DNA from: a virus
Lineage: Duplodnaviria; Caudoviricetes
Reading direction: 5' to 3' (one strand)
DNA: 56,241 nt
Virus record (IMG/VR): IMGVR_UViG_3300038825_000174
Span: 1 to 56,241 of that record
The translations under genes and the position numbers were made by a program. This document shows, in pieces, positions 1 through 56,241 of the stretch (the first letter of the stretch is position 1; each line of letters starts with the position of its first letter). The notes under the pieces were generated by a model, which was not told the origin of the DNA, ran no database searches, and was given only the letters and a program-made list of their open reading frames with translations.

Positions 1-228
1 CTTTGCTTCGTCCTTCTTGAGTTCCCAATAAACCCATACAGGTGGTAGTATCCCACCATTCAATGCACAAGCCATCCAATTAGGGTCAGGGTGTGTAACC
101 TTTGCAGGTTCATCTAGGTTGTCAGGGTCTTCCCATACAATGCAATACTCACTTCTGTATGGCTCTAGGTTTTCTTTTGCCCACCCTAGTCTATCCCATA
201 AATGTGTTCCTTGAAATTCTGGTGTCAT
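1..228 (-). CDS. Conserved phage tail-region hypothetical protein, N-terminal part (runs off the window start; C-terminal part probably at 56071-56241)
   Basis: Read manually: ATG at 228 overlaps the upstream stop (ATGA) after a GGAGA RBS; MTPEFQGTHLWDRLGWAKENLEPYRSEYCIVWEDPD...PDPNWMACALNGGILPPVWVYWELKKDEAK, open to position 1. Confidence 0.8.
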   Translation of the reverse strand, partial: MTPEFQGTHLWDRLGWAKENLEPYRSEYCIVWEDPDNLDEPAKVTHPDPNWMACALNGGILPPVWVYWELKKDEAK

Positions 229-614
229 GCTAAATCTCCAAATTTACCTGTATGTGTTCTGCCTGAGTCTTGAGCAGTGCCACTTGCGTTGGATGTAAAA
301 ACTCTAATAACTCCATCATTATCACTAGACGCATCAGAAGCATTAATAGTACTACCTGTAGCAAAAAATGGACCTGTGTTTGGACTTAACTTATTAGTCA
401 TGTTGACCGTATAATCTCCAGTTCCTCCATCCGTTAAGCTAGACACATTAAAGCTTTTTGTTATTGATGCTGTTCCTGTTCCGTCAAATTGACACCAACA
501 CTTGCACAAGCCACTTTGCACATTCATAGTAGTAACATTACCTGCACCTGCAACAATAGTGATGCTGTTCTTTGCGTCTACTCCCTCTAGGGCATTTGTT
601 CTTAGTGTACTCAT
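225..614 (-). CDS. Small tail-associated protein, GDLA paralog family
   Basis: QSGLCKCW, SFNVSSLTDGGTGDYT and C-terminal GDLA motifs shared with five other ORFs. Confidence 0.7.
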   Translation of the reverse strand: MSTLRTNALEGVDAKNSITIVAGAGNVTTMNVQSGLCKCWCQFDGTGTASITKSFNVSSLTDGGTGDYTVNMTNKLSPNTGPFFATGSTINASDASSDNDGVIRVFTSNASGTAQDSGRTHTGKFGDLA

Positions 615-1069
615 GCCAAGTCTCCTGTTATCTGAACGAATGCTTCAGGAGGGTCAAAAACTCCAGTGCTTCCCCCTGCGTTAAAGTTAGCAGTTACTCT
701 CAATTCAGACGCAGACTTAGTGCCACTGTTTCTTTGATACAAAGTAACATTACCATCTGTGCTATCATTATTTCTTTTTATTGCAGTGGTATAGCAATAA
801 TTTACGTTTCCCATATCGTTACCTATTGCGATAGTGTAGTCTCCTGTTCCATTGTCTGTAAGCCCACTTGCATTAAAGGTATCTAAAGTTGTTGCACCAG
901 AAGCATCACCATCTATTGTTACCCAACACTTAATCAACCCCTGCTGTAAGTTGGTAGTTGTAGAGTTACCCTCTCCTGTGACGGCAATAGACCCTGCTGT
1001 TGATGTGCCTGTGAGTGTGTTTGTTTTGAGTGTTGCCATTATGCTAAGTCTCCGTGTACAAGTAAACAA
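611..1069 (-). CDS. Small tail-associated protein, GDLA paralog family (probable start ATG at 1039)
   Basis: TTNLQQGLIKCW...TDNGTGDYT...GDLA; TAATG coupling to the upstream paralog. Confidence 0.7.
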   Translation of the reverse strand: MFTCTRRLSIMATLKTNTLTGTSTAGSIAVTGEGNSTTTNLQQGLIKCWVTIDGDASGATTLDTFNASGLTDNGTGDYTIAIGNDMGNVNYCYTTAIKRNNDSTDGNVTLYQRNSGTKSASELRVTANFNAGGSTGVFDPPEAFVQITGDLA

Positions 1070-1455
1070 GCAAGGTCAGGGTCAATTGCATTTGCTGCAC
1101 TATTATAAAGTTCCATTCTACAACTACTCGTTGTTTTAGAACCCTCACTAGCAAACTGATAGTTCATTGACCCATGAACTCCACTGACAGCGTAGTCATC
1201 GTTAGACATATCGTTTGCTATTGCTAGTGTAAAATCTCCTGTTGCATTGTCTGTTATTCCTGAACAATTAAAACTATCGTCTAGCTCTGCTGTTCCACTA
1301 CCATCATACTGACACCACATCTTACACAAACCTTGTTGTAAGTTTGTCGTAGTAGCACTTCCTTCACCACGAACACTTACCTGACCAGAGGTATCCACAG
1401 TCATACTCGTAGTATTATTCGTATGCTTTATGTTTTGTACTAGAAGATTGCTCAT
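1039..1455 (-). CDS. Small tail-associated protein, GDLA paralog family
   Basis: TTNLQQGLCKMW...SFNCSGITDNATGDFT...GDLA. Confidence 0.7.
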   Translation of the reverse strand: MSNLLVQNIKHTNNTTSMTVDTSGQVSVRGEGSATTTNLQQGLCKMWCQYDGSGTAELDDSFNCSGITDNATGDFTLAIANDMSNDDYAVSGVHGSMNYQFASEGSKTTSSCRMELYNSAANAIDPDLACLLVHGDLA

Positions 1456-1901
1456 AGTATTGCTACGTTCCCTCCTGATTCTATTGTCAGTGTAGACCCA
1501 CTTGCTATTGTCAGAGGTCCTGTAACATTTGCGTTCTCTGTAGCTGCAATTGTTACATCACTATCCATTGACTGTGCATTAGTTCTAAACATACCACCAT
1601 GCTTGAAGTTACCCTTGTTTGCTTCAGGTGCTGTGACACTACCGTCTGTTAGACCAAGATAGTTGACAAAGATGTTACCTGTTCCTGAAGAAGGTGCTGC
1701 ACTAAAGGTTAGTGTTGTACCGTCAGGCACTGTATAAGCGTTACTGTCCTGCACTACACCATCGACTGATACAAGTATATCTTGAACGCTAGTGACGGTC
1801 TGTGACAGCGTAAATGTCGTGTCAGAGCCATCTCCGTTAAACCTTTGCACAGATGGTATTGTGCTGAATGTAGTTGCTATTGCATTACCCACATATGCCA
1901 T
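1452..1901 (-). CDS. Putative tail fibre/adaptor structural protein (paralog of 54248-54712)
   Basis: MAYVGN start, FNGDGSDTTFTL and VSVDGVVQ motifs typical of marine phage tail proteins; C-terminal RTNAQ..DVTI...NA...GP shared with 54248-54712. Confidence 0.6.
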   Translation of the reverse strand: MAYVGNAIATTFSTIPSVQRFNGDGSDTTFTLSQTVTSVQDILVSVDGVVQDSNAYTVPDGTTLTFSAAPSSGTGNIFVNYLGLTDGSVTAPEANKGNFKHGGMFRTNAQSMDSDVTIAATENANVTGPLTIASGSTLTIESGGNVAIL

Positions 1902-2251
1902 TATGATGTTATCTCCATGATTGATAGTGCTATATCTGTTGCACCAGATGCTGCAAGTTTTATTTCATCTGTATCTTCTAGCACAACTTTGTTACCTGCA
2001 AGAAGTTCTAGTGATGAACCTGCAGGTATTGGTGCATTAGTTACTAACTCTACGTCTTGGTTAGCTTCGTCATTGTTTCCTGCTCTAGCTGATGTGTTTG
2101 AGACTAATGTAACTGTAGCAGTGACTTGGCTTGTTGTTGTATTACCTAACATCAATCCTAACACTATAGTAGCATCAACACTACCTGCTGTGTAGATAAC
2201 ATCTGCAGAAGTTACTCCTGCCTTTGTTACTACTTTAAATGTATTTGCCAT
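1901..2251 (-). CDS. Putative virion tail structural protein
   Basis: MANTFK start, IPAGSSLELLAGNKVVL motif; lies downstream of the tail fibre gene. Confidence 0.55.
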   Translation of the reverse strand: MANTFKVVTKAGVTSADVIYTAGSVDATIVLGLMLGNTTTSQVTATVTLVSNTSARAGNNDEANQDVELVTNAPIPAGSSLELLAGNKVVLEDTDEIKLAASGATDIALSIMEITS

Positions 2252-2263
2252 ATCTTTTTCTCC

Positions 2264-4336
2264 TTATCCTAGTGCAATGGCTAATGCTGTAGCGTCATTA
2301 GATGCTACTGTTGTAGTTGCGATAGTACCTGCACTACTTGGTAGTGTCAGTGTTATGTCTGATGTAGCTGATGGTCCTATAAGTGTTACCTTGTTAGTTC
2401 CATTATCAGAGTCTTCAAAGAACTCTATAAATCCTGCTGATGTTGCACCATTCTTTACAGAAACTCCTGCATCTAAAACTGGCTTACCACTAACAGTAAG
2501 TCCTGTAAGTGTCCCAACTGAGGTGACATTTGTTTGGGCTGCAGTCTGTAGTGTACCAGATAATTGTGTTGCTGTCAACCTTCCTGTGCTAGGATTATAG
2601 GTTAAGTCACCATCTGATTCTAATCCAATGTTACCACCGTCTACATCACCACCTGATGTAAATATAATAGCATTGTCTTCATTTGTGCTTTCGTTGTCAC
2701 TAATAGTTACTGTTGTTGCTACGGCTGCAGTAGTTGCATTTGCTACTGTTACTCCTGCAATCACAGTATTAAGTGCTGTGCCACCCACAGTTATAGCATC
2801 TGCTTCTAGTGTACCATCAATATCTGCATCACCACTAATATCAAGACTACTAGCTTCTATTTCACCATTAGTTTTGAATATAACATTGTCACCACCGTCA
2901 ACCTCAAAGATAATTTGATTGTCTGTGCCAAACTTAATTCTATTATCTGCATCTCTACCTATTTCTAAACTAGAGTTTACTACAGAGGTAATTCCTGTTT
3001 GGGCAGCATCTACTGCCATTGTAACTGTTGTTGATGATGCACTTGAAGTTAGACCTGTGCCACCTGCAATGGTTAATGTTTCGCTATCCAAGTCAATATC
3101 AATAGTGCCACTGTCAGTAGTTACATCTAAATCTTCTGCTGTTATCTGTGCGTCAACATAAGCTTTTACAGACTGCTGTGTAGGCACAAGAGTGGCACTG
3201 TTAGATGTCATATCATCTTCATCTACAAATGCCGTTATAGTTATTGAGCCATCAGATAAACTACCATATGTAACTGTGCCTGTTGTTGTTATGGCTGATG
3301 AACCATTATCTATTGCACCAAAGCCACTTGTTATAGAACCACTGTTCAATGCACCTACAGTTGTAACATTAGAGAGTGTATCTAAGGCTGACTCAAAGTA
3401 TGTTTCAAAATCAGTCAGGGCAACTTGCTTCATTGTCCCTGCATCGTTTACAACAACTCTATCAGCGTCTGCTAATGTTGTTGCTGTGGCAGATGTGCCA
3501 CCATCCATAATGTTGAGTTCAGTGGCTGTGGCTGATACTGCTACGTTCTCATTTATCTTTGGTGAAGTTAGTGTTTTGTTTGTAAATGTTTGTGTATCTG
3601 CGAGTGTGGCTACAGTAGAATCTATTGCAAAAGTAACAGCATTACCACTCCCACTTGTATCAATACCTGTACCACCTGTAAATGTAAGTGTTTCACTATC
3701 TAGGTCAATACTTAATGCACCACCACTATCTGCTTGAAAGTCTAAGTCTTCTGCTGTTAGCTGTGTATCTACGTATGCTTTTACAGATTGTTGTGTTGGT
3801 ACGAGAGTAGCACTGTTAGAGGACATGTCATCTTCGTCCACAAACGCTGTAATTGTTATTGAACCATCTGACAAACTACCGTATGTAAGTGTGCCTGATA
3901 TATCTACATTACCATTAATATCAACAGTAGTCGCTGCTATCTGTACTTCTGTGTCAGCTACAATGTCAAGCTGTCCATCTGTGCTAGAATTTATATATAA
4001 AGCTGTATCACGGAACTGTAACTTTTCTGTGGACGCTACAAGTATATCATCAGAGAACTCAAAGTAGTCTTCATCTTCCATCCACTTGAGTACACCATCT
4101 GATGTTTCACCATCAAAGGTTACAGTGATGTCTGTACCTGCTGTGCCATCTCCTAGTGTAAGAGATGTACCAAGCATCTTAGTTATAGGACCACCTTCGT
4201 TAGCAGTGCCATCATGTGTATGTCCACTACTTGCTTGAAAGGCTGCTAATAACTGATTAAACTCGTCATTAGTGTGGGCAGCCGTGATAACATCACCGTC
4301 AGAGTATGAGGACTGTCTTGTATATGTATTTCCCAT
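2264..4336 (-). CDS. Tail fibre protein (690 aa)
   Basis: Thr/Ser/Asp/Gly-rich; N-terminal YTRQSS..DGDVITAA..NDEFNQL; internal repeats; C-terminal ATALAIALG; follows the tail tubular genes. Confidence 0.75.
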   Translation of the reverse strand: MGNTYTRQSSYSDGDVITAAHTNDEFNQLLAAFQASSGHTHDGTANEGGPITKMLGTSLTLGDGTAGTDITVTFDGETSDGVLKWMEDEDYFEFSDDILVASTEKLQFRDTALYINSSTDGQLDIVADTEVQIAATTVDINGNVDISGTLTYGSLSDGSITITAFVDEDDMSSNSATLVPTQQSVKAYVDTQLTAEDLDFQADSGGALSIDLDSETLTFTGGTGIDTSGSGNAVTFAIDSTVATLADTQTFTNKTLTSPKINENVAVSATATELNIMDGGTSATATTLADADRVVVNDAGTMKQVALTDFETYFESALDTLSNVTTVGALNSGSITSGFGAIDNGSSAITTTGTVTYGSLSDGSITITAFVDEDDMTSNSATLVPTQQSVKAYVDAQITAEDLDVTTDSGTIDIDLDSETLTIAGGTGLTSSASSTTVTMAVDAAQTGITSVVNSSLEIGRDADNRIKFGTDNQIIFEVDGGDNVIFKTNGEIEASSLDISGDADIDGTLEADAITVGGTALNTVIAGVTVANATTAAVATTVTISDNESTNEDNAIIFTSGGDVDGGNIGLESDGDLTYNPSTGRLTATQLSGTLQTAAQTNVTSVGTLTGLTVSGKPVLDAGVSVKNGATSAGFIEFFEDSDNGTNKVTLIGPSATSDITLTLPSSAGTIATTTVASNDATALAIALG
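3052..3890 (-). repeat. Internal duplication of about 75 aa in the tail fibre gene
   Basis: TYGSLSDGSITITAFVDEDDM.SNSATLVPTQQSVKAYVD.Q.TAEDLD...IDLDSETLT..GGTG occurs twice (~3665-3890 and ~3052-3275). Confidence 0.85.
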
Positions 4337-5866
4337 TTACCTTCTTGCTCCTACTTGATATTCTAATTGAAAACCTTTTAGTGAGTATGGTGCTGTTTCT
4401 CCACCATCATTTACTCTTAGTGCTACAGCAAATCCTGATCCTTCTACTGACTGTCGGAACAATGGCTGTGATGCACCACCATATGTACCAACTACAGAAG
4501 AGGATGTACCATATGTTGAAGTTCCATATATGGCTGCAATATCTTGTGAGTCTAACTCATATGCAGCAGGTCTTGCTGAGTCTTTAGATTCATAATCATA
4601 TCGTAAAAATAAATCTGCATCTATAGATGACTCAGGTTTAAAGTTTACAACTACACGTTGCATGTGCTTTCGTATACCTGCATCACCAAATGTCATGTCA
4701 GGACTTCTATACTTTGCTAGTATTGCTGTCCCATCGAATGTGTTGCCTTGCTCTTGTCTATAAACATAACCATTAGCATAATCACCATGTAAAACTATAA
4801 CATTACCTGCTGATACAAAACTGTCTGTTGACGCAGGTTTTATACCTCTTAACTCTGAAAACTCAAATGTCTGTCCTTTTAAAACACAAGCTATGCCTTT
4901 TGTAGAGTTTTGTCCTGTACCATCTTTAGTAAAAAATATTCTATACTGTGATCTGTCTGGTATAACTACACTTTGAAACTCAGATGCACTCGCTAGATTT
5001 TCATCAAATATAGACTGTACATTAGAGCTAATTGTGCCAAGTTCAACGTCACCAATTCTTGCTGTACCTGCAACTGTTCTTAAACCATCAGGTCCTAAAA
5101 ATATTAAGTCACCTGCAAATTCTTGTATTGTATCACCGTTTATACATCCAATATCTCTTGTAATAGCAGACACAGCAAAGTCACTAGAACTACTGCCACT
5201 GAGTTTAAATATTCTATTTTCGCAAAAAACAAATAAGTTATCACGAAAGACTTTTAGACCTGTTATAGTATCGTCTACTTTTATACTTCCTGAACCAGTG
5301 CCAGTATTAAAATCATCTTCATCAAATGGTGTACTAAATATTAATGTTTGTGGTGTGCTAGACTTACCTGCATAAAACATGTGGTTTTTAAATGCTGTTA
5401 CAAACTTAGAACCTGATACTGAACTCTCACTTACATCTGTTGCTGACATTGCCGTGTTAAATACAGTAGGAGCATTTGCTCCGTCTACTACTATTAGTTT
5501 GCTGTTGCCATCAAAGTTAAATCTTTCAAAGCTATATGTACCTGCACTCGTTCTACCAGTATCTCTTTCTGTCCAACTAGAGCCACCTGCTGTAGCACTA
5601 AATATCTTTTCACCTCTAGCTGCAACTACTAGATCACCAAATGTTGCCACCATTAAAACTTTTTCACTAGCAGAACTTGTTTGTGGTACGACAGCATTTA
5701 CATATTTACTAAACCCATTTATTCTTCTGTATCCACCCTCTATATCAGGCTCAAAGTTTTGTAGTTCTAATGCTTCTCCGGGTTGCATCATAAATGTAGA
5801 ACGATTTAAAACTAATCCACCTTGGCAGTTAAAAGCTGTAGGCTGTACTTGCGATAAATCAGGCAT
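4337..5866 (-). CDS. Tail tubular protein B / nozzle-like protein
   Basis: 509 aa, beta-rich; synteny after the adaptor gene in the podovirus tail module. Confidence 0.6.
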   Translation of the reverse strand: MPDLSQVQPTAFNCQGGLVLNRSTFMMQPGEALELQNFEPDIEGGYRRINGFSKYVNAVVPQTSSASEKVLMVATFGDLVVAARGEKIFSATAGGSSWTERDTGRTSAGTYSFERFNFDGNSKLIVVDGANAPTVFNTAMSATDVSESSVSGSKFVTAFKNHMFYAGKSSTPQTLIFSTPFDEDDFNTGTGSGSIKVDDTITGLKVFRDNLFVFCENRIFKLSGSSSSDFAVSAITRDIGCINGDTIQEFAGDLIFLGPDGLRTVAGTARIGDVELGTISSNVQSIFDENLASASEFQSVVIPDRSQYRIFFTKDGTGQNSTKGIACVLKGQTFEFSELRGIKPASTDSFVSAGNVIVLHGDYANGYVYRQEQGNTFDGTAILAKYRSPDMTFGDAGIRKHMQRVVVNFKPESSIDADLFLRYDYESKDSARPAAYELDSQDIAAIYGTSTYGTSSSVVGTYGGASQPLFRQSVEGSGFAVALRVNDGGETAPYSLKGFQLEYQVGARR

Positions 5867-5867
5867 A

Positions 5868-6803
5868 TTACATTACTCTTGGATTTAAATCTAATACTTG
5901 ACTTGGTGTTCTTGGTATATATGTAGATCTTATATATTCATATTTGTTTACTAGCAGTGACTGCATATTTTTTATACCTTGCTCAAATCGTGCAAAGTTA
6001 AGTTGATACTGTGCAGTCTCTCCTCTATACTGATACACAAAAGCTGTAGCACCATCCACTATAACTGCATCAAAACGTGCAGGTATACTTGTTGTGTCTC
6101 CATGTGCTGATAGGTCTGTTGGGAAAGTATAATAATCAAATTTTATAGAATAAGATTTATTAGGATAAGGGTGTAGAAGATAATTGTTGTCTGGAGATCT
6201 AACCACATTTCTAGGAACTCCTCCTTGATCAAATTGTGCTACTTGCACTCCACTACTATGAGCAGAAGCTGTCGTGCTGTTTGCTCCACGTGAAACACCT
6301 GTAAAGGTCGTAGATGAAGTGCCTGTGTAAGTAACCTCTTCATTGCCTATATGCAATGTACCTGTACTATCAAATCCTGTTGTACTAGCTACGGTTATTG
6401 TAGTCGCTGAGTCTGTTAGTGAACCATCTAATGTCGTAGTATTTATTTCATCTTCTTGGGTTACAAACTGATTTATATAATCATTGTACTGAAGAATGGA
6501 TAACTTACCACCACTTGTTGCTAAATCTTCATCTTTAACTAATCTAAAAGTATTGTAGTCTACATGTTTAGTTGATGTGGGCAAACTATATCTAACTGTT
6601 CCTGCTGTAACTGTTTTTGTTTCGGTAGCATGATTAAATGGAAAGTTATATTCTTTCTGATTAATATACCTTATAGATTCATTCACAGCATTTTGTGCTT
6701 GCACCTGTATACCTCTAGCACTACTAAAGTTAGATGAAGTTAGCTGTACTTCATTTAGTCTTGCTAGTGTATTGTTTGTAAGTGTTAGATATGTTCCAGA
6801 CAT
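5868..6803 (-). CDS. Tail tubular protein A / head-tail adaptor
   Basis: TYLTLTN..LARLNEV N-terminus, FPF motif, IPARFDAVIVDGA C-terminal region; downstream of the capsid genes. Confidence 0.65.
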   Translation of the reverse strand: MSGTYLTLTNNTLARLNEVQLTSSNFSSARGIQVQAQNAVNESIRYINQKEYNFPFNHATETKTVTAGTVRYSLPTSTKHVDYNTFRLVKDEDLATSGGKLSILQYNDYINQFVTQEDEINTTTLDGSLTDSATTITVASTTGFDSTGTLHIGNEEVTYTGTSSTTFTGVSRGANSTTASAHSSGVQVAQFDQGGVPRNVVRSPDNNYLLHPYPNKSYSIKFDYYTFPTDLSAHGDTTSIPARFDAVIVDGATAFVYQYRGETAQYQLNFARFEQGIKNMQSLLVNKYEYIRSTYIPRTPSQVLDLNPRVM

Positions 6804-6812
6804 TATATCCTC

Positions 6813-7211
6813 TTAGGATTGTTTTGTCATATCTAGTATGATGTTATATGTTTCCGTGTTGGCATGTCCCACAGTTGTAAACAGTATGTCACCTGTTTTA
6901 CCTGAACCTGCATTATTTTGTAGACCTCCAAAGCTAGAGAAGTCATAGTATCCTTCAGTATCTAATAGTTTGTATGCTTCTACATTTGATGTAGCATCCC
7001 AAAGTATCTGCACTTTCATTCCGTCATTTACAAAATGTATTCTGTCTATTGTTACACCTGTGCATGTTGCACCTTTTTCCCCTGCAGTAAATGCACTTAC
7101 ATCTACTTTGTTAACGGCACTCTCTCCTGTGCCGTCACTTACATTAGTGAATTTCATAACTAATCTGTAAGGTGTATTGAGTATTGTTTGTGATGTGACT
7201 GTATCTGCCAT
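6813..7211 (-). CDS. Putative virion structural protein
   Basis: 132 aa with RBS, in the structural operon. Confidence 0.5.
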   Translation of the reverse strand: MADTVTSQTILNTPYRLVMKFTNVSDGTGESAVNKVDVSAFTAGEKGATCTGVTIDRIHFVNDGMKVQILWDATSNVEAYKLLDTEGYYDFSSFGGLQNNAGSGKTGDILFTTVGHANTETYNIILDMTKQS

Positions 7212-7226
7212 TAGTATTCCTTTATA

Positions 7227-7260
7227 TTAAAATAGAGGGCAAGCTTTCACCTGCCCCCTA
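7227..7260 (-). terminator. Rho-independent terminator after the capsid genes
   Basis: Minus strand AGGGGGCAGG-TGAAAG-CTTGCCCTCT followed by ATTTT. Confidence 0.75.
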
Positions 7261-7269
7261 AATTATAAT

Positions 7270-7746
7270 TTATGCAAGCTGATCCCTGCCCACTTCGTCA
7301 GCTTCCATCTCACCGATGTCACTAACGTCCTGTAGAACAGCATATACTCTGATCTCACCTGCAGAAAATGAAGCTCCATCCCCTGCTAATGTTAAGTCCA
7401 AAGTATTTGCTGAAGTGATAACTAAATCAGCAGACACGGTAACACTAGGAGCATAAGCTCCATCAGATGCACCGTCAATGTCAAATGCAGTTACATACTC
7501 GTCAGCATCAGCATCAGTACCTAATGTAGCTGTTGCGTTAGTGCCAGTATTCATAGTTGCACTTGAAGTGACCTGTAAACCTGCAGCAATGATTTTGGTG
7601 TTTGCAGGTACAGTAAGACACTGAACTACATCTCCCGGAGCAATGCTGTTTGCTGTTAGGTCAACGATTTGTTGCACATAGTATGGTTGTCTCCCACGAG
7701 AAGAAGAACCATGAGTATTTGCAAGAGTTGCTGTAATTGTAGCCAT
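7270..7746 (-). CDS. Minor capsid/decoration protein
   Basis: Directly after the MCP with a strong GGAGG RBS, before the terminator; beta-rich. Confidence 0.6.
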   Translation of the reverse strand: MATITATLANTHGSSSRGRQPYYVQQIVDLTANSIAPGDVVQCLTVPANTKIIAAGLQVTSSATMNTGTNATATLGTDADADEYVTAFDIDGASDGAYAPSVTVSADLVITSANTLDLTLAGDGASFSAGEIRVYAVLQDVSDIGEMEADEVGRDQLA

Positions 7747-7758
7747 GATTTACCTCCC

Positions 7759-8826
7759 TTAGAATTTTGAGACATATATAGCACGTGTAAGTGCTTCAGG
7801 TCGTAATATTTTACGTCCATAGAGATGCATACCTCTGACGATGTCAGCAAAGCTGTCAGGGTCACGATATGTCTCTGTTTTGTTGATTTGCTCTGCAGTG
7901 GCTACTGCTGAACTATGTCCTGCAACGATTACACCAAAGTGGCTTGATCCTGTAGAAGTAGCTCCTGTTGGACCATTACCGACTTCAGGTAAGTTGTTTG
8001 ACATGAACACTTTGAAGCCATGCAAGTTGCTAAAGATCATTCCATTTTTGAGTTCGTCCTTTGAAGAAACAAAGTCACCATTCATAATTCTGGAGTCTTC
8101 ATCTTTTAGCAATTCAGCAAAGACTGGGTCGATTACAAGCCATCTTCCCTCTTTATCAACAAACTGTTGGTCAAGCTTTCGCCCCATTCTGTTGATAACA
8201 GCTAGAGGTGTAGCATGTGCAGCAGTGGTATTAACACCATCGCCCATACCTCTTGGCTGAACAACAATAGAGTTGCCTGAAGAACCACCGTTGAAGTCTT
8301 CAGCATCTACCTGCATAGTTGCAAGCAGTTCGTTTGAAGCAGCAGTTGATACAGCTTTAGAACCAGACACAGATGTATTCACAGAGCTTGGTCTAGCATG
8401 TAGAGCAGTCTGTGCGTAACCTGATAGGTAGCCTAGTACTTCCTGATCATATTGATCTGAAAGTCTGTAAGCAGCCCTGTCGGTTGCTAAAGATTGGAAG
8501 TTGACATGTGAATGAGCTTCCTCAATGTCATCAACTTTAAATGCAAAGTAGTTTGCTTTGTCAACGACTAGAGAAAAATCCTCATCGTCCAAGTCCTGAG
8601 GTGTGATTGTAGTTCCACGAGCATAAGATTTTACGGTAATCTCAGGCTCTTTTATAATTTTAACAGTATCACCCATCTGAGCAATTTCACCAAAATAGTC
8701 AGAGTTTGTGATACCCTCCACAACAGATGACTTACGGAAAGCAAGCTGTACCTGTTTGGAATAGATTATTGGCGAAAAGTTACCGTTAGGTAAATTGCCA
8801 TAACCTGCAGCGGTTGAAAAAGCCAT
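7759..8826 (-). CDS. Major capsid protein
   Basis: GNFSPIIYSK, ITNSDYFGEI..GDTVKI and FADIVRGMHLYGRKILRPEAL motifs; strong GAGGAGG RBS; follows the scaffold gene. Confidence 0.9.
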   Translation of the reverse strand: MAFSTAAGYGNLPNGNFSPIIYSKQVQLAFRKSSVVEGITNSDYFGEIAQMGDTVKIIKEPEITVKSYARGTTITPQDLDDEDFSLVVDKANYFAFKVDDIEEAHSHVNFQSLATDRAAYRLSDQYDQEVLGYLSGYAQTALHARPSSVNTSVSGSKAVSTAASNELLATMQVDAEDFNGGSSGNSIVVQPRGMGDGVNTTAAHATPLAVINRMGRKLDQQFVDKEGRWLVIDPVFAELLKDEDSRIMNGDFVSSKDELKNGMIFSNLHGFKVFMSNNLPEVGNGPTGATSTGSSHFGVIVAGHSSAVATAEQINKTETYRDPDSFADIVRGMHLYGRKILRPEALTRAIYVSKF

Positions 8827-9021
8827 AGTTAATCCTCCTCACTTTTTCAGGGTCACAGATACAAATTACAATTCTGATTAGGGGCTAATTTAGATCAAGG
8901 TGCAGTTGTACATACTGGGCTTGTTAAACTAGGTAAGTCTCACCATATTGTCGTTTGTGATGTAATGCATATATAGGTATCCAAAAGGGGCTATGTATAT
9001 GCATTCTAAGTATTATACATA

Positions 9022-9049
9022 GTTATATGTATAAATATTTAAATGTCAA
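9022..9049 (-). promoter_or_regulatory. Sigma70-like promoter for the capsid operon
   Basis: TTGACA-N16-TATAAC on the minus strand. Confidence 0.6.
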
Positions 9050-9054
9050 CTTTT

Positions 9055-9930
9055 TTATCTAGCAGAACCAGATACGTCATAAACAAACTTACCACTTCGT
9101 ATAGCTTCCATGACTTCATCAGCTCTCCTCTCATACTCCTGTGATGACATCTTTTGTACTTGAGATTCCTTTAGATATGTAGACTCCTCGTTAGTCTGAG
9201 GTTTTGTGCGTGTTGACTTTGTATTTGTAGCTAATGCTGCATCCTTTGAGCTTGTTTTTTTCTTGCCAATATTTCTATCAGCTTTGTATAAATCAATAGC
9301 TCGTGCTGCAGATTTAGCATCATTATCATTTTCATATAAAGCTTTCTGCACCCACTGTGGTTGCTCTTCAGCCCAGTTATGAAAGTCATCATCCTCACGA
9401 ATGTCTACAAAATCAGGATGTAGCTTTAATAATTCTACTTCAGCTTTCTCCTTAGAAGCTGACTCCTGCATCTCATTTATCTTTTGAATCCTATCTTCAA
9501 GCTCTTTTGCTTGCTCTTTAGATTTTTTAATAGCTATGGTTTCTACTATACCTGCCACATCAGGATATTTTTTTGTCCATGCTTCAATATCCTCGTCAGA
9601 CTTTGGTAGCTCTATTTGTTTTTTAGTAGCACTATCAAGCTGTTCCTTTAGCTGATTTATCTGCTCTTGCAGATCAGCTTCTTTTTGTTGAGCATGTCTT
9701 CTAAGATCACCATAGCGTTTCTTAAAAGTTTTTTCTTCTGCAGAGGTTGGTTCTGGCTCTTGCTCTTCAGCTTCTGCCTTTACCTCACCTTTATTTTCTG
9801 CAATGAGTTGTTCTAGTTCCTCTTCGTCCTTTTTAATTTTATCATCTCTTGAATATTTACGAGATGCTAATGCCATTACCTTTTTAGGTGTTGCATCTTT
9901 TACCATTACATTTGCTTGTGCTTCTGCCAT
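9055..9930 (-). CDS. Capsid scaffolding protein
   Basis: Acidic coiled-coil, FKKRYGDLR and HPDF motifs; directly upstream of the MCP. Confidence 0.75.
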   Translation of the reverse strand: MAEAQANVMVKDATPKKVMALASRKYSRDDKIKKDEEELEQLIAENKGEVKAEAEEQEPEPTSAEEKTFKKRYGDLRRHAQQKEADLQEQINQLKEQLDSATKKQIELPKSDEDIEAWTKKYPDVAGIVETIAIKKSKEQAKELEDRIQKINEMQESASKEKAEVELLKLHPDFVDIREDDDFHNWAEEQPQWVQKALYENDNDAKSAARAIDLYKADRNIGKKKTSSKDAALATNTKSTRTKPQTNEESTYLKESQVQKMSSQEYERRADEVMEAIRSGKFVYDVSGSAR

Positions 9931-10003
9931 TTACTTTACCTTTCGTTAGGGCTAACTGTATGCCATGTTAGATGGGGAGTTAGGTAGCCAACATAGTGTG
10001 GAT

Positions 10004-13000
10004 TTATTTTTTACGTGATGAAGCCAATCCACCCTTCTTCATTCTTTTGGGTTTAACTTTGGGTTTAGCTAAACCACCCTTCTTTAGTCTCTGTGGTTTC
10101 ATAGGTTTGGTAGGTACACCACCTACATAAAATCCACCAGTAGGACCAAACCTTTGTCCTCTACCACCACCACCAGTTCCTATAGATGGTGTAGATGGTA
10201 CTCCAAATGTTTGTGGTCTTTGTTGACCACCTGCTGTTTGAGATGTATATACTGGTGTTGTAGTTGGTGTAAATGTTGGTTGAGGTGGCTGACCAAAGTC
10301 ACTACCAAAGAAATCATCTATACCTGAAGCAGGACCACCATCATCTCTATCGTCATCCTGTTGCACTCTTTGTTTACCATAATCTGTACCCATACTAGCC
10401 AACTTCTTTTTCAAAGTGTCAGCTTCTCTTTTATTTCTTGCTTCTAAGGCTCTTAAATCTTTTTGAATACTTAAAAGATCTTGTACACCTTCTGATGGCT
10501 TTTCAATTCTACGTACAGACTCTTCTGTATAATCTTCATCAACAGGTGGTACTATAGACTCAGGTACATCATAGTCTATTATAGGTTTAGTTAAATCAGC
10601 TTTTTCTGTTTCTATCCTCTTTACCTCTTGTGCTTTTACTGGTGTAGTTTCTCTTGGGTCTACTACGGCATAATTCTGTTCTTCATCCATACCCATATCT
10701 ATTGGGGCTGTTTGTGTAACAGGATCTGCAAATCCAAATTCTTGTTCTCCTAATTCTGTAGGAAGTCCTGATGGTTGTGGTTCTGCAAAGGGTTTTCTTC
10801 TATCTATATCCATGCCCATACCACCCTCTGTGATATATTTTTGAAACCCCTCTCTACTAGCATCAGCAAATGTTTTTGCATTGTTTGAACTTGACCCTAC
10901 TGCACTACCTGCAGCTTTTGTTGCAGCAGCTGTATTACCACTTTTTATTGCTTTCTCAAAATCAGTTAGCTCTTCACCTTGTTCTGTATTACTTAGTATA
11001 CCTATACCCTGTAATAACTTTTTACCTAAAGTACCTATACCACCTGATCCATTCTTCCGTAGACTTTCAGCAGTTGCTAACACGGTTTTTCTTTGTTCAG
11101 CAGTAAGTTTTCTTTTTTGTAATTCAGCTTGTACAGCATTTAGTCCAGTTGGAGAGTTTTTGTTACTTAAAGTTTGTCCTGCCATAATTGCTAGACCTGC
11201 AAGTGGACTAAAGAATAATGCAGCCCCTGTTGCGGCATATCTGTAGATGGGACTGTCGAACTGTTTATAATATTTTATTAATGTATCTTCATCCATTTCT
11301 TGAAGACTCTTATACTCTACTCCATCTACCATTGGTCCTCTAGGTTTTTCAAATGTAATTCCATCACCAATAGCAGGTGCAGGTGAAGCAGGTCCACCAC
11401 TGTCTCCACCACCTTCTGAATAACCACCACCTATATTGCTTTGTTGTTTAGGTGCAGACTCGTCTAGCTCATAGCCCTCTGGTATCTCCATCTGAGGTTC
11501 ACCATTAACAAATGGTATATACTTTACATCACCATCAGCATTTACATATCTCTTCATAACAACATTACCATAGCCAGTTCTTAGTAATGCGTCTTCCATT
11601 TCTTTTCTATCTTCATCTGTTATGGTTGGTGTATCGCCACCTGTAGGTCTTTTAAAACGTGGGTCATCTAATAATCCACCACTTTGCATCTTCTTTGGTG
11701 CATTACCAGACACTACAATAAGGTCTGCCATCTCAAATGGCACGTCATCAGGTATGGTAGCTTCCTCTGAGTTACCCATTTGTCCCATCTCTTCCATCAT
11801 CTTTAGACCTTGCTTTGCATCTTGTCGCATCTTCATTAAGGTATTAAGACCAATAAATCGCACCACATCAGCAGGAAAGACAAACTCACCCTCACTCATC
11901 ATCACAGGTATATCATCAGCTACTTCTTCTTTTAGTGAACCTGATGGCACTTTGTTACCTGACTTTGGCTCTGTCTCACCACCTTCATCACGTAATCCCC
12001 CTTCATTAAAAAGTTCCATTTGACCGTCCATCAGTGTTCCTCCCTTACTAAATCTGAATGTCTGTTTTTTTGGATCAAACTCAAAGTTTGATATGTCTAA
12101 CTCAGATGCAAAATCTTCATCAAAATCTGCCCCACCATAATGTGGCATCTCGTCTAAATATGAACTAACATCTTCATCAGGTTTTGCATGTTTTAATTTT
12201 ATAGTATTTAATTTTATAGTTCCTTTAGATTCTTTCTGTAAAACATTTACAGCTTTTTTAAAAGCTTTATCATAAAGATCCTTAAATCCCTCTTCATTAC
12301 CTCTTTCTCTTCCTATCATTCTATAACTAGGAATTACTATCTTATCTAAACCTTGCTCTTTAGCTAGTGCTATACTAGCCTTTAGACCCTTTAACATAGT
12401 TTCTGTTTTAGTTGTAATTGGTGTTTTATATTTTTCAAATATAGGTTCTTCAGGTCCGAGTGGTTGTGGATCATTTGCAGGATTTTTAGTATATAGATTT
12501 TCTTCAATCTTTTTAAGTTTTTGCTCAATAGCTTGTGCATTTACTCCTTCTAACCTACCAGTGCTTGTATCTCCTTTATACTCTAAAACTGAGTATAACA
12601 TATCTAAGTCATAGGGTAAACCAAGAATGTGTGATCTTGCATCATTTTCTATAGCATACGCATGTATCTTTCTAATACCATCTTCAACTAACTTTTGATT
12701 TTGTTTATCAGTCTTATCTATATAATTTTCTACATCAAATTTAGGATCATTTCTTAGCGACTTGTAACCTCGTTTATACTCCTCTATAAGATTTTCTGCT
12801 ATTTTTATCTGAGATAGTCTATATGTAGAGGGAATATCCTCACCCTGTATGTCTAAATCAAGTGCTTTGTCTGCTTCTCTTATATTTCCATAATTTGTAT
12901 TATCATAAGCTAACATCATTGAATCAAATTCAAAATTAGGAGTGTTGAATCTTTGATGCACCTCCTCATAAAAATTCTTTGCTATATAATTATAAGGATT

Positions 13001-13966
13001 AGTTGTTGACATAGAATAACTCATTATGTCATTTTCTAAATTTTCTGTTATTTCTTCTACATCAAAATTAGGATCATCAGTATATCTATCTGTTTTTAAT
13101 TTATATTTAGTAATACCCTCAACATCTTCTTCATTAAGAAGAATGTCATCCATAAATGTATCTAGTTCATTAGCTAATTCAAAATTAACATCAGGGTTGT
13201 AAAGTACACCCTCTGCAGGTTCAGTTATACCTGAAGCTCTAGCAGCATCACTTTGTATTTCTTCTACTAATATGTAATCTTTACCATCTTCTCCTTGTCT
13301 GCGAGAAGCTCTAACATGGGCTACAACACCTATGGGAAAATGATCTTTAACTATATCTTCTACATCTTGTTCTACTTTAGGTGTATGTACAGTTACTTCA
13401 AAATAATTTCTTGGAGCATCTAATACACGTTGCCTTTGTGTATTATGAAAAATAGTATTTTTTTCTCTTAACTCCCTAACTCTTATGTCATAACCTTCAG
13501 GTATATTTTGAAGAGCTAACACCTCTTCTCTAAGGTATTTTTTATTTGGGTCTAATCTTATTTGAGCATTAGCTAATTCTGATTTTGTTACATTTGGTGA
13601 TCTTTTATTTATAAATGCTTCAATAGTTTGTCCTGTAGACCCTTCTTTAGCTATAGGCATCTGCTCTATTGTATCTTTTACAGGACTATAAAACTCTCCT
13701 ATCTTTCTAGGAATAGGTGCTTCTTGTCTTTCTTTAGCAGTTAAGTCATACAGTTCATCACTGTCAGGCAAATCCCTATACTCAAACTCATGAGCCGTTT
13801 CATATACAGCATCTCTTACTTGTGCTTTCTGTGTGTAAACTCTAGGCTTTGTAATAGGATTAGTGACTTTACCTGAAAGAGAAGATTTTTTTGCTTCTCT
13901 TTTTTGAATAAAATTATCTGGGTCAGGTTTTAAAAGTTTAGTTAAACCTTTACTTAATATTCCCAT
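10004..13966 (-). CDS. Large putative internal virion protein (1320 aa), apparently a two-part fusion with an internal start at 12031
   Basis: N-terminal half has EEIQSD; C-terminal half has DDIPVMMSEGEFVFPADVV; internal GGAGG RBS before an in-frame ATG. Confidence 0.6.
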   Translation of the reverse strand: MGILSKGLTKLLKPDPDNFIQKREAKKSSLSGKVTNPITKPRVYTQKAQVRDAVYETAHEFEYRDLPDSDELYDLTAKERQEAPIPRKIGEFYSPVKDTIEQMPIAKEGSTGQTIEAFINKRSPNVTKSELANAQIRLDPNKKYLREEVLALQNIPEGYDIRVRELREKNTIFHNTQRQRVLDAPRNYFEVTVHTPKVEQDVEDIVKDHFPIGVVAHVRASRRQGEDGKDYILVEEIQSDAARASGITEPAEGVLYNPDVNFELANELDTFMDDILLNEEDVEGITKYKLKTDRYTDDPNFDVEEITENLENDIMSYSMSTTNPYNYIAKNFYEEVHQRFNTPNFEFDSMMLAYDNTNYGNIREADKALDLDIQGEDIPSTYRLSQIKIAENLIEEYKRGYKSLRNDPKFDVENYIDKTDKQNQKLVEDGIRKIHAYAIENDARSHILGLPYDLDMLYSVLEYKGDTSTGRLEGVNAQAIEQKLKKIEENLYTKNPANDPQPLGPEEPIFEKYKTPITTKTETMLKGLKASIALAKEQGLDKIVIPSYRMIGRERGNEEGFKDLYDKAFKKAVNVLQKESKGTIKLNTIKLKHAKPDEDVSSYLDEMPHYGGADFDEDFASELDISNFEFDPKKQTFRFSKGGTLMDGQMELFNEGGLRDEGGETEPKSGNKVPSGSLKEEVADDIPVMMSEGEFVFPADVVRFIGLNTLMKMRQDAKQGLKMMEEMGQMGNSEEATIPDDVPFEMADLIVVSGNAPKKMQSGGLLDDPRFKRPTGGDTPTITDEDRKEMEDALLRTGYGNVVMKRYVNADGDVKYIPFVNGEPQMEIPEGYELDESAPKQQSNIGGGYSEGGGDSGGPASPAPAIGDGITFEKPRGPMVDGVEYKSLQEMDEDTLIKYYKQFDSPIYRYAATGAALFFSPLAGLAIMAGQTLSNKNSPTGLNAVQAELQKRKLTAEQRKTVLATAESLRKNGSGGIGTLGKKLLQGIGILSNTEQGEELTDFEKAIKSGNTAAATKAAGSAVGSSSNNAKTFADASREGFQKYITEGGMGMDIDRRKPFAEPQPSGLPTELGEQEFGFADPVTQTAPIDMGMDEEQNYAVVDPRETTPVKAQEVKRIETEKADLTKPIIDYDVPESIVPPVDEDYTEESVRRIEKPSEGVQDLLSIQKDLRALEARNKREADTLKKKLASMGTDYGKQRVQQDDDRDDGGPASGIDDFFGSDFGQPPQPTFTPTTTPVYTSQTAGGQQRPQTFGVPSTPSIGTGGGGRGQRFGPTGGFYVGGVPTKPMKPQRLKKGGLAKPKVKPKRMKKGGLASSRKK

Positions 13967-14198
13967 TGTTTACGGCATCCCTTAATTGACGTAGTCTTCT
14001 TAACATCATAATAGCACCTTGTGATCTATGCAGTATAACTAGATCGTTTGTCTGCTCCATGACTGCGTGGTTTTGTGCTATAAGATAATTTATATAATCA
14101 CTGAAGCTGTCCCATTGGTCCTTGTTGTTGACCAGTGGCTTGAGCTTGCTGAGTAGCTTGTCCTGTAGGTTGTGGGTTTGGCTGTTGTTGTTGTTCAT
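13950..14198 (-). CDS. Small conserved protein downstream of the portal
   Basis: HRSQGAI..LRRL..LRD motif typical of the small gene after podovirus portals. Confidence 0.55.
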   Translation of the reverse strand: MNNNNSQTHNLQDKLLSKLKPLVNNKDQWDSFSDYINYLIAQNHAVMEQTNDLVILHRSQGAIMMLRRLRQLRDAVNNGNIK

Positions 14199-16272
14199 TT
14201 CCTGAGAATCCTTGTTCCTGTGGCATAGGCACTTGTCCTGTACCTATGGTTGCACCACCTGCTCCTGTTGGGTCTTGTGCGTCTGCTCCTGCAGGAGGTG
14301 TTGGTGCTTCAGGGGGTTGCTGAAATTTTTTCATGATCTCTGCTTGCAATGCAGCTTCGTCCATGTTGTTGGTTACTTTATCTGGGTCTAGGTCTAATGA
14401 CTTGGCTATCTCTCTTATTACATACTGAAACTTTGCAAACGGTGCAAGTGCTTGGTTACTTGCTACCTGCAAGAACTGCATAAGTCTCTGGCTACGTACT
14501 TCATTAGCCATAAGACTTTCTGTGCCACGAGCTTTTACTTCTAGATCACCTTTTGTATTCTTATCGTAATTAAACTGCATATTAAATCTAAACAATCCCT
14601 CTCCTAGAGGTCTGAGCAGATAGTCATCTACATTCTTTATGACATTCTTTACACCACCACTTGCAGCATTCATCAACATAGATATACCTGATGCAGTTCT
14701 TCCTACACCTGACACACCTGTTTGTCCATGAGAGAAGCTAGGTAGTCCTGTGCTTTCATCTGCAAGCACTCGTGCCTTATCAAACAGTTGCATATTTTCA
14801 TTTGCTACATTTGGAAACTTCGTACCAAAGATAGCTTGTCCGGGTGCCCCACCTTGCCTTCTAAATATTTTTCCGGGATATACACTTAGGTCTTGTCCGG
14901 GAACTAGGTTAGTTTCATCTATCTCTATAAGCAGATTACCTGACATTACAGCATTGTCTACAGCCATACGCATAAAACCATTCATCAATGTCTGTGTATC
15001 ATCCATGTTCTCTGCTATGCCTACACCAAAGAAACTGTATGGGTTAAGCTCATAGGGTGCTGCCATGTAGGGTATCTTTGCAGGTTTGAATGGGTTAAGC
15101 ACCATTCGGATTACTTTGTTATTACACACCCATGCATTTATCTGCACTTCATCAAAGTCATCTAGGTCTTCTGGTAGCTCTATCTGTTGCTCTCGTAGCA
15201 TACTCACATCTGCTGTACCCCAATACTCTAGCACCTCAAATCGTGCTATTGCATGTTCTGGTGAGTAATCAGATAGATCATCTTCCCAGTATTCTTTATT
15301 ATAGTTCTCTCCCATAGCTATAGCATCTTCTATAACCTGAGATCTAAAGTGTGGTCTTTTCTTTAATGCACGTAGCTGTGTACGTGATAGCTTGTGTCGT
15401 TCTATCACATACTGTGCTTCATCCATATTATTTGCATCAGGATCAGGAAAGAAGTTCCATACTGATACATGTGAAACTTGTGGCACTGTTTTAAATACAG
15501 GAGAATACTCACCATCTTCATCCCAGTTTGGATATTCTTTATCTACAGCAAATGGTCCTTTCATTACACCTGTACCAAACAAAGCCATCTCAAAGGCTGT
15601 GCTTCTTAGATGTTTGTTGGCATTAGACTCTTCTAGCTGATCGTGTATTTTCTTCTGCATATTCTTTGCAGCAATCATAGCAGGACTAAATGTCACTGCT
15701 GTTGGTGTCTTGCCCACACCCTCTCTTAAATTATCTACATCATCAAACTTACCCTGTAATGGTCCTAGCTTTTCCATTAGAGTTTTTTGTGTAGCACCTG
15801 CAGGTAGATCCTGACCATCTCCTGAAAAGCCATAAGGACTTTCCATTTCATCTAATCTATTTCGAATGCTTTCAGGTTCTTTGGGATCAAAGCTTACGTC
15901 TGATACTACACCCTCTGGTAGAGTTGTAGGCTCTACTGTGAGTGGGAACTTATTGTTAGCAAACAATACGTCTATTATCTGACCGTAAGCTGCAAGTGTT
16001 TTTGTTTTTGTTACTTTAATAAATACTCGTGACTTCTCTGCTTCTGTAAACTGCACATCAGAACCATATAGACCTCTGTAGTTTCTATAGGCTCTTAACC
16101 ATCTCTGTTCGTCTTGTTCTCTGTAGTCATCAGCTTTTTTGTATCTATCCATAATAAATGGTATGATATTGTAGCTTTTAGATTCGTCCTGTCCACCCTC
16201 TTCAGCTACATCATCAATAGCTATGGACGTGTCATCCATCATTATTTCTTCTTCTGCCATATTAATACCCAA
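14098..16272 (-). CDS. Portal (head-tail connector) protein (probable start 16260)
   Basis: 724 aa after TerL; FGTGVMKGP, FFPDP, GVG.AENM, RTASGISMLM motifs; P/Q-rich tail. Confidence 0.85.
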   Translation of the reverse strand: MGINMAEEEIMMDDTSIAIDDVAEEGGQDESKSYNIIPFIMDRYKKADDYREQDEQRWLRAYRNYRGLYGSDVQFTEAEKSRVFIKVTKTKTLAAYGQIIDVLFANNKFPLTVEPTTLPEGVVSDVSFDPKEPESIRNRLDEMESPYGFSGDGQDLPAGATQKTLMEKLGPLQGKFDDVDNLREGVGKTPTAVTFSPAMIAAKNMQKKIHDQLEESNANKHLRSTAFEMALFGTGVMKGPFAVDKEYPNWDEDGEYSPVFKTVPQVSHVSVWNFFPDPDANNMDEAQYVIERHKLSRTQLRALKKRPHFRSQVIEDAIAMGENYNKEYWEDDLSDYSPEHAIARFEVLEYWGTADVSMLREQQIELPEDLDDFDEVQINAWVCNNKVIRMVLNPFKPAKIPYMAAPYELNPYSFFGVGIAENMDDTQTLMNGFMRMAVDNAVMSGNLLIEIDETNLVPGQDLSVYPGKIFRRQGGAPGQAIFGTKFPNVANENMQLFDKARVLADESTGLPSFSHGQTGVSGVGRTASGISMLMNAASGGVKNVIKNVDDYLLRPLGEGLFRFNMQFNYDKNTKGDLEVKARGTESLMANEVRSQRLMQFLQVASNQALAPFAKFQYVIREIAKSLDLDPDKVTNNMDEAALQAEIMKKFQQPPEAPTPPAGADAQDPTGAGGATIGTGQVPMPQEQGFSGNEQQQQPNPQPTGQATQQAQATGQQQGPMGQLQ

Positions 16273-17824
16273 ATGTTGCGTCTGCTACAGGCATTGAGTT
16301 TGTATGCCCACCTGCAGGATCATAGTCAAATATACTAAACCTTGGTCTTGACATTATACCATATCTCAAAGCGTCATACAAGTGATCTTCTGAGTTTGTA
16401 TCTATATCTTCTGGATTCTTTTTATCCAGTGGTATAGCAGGTAGTTGCGAGATGATGTTAGTACATGTGCTAAAAAAAACCAAACGTGGCTCTTCGGTGA
16501 ACTCATCAACTTGTAATCTTCTGTGTATTTCATTCTTACCTGATACTCTACTTCCTCGACTTCTGTCAGAAGGTCTGAACCTACAGCCTTTCATAATCAT
16601 TTGTTCTGCTAGGCTTGGTCCTGTATCCCCTCGTTTGTGCCAGAGTGAACTATCCAACACTCCATACTTTATATTACCGTCTTCTGCTTCTTCATCGAGT
16701 ATCATATCAGCCAAGTCTGTGGCTAATACTTTTGATACATACATCTCTCTGTATACTACTAACTGTTCTGATGGGCTAACAGCAAACCAGACAACGGCAG
16801 AATAACTTCCATACCCATAGTCACATGCCCTAAACTTAACCCAATTGCTAGGTATACGGAAAGGCTCAACCACATGTATGTTGCGATCAAACTCGGTGAA
16901 AGCTGCTCCCTCTTTAATATCCCAATCGCCTTCCAATAATTGTCTTCTTTGCTGTTCAGGAAGGGATAGAAGCATTGCTTCATAATCACCCTGAGATGAG
17001 AGATAAGGGTTATCTGTAAGTCGAGCAGGTATAAACCTACGTTTGAATAGTGGCTGTCCTGCTTTGCTGTGTCCTGCAGGATATTTGAGTTCTTCTCCAC
17101 TGTCAATGTCTGTTGCATTAAATGCCTTGTTATATGGTGCAGGGTCAATAAACATCTTCTTAACCCAATGATGTCCTCTACCTCCGGGATTGGTTGTTGC
17201 TCTCATGTACACTGGTAGATCTGGTGATGTAGATCTTAGTCGTGATCTCATGTAGTTCCAAGCAAATGGTGAAGACCACTGTGTAAGTTCGTCAAAACCT
17301 ATCCAACTAAATGCTAGTCCTTGATATCGTAGAACATCATCATCTCTATCTAGATATGACATCCATAGTCTTGCACCTGACGGAGCAACCCACTGCATCT
17401 TTCGTTCTGACCACTTGATACCGTTCCAGATTTTAGGGTACAGTTCTTGGCTTTTAAATATAAGCTCTCGTAGTTCCTCAGTGGTGTGACGCAAGAGTAA
17501 ACCACTGAAAGAAGGATGTCCCATATAACGTAAAGGATCAGCCAACATTGCGTAAGACTTGCCACCTCCTGCCGATCCACCATATAAAACTTCTCTTTCA
17601 CTTGCTGCTAGAAACTCTGTCTGTGGTCCTTCATTTGGTTTGAAGATAACATTACGAGCTTCTTCTATAGGCAGTAGTTCTTCTTCAATCAGAGGTGTCT
17701 TGGGCTGTGCTTTCTTTTGCACCTGTTCTTTTTTCTTCGTAGTCCTCTGCTTTTTGGATCGCCTTTTGGGCATAGTCTGCCCATCTGCGTAGGCTTGTAG
17801 CCTTGTTCTTTCGTTGTCTCTCAT
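16262..17824 (-). CDS. terL: Terminase large subunit (start codon uncertain)
   Basis: Walker A GGSAGGGKS, Walker B IGFDELT, ATTNPGG coupling motif, nuclease motifs DYGY and EDHLYDALRY. Confidence 0.93.
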   Translation of the reverse strand: MRDNERTRLQAYADGQTMPKRRSKKQRTTKKKEQVQKKAQPKTPLIEEELLPIEEARNVIFKPNEGPQTEFLAASEREVLYGGSAGGGKSYAMLADPLRYMGHPSFSGLLLRHTTEELRELIFKSQELYPKIWNGIKWSERKMQWVAPSGARLWMSYLDRDDDVLRYQGLAFSWIGFDELTQWSSPFAWNYMRSRLRSTSPDLPVYMRATTNPGGRGHHWVKKMFIDPAPYNKAFNATDIDSGEELKYPAGHSKAGQPLFKRRFIPARLTDNPYLSSQGDYEAMLLSLPEQQRRQLLEGDWDIKEGAAFTEFDRNIHVVEPFRIPSNWVKFRACDYGYGSYSAVVWFAVSPSEQLVVYREMYVSKVLATDLADMILDEEAEDGNIKYGVLDSSLWHKRGDTGPSLAEQMIMKGCRFRPSDRSRGSRVSGKNEIHRRLQVDEFTEEPRLVFFSTCTNIISQLPAIPLDKKNPEDIDTNSEDHLYDALRYGIMSRPRFSIFDYDPAGGHTNSMPVADATFGY

Positions 17825-18107
17825 TCTTTAATCTTTTTACCAAACCTACGTGAGATATTGTGCGTCCACTATTTTTAGTCAACCAGTTTGCTACTTCTCT
17901 ATATGAGAACTGTTTTGTGTAATCTCTAGCTTTTTCTAACAGGTCTAGCTCTATAGAAACTGGTAGGAGCATGTTGTTGTCTTCAGGATCTACCTTATAC
18001 CCAAATGGTATTGTTCGTGCAATACGTGGTATGGGCATCCACTCGTTCTCACTTTTCAGGTCAGTAGGCTGTGGTAGCTTCCACTTACCCAATGCTCTGT
18101 TACGCAT
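17685..18107 (-). CDS. Putative DNA-binding protein next to the terminase
   Basis: IPFGY motif and an HTH-like SYREVANWL..SGRTISHVGL segment. Confidence 0.55.
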   Translation of the reverse strand: MRNRALGKWKLPQPTDLKSENEWMPIPRIARTIPFGYKVDPEDNNMLLPVSIELDLLEKARDYTKQFSYREVANWLTKNSGRTISHVGLVKRLKNERQRKNKATSLRRWADYAQKAIQKAEDYEEKRTGAKESTAQDTSD

Positions 18108-18472
18108 TAGCCCTCTTCTGCATTCTTAGGTGGCATTAACATTACACCACCTGTAGCTTCTACTTGCATCTTTTCTGTTTTAACTAGTCCTGTTCTATCT
18201 AGCATCTCTCTTGCTGCAACCATCTTATCTCTTAGTCCTAGCTGAACAGGATCGTCAATACCACTTGCTATAGCCATTGCAGCCTTTGGTGCGTTACTTG
18301 CCATAAACTCTTGAGTAGCTTCTAGTATTTCTTCTTTCAATGCTTTTACAATCTGTGATGGTGTAGTATGTTCTGCATATCCTGCTAACTTAATAGCTCT
18401 TGACATATCACCACCTGCTTCTGAAAACAGCACATCTAAAAACTTCTGTTGTTTTTCTGTAAGTTGTCTCAT
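18107..18472 (-). CDS. Putative terminase small subunit
   Basis: LTEKQQKF...A...AGY N-terminal HTH pattern; size and position. Confidence 0.6.
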   Translation of the reverse strand: MRQLTEKQQKFLDVLFSEAGGDMSRAIKLAGYAEHTTPSQIVKALKEEILEATQEFMASNAPKAAMAIASGIDDPVQLGLRDKMVAAREMLDRTGLVKTEKMQVEATGGVMLMPPKNAEEG

Positions 18473-18473
18473 A

Positions 18474-18761
18474 TTAACACTTCCATCTTCTTCTAGCTTG
18501 TCGTAGTCTACTGTTTGGATCTTTGGCAGCTTTAGGAAACTGCTTCATTTGTCCTGCACTTCTAGCACAAAAAGACTTTCTTCTTTTTGCATCTTTGCTT
18601 CCGGGTTTTACTTTGCCTGTAACTGCTGTTTGTAATTTACTTCCGGGATTTTGTCTTCTATATTTTGCTACCCCTTTAGCAGTCATACCTGCCCCTAACT
18701 TAGTAGGACGTTTGTCACCACTCTTTATGGACATACCCTTCATGCCACTACCTTTTCTCAT
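18474..18761 (-). CDS. Small basic conserved phage protein (DUF6321-like)
   Basis: NPGSKL...RRKSFCARS...KDPNSRL...W.C motif. Confidence 0.6.
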   Translation of the reverse strand: MRKGSGMKGMSIKSGDKRPTKLGAGMTAKGVAKYRRQNPGSKLQTAVTGKVKPGSKDAKRRKSFCARSAGQMKQFPKAAKDPNSRLRQARRRWKC

Positions 18762-19231
18762 GTTGACAATTGAAAATGAGGACCATCAATAAATGGTCTG
18801 CGACCAGAACTCCTACGTAAGTCTACATAAGCGTTCATGGCTTGCTCCATAGTACCATCCCATTTGGCTATATCATCTATATGCCATGCAGCTCCCCAAC
18901 AAATTTTAGCTCCAGTTTCTAGTGCAGCTTTTTTCATTGCGTCTGCTATATCATCATACATCACGATGTCCCAACTTGGGTCACTACCATCATACGCCAT
19001 TAAATCGACAGCATGTGCTGTGCCGTCTTGTTGCAAAAGGTGTTTAGATTTCATCGTCTGTGATCGTCCTGCATCATAGAGCTTCCTTTGCTCTTCAACA
19101 GAACGCACTCCATATATCACTCCAAAGTCCACGGAACTCACTTCAATGGCACGTTTTACTGTGTCTATCATTAAAGGATTTACACCTTTTAATTTTCCTA
19201 AACTTCTATTTGATAATTTAAATGCCATCAC
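18758..19231 (-). CDS. Endolysin, peptidase M15 (L-Ala-D-Glu peptidase-like)
   Basis: G.RS.EEQ, SKHL...HAVD and DGPHFQ zinc-peptidase motifs. Confidence 0.85.
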   Translation of the reverse strand: MMAFKLSNRSLGKLKGVNPLMIDTVKRAIEVSSVDFGVIYGVRSVEEQRKLYDAGRSQTMKSKHLLQQDGTAHAVDLMAYDGSDPSWDIVMYDDIADAMKKAALETGAKICWGAAWHIDDIAKWDGTMEQAMNAYVDLRRSSGRRPFIDGPHFQLST

Positions 19232-19587
19232 TTCTTCCTCATGTTAAAAAATTTACCTGCAGATCGTGTGGCAAAGCTTGCACTTACAATAGCTCCTAAC
19301 GCTATCTGATACCACTGGGGCATACCTGCAAGTGCAGTAAACCCATCTGCTACTATTGCCCTACCCCATTCACCACAGAAGCTCAGTACTAGAGGAATGC
19401 TAAACAAAAGTGTAAGCCATTCGTCTTTCCACGAGGACTGTGATGCCCTCATAGCAGCTAAGTCCCAATCTATCTCACCAGTAGCTTCTTTCATACGAAT
19501 GGTAGCTTCAGCCTTTTGTATGGCTGTCTTACCTTCTATGTAAGAAGATGCTAGGCTAGATACAGAACTTAATATCGTGCCTAGCAT
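19228..19587 (-). CDS. Putative holin
   Basis: SWKDEW followed by TM segments and MPQWYQ; basic C-terminus; upstream of the endolysin. Confidence 0.65.
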   Translation of the reverse strand: MLGTILSSVSSLASSYIEGKTAIQKAEATIRMKEATGEIDWDLAAMRASQSSWKDEWLTLLFSIPLVLSFCGEWGRAIVADGFTALAGMPQWYQIALGAIVSASFATRSAGKFFNMRKK

Positions 19588-19673
19588 TATACGCAGTCAC
19601 ATTTATCGTGGCATTTCTTATTTAAGATAGCACACCATATTCTTTTAAAGTATCTCCATATTTTCCAGTTCAT
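19587..19673 (-). CDS. Small Cys-rich peptide (28 aa)
   Basis: MNWKIWRYFKRIWCAILNKKCHDKCDCV; ATGA and TAATG coupling on both sides. Confidence 0.45.
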   Translation of the reverse strand: MNWKIWRYFKRIWCAILNKKCHDKCDCV

Positions 19674-19897
19674 CGTTCTTCTCTTTCCATTCTTTTGGGT
19701 TCTGATTTCTCTGCTCCCATCCATATGGCGAAACTGCCTGTCATTGCTCCAGTAATCACAGATATTAATCCTGCTTGCTGTGTAGTCAACTCTGGCTGAC
19801 TCAAAGCCCATTCTATACAGCGAATGTAAACTCCTGTCATCACTAGCATCATAAGTCTTGGTAGTATTCGCCATTTGTCAAGAGTCTCTGGAGTCAT
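19670..19897 (-). CDS. Small two-TM membrane protein in the lysis region
   Basis: LDKWRILPRLMM followed by two hydrophobic helices. Confidence 0.6.
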   Translation of the reverse strand: MTPETLDKWRILPRLMMLVMTGVYIRCIEWALSQPELTTQQAGLISVITGAMTGSFAIWMGAEKSEPKRMEREER

Positions 19898-20015
19898 CTT
19901 TTTCCTTTATAACTTCCTCTACCCAGTCACCGTTATCACCAGTATGCTCACATACCTCACACTTATCATCCTCTATGTGACTGCCACATACTTCACAGGT
20001 AGGTTCGTATAGCAC
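19878..20015 (-). CDS. Small zinc-ribbon protein (45 aa, GTG start)
   Basis: Read manually: MLYEPTCEVCGSHIEDDKCEVCEHTGDNGDWVEEVIKEKDDSRDS; fills the gap between neighbouring genes. Confidence 0.55.
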   Translation of the reverse strand: MLYEPTCEVCGSHIEDDKCEVCEHTGDNGDWVEEVIKEKDDSRDS

Positions 20016-20293
20016 TAGGTTGGTTCTCCTCGTTTGCCACCCTCTTGCATAAACAATTTTACTGTTTCTTCAGGCACACACATAATCTGCTCTGGTGGTC
20101 TGTTGCCATACTCTTTAATTAAAGCTCGTGCAAGCTTGAACGGATGATCCCCTATAAACCTCTGGCACATGACTGAACTGTGAAAGTGTCCGTGATCTAA
20201 TGGGTTATTAAATATAAATACATCCTTTGTTCCATCTGTATATACACCAGACATTACTGCTACTATAAACCATGCTTTAGCTATCATTGTCAA
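20015..20293 (-). CDS. Hypothetical protein
   Basis: ORF in the coupled minus-strand operon. Confidence 0.5.
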   Translation of the reverse strand: MTMIAKAWFIVAVMSGVYTDGTKDVFIFNNPLDHGHFHSSVMCQRFIGDHPFKLARALIKEYGNRPPEQIMCVPEETVKLFMQEGGKRGEPT

Positions 20294-20304
20294 AATACCC
20301 CATA

Positions 20305-20553
20305 TTATGTAACCTTTCTATAACTTCTCGTTTTCTTAGCAATACTTTTAGGTTGTTTAACGAATTGTTTTCCTGCCGCCTTGCCTTTTCTTTTAGCTCT
20401 AGTTGTTGCTGCGTACTCTTGGGGTGATAGAGCCTTGATTGCAGCCGTTGGAAGATAGCGTTCTCCAGTTTGTTTACTCGGCTTACCACTTTTCGTTCTC
20501 CATTTTTGCTTTGTCCACGATTTAAGACTTCTTTGACTTTTTGCTAGTGCCAT
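20305..20553 (-). CDS. Basic protein, DUF5872-like C-terminal half
   Basis: SLKSWTKQKWRTKSG...RYLP..AIKALS...GKQFV. Confidence 0.55.
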   Translation of the reverse strand: MALAKSQRSLKSWTKQKWRTKSGKPSKQTGERYLPTAAIKALSPQEYAATTRAKRKGKAAGKQFVKQPKSIAKKTRSYRKVT

Positions 20554-20621
20554 TTTTCCTTGCCTTACTGGGTATTATACCCTTATTTACGGCTCTAGCC
20601 CTTTCACTAAAGCCTAATTTC

Positions 20622-20936
20622 TTACCTTGCTTTACTTTTGCTCTTATTGTTGCTAGTTTTGCTACCACGTTGTCTCTTTAATGTTTCTTTCGCTTTCTTG
20701 GCAAGCCTAGATTGTTCAACTTTTCCTGCAAACCTAGCTCGTTGTTCAAGAACGGTGAGGATTTGGATCTTCCTCGCATAGGGTTTGTTAATTCTTTTAA
20801 CTTTTGCAATAGTTTCTTTTGCATCTTTCACCGTAGCATACTTGATACTTACTGTATCCTTAGGATTTTCATCCGTATAGAGTCTTCGTCCACTTCCTTT
20901 AGGCTTTTTGCCTGTGCCAACCTTAGGGTCAGCCAT
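20622..20936 (-). CDS. Small basic hypothetical protein
   Basis: LYTDENPKDTVSIKYAT..DA motif; TAATG coupling. Confidence 0.55.
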   Translation of the reverse strand: MADPKVGTGKKPKGSGRRLYTDENPKDTVSIKYATVKDAKETIAKVKRINKPYARKIQILTVLEQRARFAGKVEQSRLAKKAKETLKRQRGSKTSNNKSKSKAR

Positions 20937-21217
20937 TACTTATAGCCCCCACCTGCTTTTTTGTAGCGTTGTGCTAGTAATTGTGCCTTTCTTGCAGACC
21001 ATTGTCCGGGATTACCCCCTTTTGACCCTGCTTTTATAGCTTGAAACATTCTTTTTCTCATTCCGGGCTTGGTATAGTTACCTGCTTTGTTAACAGTACT
21101 ACCACCTTTGCTTAATTTGATAGCTGATAAAGCTTTTGCCTGTCCTGCGTGAGCCTGACTAGCCTTTTTTAGCTTTCCTGCTACCTTTTTTATTGTTGCC
21201 TTTGCTTTTGCTGCCAT
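20936..21217 (-). CDS. Basic protein, DUF5872-like N-terminal half
   Basis: YTKP..R....IKAGSKGGNPGQWSARKAQLLA..YKKAGGGY; GAGGA RBS before ATG 21217. Confidence 0.55.
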   Translation of the reverse strand: MAAKAKATIKKVAGKLKKASQAHAGQAKALSAIKLSKGGSTVNKAGNYTKPGMRKRMFQAIKAGSKGGNPGQWSARKAQLLAQRYKKAGGGYK

Positions 21218-21890
21218 AGTTATCCTCATATAAGTTGTTAAATACCCTTTGGGTATCCCACACATACTCCGTTTCTTGTTTTGAATGAAAGATTCTTTGG
21301 GAGGGTCTAAAGTCAGGTGGTCCTTCTCCTGTTTCGAACCATGCAGGGTGGGTCACTCTGACTCTATTATTAGGTAATGCCACGATATTTCCTGTATATT
21401 TACCTGCATCCATCAGTTCTAGTACGTGTGACTGCTTGTGTTGGGCAGGATCGTCAGCTATTTCACTGTTAGTATAGTCTACAGTAAAGTAATACTTAGC
21501 AGGATAGAACTCACCATCAACTTTTGCTATCCAAGGAGCAGGTGTAGCTCTGTTAAGTACGTACACACTGTGGTCATGGGACATACAATCCCAAGGTTGA
21601 GCAATGTACGGTGGCATTTCTTCAGCCCACTCGTCCACAGGAGTGTCTCCTACTAGGGCTGTAATAGGCATTCTCGCCCACATTGCACCACCGTGTACAT
21701 TTGGCTCGTCAGTATCATCAGATTCACAGCCAGTAAATATTACTTGAAAGCTTAGTGATCTGTTTGGCATTGAGGTTACTGCAATAACCATGCAGTGTAA
21801 AAACTCACCATGATACTGAGCAAAGTTACAGGTATACTCTCGTCTTACCCAAGCTTTGAAATACGGAATGTTACTTTGAAGATATGCCAT
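21159..21890 (-). CDS. Conserved marine phage hypothetical protein
   Basis: GAMWARMPI, PWDC, YFTVD, HKQSH and ALPNNR motifs; own promoter. Confidence 0.6.
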   Translation of the reverse strand: MAYLQSNIPYFKAWVRREYTCNFAQYHGEFLHCMVIAVTSMPNRSLSFQVIFTGCESDDTDEPNVHGGAMWARMPITALVGDTPVDEWAEEMPPYIAQPWDCMSHDHSVYVLNRATPAPWIAKVDGEFYPAKYYFTVDYTNSEIADDPAQHKQSHVLELMDAGKYTGNIVALPNNRVRVTHPAWFETGEGPPDFRPSQRIFHSKQETEYVWDTQRVFNNLYEDNYGSKSKGNNKKGSRKAKKG

Positions 21891-21899
21891 AGTGACATA

Positions 21900-21928
21900 A
21901 TTATACTACTTCTTCTTTCGGTTGTCAA
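21900..21928 (-). promoter_or_regulatory. Sigma70-like promoter
   Basis: TTGACA-N17-TATAAT on the minus strand. Confidence 0.7.
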
Positions 21929-22808
21929 CACTTCCGTATGTTTTTCCTTTAGCCATACCACCTACTTTGTACTTTACTGTCATACCACCTGCTGCATAGC
22001 CCTTCTTCTTCATGCCACCACGAGCCATACCCTTCTTTTTCATCATGCCACCTTTTTGAGCATAACCCATTTTGTTTCGTACAGTAGTGGGTAACTTCTT
22101 GAGTCCAGTTTGATTAGCTGCAGGTTTCTTGAGTCCACCCATAGCCATACCTTTCTTCTTCATCATAGCTCCTCCACGAGCCATGCCTTTCTTTTTCATC
22201 ATAGCACCACCTTTAGCCATGCCTTTTTTCTTCATCATACCACCTTTAGCTTTAGCCATACCCTTCTCCTTTGCAAGTTTTCTAACTAATTCTACACGTT
22301 CTCTATCTTCTTTGAGTTGCTTCTTTTCATAAGCTTTCATATCCTGATCTTTAGTCTTAGGAACATTTTTAGAAGGATCATATCCCTTCATCTTTGTTTT
22401 AGTTATAGCTCCTCTTACATTAGCTTTGTCAAAAGCTCTTGCAGCTACACCATCTACTCTAGATTGTAAAGCTTCTAGTTGTTTTCTTTGTGCTGATGTC
22501 AACTCTGAGTTTTTCTTTAGAGCCAATAGCTCTGCTACAATCTGTCTTTCCTTCTTTGCTGCTGAAGCATATGTTATTTTATCTTTAGTTGTGGGTGCTT
22601 TTTCTCCTGCGTCTTTACCTTTGTTAGCATCCCTCATTCTCTTTCGTGCTGCAGATCCTTCAGTTGAAGGTCTTCCCTCTGCACGGAAAGCACTAAACCT
22701 CATACCCTTTAGACTGTTCATAAATTTACGAACCTTTTGCCCCAATGCATTCATTCTTTCTTTTGAGATGCCTTTACCTTGTGGCTTTTTTAATTTAACT
22801 CTACTCAT
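21906..22808 (-). CDS. Highly basic protein with C-terminal (M)MKKKGMAxGG repeats
   Basis: K/R/M/G-rich; repeats visible at DNA level at ~21960-22270. Confidence 0.7.
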   Translation of the reverse strand: MSRVKLKKPQGKGISKERMNALGQKVRKFMNSLKGMRFSAFRAEGRPSTEGSAARKRMRDANKGKDAGEKAPTTKDKITYASAAKKERQIVAELLALKKNSELTSAQRKQLEALQSRVDGVAARAFDKANVRGAITKTKMKGYDPSKNVPKTKDQDMKAYEKKQLKEDRERVELVRKLAKEKGMAKAKGGMMKKKGMAKGGAMMKKKGMARGGAMMKKKGMAMGGLKKPAANQTGLKKLPTTVRNKMGYAQKGGMMKKKGMARGGMKKKGYAAGGMTVKYKVGGMAKGKTYGSVDNRKKK

Positions 22809-23034
22809 TGTCAGTATCTCCTTTATCTTCTGACCATCCCTCGGCTCTCATTGAATCCTCTACGTGCTTTAATGTAAAGGATCTCCCATAATGAGCTTCT
22901 ACTGCTGCCTTCACGTAGAATACATCACTATGAGGTATGTGGAGCTTGTCCAAGTTGTTATTGATTACGTGTTTATAAAACTCTTCAATAACATTATCTG
23001 TGTATAGTTTTACGGATTTTTTTCCCATTGTCAA
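22801..23034 (-). CDS. Hypothetical protein, first gene of the leftward arm
   Basis: LHIPHSDVFYVKAAVEAHYG; start codon uncertain. Confidence 0.5.
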   Translation of the reverse strand: MTMGKKSVKLYTDNVIEEFYKHVINNNLDKLHIPHSDVFYVKAAVEAHYGRSFTLKHVEDSMRAEGWSEDKGDTDNE

Positions 23035-23195
23035 TTATTTTTTTGGAAAGTACGGAGAATGCCTATTACCGTACATTTAAATGTATCATATAAGTGTTAA
23101 TTTATTTTTAATGAATAAACATTTAAGTGTATCACTTTATATGTCATCTTAGAACTAGTTATATATAATTATAACAGATTCTGTGAGTATGTCAA
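23005..23195 (-). promoter_or_regulatory. Two leftward sigma70-like promoters
   Basis: TTGACA-N16-TATAAT (23168-23195) and TTGACA-N16-TAAAAC (23007-23034). Confidence 0.6.
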
Positions 23196-23627
23196 TATGC
23201 AATCTCAGCCAATTCAGTCAAATATTTGGCAGCAGCAGTTTCATATATACAAAAGTGGTTAACATTCAAAAATCCTAATCTGTGTATTTATACAAGCATA
23301 TAACGCCAGTACCCCTAGGTGTCCCCTGCCTGTAAGGCAGTCATGCAGTCTTATGATTCGAAGACTTGGTCAAGATCAGAAACAAGCAAATCACTACCAT
23401 AGGTAGTGTAAGTTATTGAAATATAAGCATATATTTCTAATAAACAACTGTTATCACATCAGTTGCAAGCAACTGTAGCTTCTTAAAATCTTCAATTCCC
23501 AGAGAATTGAGTAAAATTAGAGTGCCGATGCATGGTTTAGTTGGTACAACTAACCTACCCCAACATTGGGACAACTTATATATCCTCATTTTTATTTACA
23601 CCATGAAATGGGTAAATGTAAATAAAA
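23035..23627. other. Divergent non-coding region, probable genome termini / packaging-end region
   Basis: Largest intergenic gap; separates the two transcription arms; GC cluster at ~23309-23340 in an AT-rich context. Confidence 0.5.
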
Positions 23628-23642
23628 ATGAGGATTAATATA

Positions 23643-24317
23643 ATGTCAAATCAAACAGCAAAAGCTTTCGAAACTTTCACTGGTACTCTCGAAGAGAGAG
23701 GTTCTGTTCTAGCGAAGCTAGAGAAACAGAGAGTAACTAGCCTTGAGAAGGCTAACACTAAAGACGTAGTCTTTAATGGTTTAGCTTATCAACTGGGACA
23801 GTTGATCCATGAACTCACTCTAGAGAGTGACTCTGGTCGAATAACTTCAGATAGGTTGCAAGCAACCTCGATGAACAAAGTTGCTTCTCAGAGAAGAAGC
23901 GAAGCTTTACAGCTTTACAGAAACTTTGATGCCATTCAAGAATGGCTCAAGGGAAGAGTTGTCAAGAAGAGAAAGCAGAAGATTGCTTTCACTTCTCTAA
24001 CAGCAATGCTGAAAGCATTCAAGTTTGAAACTCAACCTAAGGTTGAGAAGACAGATGATAAATCATCTGCTACACCATCAACTAAGGTTGATGAAAAGCC
24101 CAACGTTGGGACTACTCAACCAAAGGCTGAAACACAAGATGCTAAAGCATCTGATACTCAACCTAAGGTTGAGAAAGTGAGAGTTCCACAGAACTCTAAA
24201 GAGTTTGCTGACTACGTTCACAAACTAGTTATCAAATTTGGATTTGATAAAGATGAAGTTCTTGAAGCTATCTTTGATAGCTTTGAGAATAAAACAGCTA
24301 AAAAGAGAGTAGCTTAA
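23643..24317 (+). CDS. First early protein, basic, with TQPKVEK repeats
   Basis: ORF 23628-24317; GAGGA RBS favours ATG 23643; ends in a 9-bp hairpin (24305-24328). Confidence 0.7.
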   Translation: MSNQTAKAFETFTGTLEERGSVLAKLEKQRVTSLEKANTKDVVFNGLAYQLGQLIHELTLESDSGRITSDRLQATSMNKVASQRRSEALQLYRNFDAIQEWLKGRVVKKRKQKIAFTSLTAMLKAFKFETQPKVEKTDDKSSATPSTKVDEKPNVGTTQPKAETQDAKASDTQPKVEKVRVPQNSKEFADYVHKLVIKFGFDKDEVLEAIFDSFENKTAKKRVA

Positions 24318-24348
24318 TTGCTACTCTCACTTTAATCGGAGATTAAAC

Positions 24349-24423
24349 ATGAATACATTTGAAGACATCTTTGGATGTCTTGCCATATTTATTGGCTTGA
24401 CAATCTTATTATATGTAACCTAA
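24349..24423 (+). CDS. Small hydrophobic peptide (24 aa)
   Basis: GGAG RBS; MNTFEDIFGCLAIFIGLTILLYVT. Confidence 0.45.
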   Translation: MNTFEDIFGCLAIFIGLTILLYVT

Positions 24424-24968
24424 TATATTTATTCACTCAGTATGAGTGAAGTAAATAAATATATTAGTCAACAACAGTCCCAACATTGGGACACAACTTA
24501 ACGGAGTTAAACATGAAAAAAGTTTCTGCATTAATTGATGAAATCAATAAAGGTTTGCCAAAGAAAAAGATATCTTATGGATATCTTGGTAACGTTTATT
24601 TTTCCAAAGGAAAACAGGTTGATGATACCTCTTGGAGAATCTTTGTGCCACCTACAGAAAGAGAGGTGGTAACACGGACATATAAATCACGTATAGAAGG
24701 ACAGGAAGGTCTTGAAAAGACCTACACTACTTCTGTAGGCTCTGCTCCTTACGGAGATAGCATTGGTGGTTTCCACAGAGCAGATGCCGAAGAGCATTGT
24801 CTTTCTATACTAGAAAGATTAATGAGTGGTGAAACTCTTAGAACAAATAGTGGAGCAGACTTTAAACTGTAATATATTTATTCACTCAGTATGAGTGAAG
24901 TAAATAAATATATTACTTGGATTGAAACAGTCCCAACGTTGGGACACTTTAACGGAGTTAACATGAAA
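24421..24968 (+). repeat. Duplicated ~100 bp leader module (hairpin, palindrome, RBS, ATG)
   Basis: 46-nt identical TAATATATTTATTCACTCAGTATGAGTGAAGTAAATAAATATATTA at 24421 and 24870, each followed by ACAGTCCCAAC.TTGGGACAC and TTAACGGAGTTAA(A)CATGAAA. Confidence 0.9.
24513..24872 (+). CDS. Early hypothetical protein
   Basis: GGAG RBS before ATG 24513 in ORF 24486-24872. Confidence 0.65.
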   Translation: MKKVSALIDEINKGLPKKKISYGYLGNVYFSKGKQVDDTSWRIFVPPTEREVVTRTYKSRIEGQEGLEKTYTTSVGSAPYGDSIGGFHRADAEEHCLSILERLMSGETLRTNSGADFKL

Positions 24969-25640
24969 GTTAGATTTACAAAAATGTCTGCCAACCGAAA
25001 GGTTGGTAAGATGACTGTGACAACTACAGAGAGACAGTCCTGTCCTGATGCCTGTCCATTCAAAGGGAATGGATGCTATGCCGATGGCTTCCCATTGGCA
25101 GGTGTTTGGAACAGAGTTCCAGATGAAGGTCATGATTGGGACACTCTGTGTGACAGAGTGGAGCATGAAGCCACAGATGTGTGGAGACATAATCAGGCAG
25201 GAGATTGTCCAAAGGACAAGCACAATCCTGAGTTGATTGATGCTCCAAAAATGCTACAGCTTGTTCATGCTAATAAACGTGGGAACAAGAAGGGCATGAC
25301 CTATACACATTACAGTATGGCTTATAGCCATAACAGAAATGTGGTCAAAAAAGCCAACAGTAATGGTTTTACCATTAACTTGTCTGGCAATAACCTAAGT
25401 CATGCAGATGACTTGTTTGATCTTGGTATAGCACCAGTTACCACTGTGCTACCTATTGATCAGATGACTAACACGACTACTCCCAAAGGGAGAAAGGTTG
25501 TAGTCTGTCCTGCTGTCATCAAAGATGACGTGTCTTGTATGACTTGCAAGTTGTGTTGGAAACAGCGTGATGCAATCGTAGGTTTCCCTGCACATGGAAA
25601 CAGTAAACAAAAAGCAAATGGAGTTGCAAATGCAGAGTAA
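24963..25640 (+). CDS. Cys-rich early protein (DUF7227-like; possible metal or Fe-S binding)
   Basis: CPDACPFKGNGCYA, WRHNQAGD, TYTH, GFTINLS, CPA...C..C.LC. Confidence 0.6.
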   Translation: MKVRFTKMSANRKVGKMTVTTTERQSCPDACPFKGNGCYADGFPLAGVWNRVPDEGHDWDTLCDRVEHEATDVWRHNQAGDCPKDKHNPELIDAPKMLQLVHANKRGNKKGMTYTHYSMAYSHNRNVVKKANSNGFTINLSGNNLSHADDLFDLGIAPVTTVLPIDQMTNTTTPKGRKVVVCPAVIKDDVSCMTCKLCWKQRDAIVGFPAHGNSKQKANGVANAE

Positions 25641-25773
25641 CAGTAACTTTGAAAAAGTTAAAAAGAAACCAGACAGTCCCAACGTTGGGACAGATAGAAG
25701 AGCCAAACACTCTCTCCTCAGAGAGAGAAGGCTTGTCCGTAAACTTAGACTACGTCAGAAGGGAGTAGCTTAA
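25630..25773 (+). CDS. Small basic early protein (47 aa)
   Basis: Read manually; GGAG RBS, TAATG coupling to the next gene; contains one palindrome copy. Confidence 0.5.
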   Translation: MQSNSNFEKVKKKPDSPNVGTDRRAKHSLLRERRLVRKLRLRQKGVA

Positions 25774-26147
25774 TGGATAAAAATGTTAGGACATATTGGA
25801 ATTTGCATGGTGGTCTGTGGTCTATCATGGATAGACAGACAGGCTTAGTCATAGGCAGACAGCCAGAACTGTTCCTATTGGTGGGCAGGTTTAATGTCCG
25901 TCAAGGTGGCAGACAGCGTGTACTTCTCGAAGGGAAGAAGAACGTCCATGCATTTGCAGAGGGATGGTATCCAGAGGTCTGGATTAGTCCCAAGTTCTAC
26001 CATGATGAGGGTAGGTCTGTGACCTACAATCCTTACAAGAACGATACCTTTGTCTATGTAGACAATGGTGAACCTGTTGGCGAGGTAGGTTCTATCTGGC
26101 TAACAACTACGGCTGAAGGCAAACCTTCAGTTAAAGTATACAGTTAA
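25773..26147 (+). CDS. Conserved phage hypothetical protein
   Basis: YWNLH, GRQRVL.E.KKNVHAF and YNPYK motifs. Confidence 0.65.
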   Translation: MDKNVRTYWNLHGGLWSIMDRQTGLVIGRQPELFLLVGRFNVRQGGRQRVLLEGKKNVHAFAEGWYPEVWISPKFYHDEGRSVTYNPYKNDTFVYVDNGEPVGEVGSIWLTTTAEGKPSVKVYS

Positions 26148-26155
26148 TATAATAC

Positions 26156-26184
26156 TTGATACTTTAGTGAAAGTATTATATAAC
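26156..26184 (+). promoter_or_regulatory. Sigma70-like early promoter inside an inverted repeat, with a palindrome just downstream
   Basis: TTGATA-N17-TATAAC; palindrome at 26203-26218. Confidence 0.5.
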
Positions 26185-26241
26185 TGTTCACATAACTCAA
26201 CAGTCCCAACGTTGGGACACAACACAGAAAGGAGCATTACC

Positions 26242-26556
26242 ATGCTTACATTTAACTTTGACAATCTTCCAAAGGGAGAAAAAATCTCTGGTGGTTTTAC
26301 TGCCGTAAAATTAATTGCTACAGCTATCAAGCTAAAGCTACAAGGCTACAAGCCTGTGATCTACAGGAATGACAACATCCAAGAAACTGGATGGTTTATC
26401 CGTAAGGGTAAAGGTGGCAAGTCTGGTGAGCCTTTGGTTCGCTTGAACTTTGGCAAGTCCTACTCTTCCTTCCATGCCTATGATAGGAAGGGCAAGCGAA
26501 GAGTGGCAAGCTATGTGCCTATCAAGTCCTTCTTGATACAGAAGAAGGTAGCCTAA
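26242..26556 (+). CDS. Basic early hypothetical protein
   Basis: AAGGAG RBS before ATG 26242. Confidence 0.6.
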   Translation: MLTFNFDNLPKGEKISGGFTAVKLIATAIKLKLQGYKPVIYRNDNIQETGWFIRKGKGGKSGEPLVRLNFGKSYSSFHAYDRKGKRRVASYVPIKSFLIQKKVA

Positions 26557-26558
26557 CC

Positions 26559-26798
26559 ATGATGCACTATGAGATATTTATCTCAGTGGATGGGCAACGA
26601 GGTGTGGTGAGAGTTGGTAGCTCTCACCCTCTCGTGAAGGGTACACCTTCTGCTATTGAGTATGCCTTGCATCTTACAGAGATGTGCTATCCAGACGCAG
26701 TAGTTGAGTTTGACTTTATCAAAGAGTACACTCTTGACGATGAACCAGACGTAGGCTATGTCTATGAAGCACCTACACCAGTACAAACATATCATTAA
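26559..26798 (+). CDS. Hypothetical protein
   Basis: ORF in the early operon. Confidence 0.5.
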   Translation: MMHYEIFISVDGQRGVVRVGSSHPLVKGTPSAIEYALHLTEMCYPDAVVEFDFIKEYTLDDEPDVGYVYEAPTPVQTYH

Positions 26799-26810
26799 TG
26801 GAGACAGCCA

Positions 26811-26999
26811 ATGGCTAAAATCATACACAAAAAACCAGTGCCTAAAAGACCACGCAATCTGCTTCATGCAGAGATGGTAACACAGGGCATCTTGACACAC
26901 AAAGTAATAGGTGACAAGAGGTCTAAGATATTAGAGAACAGAGCCAAGAAGAGGGCAATGGAGTTTAAGAAAATGAACAAGGAAGATTATGATGATTAA
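26811..26999 (+). CDS. Small basic hypothetical protein
   Basis: GGAG RBS; PRN...HKVIGDKR. Confidence 0.55.
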   Translation: MAKIIHKKPVPKRPRNLLHAEMVTQGILTHKVIGDKRSKILENRAKKRAMEFKKMNKEDYDD

Positions 27000-27168
27000 A
27001 AATTATGATGACTTTAAGGATAAAGTCTATGAACACAGATCCAAGCTACGTGGTATGCTCAAGCTACTCAAAGGTATAAAACCTTTGGAGTCTGAGGTCA
27101 CGAAAGCTTATAATATAATTAATGCAATTGAACAGGAGAGAACTGATGCAGAAAAAAATAGTGGTTAG
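26989..27168 (+). CDS. Hypothetical protein (59 aa)
   Basis: Read manually: MMIKNYDDFKDKVYEHRSKLRGML...; fills the gap before the methyltransferase. Confidence 0.45.
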   Translation: MMIKNYDDFKDKVYEHRSKLRGMLKLLKGIKPLESEVTKAYNIINAIEQERTDAEKNSG

Positions 27169-28240
27169 TCTATGTGGTGGCACAGACAGTGCCTACCTCT
27201 CATGCCTTGACGCAGGTATTGATGTATCACCTGATGGTGAATACGAGTACCACACATTTGAGACAGACAAGTATGCTAGTGCTGTATCAAGATACAGGAT
27301 ACCTCATGCTATACATCATGGTGATGCCAATGGTTGGGATAAACTAAAAGGTAGAGATGTCTTTCTGCTTATAGCAGGTTTCCCTTGTCAGCCTTATTCT
27401 GTGGCAGGTAAACAGCTTGGCACTTCAGATAGTCGTGACTTATCTGAGGTTATGTATCAGGCATTGGAAGGATTGAACCCTGAGTTCTATCTGTTTGAGA
27501 ATGTCGAGTCCAAAGCCAAGCATGAGTGGTACAAGCGTATTAGTGCCATACGTCCAGATGCACAGATGCGATCTCACAACAGTGGCAAGGTGTCAGGACA
27601 GGAGAGAAAGCGTGTCTACATAACTAACTCACCACATGACGAGTTGGCTGACATGGGCATCGTACTCAATGATGTGCTAGAAGATGGTGCTATGGCAGAT
27701 AGAGATAAGTCCTACTGCATTGATGCCAACTACTTCAAAGGTGGTAGCATGAAGATGTACTACGAGAAAGCACGTAGGCAGATAGTCTATGTGCAAGGTG
27801 AGAAGATTGCTCTCAAGTCTAAGAAGTGTAGACAAGTTGGCGAAGCTGATCTCAAAGGCTACGACATCATCAAGCGTGTGTATAGTAGGTGGGGCAAGAG
27901 TCCTACCCTGACTACCATGCAAGGTGGATGGCGAATGCCCAAGGTAGAGTGTGACAATTGGATAAACCAAACCACTTTACTAAAAGACAATGCAGATGTG
28001 GACGAACTTTTTTGGAGAGCATTAACACCTTTAGAATGTGAACGTCTACAGACTTTGCCTGATGAGTGGACACAGTATGGAGACTTTTATGAGTACGAAG
28101 AAATAGAGATGCCTTACGAAACTGTCACACACAGAGTTCGTAAGACTAAACGTATATCAAACAGCCAACGCTACAAGATGATCGGCAATGGCTTCACTCG
28201 TGCAGTGATCTCGCACATATTAGAAGGAGTATATACATGA
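27146..28240 (+). CDS. DNA (cytosine-5) methyltransferase
   Basis: Catalytic GFPCQ, ENV, Q.R.R.Y, RALTPLECERLQTLPD and GNG motifs; GGAG RBS before ATG 27146. Confidence 0.88.
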   Translation: MQKKIVVSLCGGTDSAYLSCLDAGIDVSPDGEYEYHTFETDKYASAVSRYRIPHAIHHGDANGWDKLKGRDVFLLIAGFPCQPYSVAGKQLGTSDSRDLSEVMYQALEGLNPEFYLFENVESKAKHEWYKRISAIRPDAQMRSHNSGKVSGQERKRVYITNSPHDELADMGIVLNDVLEDGAMADRDKSYCIDANYFKGGSMKMYYEKARRQIVYVQGEKIALKSKKCRQVGEADLKGYDIIKRVYSRWGKSPTLTTMQGGWRMPKVECDNWINQTTLLKDNADVDELFWRALTPLECERLQTLPDEWTQYGDFYEYEEIEMPYETVTHRVRKTKRISNSQRYKMIGNGFTRAVISHILEGVYT

Positions 28241-28458
28241 AACGAATAACATTACCTAAGGATGTATGGGTATCATTGTATGGCAGATTACATGATACAA
28301 TCAGGCATTCAAATAGAATACAGGAGCTACCCTTGAGAGATGCATTCAAGGATGATGACGTAAGGGATGAAGTCCTGAACATAATGAACTTTTATTTTGA
28401 CAGAGGTTTCCCTGTCGGATTAACAAATGAAACAGAGGTGGTGATACATGACAACTAA
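28237..28458 (+). CDS. Hypothetical protein
   Basis: AGGAG RBS, ATGA coupling. Confidence 0.55.
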   Translation: MKRITLPKDVWVSLYGRLHDTIRHSNRIQELPLRDAFKDDDVRDEVLNIMNFYFDRGFPVGLTNETEVVIHDN

Positions 28459-28636
28459 GCTTATACAATATGCAGTAGTGTTTGAGCCTTTCGAAGAGGA
28501 AGGCTTAACCTACGTCAAACAAGGGTGTGGTGCTATGTGGACAGAGGATAGTCCTGTAAAGGTATTCGATACACAAGAGGACGCACAGAAGGAAGCAGAC
28601 AAATGGAACACAGGACAGGTGGTGCAGTATGGATGA
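28448..28636 (+). CDS. Hypothetical protein
   Basis: GAGGTG RBS; FDTQEDAQKEADKW. Confidence 0.55.
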   Translation: MTTKLIQYAVVFEPFEEEGLTYVKQGCGAMWTEDSPVKVFDTQEDAQKEADKWNTGQVVQYG

Positions 28637-28856
28637 TGATGATGATGTAAAACAACAAGCCTTGGAACAGGCACAACAAGCCTATGGATTATTCATATGG
28701 TTTGTGAAGTGGTTCAGCTACATTATGATAACATTGATTGTTATAATGTTTATGAACAACTGGTTTGATGATGGCACAGGCAGTATGTTTATGCCAGATG
28801 AAATATATGAAGATCAATACGACCCAAAGGGTCTTAACAAAAAGAAAGGAATATAG
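28629..28856 (+). CDS. Small membrane protein
   Basis: Single hydrophobic segment. Confidence 0.5.
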   Translation: MDDDDDVKQQALEQAQQAYGLFIWFVKWFSYIMITLIVIMFMNNWFDDGTGSMFMPDEIYEDQYDPKGLNKKKGI

Positions 28857-29090
28857 ATGAAAGCATATCACAATAAAGGCTTTGGCATGGCATTCTTTGT
28901 AGTGTTCCTGCTACTCGTACCTGTGCCTATACTAGCACTGTGGGCAGCCGATGGGCAGGATTGGGTGGACAGGTTTACTACAAAGTATTTCTCACCTTGG
29001 CAATCAGAGTGTTGGGAAACAGCCAAGCATGAACGAGTGTGCAAGGGTGACAACCAATGCAAATGGTTCAGGAATTTCTGCCATGACTGA
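28857..29090 (+). CDS. Small membrane-anchored Cys-containing protein
   Basis: N-terminal TM; four Cys in the C-terminal part. Confidence 0.55.
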   Translation: MKAYHNKGFGMAFFVVFLLLVPVPILALWAADGQDWVDRFTTKYFSPWQSECWETAKHERVCKGDNQCKWFRNFCHD

Positions 29091-29175
29091 GGGGCAAGTA
29101 TTATTATTGACAATAGCATTCGTTATCCTTATAACATTGATAACCAATGCAACTATAGGAGTATTTATATCATGA
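29083..29175 (+). CDS. Small hydrophobic peptide (30 aa)
   Basis: MTEGQVLLLTIAFVILITLITNATIGVFIS; coupled on both sides. Confidence 0.4.
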   Translation: MTEGQVLLLTIAFVILITLITNATIGVFIS

Positions 29176-29360
29176 TTGATAAAACAAAAAGAACACTTAG
29201 GCGATTAACACAATGTGTTAAGGACAACCCTGACTTGTTACAAAGTTTTGTAACACTTGCAGTAGAGTACGAGAAGCTAGGTCTAATTAAATTAGACTCA
29301 GTTGGAATGAATCGTGAGTCACTAACAGAACATTTTGAAAGGAGTGTAGCATATGAATAG
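29172..29360 (+). CDS. Hypothetical protein
   Basis: AGGAG RBS, ATGA coupling. Confidence 0.5.
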   Translation: MIDKTKRTLRRLTQCVKDNPDLLQSFVTLAVEYEKLGLIKLDSVGMNRESLTEHFERSVAYE

Positions 29361-29853
29361 ATTTATTATTGAAGAAAATGCAATTGATATTGCAAAGTCA
29401 CTATGTGATCAGCATATAGTGAAGATGCCACTAGAGGAAGCACAGATGCTATGCACTGCACTATGGCATCATGCACCTGAATATGCAGAGGAGAAAGATT
29501 TGTACAAGCCTGTTCATCAGAAGCATCCTTGCACACTGTGGGCTATGGAGTGTCAACTAAACTATGCTTTTGCTTTTAGGTTGTATGATGCTATGCTAAA
29601 TGAATATACAGCTAGGTATGGTAAGAAGCATGGTGCAAGTAAGCATTGGGTTTCTTTATATTATGGTACAAACTATGTGCCTAATACAACTAACTTTAGA
29701 ACACCTCACCCACAGTGTTTCAGTGGGCTTGATCATCTCAAGACTGACGAGCAATATCCTATCAAGGCATATCGTGAGTTTTACAAGGCAGACAAGCTCA
29801 AGTTTGCACGTTATACCAAGGGCAGACCTATGCCTGAGTGGATGGCTGCATGA
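29353..29853 (+). CDS. Pyrimidine-dimer DNA glycosylase (endonuclease V)-like protein
   Basis: CDQHIVKMPLE.AQMLCTA, YK..H..HPCT.W and I.AYR.FY motifs. Confidence 0.7.
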   Translation: MNRFIIEENAIDIAKSLCDQHIVKMPLEEAQMLCTALWHHAPEYAEEKDLYKPVHQKHPCTLWAMECQLNYAFAFRLYDAMLNEYTARYGKKHGASKHWVSLYYGTNYVPNTTNFRTPHPQCFSGLDHLKTDEQYPIKAYREFYKADKLKFARYTKGRPMPEWMAA

Positions 29854-29987
29854 ACAAGTATAGCAAGCACAAGAAGACCAGACGAGAGATACTGACAGAT
29901 CTGTTGGTAGCTGTTGTTTGCATAGCAATAATTGGTGGGATGCTAGTGTATGCCCACTTTGATATAGTGAGTATTGTAAATGAGTGA
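29850..29987 (+). CDS. Small membrane protein (45 aa)
   Basis: Read manually: basic N-terminus followed by TM LLVAVVCIAIIGGMLVYA. Confidence 0.45.
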   Translation: MNKYSKHKKTRREILTDLLVAVVCIAIIGGMLVYAHFDIVSIVNE

Positions 29988-30072
29988 GAACTTTAGAATT
30001 ACACTGCTGATAATATGGGTGAATCTTATATTAGCAGTGGCAACACATGAGGTAGGCAAATGGCTATTTTAG
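29980..30072 (+). CDS. Small hydrophobic peptide (30 aa)
   Basis: MSENFRITLLIIWVNLILAVATHEVGKWLF; overlaps both neighbours. Confidence 0.35.
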   Translation: MSENFRITLLIIWVNLILAVATHEVGKWLF

Positions 30073-30491
30073 AAACAGCATTTATGTGCATGGCACTTAA
30101 CATGTATCATGAAGCAAAGAATCAATCTATGCTTGGGCAGATTGCCGTAGGGCAAGTTGTCATGAACAGGGTAGAAGATACTAGGTTTCCTGATAATGTT
30201 TGTGATGTAATAACCGAAGCTGTTACATACAAAGGTACAGACAAACCTGTACTGCACAAATGCCAGTTCAGTTGGTATTGTGATGGGCAGAAAGACGAGC
30301 CTTTGTATGACAGCGAAGAGTGGTGGAATGCACAAGAGTATGCATCCATTGTCCTGTCAGGCACAATCGTGCTTGATGTGACAGAGGGTGCTACACATTA
30401 CCATGCAACCTATGTGCGTCCTGCATGGGCAAAGACTAAGACACGCACAACCAGAATTGACCGACATATTTTTTATCGTTGGGAAAAATAG
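30060..30491 (+). CDS. Cell wall hydrolase, SleB/Hydrolase_2 family
   Basis: C.A.N.YHEA....GQ.AV.QVVMNRV...FP..VC.V, CQFSW, GATHYHA.YV.P.W, HIFY. Confidence 0.9.
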   Translation: MAILETAFMCMALNMYHEAKNQSMLGQIAVGQVVMNRVEDTRFPDNVCDVITEAVTYKGTDKPVLHKCQFSWYCDGQKDEPLYDSEEWWNAQEYASIVLSGTIVLDVTEGATHYHATYVRPAWAKTKTRTTRIDRHIFYRWEK

Positions 30492-30552
30492 TACTTGATT
30501 ATTTATTTAGATAGTATATCTTTAACACATAAACAACATAAGGAGAACTAAC

Positions 30553-31407
30553 ATGGCTTTAGATTTTACAAACAACGCACTTGGAGAACTTCCAATTTAT
30601 TTAGACTTTACTACACGTACTGAGCCTACACGTATGGCAGGTAAGAAGTACGTCATCAACAATGATACTGATGAGGTCATTGGTATTGTTGGTAGCAAGT
30701 TCAACTCTGTTACACACAAAGAGTTCTTTGATAAGGTGTGCAGAACTATGTCTGAACAGCTTGGTGATGAAGCAATGGAAGGTGCAAATGTAAAGTGGAA
30801 CAATGCACGTAATGGTGCATTCGCTATGCTTGACGCAACCCTACCTGCGACTAAGGCGTTAATCACGACTGATAAGCAACAGACAGAAATATCACAAAGA
30901 GTGATAGCTCTGCATGGTGTGGATGGTTTATGTTCTAACCAAGTATTCTTTGGTGCAATAGATTTCTTCTGCACAAATGGTATGATCAGAGGTGAGCATG
31001 ACAAGGTGCGAAGAAAGAACACTACTAACTTCAGCATGTCTGCCTTTATTAAGGAGCTAGAGGATGCTAACAGTGACTTCTATTCACAGGCTGAACAGCT
31101 ACAGGAGTGGGCAAGAACACCTCTTGAGTATAACTCAGTGAGAGATATGCTTCACTCTCTCATGGGTTCTGAGAAGAAAGGTGATAAGATGCTTGGCTTG
31201 TATGCACAAGAGGTACAAACAAGAGGACACAATGCCTTTGCTCTGTACTCTGCATTCACTAACTATGCATCATATGCAGATGAGAGAAATGGTTTCAAGC
31301 TACGTAACACAGGCAATGATACCAATGCTATCAGCATGTGGGGACGTGAGCAGGAAGTTACCAAGTGGGTATCATCAAAGCAGTTCAAAGAACTGGTTGC
31401 TGCTTAA
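30553..31407 (+). CDS. DUF932/DUF945-like protein
   Basis: GIVGSKF..V.H, HG.DG..S, FFCTNGM and ALYSAFTNYASY motifs; AGGAG RBS. Confidence 0.65.
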   Translation: MALDFTNNALGELPIYLDFTTRTEPTRMAGKKYVINNDTDEVIGIVGSKFNSVTHKEFFDKVCRTMSEQLGDEAMEGANVKWNNARNGAFAMLDATLPATKALITTDKQQTEISQRVIALHGVDGLCSNQVFFGAIDFFCTNGMIRGEHDKVRRKNTTNFSMSAFIKELEDANSDFYSQAEQLQEWARTPLEYNSVRDMLHSLMGSEKKGDKMLGLYAQEVQTRGHNAFALYSAFTNYASYADERNGFKLRNTGNDTNAISMWGREQEVTKWVSSKQFKELVAA

Positions 31408-32492
31408 TGAAGCTACCTCGCTACATGTATAAGAGGTACACACCTAAGGGGGATCGGACATTCAGGTTCAGTCCCCCTCGTCAACTTATTGACAGTGGTG
31501 TTGTATGTCGCAGAGAACTTGGTAAAAATTTTAATGAAGCAAAAAAAGTTGCAGATGAATTAAACAAATTGATAGATGAATATCGTGAGGAAATGCTGAC
31601 AGAGTCTGTGGTCACACGATCTACAACCCTGTCAGAATTATGTGACATATATCTTTTGTCTAATGATTTCAATGCTTTACGTGACTCAACTAAAGCTGAT
31701 TACATCTACTTTATTAAGATACTTTGCCTAGATTTAGGTGAGAAAAAGTGGCATACTATATCTAGTAGGTTGGCTAAGAGGACTTATGAACTCTGGGTCA
31801 GACGTGGTGTGTCACTTGCAAACCATGTGTGTAGTATTGCATCACGGATATACAACTATGCGACTGAGATGGAGTATGGGAATCACAACCCATTCTCTAA
31901 CATTAGACGTAAGTCTACCAAACCCAGACGTGTAGTGTGGGCAAAGGAACATGTGCGTCAATTTCTTGACTATGCTTATGCCAACTATGAGTACAGGAGC
32001 ATTGGCTTGATAGTGCAGATGGCATATGAGTGGTGTCAGAGGATAGGTGATATGCGTTTGCTCACTTGGAATGACCTTGACATGGACAAGGGTATGCTCA
32101 CATTAGAGCAGTCCAAGCGTAGGTCAAAGGTGTTTCTGCCTATCAGTGACAGCTTGTATGACATGTTGTATGAACAGCAGGGTGACTTTGGCTTTCAACA
32201 GTACGTAGCTCCCAATGTAAGCCCCATACAGGGCGAGTACAAGCCTTATGGGTTGGAGAGTGTATCAAAGATTGCAAAGCGTGTCATGAAGCATTTAAAC
32301 CTGCCTGATGAACTCCGACTTATGGATCTCAGAAGGACAGGAGTTACAGAAATGATTGACAGTGGAGTCCCAATGGGGCAACTTATGTCAGTGACAGGTC
32401 ACACAAATGTACAGTCTGTCAAGCCGTACATGAAACACACTTATGAGAGTGCTAAGAATGCTCTCAACACAAGGAGTAAATATAATGCATAG
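31407..32492 (+). CDS. Tyrosine recombinase/integrase
   Basis: Catalytic R (QRIGD), K (QSKR), MDLRR in place of HxLR, TGH, and Y (KPYM); TAATG-coupled start at 31407. Confidence 0.85.
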   Translation: MKLPRYMYKRYTPKGDRTFRFSPPRQLIDSGVVCRRELGKNFNEAKKVADELNKLIDEYREEMLTESVVTRSTTLSELCDIYLLSNDFNALRDSTKADYIYFIKILCLDLGEKKWHTISSRLAKRTYELWVRRGVSLANHVCSIASRIYNYATEMEYGNHNPFSNIRRKSTKPRRVVWAKEHVRQFLDYAYANYEYRSIGLIVQMAYEWCQRIGDMRLLTWNDLDMDKGMLTLEQSKRRSKVFLPISDSLYDMLYEQQGDFGFQQYVAPNVSPIQGEYKPYGLESVSKIAKRVMKHLNLPDELRLMDLRRTGVTEMIDSGVPMGQLMSVTGHTNVQSVKPYMKHTYESAKNALNTRSKYNA

Positions 32493-33267
32493 TTTATATA
32501 ACACTATAAATGATATAGATATATTAAATGGTGAAACAAAAAGAATGAACTGTCCTGAGTGTGGTGGGTTCAAGACCTTCACCATCACTAACAACATGGG
32601 CAGAATGCTGTGGAATTGTTACAAAGCTTCTTGCAGTATTAGTGGATCTAAGCCTGTGCATCTATCTGTAGAGGACATCAAGAGAACTTTGCGTAGAGAG
32701 GAGAAACAGGCTGAACATTTTGTAATGCCAGAATATATCGTGCCATACAAGGGGCAGCGTGACATTACTAGGTTCATGGAAAGGTTTGACTTGATGGGTG
32801 GATTATATCATGATGTAAAAGATAATCGTGCAGTGTTTCCCATTGTGCATGATGGCATTACAGTTGATGCAATAGGGCGAAGTCTCAGAAATAGTTTGCC
32901 TAAATGGAAAAGATATGGGAATAGTGGCTTGCCATTTACATCTGGTTGTGGTAAAGTCGCTGTAGTTGTTGAGGACTGTGTCAGTGCCGTAGTTGTAGGC
33001 AGTGACGTGTATGTTGGGGTTGCTGTGTTAGGCACATCACTGTCTGATATACACAAGAGGTACTTGTCACAGTTCTCTTCAGCAATTGTAGCTCTTGATC
33101 CTGATGCCCTACCCAAGGCAACAGAGATGTGTAAAGATCTCAGGAGTGTAGTAGACACAGTAAAGGTACTTAGATTAACCGATGATTTGAAATACAAGCA
33201 TCCTAACGACATTGAAAAACTAACAGCAATAGGAGAAGAACTAAATGGAACAAGCATTAATACGTAG
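32485..33267 (+). CDS. DNA primase (zinc finger plus Toprim)
   Basis: CPECGG...WNCYKASC zinc finger; VEDCVSA and LDPDA Toprim motifs. Confidence 0.85.
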   Translation: MHSLYNTINDIDILNGETKRMNCPECGGFKTFTITNNMGRMLWNCYKASCSISGSKPVHLSVEDIKRTLRREEKQAEHFVMPEYIVPYKGQRDITRFMERFDLMGGLYHDVKDNRAVFPIVHDGITVDAIGRSLRNSLPKWKRYGNSGLPFTSGCGKVAVVVEDCVSAVVVGSDVYVGVAVLGTSLSDIHKRYLSQFSSAIVALDPDALPKATEMCKDLRSVVDTVKVLRLTDDLKYKHPNDIEKLTAIGEELNGTSINT

Positions 33268-34468
33268 TCTGATGAACAAAGACTTCTATGATGATCATAG
33301 AGGTATTCGCTGTCCTGATAAACTATTTACCAAGGACATGCGAAAGATAAAAAACTCTGTGGATTATGCCATGCAACAGTATGATAGGACTGTCACACCT
33401 GATGAGGTTGAGGTCTTGTTCATGGCAAACAATCCTACACTTACCACTGCACAGAAGCAAGCATATGGTGATCTGTTTACACGTATCAAGAAAGAGTCAC
33501 CTCTTGGTAATGATGTAGCACAGGAAGTATTATCCAAGCTGTTTCAGCAGGTGGTGGGTGAAGAGATAGCTAACCTTGGCTTTGATTATGTGAATGGTTC
33601 ACAGTCTAGCCTTGAACCTCTACGCAATCTGTTAGAGCAGTATGGTGATGACTTCATACCTACCATGAACATAGAGTGGGCTGACATTTCTATTGAGACT
33701 TTGCTTGCAAAGAATGCAATGGAAGCACGTTGGGCATTCAACATACCTAGCCTTACACGTAAGATAGAGGGTGTGAATGAAGGACACTTGATCGAAGTTG
33801 GAGCTAGACCCAATACAGGTAAGACATCTTTCCATGCATCTATGATTGCAGGTGACAATGGCTTTGCCAGACAGGGTGCTAGATGTGTTGTGTTATGTAA
33901 TGAAGAGTCAGTGCATAGGGTGGGTATGCGTTACCTGACTGCAAGTTCTAACATGAATCAATACGAGATCAAAGATAATCCCAAGGTTGCACACGAGAGA
34001 TACTCTGCCGTAAAGGATAACATTAAGTTGTATGATTCTACAGGACGAGACATGGCATGGGTTGAAAGTATTGCTAAGTCTTTCAAACCTGATGTCGTTA
34101 TATTAGACATGGGTGACAAGTTTGCCAAGACAGCAGGATTTGCTAGGCAAGATGAAGCACTCAAGGCTAATGCTGTACATGCAAGAATGATTGCAAAGCA
34201 ATACAACTGTGCTATATTCTACATGTCACAGTTATCTGCAGAAGCAGAGGGCAAGGTTGTACTCAATCAAGCCATGATGGAAGGTAGTAGAACAGGTAAG
34301 GCTGCCGAAGCTGACCTTATGTTACTACTTGCCAAGAACCCTGACGTTGAAGGTGAAGAGGAGCAAAGTCCTCAGAGACATATCAACGTTGTAAAGAACA
34401 AACTATCTGGTTGGCATGGCAAGATTGTCTGTGAACTAGACTACAAGACAGCGAGGTACACAGCATGA
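33245..34468 (+). CDS. Replicative DnaB-like (SF4) helicase
   Basis: Walker A GARPNTGKT; NEE, SQL and KNK.SG motifs. Confidence 0.88.
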   Translation: MEQALIRSLMNKDFYDDHRGIRCPDKLFTKDMRKIKNSVDYAMQQYDRTVTPDEVEVLFMANNPTLTTAQKQAYGDLFTRIKKESPLGNDVAQEVLSKLFQQVVGEEIANLGFDYVNGSQSSLEPLRNLLEQYGDDFIPTMNIEWADISIETLLAKNAMEARWAFNIPSLTRKIEGVNEGHLIEVGARPNTGKTSFHASMIAGDNGFARQGARCVVLCNEESVHRVGMRYLTASSNMNQYEIKDNPKVAHERYSAVKDNIKLYDSTGRDMAWVESIAKSFKPDVVILDMGDKFAKTAGFARQDEALKANAVHARMIAKQYNCAIFYMSQLSAEAEGKVVLNQAMMEGSRTGKAAEADLMLLLAKNPDVEGEEEQSPQRHINVVKNKLSGWHGKIVCELDYKTARYTA

Positions 34469-34953
34469 ATACATTTAAGCCTATTAAAGGTGCATACACT
34501 AGGAAGTTTAAACCCTACTCGTATGCCAAGAATGATGGTGTAGCTAAAGATGCAGTGTCAGGTTACTTAATTAGGAACGGACACACTATCTTATCTACTG
34601 AAGAAGATTATTCTTTTGATATCAAGAGTGAGAAGAATGGTAATACATACTACTCAGAGGTTGAGATGAAGAGACAATGGTTTGGGGATTGGCTACCATC
34701 TTGGAAAGAGATTAGGATTCCCTATCGTAAATTTAAATTATTAAATAAGTTTAAAGAGATGAATGAAAAAGATGCATTCTTTAATTTTTATGTTATAAGA
34801 GGTGACATGGAGTATGCATGGAGAATAAAAGATTATCAGTTTACACCTGAGACTGTGCAAGAGATATACTTATCTAACGCAAGAAGATATGAATACTTCT
34901 TTCACATACCCTATCAGGAAGCTGAACTGGTACAACTAAAGGAAGATAAATGA
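34465..34953 (+). CDS. Putative PD-(D/E)XK-like nuclease
   Basis: FDI...Y.EVE.K pattern, IPYRK; AT-rich. Confidence 0.45.
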   Translation: MNTFKPIKGAYTRKFKPYSYAKNDGVAKDAVSGYLIRNGHTILSTEEDYSFDIKSEKNGNTYYSEVEMKRQWFGDWLPSWKEIRIPYRKFKLLNKFKEMNEKDAFFNFYVIRGDMEYAWRIKDYQFTPETVQEIYLSNARRYEYFFHIPYQEAELVQLKEDK

Positions 34954-36983
34954 GACTAATACTAGACGTAGAAAATACTGTAACAAAACGTAATGACAAG
35001 CTACACTTAGATCCTTTTGAGAGTGGCAACAGTCTTGTTATGGTAGGTATGAAGACAGACAACTGGGAAAGGGTCGTGACATTTGATCATGCTCACGAGT
35101 TACCCACACAAAATGGTCATGCTATTGTACAAGAACAGTTAGATAAAGCTACTGTGCTTGTATGTCACAACGTATCACATGACTTGATATGGCTATGGGA
35201 GTCTGGATTCAAGTATGATGGTATTGTGTTTGACACTATGCTTGGTGAGTATGTATTACAACGTGGACAGAAACAACCTCTGTCGTTGGAGCAGTGTGCA
35301 GAACGTTACATGCTATCTAACAAGAAGCAGGACACGATGAAAGATTACTTCAAGAGTGGTGTGCCTGTATCAGAGATACCACACGATGAGTTATCAGAGT
35401 ATTTATTACATGACTTACGTGCTACATATGATCTGGCTGACAAGATACATCACAGACTTAGTAATGGTGATGCAGATCTTATGGACACAGTTACACACAC
35501 CAACATGGTTGCTGTTTGTCTATGTAAGATATATCAGCGTGGATTCAGTGTAGACCTGAAGAAGCTTGATGAAGTGCGTAAGGAGTTTGAGAAAGAGAAG
35601 GTGGGTATCTGGAATGATCTCAGCCAACAGGTTCGTGATCTTATGGGTGACAGACCTATCAATCTCAATAGTCCAGAGCAATTGTCATGGGTAATCTACA
35701 GCCGTAAACCAAAGGACAAGTCTATGTGGGCTAATTACTTTGAGCCTTACATGAGAAAGGATGCGTTTACAGATGCTGTCAATGATCATACGGACATTGT
35801 CTACAAGGTTACGGCTAGTACCTGCCCTGTATGCAGAGGACGTGGTAAGATTACAAAGATCAAGAAGGATGGCACACCATTCAAGAAACCAAACAAGTGT
35901 GTAAGGTGTGAAGAATCTGGTTGGGTGTACACACCACGACAGCAGATAGCAGGTCTTAGATTTACTGCACCCTCTGCCAAGTGGGTAAGTGCCAATGGCT
36001 TTAGTACAAACAAACTAAACCTTGAGATACTTGAACACTATGCCAAGCGTACAGGTAATACAAAGGCAGAGTTGTTTCTCAAGAATGTGCGTAGATTGTC
36101 TGCCTTAGATACATACCTATCTAGTTTTGTAGAGGGCATATCTACATACACTAAGCCTGATGGCAAACTACATGTTAGATTGCTACAGCATCGTACATCT
36201 ACAGGACGATTTAGTGGTGCAGATCCTAATATGCAGAACATGCCTAGAGGTGGTACGTTTCCTGTGAAGAAGATCTTTGTGTCACGTTGGGAAGGTGGCA
36301 AGATACTTGAAGCTGACTTTGCACAGCTAGAGTTTAGAACTGCAGCATATTTGTCACAGGACAAAGTTGCAATGCAGGAGATAAGTGAAGGCTTTGATGT
36401 GCATAGTTATACTGCAAAGGTTATCACGGATGCAGGACAGCCTACATCTAGGCAAGAAGCTAAAGCACATACCTTTGCTCCTCTGTATGGAGCTACAGGG
36501 TTTGGCAGATCTGAAGCAGAAGCTATGTATTACGAGCAGTTTGGTGACAAGTATAAGGGTGTGTCTGCATGGCACAAGAAGTTAGGCGATGAAGCTATTA
36601 ACACAGGACGTGTTGGTATTCCTTCAGGACGTTCCTTCTCTTTCCCTGATGTGGTACGTAAAGGTAATGGCACAGTTACATTCTTTACACAGATAAAGAA
36701 CTATCCTGTGCAAGCGTTTGCTACTGCAGACATTGTGCCACTAATTCTTATTACGATTGATAGTATGCTCGTGCCTTTACAGAGTTGTATTGTAAATACT
36801 GTGCATGATTCAATAGTGATTGACGTTCACCCTGACGAGGTGGACATGGTATTACAAGTAGTAGAGAGTATAAATAGTAACATGAAATCTATCATTGATA
36901 CACGTTGGAATATAGACTTTAATGTACCTTTGAAATTAGATGCAAAAATAGGTGACAACTGGCTTGACACTAAAGATGTATGA
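34950..36983 (+). CDS. polA: DNA polymerase family A with 3'-5' exonuclease and DnaJ-like zinc-finger insertion
   Basis: Exo DVE, HN..HD and YL.HD; TSTGRFS, motif A DFAQLEFR, motif B KAHTFAPLYG, NYPVQ, motif C VHDS; CPVCRGRG...CVRCEESG. Confidence 0.95.
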   Translation: MRLILDVENTVTKRNDKLHLDPFESGNSLVMVGMKTDNWERVVTFDHAHELPTQNGHAIVQEQLDKATVLVCHNVSHDLIWLWESGFKYDGIVFDTMLGEYVLQRGQKQPLSLEQCAERYMLSNKKQDTMKDYFKSGVPVSEIPHDELSEYLLHDLRATYDLADKIHHRLSNGDADLMDTVTHTNMVAVCLCKIYQRGFSVDLKKLDEVRKEFEKEKVGIWNDLSQQVRDLMGDRPINLNSPEQLSWVIYSRKPKDKSMWANYFEPYMRKDAFTDAVNDHTDIVYKVTASTCPVCRGRGKITKIKKDGTPFKKPNKCVRCEESGWVYTPRQQIAGLRFTAPSAKWVSANGFSTNKLNLEILEHYAKRTGNTKAELFLKNVRRLSALDTYLSSFVEGISTYTKPDGKLHVRLLQHRTSTGRFSGADPNMQNMPRGGTFPVKKIFVSRWEGGKILEADFAQLEFRTAAYLSQDKVAMQEISEGFDVHSYTAKVITDAGQPTSRQEAKAHTFAPLYGATGFGRSEAEAMYYEQFGDKYKGVSAWHKKLGDEAINTGRVGIPSGRSFSFPDVVRKGNGTVTFFTQIKNYPVQAFATADIVPLILITIDSMLVPLQSCIVNTVHDSIVIDVHPDEVDMVLQVVESINSNMKSIIDTRWNIDFNVPLKLDAKIGDNWLDTKDV

Positions 36984-36992
36984 TGGTATAAC
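36964..36992 (+). promoter_or_regulatory. Sigma70-like promoter
   Basis: TTGACA-N17-TATAAC. Confidence 0.65.
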
Positions 36993-37026
36993 TATAACAC
37001 TTTTTTAAATTATAAGGAGAATATAT

Positions 37027-37935
37027 ATGAATGAAATAGTAACAATAAATGGAAACTTTGACGATATGGCTAAAGCTATGGGGATGGCAGAACCTGTGGG
37101 TACTGAGATCTCTAAGAAGTCTGCTAGTTCTTTGGCTAGACTAAAGCTTAGTCATACACCCATCATGGGTACGACAGAAATCAATGGCAAGACAGTGAAT
37201 GTTGAAACCATACCATCTGGTGCTTATAAAGTAGAAGTGCCTGACGATGGTCAGTACTATCAGTCTGACATTGAGATCAGACCTTTCATGCAAAGGTATA
37301 TGTATAAAAGGTTTATCAAGGGCAATGATAGCACACCCAATCGTTATGTTAAGACAGTAATGTCTGACAACCTTAACGTTGATCTAAAGGATAACGATGG
37401 TGGCTTCAACTGTGGCAAACCTGCAGGATATATACAGGACTTTGCTTCTCTGCCTGACAAGCAGAAGGAACTGATCAGACAGATCAAACGAGTCAGAGTC
37501 ATACTAGGACTTGCTAAGTTTGATAAGGCTCTCAAAGTTGAGGGTGACTACAGCAGTGAAGCTGATCTAGGTTATGTACCTTTCATATGGGAAGTGGATA
37601 ATCGTGAAGCATTCAAAACTGTAGGGGATGTCTTTGTAAAGCTCTCCAAGATGAAGAGACTACCAGTTAATCACACTGTGTACGCTTCATCTGAAGAGAG
37701 AAAACTACCGAATGGTAACAGCTATTATGTGCCAAGCACAAGGCTAGACCTTACCAATAAGGTAGAGACATCTGACAAAGATCAGGAACTCTTTGGTGAT
37801 CTTCTGTCTTGGGTTACTAACTACAACCAGTACATCATGAATCAGTGGGATGAGAATGTTCATTCCAAAGAGGACATTGATCCTGCTGTTGTGGAAACTT
37901 TCATCGACATTACAAGTGAAGAGAAAGTTCAGTAA
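37027..37935 (+). CDS. Putative ssDNA-binding/recombination protein
   Basis: Position after the polymerase, own promoter, strong RBS, acidic C-terminus. Confidence 0.45.
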   Translation: MNEIVTINGNFDDMAKAMGMAEPVGTEISKKSASSLARLKLSHTPIMGTTEINGKTVNVETIPSGAYKVEVPDDGQYYQSDIEIRPFMQRYMYKRFIKGNDSTPNRYVKTVMSDNLNVDLKDNDGGFNCGKPAGYIQDFASLPDKQKELIRQIKRVRVILGLAKFDKALKVEGDYSSEADLGYVPFIWEVDNREAFKTVGDVFVKLSKMKRLPVNHTVYASSEERKLPNGNSYYVPSTRLDLTNKVETSDKDQELFGDLLSWVTNYNQYIMNQWDENVHSKEDIDPAVVETFIDITSEEKVQ

Positions 37936-37937
37936 CC

Positions 37938-38801
37938 ATGAATCACAAGGCAGAACTTAAACTGCACCGATTCCTAGACCAAGCTACTGACGGTAAGAAG
38001 GTGTTGTCTGATGCAAACATTGATAAGATTTGTGATGACATAAAAGAAGCCTTACACCGTCAGTTTGGCTCTAAAAATACTAGGAAAGAGTTCAGACTTA
38101 GGATGTCTAACATAGGCAAGCCTACCTGTCAGCTTTGGTTTGAGAAAAACAAACCAAAGGAAGCACTACCTTTTCCTAACAACTTTGTAATGAACATGAT
38201 GTTAGGGGACATAGTTGAGTCTGTGTTCAAGGGATTGCTTAGACAGGCAGGTGTAGCCTTTGAGGATTCTAAGAAAGTGTCTATGGATCTAACTATAGAT
38301 TCTAATATAGAGGGGACATATGACATAATCATGGACGATGCAGTTGACGATATTAAGTCTGCATCTGATTGGTCATACAGGAATAAGTTTGAATCATTTG
38401 ATACTCTTGCTAATGGTGATGCATTTGGTTATGTAGGACAGTTAGCAGGGTATGCACAGGCTTTGAATAAGAAAGCAGGTGGATGGTGGGTAATAAATAA
38501 ATCTAATGGTAGCTTTAAATATGTACCTGCCACTGGTTTAGACTTGACAAAAGAAGTAGATAAACTATCTGATAATGTAAGCGTAGTGCAGAGTAACAAG
38601 TTCAAAAGATGTTTTGATGCAGTTGAAGAAACATTCAGAGGTAAGCCTACAGGAAATAAAATCTTAGGAACGACATGCTCATTCTGTAGATTTAAACATT
38701 CTTGTTGGACTAACTTGCAGGAGCTACCTTCTCTGGTATCTCAGGCAAAAGAACCAAAGATTGTTTCATATGTTGAAATAAGAAAGGAGAAACTTATATG
38801 A
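37938..38801 (+). CDS. PD-(D/E)XK (Cas4/RecB-like) exonuclease
   Basis: RMSNIGKP.CQLW, G.YD...DDIKS, YVGQL.GY, C..C....C. Confidence 0.75.
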   Translation: MNHKAELKLHRFLDQATDGKKVLSDANIDKICDDIKEALHRQFGSKNTRKEFRLRMSNIGKPTCQLWFEKNKPKEALPFPNNFVMNMMLGDIVESVFKGLLRQAGVAFEDSKKVSMDLTIDSNIEGTYDIIMDDAVDDIKSASDWSYRNKFESFDTLANGDAFGYVGQLAGYAQALNKKAGGWWVINKSNGSFKYVPATGLDLTKEVDKLSDNVSVVQSNKFKRCFDAVEETFRGKPTGNKILGTTCSFCRFKHSCWTNLQELPSLVSQAKEPKIVSYVEIRKEKLI

Positions 38802-39001
38802 CAAACAAAGAACCTACACTAGAGGAGATGGCTGAACAGATCTCCGATTTACAAACACAGCTTTCAGAAATGAAGAAAGCATATAATGATAAAAAGTATG
38901 CTGCCTATAATGCTGCAAAAGAAGCATACCTTGCAGAAGCAAAAGCTCTGTATGGTGATAGGCATGTTCCTCTGTCGAGGACATACTCTGTTTGGTGGTA
39001 G
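38798..39001 (+). CDS. Small coiled-coil protein
   Basis: AAGGAG RBS; helical. Confidence 0.55.
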   Translation: MTNKEPTLEEMAEQISDLQTQLSEMKKAYNDKKYAAYNAAKEAYLAEAKALYGDRHVPLSRTYSVWW

Positions 39002-39466
39002 GTGTTATACACTTCTAAACAGTACAAGGTAGCACGTAAGTTAGGCTATCGTAGTGGACTTGAGGTTAAGCTTTCAGAGTTTCTTGATGAACTAAAAGTA
39101 AAATATATTTACGAGGGCATCAAGATAGAATGGGAAGACTTGGCTTACAGACATTACACACCTGACTTTGTGCTACCTAATGGTATTATAGTAGAAACAA
39201 AAGGACTCTTCACCGTAGAAGATAGAAGAAAACACATATGTATTAAGAAACAGCACCCTAAATTAGACATACGTTTTGTGTTTACAAGTAGTAAAAGAAA
39301 GATTAAGAAAGGCTCTAAGACTAGCTATGGAGATTGGTGTGAAAAGAATCAGTTCCTCTATCATGATAGAATTATACCAGAGCCTTGGCTTAAAGAACGT
39401 AAAAAGAAACCACTTCCTGAACTCATAGAGTTTCCAAGGAAAAAGATTATAAGGAGTTTTAAATGA
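39002..39466 (+). CDS. Endonuclease I (T7 gp3-like Holliday junction resolvase)
   Basis: YRSGLE, YTPDF.LPNGI.VETKG, DR.KH, DIRFVF. Confidence 0.9.
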   Translation: MLYTSKQYKVARKLGYRSGLEVKLSEFLDELKVKYIYEGIKIEWEDLAYRHYTPDFVLPNGIIVETKGLFTVEDRRKHICIKKQHPKLDIRFVFTSSKRKIKKGSKTSYGDWCEKNQFLYHDRIIPEPWLKERKKKPLPELIEFPRKKIIRSFK

Positions 39467-39831
39467 CACAAGACGGATTTAAAGATTTACATTTCAAATT
39501 AGATGACCAAGACATTCTAATAAGAATGCAACCTATACTAGATCACCAGAACAATTGGACAGGTGATGTTAACTTACAAGTTATAGATTCAATTGCGAAT
39601 CCTCTATCTGATAGAGACTTTAATGATATAATGTTTTTTGCTCGTATGACACTCGTAAGTATTGATCTACTTAGATCTGATGAAGATCATGCTAAGAAAG
39701 TGTATGAGATAGTTAGATCAGAGATGGAAGCACCAAAAGAAAAGCCACCAGTTGCAATTACCAGTAGACAAGGTAATGTAATTAAGGTAGACTTCAGAGC
39801 AATGAAAGAGAAACTAAATGGGAGTGCATGA
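39463..39831 (+). CDS. Hypothetical protein
   Basis: AGGAG RBS; C-terminal GNVIKVDF. Confidence 0.6.
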   Translation: MTQDGFKDLHFKLDDQDILIRMQPILDHQNNWTGDVNLQVIDSIANPLSDRDFNDIMFFARMTLVSIDLLRSDEDHAKKVYEIVRSEMEAPKEKPPVAITSRQGNVIKVDFRAMKEKLNGSA

Positions 39832-40129
39832 TATGGCAAAATGGGATATAGATTGTAAGGATAAAGATATGGTAAACAATCCACCACACTACAACAAGTA
39901 TGGTGTTGAGTGCATAGAAGCTATTCAGTCAGCTACAGGTGAAGGATATGAGTATTATTTGCAGGGTAATATTATTAAGTATCTATGGAGATACCGATAC
40001 AAGAATGGTGTGCAAGATCTTGAGAAAGCACAGTGGTATCTCAATAAGCTTATAGAAGTAAAAAAGGCTAGTAAAGATTCTACTGATGTCTATACTAGCT
40101 TTGGTATAGAGTTGGACAATGGTTGTTAA
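39818..40129 (+). CDS. DUF3310 / T7 gp1.7-like putative nucleotide kinase
   Basis: VNNPPHY...ECIEAI...GNIIKYLWRY..KNG..DL.KA.WYL. Confidence 0.8.
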   Translation: MGVHDMAKWDIDCKDKDMVNNPPHYNKYGVECIEAIQSATGEGYEYYLQGNIIKYLWRYRYKNGVQDLEKAQWYLNKLIEVKKASKDSTDVYTSFGIELDNGC

Positions 40130-40280
40130 AGTATATCTCACTCTTGATCTAGATAAAGATGAGTACCCTGTTCCTGCTGACGGTGATCCTAGTGAAGAGA
40201 TACAGCAAGCCTTAGAAGAGTTTATCTATGATATTGATGGACTAAAAGTAAAACACATTCGAATAACATTGGAGGATTAA
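40119..40280 (+). CDS. Small acidic hypothetical protein (53 aa)
   Basis: Read manually: MVVKVYLTLDLDKDEYPVPADGDPSEEIQQALEEFIYDIDGLKVKHIRITLED. Confidence 0.55.
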   Translation: MVVKVYLTLDLDKDEYPVPADGDPSEEIQQALEEFIYDIDGLKVKHIRITLED

Positions 40281-40281
40281 C

Positions 40282-42168
40282 ATGAATGATTATCAAAAAT
40301 TTATTGCAATATCTAGATATGCTAGATGGATTGATGAAGAGAACAGAAGAGAAACATGGGAAGAAACTGTACAAAGATATGTGGACTACATTACTGAGAA
40401 AGTAAAAGGACACTTACCTAAACCACAGATTATTGATGCTATAACTAACTTAGAAGTTATGCCCTCTATGAGAGCCTTGATGACAGCAGGACCTGCACTT
40501 GAGAGAGATAATACAGCAGGGTATAACTGTAGCTATCTGCCTGTCGATGATCCAAAAGCTTTTGATGAAGCCATGTATATATTATTATGTGGCACAGGTG
40601 TTGGCTTCTCTGTAGAAAGACAATATGTAAGTCAGCTACCAGAGATACCACAAAGCTTAGATCATGTTGACACTGTAATAAAAGTACAAGATAGCAAAGA
40701 AGGATGGGCAAGAGCCTTACGTAAGCTCATAGGGCATCTATACATGGGTGAAGTTCCTATGTGGGACATGTCAAATGTAAGACCTGCAGGTGCTAGACTC
40801 AAAGTATTTGGTGGTAGAGCTAGTGGTCCTGCACCTCTAATTGATTTATTTAGCTTTACTGTTGCTTTGTTTCGACAGAATGCAGGTCGTAAGCTATCTA
40901 GCTACGATTGTCATAATCTTATGTGTAAGGTTGGGGAAGTTGTAGTCTCTGGTGGTGTACGTAGATCAGCCATGATTAGTTTATCTAACCTATCTGATGG
41001 ACGCATGAGACATGCCAAGTCTGGCAAGTGGTGGGAGACAGCACCACAGATGGCTCTATCAAACAACTCTGTTGTCTACACTGACAAGCCTGATGGAGAA
41101 ACTTTCTTACGTGAGTGGACATCTCTTGTTGAATCTAAGTCAGGTGAACGTGGTATATTTAATAGAATATCTGCAAAGGAACAGGCAAAGAAGTTTGGCA
41201 GAAGAGATGCCGATCATGAGTTCGGTTGTAATCCTTGCAGTGAGATCATACTCAGACCCTATCAGTTCTGCAATCTTACAGAGGTTGTAATACGAGAGAA
41301 AGATAAGTTTGATGATTTGAAGAGAAAGGTTATGCTTGCCACTATACTTGGCACAGCACAGGCTACACTCACTAAGTTCCCATACTTGCGAAAGATATGG
41401 CAGAAGAATACTGAAGAGGAAAGACTCTTGGGAGTTAGCCTTACAGGTATTATGGATAATGAATTAACGAATGGAAAGAAACATGGACTTGAAAAAACCC
41501 TTGAAGCACTCAGAGAAATCGCAGTTGAAACAAACAAAGAATGGTCAGCAATCTTTGGAATCCCACAAAGCACAGCAATCACCTGCGTCAAACCCAGTGG
41601 CACAGTATCACAGCTTGTGGACTCAAGCAGTGGTATCCACCCTCGTCATAGCAGTTATTATATTAGGACTGTCAGGGGGGATAATAAAGATCCTCTTACT
41701 AACTTCATGAAGGATAGTGGTATACCAAGTGAAGCTGACTTCATGAAACCTGATACACAAACTGTATTTAGTTTTCCTATGAAGTCACCTAAGAAATCTG
41801 TAGTGAGAAACGACATGACAGCTATCGAACAGCTAGAGATGTGGCTTCTCTATCAGAGACATTGGTGTGAGCATAAGCCTTCTGTTACTGTGTCAGTGCG
41901 TGATGAAGAGTGGATGGAAGTAGGTGCATTTGTATTCAAACACTTTGACGAGATGTCAGGTGTTTCTTTCTTACCACACTCCGATCATACTTATCAACAA
42001 GCACCCTATCAGGACTGTACAGAAGCTGTATACAATGATTTTAGCAGTAAGTTCACTCATATTGATTGGAATAAGTTTACGGATTATGAAAAAGAGGATA
42101 ACACTAATTCTTCTCAGACCTTTGCCTGTTCTGGTGACAGTTGTGAGATAGTGGACATAGGAGCTTAG
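40282..42168 (+). CDS. nrdJ: Class II (adenosylcobalamin-dependent) ribonucleotide reductase
   Basis: PSMR, YNCS, GTGVG, GGVRRSA, NPCSEI, TCVKPSGT and C-terminal ACSGDSCEI; no beta subunit gene. Confidence 0.9.
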   Translation: MNDYQKFIAISRYARWIDEENRRETWEETVQRYVDYITEKVKGHLPKPQIIDAITNLEVMPSMRALMTAGPALERDNTAGYNCSYLPVDDPKAFDEAMYILLCGTGVGFSVERQYVSQLPEIPQSLDHVDTVIKVQDSKEGWARALRKLIGHLYMGEVPMWDMSNVRPAGARLKVFGGRASGPAPLIDLFSFTVALFRQNAGRKLSSYDCHNLMCKVGEVVVSGGVRRSAMISLSNLSDGRMRHAKSGKWWETAPQMALSNNSVVYTDKPDGETFLREWTSLVESKSGERGIFNRISAKEQAKKFGRRDADHEFGCNPCSEIILRPYQFCNLTEVVIREKDKFDDLKRKVMLATILGTAQATLTKFPYLRKIWQKNTEEERLLGVSLTGIMDNELTNGKKHGLEKTLEALREIAVETNKEWSAIFGIPQSTAITCVKPSGTVSQLVDSSSGIHPRHSSYYIRTVRGDNKDPLTNFMKDSGIPSEADFMKPDTQTVFSFPMKSPKKSVVRNDMTAIEQLEMWLLYQRHWCEHKPSVTVSVRDEEWMEVGAFVFKHFDEMSGVSFLPHSDHTYQQAPYQDCTEAVYNDFSSKFTHIDWNKFTDYEKEDNTNSSQTFACSGDSCEIVDIGA

Positions 42169-42169
42169 T

Positions 42170-42469
42170 ATGAGACACTTATCTAGAAAGGAAAGAGGAT
42201 TAGGTAAACATGATGCACCACTGAAGATACAGTGGATGAAAGGTTACGATGCATTTGTTTATGGAAAGATTCGCAACCCCTATAGTTCCGACACTATGTT
42301 ATATAGAGAGTGGGAACGTGGCTTTAACACAGCCTATTATGATAACATACATAGAGGACGAGATGGAATTAGAAAAAGAAGCAAAGGCTTTCATGGACAG
42401 AAGAAGCAGAGAACCCAAGACAATGTTCGAACTTCTAACAGAGATGAATTACAAACTAAAAGAGTGTGA
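42170..42469 (+). CDS. Small protein with a ribosome-modulation-factor-like motif
   Basis: GYDAF...NPY......EWERG pattern; GGAG RBS. Confidence 0.45.
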   Translation: MRHLSRKERGLGKHDAPLKIQWMKGYDAFVYGKIRNPYSSDTMLYREWERGFNTAYYDNIHRGRDGIRKRSKGFHGQKKQRTQDNVRTSNRDELQTKRV

Positions 42470-42539
42470 GAACGGCATTAGAGATATTAATGACTCTTTG
42501 AAAAAACTACGGAGACTCTTTCCCATAGAGAAAAAGTAG
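42249..42539 (+). CDS. Small coiled-coil protein (probable start at internal MELEKE); last gene of the + arm
   Basis: GAGGA RBS before MELEKEAK; overlaps the convergent ORF by 33 nt. Confidence 0.45.
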   Translation: MHLFMERFATPIVPTLCYIESGNVALTQPIMITYIEDEMELEKEAKAFMDRRSREPKTMFELLTEMNYKLKECENGIRDINDSLKKLRRLFPIEKK

Positions 42540-45500
42540 TTGTAAATCTTGTAGCTTTAGATTCTTCAAAGCTTGCTCTTTGTCATCTGCACTTAAATCC
42601 TCAAACTCAGGTAAAGCTCTCTCTAGATATTCACTTGTGAAATCAAAGGGAGATCTTTCCTCTTCTTCCACAAATCTAAACCATCCCTTTGACCTCTGGT
42701 TCTTTGATAGTCTTCTGTAGTCAGTCATAGACTGATACTCTAATACCTTTTGTGGATCATCTAGTGCCACAAGACTATCAGTTGGATTTCTAAAAAGATC
42801 TATCTGATCTTTAATATATTTCTTCACATTATCTTTTATATACTTTTCTTTGCTGATACCTGTGTCTATCAGCCCAAGTATTCTACCACCACCTATCTGA
42901 GATAACTCTCTCTGGTTAGCATCATACATGCTACCCCATAATGCTTCTAGTTCAGTGGCTTCTTCTACTATGGATGGTAGGTTCTCCCTGATTGACTTGT
43001 TCTCAAAGTTTCTTACGGTTGGTATTCTAGATCTACTACTCACATCCCACTTATCAAATCCCAAAGACTTTAATTTTTTACCCTCTTCACTATCAGCAGT
43101 GTACATGTTAAGACCCAGTGCAACCTTGGCTAGTGGTGCAACACGTCTTCTTTCTTCTTGGAAAGGATCTTCTTTTTTAGGCAATGCACTCTCATCTACC
43201 ACTGCTCCAAAAGGATCATACTTTCTAAATGGCTTAACAAAGCCCTCTATGAATGCATCTGTACCACTCACAATCTCAGGATCTTTGGCTGTTTCTTTGT
43301 ATGCAAGCCCTCTCATGCCTAATGCTCTTTGTGTATCTAGCACCTGATTCAAAGGCACAGCAAATGTAGATAAGTAATCTCCTAATATCTGTCCTGAGTT
43401 TCTTCCCCACCATTCATCATTGGTCAAGTCCTGCTCATTGAACAAAGATGCAGCTTCATCTACTAGATTACCTGCCACACCAGTTCTGAAGCTAGTTCCT
43501 AGGAATGTCTCAGCCCACTCTCTTCTATCAAATGTCTGAAAGAATGCTTCTTTACCACCAGATAGCCAATCAGTCTGCTCAGAAGCTCTATAGTATTCAT
43601 TTAATATCTTGCCCAAGAAGAAGAACTGTCTAAGAGGAAATAGTGGTGTTACATCCAGAACTGTACCATCACCTACAGGTACAAGTTTATAGTCCTCTCC
43701 TTGTTGGTCAGTTTCCTGTAGCATCATAGATGCAGCCATGACACCCAATGCACCTGTTGTGTTACGTGCTATCATACGATGCTCTCTTGCTGTTAGACCA
43801 TCTCCAAATCTCTTTGCTCCATATCCTGTAAGACCGTATATTCTTCTTGTTAATGGCATGAAAGCACCTACAGAGTTCTCAGCCATTAGTTCCATGCTCT
43901 TTGCCATAAATCTAGGGAACGGTATGATTACTGTAAGATTGTTTTTTGTTATAAAGTTAGCAAAGGCTTTACCAAATGGTGACTCAGGTGGGTTAGCATA
44001 AGTTAAATCTAAGGCTCTTTCGGTGGCTTCTGCAAATATCTCTGTTGCTGTTACACCTAATTGATCTTTGCCATCTACCACCTTAAAAGTAGGATTAAGA
44101 TCTCTAGCATCATTCATTAGATCATCTAGTCTGCCACTGTTTAGTACCTCTATTAGATCTATATCCCACTTCTGTCTGAACAGACGCTGTGCTTCACCCA
44201 TAAATATACCACGTCTTAGCATAAAGTCTTGCCAACGATTTGGTTTGTTAAGTAACTGTGTAAAATCTTCTGCCTTTGATATAAGCTTATCAAAAGTAGT
44301 ATCACTACCTCTACCTGTGGCTAGTTGTATCTCGTTAATTGTGTTAAACATTCTGTCAGAAAAATCTTGTAGCTTTGGGTGGGCTACCAGATCAGGATTA
44401 TCAGGATCACCTAATAAAATATCTGTAAATTCTTTTGCTGTCTTTCTGTCAGAGTATATGTATCGCATACCTGCAAAGCTATCAGTCCATGTAGTTTTCT
44501 TTATCAATCTATTCTTACCACTAAAGAAGTTACCATTGGCTATATCCATAGTGGCTGTTTCTATTATATTATTTAATGCTTCTACAGGAGTACGGAGTAG
44601 ACCTGACTCTAAGTTTCTGGCAGCAGTTGCTATCTGAGACACAAGAAGACCACGTCTTACATTCTCTACTCTTCTAAACCACTGAGCAGTTCTGTTCTGA
44701 TTCCTTAACATTTCATCTAACTCGTCTTGTTGCTTCTGACTCTTGGGCTTTACTCTCTTGGCTAACTGTGAATACTTATTTAGTATCTTACCTGCCTGAC
44801 TTGCAGAGCCTAGGTGCATGAGAGTGAAGTCTTCAAAGGACATACCTGCCTTATCTAGTGCATCAAACAAAGGATGATCTCCACGCAGTGTCAAGTCTCC
44901 TCTAGTGACAGAGTCAAATATGTTTTCCATAACTGACTTCTTTACTGTCACTCTTCTCTTCTTACCAGTTTTCTGATCTCTTATAGTTATCTTCTTTTTG
45001 TCTTTCCACATACTAGGATTGGCATCTCTTAGTTCTTTAGCCACGACTGTGAGAGCTTCAATGTTTTCAACCTTTAAAACTCTATCAAACAATTCGTTTA
45101 TATCATACTTGTCCTCTACCCCCTTTTCTATGTATATACTTTGGGGCATCCTTGGGTCTTGTCTGGTTGCTAACTTACTGTTTGCAGTGTCAACTTCATC
45201 TATCTTTTGTACAGATAAATTCTTTGCAGCTTCTAGCTTTGTTGGGTCTAGTATTCTCTTGCCACCCTTGACTGTGGTTATTGTTATATACCCACTATCT
45301 CCCCTGATAAAGTCTTTGTTTATGCCTAAATTATCTTCAAACTCTTCTACCAGTTCGTTGTGTATCTTTACCTCTGACTTTACAACCTCTTTGTTTTCTT
45401 TTATTTTCTTTTGCTTTACCTCTGTCTGCTTTGCCTTTATTTTCTGCACATTTTCACTAATCTTCTTTGCTTTCTTTACAGTTTCTTTTCCAACTTTTGC

Positions 45501-46613
45501 ATTATTTATTATCTCTTCAACTTCTGCCCCATCTTCTGCTATAATTTTACCATTATTATCTATACGTTCCATAGTTTCATCAGATACTTTGCCTGTTTTC
45601 TTCTGCTCTAGTTTAGCATCTTCTATGGCTATCTTTTTATCTTTTACTGCACCAAATACTTTGGCTATTTTATCTCCTGCATAGGTTAATGGGACTCCAA
45701 ATACTATACCCTCTCCTGCCCCTTTGAGTCTTTTTACAGCCAAGCTGTCATCATCCTGTCTTGCTATGTACTCTGACATATTGGTGTCAAATACACCATC
45801 CAAAAATGATACACCTAAGTCTGTCATTAATGTTTCTTCTGGATCAAAAAATGCTGCACCCACTATGGCTTCTTTTAAAAATAGGTTTTTGTACCCATGA
45901 TTACCAAGCTTTGTTAGTTTGCCTGTGATTCCATACCCTGTAGCAAACTGTGTAATTCCCTCAGTTAATCCACCTAAAACAGATTCTGTTTCTGCAGTTT
46001 CAAATCCTAAGGCTGTAACAGCATTGTCTCTAAGCTCATCAATTTTATTTGATGTCTTATATAATAGAGGTGCATTCTTTATCTCCTCACCATACTGTTG
46101 TTTTAGTTGTTTATATTCGCTAGGAGATATATAATCTGGTATTTGAAACAAGTCCATAAGGTCAAAGCCCTTTTTGCCCTTATCTTCAAAATTTAGTGTC
46201 CCTAAATATTCATAAGATGCTTTGTCTATATCACCTATTGTTTGAGCTAGTTCTGCCACAGCACTAGGTACACCTCTTATACCACCTTTTATCATATCTC
46301 CAACATAATCAGTAAAGCCCCACTCCTCATCTTCAGGAGCAAGCTCTGTCTTCTGTTCTGTTGTAGTTTTTGTGGGATCTATTTGGGCATGATCACCCAT
46401 AGTGTCTTGTGGAGTTACACTCGTATCATTGAGGTCATTTCCAGTAGACTCTCCTTCTAGTATACTAGCTATATATTCATCATTACTTTGCCTTTTTGTA
46501 GGTTGTAATTGTCTAGGTAATTCTGGTTGTTGCTCTGAATCCTGTGACTGAGAAACATCACCACCTAGCATACTCGCTATGTAGTCATCATTTTGTTGTT
46601 GTTGTGGGTTCAT
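42507..46613 (-). CDS. Large internal virion (ejection) protein, 1368 aa
   Basis: Size, helical composition, PFPRF motif, last of the internal virion gene block. Confidence 0.6.
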   Translation of the reverse strand: MNPQQQQNDDYIASMLGGDVSQSQDSEQQPELPRQLQPTKRQSNDEYIASILEGESTGNDLNDTSVTPQDTMGDHAQIDPTKTTTEQKTELAPEDEEWGFTDYVGDMIKGGIRGVPSAVAELAQTIGDIDKASYEYLGTLNFEDKGKKGFDLMDLFQIPDYISPSEYKQLKQQYGEEIKNAPLLYKTSNKIDELRDNAVTALGFETAETESVLGGLTEGITQFATGYGITGKLTKLGNHGYKNLFLKEAIVGAAFFDPEETLMTDLGVSFLDGVFDTNMSEYIARQDDDSLAVKRLKGAGEGIVFGVPLTYAGDKIAKVFGAVKDKKIAIEDAKLEQKKTGKVSDETMERIDNNGKIIAEDGAEVEEIINNAKVGKETVKKAKKISENVQKIKAKQTEVKQKKIKENKEVVKSEVKIHNELVEEFEDNLGINKDFIRGDSGYITITTVKGGKRILDPTKLEAAKNLSVQKIDEVDTANSKLATRQDPRMPQSIYIEKGVEDKYDINELFDRVLKVENIEALTVVAKELRDANPSMWKDKKKITIRDQKTGKKRRVTVKKSVMENIFDSVTRGDLTLRGDHPLFDALDKAGMSFEDFTLMHLGSASQAGKILNKYSQLAKRVKPKSQKQQDELDEMLRNQNRTAQWFRRVENVRRGLLVSQIATAARNLESGLLRTPVEALNNIIETATMDIANGNFFSGKNRLIKKTTWTDSFAGMRYIYSDRKTAKEFTDILLGDPDNPDLVAHPKLQDFSDRMFNTINEIQLATGRGSDTTFDKLISKAEDFTQLLNKPNRWQDFMLRRGIFMGEAQRLFRQKWDIDLIEVLNSGRLDDLMNDARDLNPTFKVVDGKDQLGVTATEIFAEATERALDLTYANPPESPFGKAFANFITKNNLTVIIPFPRFMAKSMELMAENSVGAFMPLTRRIYGLTGYGAKRFGDGLTAREHRMIARNTTGALGVMAASMMLQETDQQGEDYKLVPVGDGTVLDVTPLFPLRQFFFLGKILNEYYRASEQTDWLSGGKEAFFQTFDRREWAETFLGTSFRTGVAGNLVDEAASLFNEQDLTNDEWWGRNSGQILGDYLSTFAVPLNQVLDTQRALGMRGLAYKETAKDPEIVSGTDAFIEGFVKPFRKYDPFGAVVDESALPKKEDPFQEERRRVAPLAKVALGLNMYTADSEEGKKLKSLGFDKWDVSSRSRIPTVRNFENKSIRENLPSIVEEATELEALWGSMYDANQRELSQIGGGRILGLIDTGISKEKYIKDNVKKYIKDQIDLFRNPTDSLVALDDPQKVLEYQSMTDYRRLSKNQRSKGWFRFVEEEERSPFDFTSEYLERALPEFEDLSADDKEQALKNLKLQDLQLLFLYGKESP

Positions 46614-47836
46614 TGTTGTGGATTATATGTATCTAATGGATTTTCAGGAATGAATAATTGTATGCCTGTAGGATTTGCCTGAGTAGGCTCTGCAAAACCT
46701 CTAAATATTTCATACTTAGCCTGACCATTAACTATGTGCTTTACGACATCTCCTGCTTTTAGTGTTCTTTTGTCAACATCAGACATTACACGTAAATTTA
46801 TTAATTTTGGTTTGTTTACTTTTGTAGGATTACGATCTCTTTCTGCACCTTGTTTTATTCTTTGAAAATATTCTAAATTATATTCGTTTATTAATTGTGT
46901 ATTAGCATTCACAATAAGTTCATTCATGAAGGCTGCACTACCACCACTAATTGCATTTGGATTTTCAGGACTATATGCCTGTATTTCATTTTTCATGCTG
47001 TCTATACTTGTTAGGTAGGCTTCAAATGCTCTACCATAATTACCTGTAAATTTTTTCTGGACTCTGCCTAAATTATCACTAACTATAAGCTCTCCAAATG
47101 CACCTTTCTTAGCATCTTTTACTTTACGTAGTGCTAGAGACATATATCCTGATGCTAACAAACCTGTATTACCTGTTGTCTGTTCCATCTCAACATACTT
47201 CTTTGTTAGCTCTGTAATTAAATCTCTTTTCTGATTTACTAACTTCTGATTTTGTTCTACATTTGTACCTTTATCTATCAGTTGTTCAAGACGATATATT
47301 GAGTTATATTGATTCTCTATTTGCTTCTTAAATCCAACAGGATCACCTATAGATTCTAGTGCTTTAAGTTGGTCAGATATCTCTGTTCTGTATGGATTCT
47401 TATATACCTTGCCCTCTAGTCTTGCATCCAATAAGTTACTCTGAACATAGTTTACAGCACCACCCTCTATATCTTCTGGACTAAAGTTCTGTCCAAAGGT
47501 AACATTTAGTGAAGAGCCAAAGTCTATATCGTTGTCATTAGCAATTTGTTTAAGATTTCGTAGCCTTTCTACATTAGCCATGCCACCTGACATGTTTGCA
47601 GCTATTTGATTTTCATCTAGACCTAAAGCTGATAAAGCTTCTTGCACTTCTACAAGTTTATCTAACTGATCAAATCTTCTTCTTTTATACAATAAATCTA
47701 CTGCATGTTGTCTACCTGCTGCAGCTTCTGCAGATCTGGCTGCCCTGTCTCTTTCTCTCTGCTCTCTATCTAGACCCTCCTGTATGGTCTTAGATGCACC
47801 ACCTGCAGCTAATCCTAACGCTGTTAAAAACTTCAT
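46610..47836 (-). CDS. Putative internal virion protein
   Basis: Gly/Ala-rich N-terminus followed by coiled coil; synteny. Confidence 0.5.
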   Translation of the reverse strand: MKFLTALGLAAGGASKTIQEGLDREQRERDRAARSAEAAAGRQHAVDLLYKRRRFDQLDKLVEVQEALSALGLDENQIAANMSGGMANVERLRNLKQIANDNDIDFGSSLNVTFGQNFSPEDIEGGAVNYVQSNLLDARLEGKVYKNPYRTEISDQLKALESIGDPVGFKKQIENQYNSIYRLEQLIDKGTNVEQNQKLVNQKRDLITELTKKYVEMEQTTGNTGLLASGYMSLALRKVKDAKKGAFGELIVSDNLGRVQKKFTGNYGRAFEAYLTSIDSMKNEIQAYSPENPNAISGGSAAFMNELIVNANTQLINEYNLEYFQRIKQGAERDRNPTKVNKPKLINLRVMSDVDKRTLKAGDVVKHIVNGQAKYEIFRGFAEPTQANPTGIQLFIPENPLDTYNPQQ

Positions 47837-47837
47837 C

Positions 47838-48344
47838 CTACTGTTCCCTTCTTGTCATCAAACCCATTGGTGGCTGTTCTGGTGGTTGCTCTGGCTGTGG
47901 TTGTGGAGCAGGTTCTTCTGCCCCCTTCATTGCTTTTAGCTTACCCTGCTTTCTAGCTAGTGCTATAGTTGCAGGACTAATCTCTCCAGTTTCTTCTCTC
48001 TCCATGCCACTCTTGAATGGCACTTGATTAGCTTCAGCCATGTTGGACATAAGTTCTACAAGTATAGGTATTACAAGCATACCCACATCAATACTGTGCT
48101 TACCTTCCATAACAGATGCCAGTTGCATAGTGTTGGCAAGCGTTGTCAGTGGCACACCTAATTCTATAACGGTTAATAGCTCTGGTGCAAAGTCTGGATC
48201 TTCTAGCTTTTGCACATAATATTCCATAGCTTGTTCTACTGTAGCCATTTGTGGTGGTTGTTGCCAAGGTCTACCACCTAAAGGTGCAGTCATTCCCATT
48301 CCCGGAATAGGAGCATCCATTTGTATTTGTCTATCATCAGCCAT
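47838..48344 (-). CDS. Conserved virion-associated protein
   Basis: APIPGMGMT..LG.RPWQQPPQ, G.HSID motifs. Confidence 0.55.
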   Translation of the reverse strand: MADDRQIQMDAPIPGMGMTAPLGGRPWQQPPQMATVEQAMEYYVQKLEDPDFAPELLTVIELGVPLTTLANTMQLASVMEGKHSIDVGMLVIPILVELMSNMAEANQVPFKSGMEREETGEISPATIALARKQGKLKAMKGAEEPAPQPQPEQPPEQPPMGLMTRREQ

Positions 48345-48561
48345 CTTGCTTATACTTCTCTCTTATTCTTCTAATAGCCTGTACATAAGACGCAACTTTA
48401 TCCATAACGTCTTGTTTTGCTTCAGGTGCTGTTGGTGTTTGTTTACTAACTAATCCTCTGGTAGCTTTTGACTCTAGCTCCATAGGTTTTTGCCTATTGA
48501 TTATTGCTTCCAAGTTTAAGCAAGCATCTACGGCAGGGTTTGTTGGGCTGTATCTGCTCAT
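48337..48561 (-). CDS. Hypothetical protein
   Basis: Coupled ORF in the operon. Confidence 0.5.
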   Translation of the reverse strand: MSRYSPTNPAVDACLNLEAIINRQKPMELESKATRGLVSKQTPTAPEAKQDVMDKVASYVQAIRRIREKYKQDG

Positions 48562-50555
48562 ATTGGTAATAACTTTCCTAATATGCTGTCAGATCCTGCA
48601 GTCAGGAATGTACCTATTAGACTACCAAAACCTACAGCACTATCATAATCTGCTTTCATCTCTGTCAACTCCTTAGATGTTTCAGATTGTAGCTGTGCTA
48701 TTGCCATCTGCACAATTCTCTGTCTTTCATTCTCAGAACTTTCCCATGACATTTCCATAACGTCATTGTAATAGTTCCACAAGTTATTGTATGCACTGTT
48801 TGACATGTTGAGTAATGCAGTAGCATTAAGTTCATTAGCTCTGTTAATAGCTGTAGTATCAGCAGTAGCTATCTCTCTTCTCCACTGTGCATTGTTCTGA
48901 TCTATAATTAACCTGTTCTTTGAATTAAACTGATCACGCTGATTCTGCATCTCTTTATTAAACTTCTCCATTGCATTCTTCTCACCTGCATTAAACTGCT
49001 TGTGAGCATTTTGTTGGGCAGCATTGAACTGAGATGTTTGAGTTCTTAGATTTGCAAAGAACTGATCTACCTGATTCTGACTAGTAGCATTAAATTGTTT
49101 TGCTGCATTTTCTGCAGCTTGATCATTAAACAGAGCAGTCTGCATTGACTGAGCCTTGAATAACTCTGTCTGTTGTTTATTAGAGAGGTTAGCCATATCT
49201 AATTGCAAGAAGTTTTGTGCATTCATAACCTGTGCTTGTTGTCTATTGTTTAAATTAGCCATATCCATGTTAGCTAATGCACTTGCTTCTGTCATTATAA
49301 GAGCTTGTCTATTGCTTAGATTAGCAAGCTCCATAGTGTTTACAGCCCTACTATTCTCTAATATGACTTGTTGCTCTGCATTAAAGTTCATGTTAGCTAT
49401 GTCACTAACTTTTGCAGCATTCATAACCTTGGCTTGAAATGCTTGGTCAAACTCCATGCCCATAAATTCAGCACGTTGTTGGGCAGCAAGCATGGCACGT
49501 TGTTGTCTGTTGGATAAGTTTTGTGCTTCAAAGGAAGCTATAGTTTTTGCATCGGCTGATGCAATAGGTAGGGCAGACTCTAGGGCTGCCTGAACCATAG
49601 CCTGTCCTGCAATACTAGATGCTCCCATACCTCGTTGAGCCATTGCAGCTTGAACACCTCGTAATGCTCCTGCCGCCCATGCAGGTGGGTTCTTTGCATC
49701 AAAGTCTGCTGTAAGGTTGGCTAGTTGTCCTTGTACGGTAGCTTTCTCTGATGGTGTGGCAGTAGCTGCCTGTACTTCTTCTGTAAACTTAGATGCTTTC
49801 TCTGCATTAGCTACAGGGTCTACTTTTTCACCTATCTCAAGCTCTCTCTTTGCAGGGCTGTTTATTATATGTGCCTTACCTTCAGCAGCTTCTAGACTGC
49901 CAACTAAAGATTCAGTAGCTTCTTGTGCAGTTACCTTTGCTCTTACATCATCTGGATTTGTTTGGGCAGCTTCTAGTGCTTTGTTTACACTGTCTACCTG
50001 TGTAGCCTTTTGATCTGCATCATAGGTTCTTGCTTCAGCTTCCTTTGTTGGAAAAGGAAAAAATCCTGATCTAAATTCTGCTGATTCTGCTGACATTGGT
50101 CCTGTGGAAAGTGGTCTAGCATAAAAGTCATATTTAGGATTAGGATTAAAGGCTGTAGCTGTAGAAGCAAATGTAGGTGTAGTAGCTGTGCCTGTAGGTG
50201 TAGTGCCTAGCTTGGATGCCCTAGGATCTATGTCTTGATCTGGAGATGTAGGCACACCAAATGGATTTACCATAGCACCTTTTGGCATCTTAGGATCTGT
50301 GACTCGTTTAGCTGTTACGTCTGTAATAGTAGTTTTCTTTGGTTTTTCAGGTGTAGTATCTCCACCCTCTTGCATCTTCTTTACATAACCACCCTCTACC
50401 ATCTTACGTGCCATGTCCTGATAACGCATCATTTCTGATTGTCTATCTGGATTGTCTTCTAAGAACTTTTGAAAGTCTTTTATATTGCCTTGAAACCCCA
50501 TAGCATTGGCTATCTTTTCCATGCCAGAGGGTTTAAATCCTTGAAATGTATTCAT
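48558..50555 (-). CDS. Putative internal virion / DNA-ejection (pilot-like) protein
   Basis: Q/N/A-rich NL.N.QQ and QFNA repeats; hydrophobic Gly-rich C-terminus. Confidence 0.6.
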   Translation of the reverse strand: MNTFQGFKPSGMEKIANAMGFQGNIKDFQKFLEDNPDRQSEMMRYQDMARKMVEGGYVKKMQEGGDTTPEKPKKTTITDVTAKRVTDPKMPKGAMVNPFGVPTSPDQDIDPRASKLGTTPTGTATTPTFASTATAFNPNPKYDFYARPLSTGPMSAESAEFRSGFFPFPTKEAEARTYDADQKATQVDSVNKALEAAQTNPDDVRAKVTAQEATESLVGSLEAAEGKAHIINSPAKRELEIGEKVDPVANAEKASKFTEEVQAATATPSEKATVQGQLANLTADFDAKNPPAWAAGALRGVQAAMAQRGMGASSIAGQAMVQAALESALPIASADAKTIASFEAQNLSNRQQRAMLAAQQRAEFMGMEFDQAFQAKVMNAAKVSDIANMNFNAEQQVILENSRAVNTMELANLSNRQALIMTEASALANMDMANLNNRQQAQVMNAQNFLQLDMANLSNKQQTELFKAQSMQTALFNDQAAENAAKQFNATSQNQVDQFFANLRTQTSQFNAAQQNAHKQFNAGEKNAMEKFNKEMQNQRDQFNSKNRLIIDQNNAQWRREIATADTTAINRANELNATALLNMSNSAYNNLWNYYNDVMEMSWESSENERQRIVQMAIAQLQSETSKELTEMKADYDSAVGFGSLIGTFLTAGSDSILGKLLPI

Positions 50556-50788
50556 CTGCTCTCTCTACTTAATACTCTATCTAGTTTATCTTCTAGTCTG
50601 TGTAGTGCTTCCATTACATGTTGCATCTCATCTCTAACTTCTGCTCGTGATGCATAGTCCTCTCGTGTTCTGTTTAGCAGTATGTCTATACGTTTTACCT
50701 CTGCCATCATGTTACGAAAAGCCCACACTGCAGGAGCTATGATGAGTGTCAACACTACGTTCCAAAATATTACTGGGTCTATTTCCAT
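50552..50788 (-). CDS. Small TM plus coiled-coil protein
   Basis: N-terminal TM; LNRTREDY and LEDKLD. Confidence 0.6.
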   Translation of the reverse strand: MEIDPVIFWNVVLTLIIAPAVWAFRNMMAEVKRIDILLNRTREDYASRAEVRDEMQHVMEALHRLEDKLDRVLSRESR

Positions 50789-50789
50789 A

Positions 50790-51257
50790 TTACTTCTTAA
50801 ATTTATCGTTGAGTGAGTCCACTACGCTGTCTATATTAGGCTCTTTACCGAAAGGATCATATTTGCAACGATACTCTGTAGGACACTGACCTTCAACCAC
50901 TAGCGTATATGTATCGTTTGCTCCTTTATATAAACAGACTTGTTGTCCGTTCTTGGCTTGCACTCTTTTGTATCTACGGCAAGTTATATACTTTGGGTCT
51001 TCACGTATGCCTAGTCTTTTCTCTTGCTCCCATGTCCAATCGCTAAACTTCTTGAGAAAGCAGGTGTAACAGTTCTTGATGTTGTCTGATTGTGCTAGTG
51101 TTATGATTCCGTTGTCTGCACAAAGCCACTCAAACGTATACTGTCCACCATCTTTTCTTACGCAGTTACCACCAACCTCTGTCGAACCCCATAAGACCGT
51201 ATACAAACCCACCCAAAACACTAACACCAATAGCAAGAACCACTGCCAATACGACAT
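50790..51257 (-). CDS. Cys-rich putative secreted or membrane-anchored protein (start uncertain)
   Basis: Hydrophobic N-terminus, eight Cys. Confidence 0.45.
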   Translation of the reverse strand: MSYWQWFLLLVLVFWVGLYTVLWGSTEVGGNCVRKDGGQYTFEWLCADNGIITLAQSDNIKNCYTCFLKKFSDWTWEQEKRLGIREDPKYITCRRYKRVQAKNGQQVCLYKGANDTYTLVVEGQCPTEYRCKYDPFGKEPNIDSVVDSLNDKFKK

Positions 51258-51660
51258 ATGTTATAACCTTTTCTCTGAACACTTGTTTGTCATATACTTC
51301 TTTCTGTCTTCTCTTGCGTATCTGACCTTCCATTGCAAGCAAATCGTCCCATGACTTACTGCCATATGTGAACATCAAAAACTGCTTTAGCTCATAGCGT
51401 TGTTCCTCTAGCTTCTTTTTAGCAGTATATGCTTCGATGGCTTCTTGCTCTATACTGCCACCACTAAACACCTTACGTAGCATTGATGGGTTTTTGGCTG
51501 ACTTGTGTGCGTTGTCTACATCACTGACTGCTCCCATCCACCGTGACAAGTCCTGTGACATTGCTTCCAAGTCTCGCCCTGCTTGGAACATACGCTTAAT
51601 GTTACTAAATGCTGCAGATGCTACGCTAAGACTTGCAGATATGGTAACAGGGTCAAACAC
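51166..51660 (-). CDS. Membrane protein
   Basis: MFDPVTI start (GTG), coiled coil, C-terminal TM. Confidence 0.6.
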   Translation of the reverse strand: MFDPVTISASLSVASAAFSNIKRMFQAGRDLEAMSQDLSRWMGAVSDVDNAHKSAKNPSMLRKVFSGGSIEQEAIEAYTAKKKLEEQRYELKQFLMFTYGSKSWDDLLAMEGQIRKRRQKEVYDKQVFREKVITYVVLAVVLAIGVSVLGGFVYGLMGFDRGWW

Positions 51661-51830
51661 TACTCAGCGTCCTTGATGGTCAGTTTACCTTCCTTTACAA
51701 GTTTTAGTATTAGTGCATAGTCTGTATTAGCAGGGTCTAGTGGTATAGACATTTCTGTACCATTTATGGTTGCCCTTATACTTACGTTTACATTATTACT
51801 TTTATGATATTGTGCTTGTGTTATATTCAT
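51660..51830 (-). CDS. Small tail fibre assembly-like protein (56 aa)
   Basis: Read manually: MNITQAQY...SIPLDPANTDYALIL...IKDAE; directly after a tail fibre gene. Confidence 0.6.
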   Translation of the reverse strand: MNITQAQYHKSNNVNVSIRATINGTEMSIPLDPANTDYALILKLVKEGKLTIKDAE

Positions 51831-51836
51831 TTTATC

Positions 51837-52949
51837 CTACAATTCTGCATCTATTGTAATTCCAAAATTAGTTCCATTAGTGTAAATTCTTCCTGAAGCT
51901 TCGTCTGTATGCCCACTTGTTGTTCCCTCTATCCAAAGTCTTCTGTCAGAAGCACTAGCACTAAGATTGATACCTGTTACATCCCTATTAGTACCATTCT
52001 CTCTAAATATAAAATTATTTGTTTTTGTAAGGGTAGGAGTTGCTCTCATATTAGAGTACATATTAATGATAAAATCTACTCTTGTTGTATTTTCTGCATG
52101 ACCATGACTGTCTGCTATCAACTCATTTGCATTTGCACCTTTTGCTGCATTTTGATAATACCTTAAACACTTAGCCAACGTCCTCTCAAAAGGCTCATGC
52201 TCAAAATCTGTTGGGTTCTGTCCTACTTCTATCTGAACACCTGTAATAAAAAAAGTTCTGTCTGTGCTGTCAAAGAATGACCCACCACCTGCTGCCCTGT
52301 TTGCATTTGTTTTAGAAGCCCATGTCGCAGGTAATGTGCCACTTGTAAAGTTTGACCCTGCATGTAAAAATATTTGTAAATGTAAACTTGCAGCATTGTC
52401 ATCGTCATATGCTCCTGTGGTATCAGCAGGAAATGATAACTCTACTCTTGACCAATCTGTTCCTACAGTAAATGTTTTACATACATGTCTTGAGTTATCT
52501 GCATCAAACAATTCACACACATATGTGGCACTTGCATTTCCTTTAACGTAAAAACTTACAGCATAAGGTTTGGCACTTGATGTTCCTTTACAAAAATGTT
52601 GTACGTTTTGTCCTTCTATTATTTGACTTAGAGTTACAAGTTCAGAAGCTCCAATAGATGTATCTGCTGTAGTACAATCTAGTTTTAAGCTATTTGCAAA
52701 CCCTTCTGGTGCAGAACTGTCTTGTGTTAATGTATATCGCCCTAATGTAGTACCCTCAACATCTACTGCCCACCTATCACAGACTTTATATCTATCTGCT
52801 GTAGTGCTAGTGTTAGCACCCAACCCTGTGCTTGACGTTCCTCTCTGTGCCACATTCATTGCACCATTGATGATGACATTCCTGTTTACTCCACCCCCAC
52901 CTGCGTTGATGTTGCCTATAAGGTTTGCTAATTCTGCTGCTTTGCTCAT
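51837..52949 (-). CDS. Tail fibre / receptor-binding protein with a carbohydrate-binding-like domain
   Basis: RNVIINGAMNVAQRG, DRW, Q.IEG, ITGVQIEVG...T.FEH...LAKC.RYY, C-terminal DAEL. Confidence 0.75.
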   Translation of the reverse strand: MSKAAELANLIGNINAGGGGVNRNVIINGAMNVAQRGTSSTGLGANTSTTADRYKVCDRWAVDVEGTTLGRYTLTQDSSAPEGFANSLKLDCTTADTSIGASELVTLSQIIEGQNVQHFCKGTSSAKPYAVSFYVKGNASATYVCELFDADNSRHVCKTFTVGTDWSRVELSFPADTTGAYDDDNAASLHLQIFLHAGSNFTSGTLPATWASKTNANRAAGGGSFFDSTDRTFFITGVQIEVGQNPTDFEHEPFERTLAKCLRYYQNAAKGANANELIADSHGHAENTTRVDFIINMYSNMRATPTLTKTNNFIFRENGTNRDVTGINLSASASDRRLWIEGTTSGHTDEASGRIYTNGTNFGITIDAEL

Positions 52950-53359
52950 GCTAAGTCTCCATGTGCTATAAATGATGCGTCATCTGGGTCTACTCTATTA
53001 TTGTGCTGACCGTCTGCAAGATTAATGGAGTTTAGTTGATAGTTACTTGTAGCAAAGGTCACTCGTCCACTTACGGCTAAGTTTGTTGACCCTATGTCTA
53101 CAGCAACACCAGATGTAGCATAATTTGTACTACTCATATTATTTGTAAAATTAATTGTTTGAAGACCTGTAGAAGCATCAGTAATTGATGCCGTGTTAAA
53201 ACTATCTCCAACAGCAGGTGTTGTTTGATTATAAAATGCCCATTGTTTAGCTAATCCCTGTTGCAGATTAGTCGTGGTGCTATTCCCTTCGCCTGTCACA
53301 GCGATTGACCCTGCTGTGCTGACACCTGTTAATGTATTTATTTTAAGTGTTGATGCCAT
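52946..53359 (-). CDS. Small tail-associated protein, GDLA paralog family
   Basis: N-terminus nearly identical to 611-1039; QQGLAKQW; GDLA. Confidence 0.7.
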   Translation of the reverse strand: MASTLKINTLTGVSTAGSIAVTGEGNSTTTNLQQGLAKQWAFYNQTTPAVGDSFNTASITDASTGLQTINFTNNMSSTNYATSGVAVDIGSTNLAVSGRVTFATSNYQLNSINLADGQHNNRVDPDDASFIAHGDLA

Positions 53360-53841
53360 TATGCTAAGTCTCCAGTTATTTGAACGCTTACTTCTTGTGC
53401 GTCAATGTGAGAGTCTGAAAGATTTTTAGAGTATACTCTAACTGAACCTGCTAGAGTGTTTGTAGCATTTAATGGAGAAAAAACTTGTTCTGAACCATTA
53501 CAAGTGTGTGCATAGTCATCATTTGCCATATCATTGTCTATAGATATAGTGTACTGTCCTGTGCCATGGTCGGTTAAACCAGAAACATTAAAACTATCAT
53601 CGTTTGAAATGCTACTTTCCTCTCCATTAAACTTGCACCAAGCTTTAACTAACCCCTGCTGTACACTCGTAGTAGTCGTACCACCCTCTCCAACGATAGT
53701 GGTCTGTCCTGTAGAGTTCATGGTTAGCTTTGTAGCATTGGCTACCTTCAGCAATATCTGGTCATTAGTCGCAAGGTCAATCCCAGTGTCATTATCTCCC
53801 CCTGCATTGACGATTGTATCTACTTTAATTTCACTTGCCAT
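53359..53841 (-). CDS. Small tail-associated protein, GDLA paralog family
   Basis: QQGLVKAW...SFNVSGLTDHGTGQYT...GDLA. Confidence 0.7.
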   Translation of the reverse strand: MASEIKVDTIVNAGGDNDTGIDLATNDQILLKVANATKLTMNSTGQTTIVGEGGTTTTSVQQGLVKAWCKFNGEESSISNDDSFNVSGLTDHGTGQYTISIDNDMANDDYAHTCNGSEQVFSPLNATNTLAGSVRVYSKNLSDSHIDAQEVSVQITGDLA

Positions 53842-54251
53842 TATGCTAAATCTCCTGCTACCTGAAAACTGGTTTGAGCATCATCATCATTGTCGGAATT
53901 ATCAGTTTGGCTCACTCTTATTACTACACTAGATGCACCTTGTGTACCACCTGCGTTACTTTTTGTTGTGCAATTATGAAAACCACTATTACCTGCATTT
54001 CCTGCACAAGAATAATTTACATTACTCATTACATTGGTAAAACCAAATTGATGTATACCAGTATTTACATCCGTGATAGAACCAATATTAAAGTTGTCAG
54101 ATATAGAGTTATTGTCACCATCATAATTGCACCAAGCTTTAACTAATCCTTGCTGTAAGTTAGTAGTCGCAGATGTGCCTTCACCCAAGACATTTATACT
54201 GCCACCTGTGGTGCTACCTTTTAAATTATCTACTCTAAGTTCACTTGTCAT
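53841..54251 (-). CDS. Small tail-associated protein, GDLA paralog family
   Basis: TTNLQQGLVKAW...GDLA. Confidence 0.7.
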   Translation of the reverse strand: MTSELRVDNLKGSTTGGSINVLGEGTSATTNLQQGLVKAWCNYDGDNNSISDNFNIGSITDVNTGIHQFGFTNVMSNVNYSCAGNAGNSGFHNCTTKSNAGGTQGASSVVIRVSQTDNSDNDDDAQTSFQVAGDLA

Positions 54252-54712
54252 AATATTGTATAAAATCCATTAACTGTTAGCGTTGCTGATGCACCGACTG
54301 TAATAGGTCCTGCTGACAGTGCATTGGTTGTACTACTGATTGTTACATCAGCACTGATAGTCTGACCATTAGTTCGTATGATGCTGTCGTTACCTAAGAA
54401 GGGATAGCGTGTGTCAGACTCAGACTTGGTGTAGCTGTTGGCTATACTGAATGTGTCATACACGACTATCTCTACTACATCATTAGCTGATGCTCCTGTG
54501 ACCAACACGACTGATGTACCTGATGTAGAGGTGTAGTCGGTTGCAGGTTTGAGCAAGATTCCATTCTGAAAAACATCAACATATTCGGAGTCTGGATATG
54601 TCAATGTGAGTGAGTTAGCATCTGAGCCACTAAAGGTTGTCTGCCCTGCTGTTGCTTGGTAGATGAACCTGTTACGGATGCCTTGCTGTGGTGCTTTTCC
54701 TATATACGGCAT
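54248..54712 (-). CDS. Putative tail fibre/adaptor structural protein (paralog of 1452-1901)
   Basis: MPYIGK start, ATAGQTTF, VFQNGILL, DY; C-terminal RTNGQTI..DVTI...NA...GP. Confidence 0.6.
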   Translation of the reverse strand: MPYIGKAPQQGIRNRFIYQATAGQTTFSGSDANSLTLTYPDSEYVDVFQNGILLKPATDYTSTSGTSVVLVTGASANDVVEIVVYDTFSIANSYTKSESDTRYPFLGNDSIIRTNGQTISADVTISSTTNALSAGPITVGASATLTVNGFYTIL

Positions 54713-55671
54713 TATTTACTCTCCAATGCTGTTAGTCTTGCTTCTATAGATGCAAACCTCTGTTCGTTATATGCACTTAAAAAAGATAATAGCTCTGTAT
54801 ATCTTACACCTAATCTTATATATTTTGTATAGCCATCTGTTTCTTCTTTTTTTATGTCCTTGTATGATTTTTTAGAACCTATTGTTATCTCTTTTTCCCA
54901 CCATGTGTTTTTACACCAAAAAGCATATTTAGAAGCATCTAAACCCTCTGCTGTAAATGCACTTTCTATTTCTTGTGCTATAACACCAGTGTGTGTTCTT
55001 GCGTCACTACCTTTTTTACTCACAGAGTTTTTGAATTTAAACTTCTTAAACAGAGCAGATATTCTTTTTGCCACTTTCATTTCAGTGTCCGTGAGTGTTT
55101 CTATATCTTGCTTATAATTTTGGTCTGAGGTTTGTATTGAGCCGTTGGTAGCATATATGTCCTCAAATTTTATAGAAGGATGCCCTAGGTCAACTGCTCC
55201 ATCAGAGTCTGAACCATTTTTTCTTGGTGTCATATCAGCACCACCAAAACTTAATCCTGCTCTATCGCCAGTGCCTTCTATATAGCCATTTGCACCACCT
55301 ATTGAGCCAAGTTCTAATACTGGTATGCCATCTTTTTTACAAGTAACAACATCACCATCATTCCCAAGTCTATTAAAAACAGCAGGGACATCGTTACTTG
55401 CTGAGTTTGATGCAATACCACCTGCAGCATAAATGATACTGCCTGATTCAGAATTGCTAGATTGAAAGCCACTGGTTGCTGTAGCTGATACAAAGAAGTT
55501 ACCACTACTATCAATTCTAGCACGTTCAGAACCTGCTGTATCTATTATAATAGTATCGTCAGCAGAACTTGCATCTATGCTAGTGTCACCATCAGCGTCA
55601 ATAACAAGCTCTTGCCCTTTTAGGGCAGTAGCTCCATCTAGTCCACTTCCTCTAACTTTAGTTAAAGCCAT
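54712..55671 (-). CDS. Tail fibre/spike with C-terminal intramolecular chaperone (peptidase S74-like)
   Basis: TSDQNYKQDI autocleavage-type motif, H.GVIAQE, GVRY.EL, terminal coiled coil. Confidence 0.8.
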   Translation of the reverse strand: MALTKVRGSGLDGATALKGQELVIDADGDTSIDASSADDTIIIDTAGSERARIDSSGNFFVSATATSGFQSSNSESGSIIYAAGGIASNSASNDVPAVFNRLGNDGDVVTCKKDGIPVLELGSIGGANGYIEGTGDRAGLSFGGADMTPRKNGSDSDGAVDLGHPSIKFEDIYATNGSIQTSDQNYKQDIETLTDTEMKVAKRISALFKKFKFKNSVSKKGSDARTHTGVIAQEIESAFTAEGLDASKYAFWCKNTWWEKEITIGSKKSYKDIKKEETDGYTKYIRLGVRYTELLSFLSAYNEQRFASIEARLTALESK

Positions 55672-55680
55672 TTATTTACC

Positions 55681-56055
55681 TCATGCGTAAGGGCTATCAC
55701 CCAATGTGCTTGTATCCCAAGCAGCTTTTAGTTTAGCTATTGTGTCTGCATCATCTATAGCCTTTGCAGCAGGAGCATCTCTCAATGCTTTCTTCTTAGC
55801 TACGGATGCTGTTTTAGCAGATGCGTCATCAGCTTCAAGTGCCTTCATGTAGACTACATCTTCGGCTTCAAGAAGTGGCTGTCGCACTTCCCTGATTTTG
55901 TTTTTGAAGATAACTTTAGCAGCAGTCATGTCTTCAGCCATAACAGAACCATTTAGTTTCCAAGCATTTCTGAAATGCCTGTCGGATGGCATGGTTATGC
56001 TTGAAGCGTCTGCTGTTGCACCATCCTTGTCGGTTACAAAAGTTTTAGTTGCCAT
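55681..56055 (-). CDS. Tail fibre assembly/chaperone-like protein
   Basis: FRNAW, IREVR.PLL...D, K.ALRDAP motifs. Confidence 0.6.
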   Translation of the reverse strand: MATKTFVTDKDGATADASSITMPSDRHFRNAWKLNGSVMAEDMTAAKVIFKNKIREVRQPLLEAEDVVYMKALEADDASAKTASVAKKKALRDAPAAKAIDDADTIAKLKAAWDTSTLGDSPYA

Positions 56056-56070
56056 TTTAGTTCCTCCTAT

Positions 56071-56241
56071 TTAAGCAGCTATTTTCCAAGCATTTCGCCA
56101 TGTACGATGTTGTGGCAGTTGCTCTTTCTTACATATGACAAGTCTTGGTCGGTTTGACTTCTCATAATCTCTCCATACCTTTTCAGGTATATCTTTCTGT
56201 ATAAGGTACTCTATTGCTTCTTCTTCTGTCATAGCCTTTAC
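56071..56241 (-). CDS. C-terminal part of the protein whose N-terminus is at 1-228
   Basis: Open from the window end: VKAMTEEEAIEYLIQKDIPEKVWRDYEKSNRPRLVICKKEQLPQHRTWRNAWKIAA*. Confidence 0.75.
   Translation of the reverse strand, partial: VKAMTEEEAIEYLIQKDIPEKVWRDYEKSNRPRLVICKKEQLPQHRTWRNAWKIAA

Follow-up and report, generated by a model that had tools for sequence, protein, structure and literature searches.

Long hairpins in the early region of an HMO-2011-type podophage as candidate cis-acting RNA elements

The early RNase III sites of phage T7 are hairpins of about two helical turns that lie between early genes, and hairpin promoters of the N4 type, which go with a virion RNA polymerase, have a short stem (5–7 bp) and a 3-nt loop with conserved bases. 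Overlapping promoter-terminator units have been described in bacteria, in portions of the text of bioRxiv 10.64898/2026.08.19.745784, and in T4-type phages, in passages of PMC2839356. HMO-2011-type phages form one of the most abundant virus groups in the sea and their gene expression is undescribed; a text search of the main comparative paper (PMC9038755) gives no mention of promoters, RNA polymerase, hairpins, or intergenic or early elements. Likewise, of the papers that match HMO-2011 and promoters, none concerns such elements by title or abstract, and supplementary files might hold transcript maps; no paper listed for hairpins and terminators mentions HMO-2011. Using the complete 56,241-bp record of an HMO-2011-type podophage (the window), we describe four long hairpins, H1–H4, in the early region. 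These structures exist, are selected and strand-oriented, and flank variable genes, and they most likely act in messenger RNA rather than as hairpin promoters.

An initial annotation of this DNA had proposed three copies of a long hairpin, and RNA folding bore out their positions, stems, triloop and 5-nt 3' bulge. H1 (23582–23635, plus strand), which lies in the leader ahead of the first early gene, folds into a 19-bp outer stem, a 4-bp inner stem, a GAA loop and a GUAAA 3' bulge (−23.5 kcal/mol, z −7.6; 0/200 shuffles as good), and is lengthened by extra base pairs to 23570–23647, giving 29 bp with this extension. H2 (24421–24466, plus strand), whose first three bases are the TAA stop of a 24-codon ORF (24349–24423), and H3 (24870–24915, plus strand), which opens with the stop codon of gene 24513–24872, both form stems of 11 + 8 bp, with GUA in the loop and a 3' bulge of GUAAA (−14.2 kcal/mol, z −5.3; 0/200 shuffles as good). 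The stems had been said to differ between copies, which holds for H1 against H2 and H3, but H3 is an exact 46-nt copy of H2, so that the pair forms one sequence family and there are two independent sequences and not three. An ungapped pairing of H2, with 18-nt arms that are 94% complementary, is 5.6 kcal/mol worse than the bulged fold, which therefore stands. H4 (26140–26187, plus strand) contains the stop codon of gene 25773–26147 and occupies the same cassette position as H2 and H3; its stem of 17 bp is interrupted by a 1-nt bulge on the 5' side and capped by a 13-nt loop, the apical motif being CTT-GA...TGA-AAG, and it has neither the GTAAA bulge nor a triloop.

Across the 56-kb genome, a hairpin finder reported five hairpins of 17 bp or more, four of which are H1–H4, confined within 2.6 kb, compared with a mean of 0.375 and a maximum of two per genome in 40 first-order Markov simulations. 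Rfam gave no match at the gathering threshold anywhere in the window, and between 22800 and 26400 its matches were just generic hairpins far below threshold; no tRNA or tmRNA was found in the window.

Each hairpin belongs to a cassette with the order upstream stop codon plus hairpin, GC-rich stem-loop (P), Shine-Dalgarno (SD) mini-hairpin and start codon, in which P has a 4-nt loop and sits ~9–17 nt past the hairpin. The palindrome CCCAACRTTGGG was indeed found near each of the three annotated copies, at 9–13 nt, with the order reversed at H1, where the palindrome comes first. It has six sites, all on the plus strand and all within 23559–26216, against 0.18 strand-matches expected. P1 (23559–23570), a 12-nt core of the stem-loop, lies 11 nt upstream of H1, and P2 (24099–24110), also a core, lies inside gene 23643–24317, where it encodes PNVG. 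The full 16-nt stem-loop, GTCCCAACATTGGGAC, follows H2 by 10 nt (P3, 24477–24492), and 16-nt stem-loops follow H3 by 14 nt (P4, 24930–24945) and H4 by 15 nt (P6, 26203–26218); the remaining 16-nt element (P5, 25676–25691) lies inside a 47-codon Arg-rich ORF (25630–25773) and has an equivalent in CRP-345. SD mini-hairpins of the form TTAAC-GGA-GTTAA, with the SD in the triloop, are found on the plus strand at 24498–24510, upstream of the ATG at 24513, and at 24949–24961, upstream of the ATG at 24963. The mini-hairpin covaries, being TTAAC/GTTAA here versus AATAC-GGA-GTATT in HMO-2011.

Units of the same kind are present in the cultured phages CRP-1, CRP-345 and HMO-2011. The exact 46 nt of H2 was found in 20 distinct contexts, with P 10–17 nt downstream in all 20; in 18/20 the TAA is the stop of an open frame 35 codons or longer, and about eight different gene starts follow. 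Close relatives differ in gene content between units, and some relatives' cassettes have no hairpin (L002: 3969). Hairpin loops or P variants tend to be alike within one genome, which suggests concerted evolution. Because the cassette is common to uncultured genomes and to the three cultured phages, early-gene control, mRNA processing and cassette exchange are all testable at the bench, and the covariance model and motifs are supplied for annotating early regions in marine viromes.

Conservation among relatives was assessed for each hairpin type. We defined class A, a type of hairpin in HMO-2011-type phages, by a CTT/AAG-closed stem and an invariant TGA...GAA around a loop of 11–13 nt; H4 is a member. 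Among 20 distinct class A hairpins, both-side changes were seen in 11 of 13 pairs, which was reached by 0/500 shuffles. All 17 pairs of the H4 stem are 100% paired across 15 distinct sequences while the loop varies, with double changes from AU to UA in four sequences and from AU to GC in one. The H1 arms ATCCTC...GAGGAT become ACTCC...GGAGT in relatives, with matched indels. These compensatory substitutions in H1 and H4 indicate a selected structure, as expected of the cis-acting element that had been proposed. H2 and H3 are invariant in every relative seen and show no covariation of their own. Stem covariation is entirely Watson-Crick and is equally compatible with a DNA hairpin or a symmetric protein site.

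Claims of wider conservation fared less well. The GTAAA bulge is kept as GGTAAA in the three H1 variants of the close clade but not beyond it, and the GNA triloop is not conserved, the H1 homologues having GTAA or TTTA tetraloops. Nor is the architecture common to the wider family, in which the L005, L007, L009, CRP-1, CRP-345 and HMO-2011 loci show other loops and bulges. A covariance model, suggested as a check, gave no support for this either: the model of the widespread class A (R1) gives H4 50.5 bits and H1–H3 13–14 bits (H1 14.1, H2 and H3 12.9; E 3.7–7.5). H1–H3 are a bulged sub-type separate from class A.

The first copy had also been said to sequester a GAGGA ribosome-binding site, and this SD (23630–23634) does lie within the paired 3' arm of H1, a pairing that recurs with unrelated arm sequences. 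In the minimum-energy folds of 11 arm-distinct leader hairpins, the paired 3' strand includes the whole SD in seven cases, part of it in three (L005, CRP-1 and CRP-345) and none of it in one (HMO-2011). Compensatory changes and SD pairing together show selection on the fold itself. Furthermore, the apical GA...GA loop motif occurs 14 times on the gene strand and never on the opposite strand, and the two P copies of HMO-2011 share an asymmetric loop, ACAG, that reads in one and the same direction. Extended stems at the P6 site reach 9–11 pairs, and three variants have two G-U pairs each on the plus strand; on extending P stems in general, G-U against A-C counts are 18 versus 13 over all unique variants, which is not decisive alone, and only the long P6-site stems give a clear G-U signal. 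Just three features favour RNA over DNA, namely the pairing of the SD, the fixed orientation of the loops and the G-U pairs of P.

The region 23141–23195 contains divergent sigma-70-like promoter matches, by consensus only, with ATGTCA-N17-TATAAT on the plus strand (10/12) and TTGACA-N16-TATAAT on the minus strand (12/12). From its sequence, the plus-strand match is a candidate source of an early transcript carrying H1–H4; a search for RNA runs containing 22900–26400 listed none. A GC-containing 9-bp hairpin that resembles a terminator, with no strand assigned, lies directly 3' of gene 1 (24305–24328), its T-run being confined to the minus strand; the equivalent position in L005 is occupied by a canonical terminator whose T-run is T8.

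Our favoured reading, held tentatively and at a little under even probability, is that H1–H4 act in cis as RNA hairpins of the rightward early transcript, where they serve processing, stability and translation control, and that they double as recombination joints. Under this model, the four hairpins would be transcribed together in one early RNA. H1 would gate translation of the first early gene by pairing with its SD, and H2 and H3 would delimit the upstream cistron on its 3' side. A double-strand-specific factor, for instance host RNase III, may cut or bind the bulged duplexes of roughly 20–29 bp; a cut would give the upstream message a protective hairpin at its 3' end, the downstream message would begin near the P stem-loop, and a cut at H1 would free the SD. 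As ~90 nt of cassette is repeated, the units could also act as homologous-recombination joints for early-gene swaps. An RNase III-like processing site, one of the possibilities raised initially, appears to be a good analogy. Duplex lengths of 19 + 4 bp, 11 + 8 bp and 17 bp correspond to the approximately two helical turns of RNase III sites, and the hairpins, at 19–29 bp, AU-rich and with an asymmetric 3' bulge, have the size and shape of a double-strand RNA nuclease substrate. The leader or intercistronic position and the strand-specific features are likewise consistent with such a site, as far as position and sequence go. After a cut at H1 the SD would stay in a duplex of ~10–12 bp, which counts against processing.

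Alternatively, and in our view rather unlikely, a host sigma-70-type promoter could have its −35 in the loop and its −10 in the 3' arm, so that each cassette would start a new transcript just before P, with hairpin RNA occurring only in read-through transcripts that it would block or end. Such a nested promoter is plausible for H4 only. H4 contains TTGATA-N17-TATAAC, and it and all its relatives keep TTGAnn-N16/17-TATAAC while the remaining loop varies; TATAAC fits the tANAWC of the Caulobacter RpoD −10 consensus GCtANAWC, as it appears in a passage of PMC8144410, and the cultured relatives infect alphaproteobacteria. At the H4 position more distant relatives have TTGACA-N17 followed by TATGGT, TATGAT or TAGGGT, with neither hairpin nor P, and in L010 a terminator comes first and a promoter after it. 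Hexamers read by eye in further intercistronic hairpins of class A are TTGAAT or TTGAGT-N16-TAAAAT, and the arrangement has precedent in overlapping promoter-terminator units, as portrayed in parts of bioRxiv 10.64898/2026.08.19.745784 and PMC2839356. The invariant TTGA of class A loops and the TATAAC of the 3' arm, in fitting a nested promoter as well, are also a point against processing.

However, the plus strand of H1–H3 offers at best TTTACA or TTCACT-N18-TAAATA, which lacks a T as the final −10 base and was unreported by the scan, and the sole promoter match reported in H2 and H3 is on the minus strand (TTCACT-N17-TATATT, 9/12). At H1, a start ~7 nt past the −10-like hexamer would land inside the SD. 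The leader hairpins of L007, L192 and HMO-2011 have the apical motif but no −10-like hexamer at the right distance, and the invariant 3' TGA-AA of the loop is unexplained by a −35 element. Moreover, AT-rich arms yield −10-like hexamers by chance, the scan having found 21 promoter-like sites versus 25.6 expected in shuffles.

A second alternative, which we consider improbable, is that the hairpins are mainly recombination joints, the units persisting for exchange of early cassettes by homologous or enzyme-targeted means with little role in expression. The 20 junctions that share the exact H2 sequence ahead of about eight different genes, the differing gene content between units in close relatives and the within-genome likeness of hairpin loops and P variants are all in keeping with this. 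In addition, the phage encodes a tyrosine recombinase (31365–32492) and a T7-type endonuclease I, and T4-type PeSLs are proposed, in a section of PMC2839356, to work in this way. Homology alone, however, needs no hairpin, and the compensatory changes and SD pairing place selection on the fold; H1, a leader element, occurs as a single copy and no cassette precedes it, and a conserved core site at the hairpin bases is absent.

A more elaborate form of RNA-level control, for which we see only a slim chance, is that P is the RNA site of a specific trans-acting factor and that hairpins, P and SD mini-hairpin constitute a dedicated post-transcriptional control system of the early operon throughout HMO-2011-type phages. 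P is identical letter for letter upstream of ribosome-binding sites in unrelated phage contigs of 55–57% GC, a degree of conservation that a purely structural 5' stabiliser does not explain and that counts against the favoured reading. The leading candidate factor would be the 47-residue Arg-rich protein (25630–25773), which has a P site within its own frame in the window, CRP-1 and CRP-345; on P it would resemble an arginine-rich peptide bound to a hairpin, and the bulged hairpins would be switches opened by the P factor or RNase III. If so, the presence of P in the unrelated high-GC contigs would point to a factor or host target common to phage lineages. Other explanations of P were discarded. 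BLASTP of L054, L063 and L081 ORFs against the window found no shared protein at 1e-4, and by Pfam L054 is a different phage type. A host repeat or CRISPR-repeat mimic was likewise rejected, the exact 19-nt pattern giving ten single-copy matches, mostly in Acinetobacter (one genome per species), with no arrays and no prophage; for a sigma-54 or ECF promoter the spacing, judged by eye, is unsuitable.

Very improbable, too, is a DNA-level element, whether a cruciform or single-strand hairpin promoter of the N4-like kind put forward initially, a replication start or a symmetric operator for a dimeric regulator. Compatible with it are the inverted repeats, which are long, AT-rich and short-looped and precede early genes, the inner hairpin of H2 with its 8-bp stem and 3-nt loop, and the Watson-Crick-only covariation; two large proteins (1320 and 1368 aa) also have no family assignment. 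However, no RNA polymerase family was matched in any protein searched (48 window proteins, at sequence-family level), the two large proteins have no PDB sequence match at E <0.1, and the hairpin-promoter proposal is not supported. As the arms of H1, H2 and H4 differ, one dimeric regulator cannot read them all, and the paired SD, the loop motif confined to one strand and the G-U pairs are signs of RNA.

We judge it just as improbable that the hairpins are non-canonical terminators or attenuators that partition the early operon without a U-tract. They do lie directly after stop codons with stable stems, and their L005 and L010 equivalents are canonical terminators. Against this, no copy is followed by a U-tract: the tails of H1–H4 read TAATATAATG, GTCAACAACA, CTTGGATTGA and TCACATAACT, the combination of a G+C-rich stem and U-tract that marks intrinsic terminators is absent, and none of the four is among the 17 terminator-like sites of the scan. 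H1, moreover, lies in a leader and not behind a gene, and the hairpin-less cassettes of some relatives (L002) also speak against termination. Integron attC sites, by comparison with the attC core-site consensus, were rejected, there being no core sites at the hairpin bases (TAATATA.../...TATATTA, differing between H1, H2 and H4), P variants that lose the AAC/GTT letters, and a recombinase that matches only the general Phage_integrase family and not an integron-type integrase.

Returning to the favoured reading of cis-acting RNA hairpins, the locus can be set against each described system. Like N4 promoters, it has a small hairpin with a 3-nt loop upstream of early genes; the inner stems are 4 bp in H1 and 8 bp in H2, with loops GAA and GTA, and H1 homologues have the 4-nt loops GTAA and TTTA. 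Unlike N4 promoters, the hairpins are much longer, lie at stop codons and in one case pair the SD, and no virion RNA polymerase was detected among the window proteins. Promoter-coupled terminators, as outlined in parts of bioRxiv 10.64898/2026.08.19.745784, resemble H4 in that one DNA stretch holds a stem-loop and parts of the next promoter, but differ from it in having a T-tract spacer and a −10 downstream of the hairpin, and H1–H3 have no convincing plus-strand hexamers. Likeness to the T4-type PeSLs, in the account given by portions of PMC2839356, extends to repeated composite intergenic stem-loop motifs flanking small variable genes in a hyperplastic early region, for which modular shuffling was proposed, and the 20 contexts with about eight downstream starts correspond to this. 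There the stem-loop is G/C-rich and forms a terminator adjoining a strong sigma-70 promoter (same portions), whereas here the long hairpin is AT-rich and without a U-tract, and the GC-rich stem-loop lies between hairpin and ribosome-binding site; the PeSL pairing of promoter and terminator was not seen, H1–H3 having no reported plus-strand promoter and H4 having nested hexamers and no terminator. T7 RNase III sites have a two-sided internal loop where there is a pure 5-nt 3' bulge here, and the present stems are more AU-rich, are followed by P and an SD-presenting mini-hairpin, and have no sequence similarity to them. Nonetheless, as in T7, hairpins of about two turns with 3'-side asymmetry lie between consecutive podophage early genes, and by analogy these early genes would be read by host polymerase, while the leader copy could couple cleavage to translation.

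The DNA polymerase of the virus (genome of 56,241 bp, rated 100% complete by CheckV) shares 66% identity with its counterpart in Puniceispirillum phage HMO-2011 and 64% with those in Roseobacter phages CRP-345 and CRP-1. Structural genes are read leftward (at 1-22808 and 42507-56055) and early and replication genes rightward from 23643, the ATG of the first early gene (gene 1). The rightward operon encodes a tyrosine recombinase of the Phage_integrase family (31365-32492) and a C-5 cytosine DNA methyltransferase (27122-28240). Among the 48 window proteins scanned we detected no RNA polymerase, sigma factor or helix-turn-helix (HTH) regulator, the family-less proteins of 1320 and 1368 aa had no sequence match to solved structures, and neither a tRNA nor an Rfam family was found in the window. 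The divergent control region between the two operons holds two to three copies of ACATTTAA(A/G)TGTATCA (23070-23135), also present in HMO-2011, CRP-1 and CRP-345, which are possible operators or promoters. A non-coding block with strong conservation, GTGGTTAACA...CCTAATCTGTGTATTT...ATATA(A)CGC (23254-23305; about 1815-1870 in the related locus L005, 640-710 in HMO-2011 (L243) and 465-520 in CRP-1 (L246)), is followed by a C-rich tract in relatives and could be a genome end, packaging site or origin. Upstream of gene 1, a leader hairpin CAACTG-(9 nt)-CAGTTG (23447-23467; about 2010-2032, 860-885 and 665-690 in the same three loci) is conserved near letter-for-letter in all HMO-2011-type genomes inspected.

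RNA folding reproduced exactly the stems, loops and GTAAA bulges described for three long hairpins in the initial annotation. H1 (23582-23635) folds into 19 + 4 bp with a GAA loop and a 3' GUAAA bulge (-23.5 kcal/mol, z -7.6), and H2 (24421-24466) and H3 (24870-24915) each fold into 11 + 8 bp with a GUA loop and a GUAAA bulge (-14.2 kcal/mol, z -5.3). H2 can also pair without a gap, in a fold 5.6 kcal/mol less stable. H2 and H3 are a single exact 46-nt repeat, so the claim of one architecture in different sequences rests on two sequences, not three. A fourth long hairpin, H4 (26140-26187), takes the same cassette position as H2 and H3, with a 13-nt loop and no GTAAA. Genome-wide, the finder listed five hairpins of 17 bp or more. 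Four are H1-H4, all within 2.6 kb, against a chance mean of 0.375 in 40 Markov simulations; the fifth (54491-54555) has an irregular shape and three bulges, lies among the leftward structural genes and may be a chance product.

H2, H3 and H4 each begin with, or include, the upstream gene's stop codon, and the palindrome P, GTCCCAACRTTGGGAC, follows 9-15 nt further on. At H1 the order is reversed, with P1 preceding the hairpin. P occurs at six sites, all within 23559-26218 (0.18 expected), four of them 9-12 nt upstream of a ribosome-binding site and two inside reading frames, where it encodes PNVG. Downstream of P3 and P4, a 5-bp mini-hairpin, TTAAC-GGA-GTTAA, carries the Shine-Dalgarno sequence (SD) in its GGA loop. 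Downstream of 26.6 kb genes abut or overlap and hairpin-P units are absent. A hydrophobic mini-ORF of 24 codons with its own SD (24349-24423; a 26-codon counterpart is present in L005) contains a TTGACA-N18-TAATAT promoter match (10/12), whose predicted start falls within the H2 5' arm.

For comparison we used loci on viral contigs retrieved through their proteins (11 + 23 + 9), matches to the P pattern, 80 metagenome loci and cultured HMO-2011, CRP-345 and CRP-1. The exact H2 46-mer occurred in 30 of 258 loci, many of them unrelated or mutually overlapping, and in 20 distinct contexts; in 18 of these its TAA ends an open frame 35 or more codons long, P follows after 10-17 nt in all 20, and about eight different gene starts lie downstream. 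Since H2 never varies, it gives no covariation of its own. H1 has three further variants in the close clade, with matched arm changes (ATCCTCATTTTTATTTAC / GTAAATAAAAATGAGGAT versus ACTCCATTTTATATTTAC / GTAAATATAAAATAGGAGT), inner stems CCAT/ATGG, CCCA/TGGG or CC/GG, and loops GAA, GTAA or TTTA. All retain GGTAAA on the 3' side, so within this clade the bulge motif is conserved but the proposed GNA triloop is not. H4 keeps 17/17 pairs in 15 distinct sequences, with a freely varying loop and compensatory changes (AU to UA and AU to GC) at two positions.

H4 is a member of a wider hairpin class, class A, present in every lineage sampled, including CRP-1, CRP-345 and HMO-2011. Its stems may have any sequence (GC-rich in HMO-2011) with closing CTT/AAG, and its 11-13-nt loop starts with GA and ends with (T/C)GA. 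T-G-A and G-A-A do not vary among 20 distinct members, in which both-side changes occur at 11/13 stem pairs and 90% of cells are paired, which 0/500 shuffles matched. Tandem G-A pairs and two additional covarying pairs (C-G, U-A, U-G) can form in the loop. Scored against a covariance model of class A, H4 reached 50.5 bits, but H1 only 14.1 bits and H2/H3 12.9 bits. This places the bulged GTAAA hairpins outside class A, as a sub-type specific to the clade that occupies the same cassette positions.

Several features speak for action as RNA. The SD of gene 1, GAGGA, lies in the H1 3' arm, 8 nt upstream of the ATG, in agreement with its proposed sequestration. Gene-1 homologues are preceded by leader hairpins with, in all, eleven different arm sequences, and in the minimum-energy fold the SD is fully within the paired 3' strand in seven (the window, L157, L158, L195, L007, L192 and L009), partly paired in three (L005, CRP-1 and CRP-345) and unpaired in HMO-2011. 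All 14 occurrences found of the class A loop motif were on the gene strand, with 0 on the opposite strand. The SD mini-hairpin covaries (AATAC-GGA-GTATT in HMO-2011), three P6-site variants extend to 9-11 pairs on the plus strand, each with two G-U pairs, and HMO-2011 P has an asymmetric ACAG loop in the same orientation in both copies. Outward extension of all P variants gave 18 G-U versus 13 A-C, which is not decisive alone.

The copies of P in any one genome vary together (CCCAAYRTTGGG, CCCGAYRTCGGG, CCCGACAWTGTTGGG, GTCCAAYRTTGGAC, AGTCCGACAGCGGACT). This concerted change and the letter-level conservation of P point to a sequence-specific partner. One candidate is the 47-residue Arg-rich protein of an Arg/Lys-rich ORF (25630-25773) overlapping the end of the DUF7227 gene. 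It contains an in-frame P site (SPNVGT), has homologues with an internal P site in CRP-345 (gp06) and CRP-1, and reads PDVG in the L007 variant. The identical 17-letter P, GTCCCAAYRTTGGGACA, also lies 3-20 nt upstream of ribosome-binding sites in two viral contigs of 55-57% GC (three loci: L054 and L063 on one, L081 on the other), which have no detectable proteins in common with the window; these contigs carry SSB, Rad52 and AAA helicase genes and no AT-rich hairpins. A search of representative bacterial genomes did not reveal P as a repeat.

Tentatively, and at a little less than an even chance, we read H1-H4 as hairpins of the early transcript with several joint roles. H1 would pair the SD of gene 1 and so gate its translation, H2 and H3 would delimit cistrons, and all would probably be cut by a nuclease specific for double strands, such as RNase III, by analogy with the T7 early region; cleavage would leave P close to the new 5' terminus. 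The repeated units may double as recombination joints. That the hairpins are transcribed and cleaved, and what P does, we infer here.

An unlikely alternative is that the hairpins are nested promoters or promoter-coupled terminators (compare an excerpt of bioRxiv 10.64898/2026.08.19.745784). For H4 a nested promoter is plausible, because every H4-type hairpin retains TTGAnn-N16/17-TATAAC, distant relatives have plain TTGACA-N17-TATGGT, TATGAT or TAGGGT at this site without hairpin or P (in L010 a canonical terminator, then a promoter), and TATAAC agrees with tANAWC within the -10 consensus of Caulobacter RpoD in the portion of PMC8144410 consulted. For H1-H3 it is implausible: at best the plus strand reads TTTACA or TTCACT-N18-TAAATA, unreported by the scan, which in H2/H3 gave a single match, on the minus strand. 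Moreover, a start after the H1 hexamer would land within the SD, and the L007, L192 and HMO-2011 leader hairpins share the apical motif without a correctly spaced -10. That the units are recombination joints only seems more doubtful still, and a DNA-level hairpin promoter, origin or operator is very improbable. Equally improbable is a non-canonical terminator, as H1-H4 have no U-tract and none was listed by the terminator scan, canonical terminators being present in relatives.

No earlier description of these hairpin and P elements was found in the literature searched by title and abstract, and the words promoter, RNA polymerase, hairpin, intergenic and early are all absent from PMC9038755. 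We place the elements among the intergenic regulatory cassettes of phages; for the promoter-early stem-loop (PeSL) cassettes of T4-type phages, an excerpt of PMC2839356 proposes the same role in recombination that we propose for the repeated units here.
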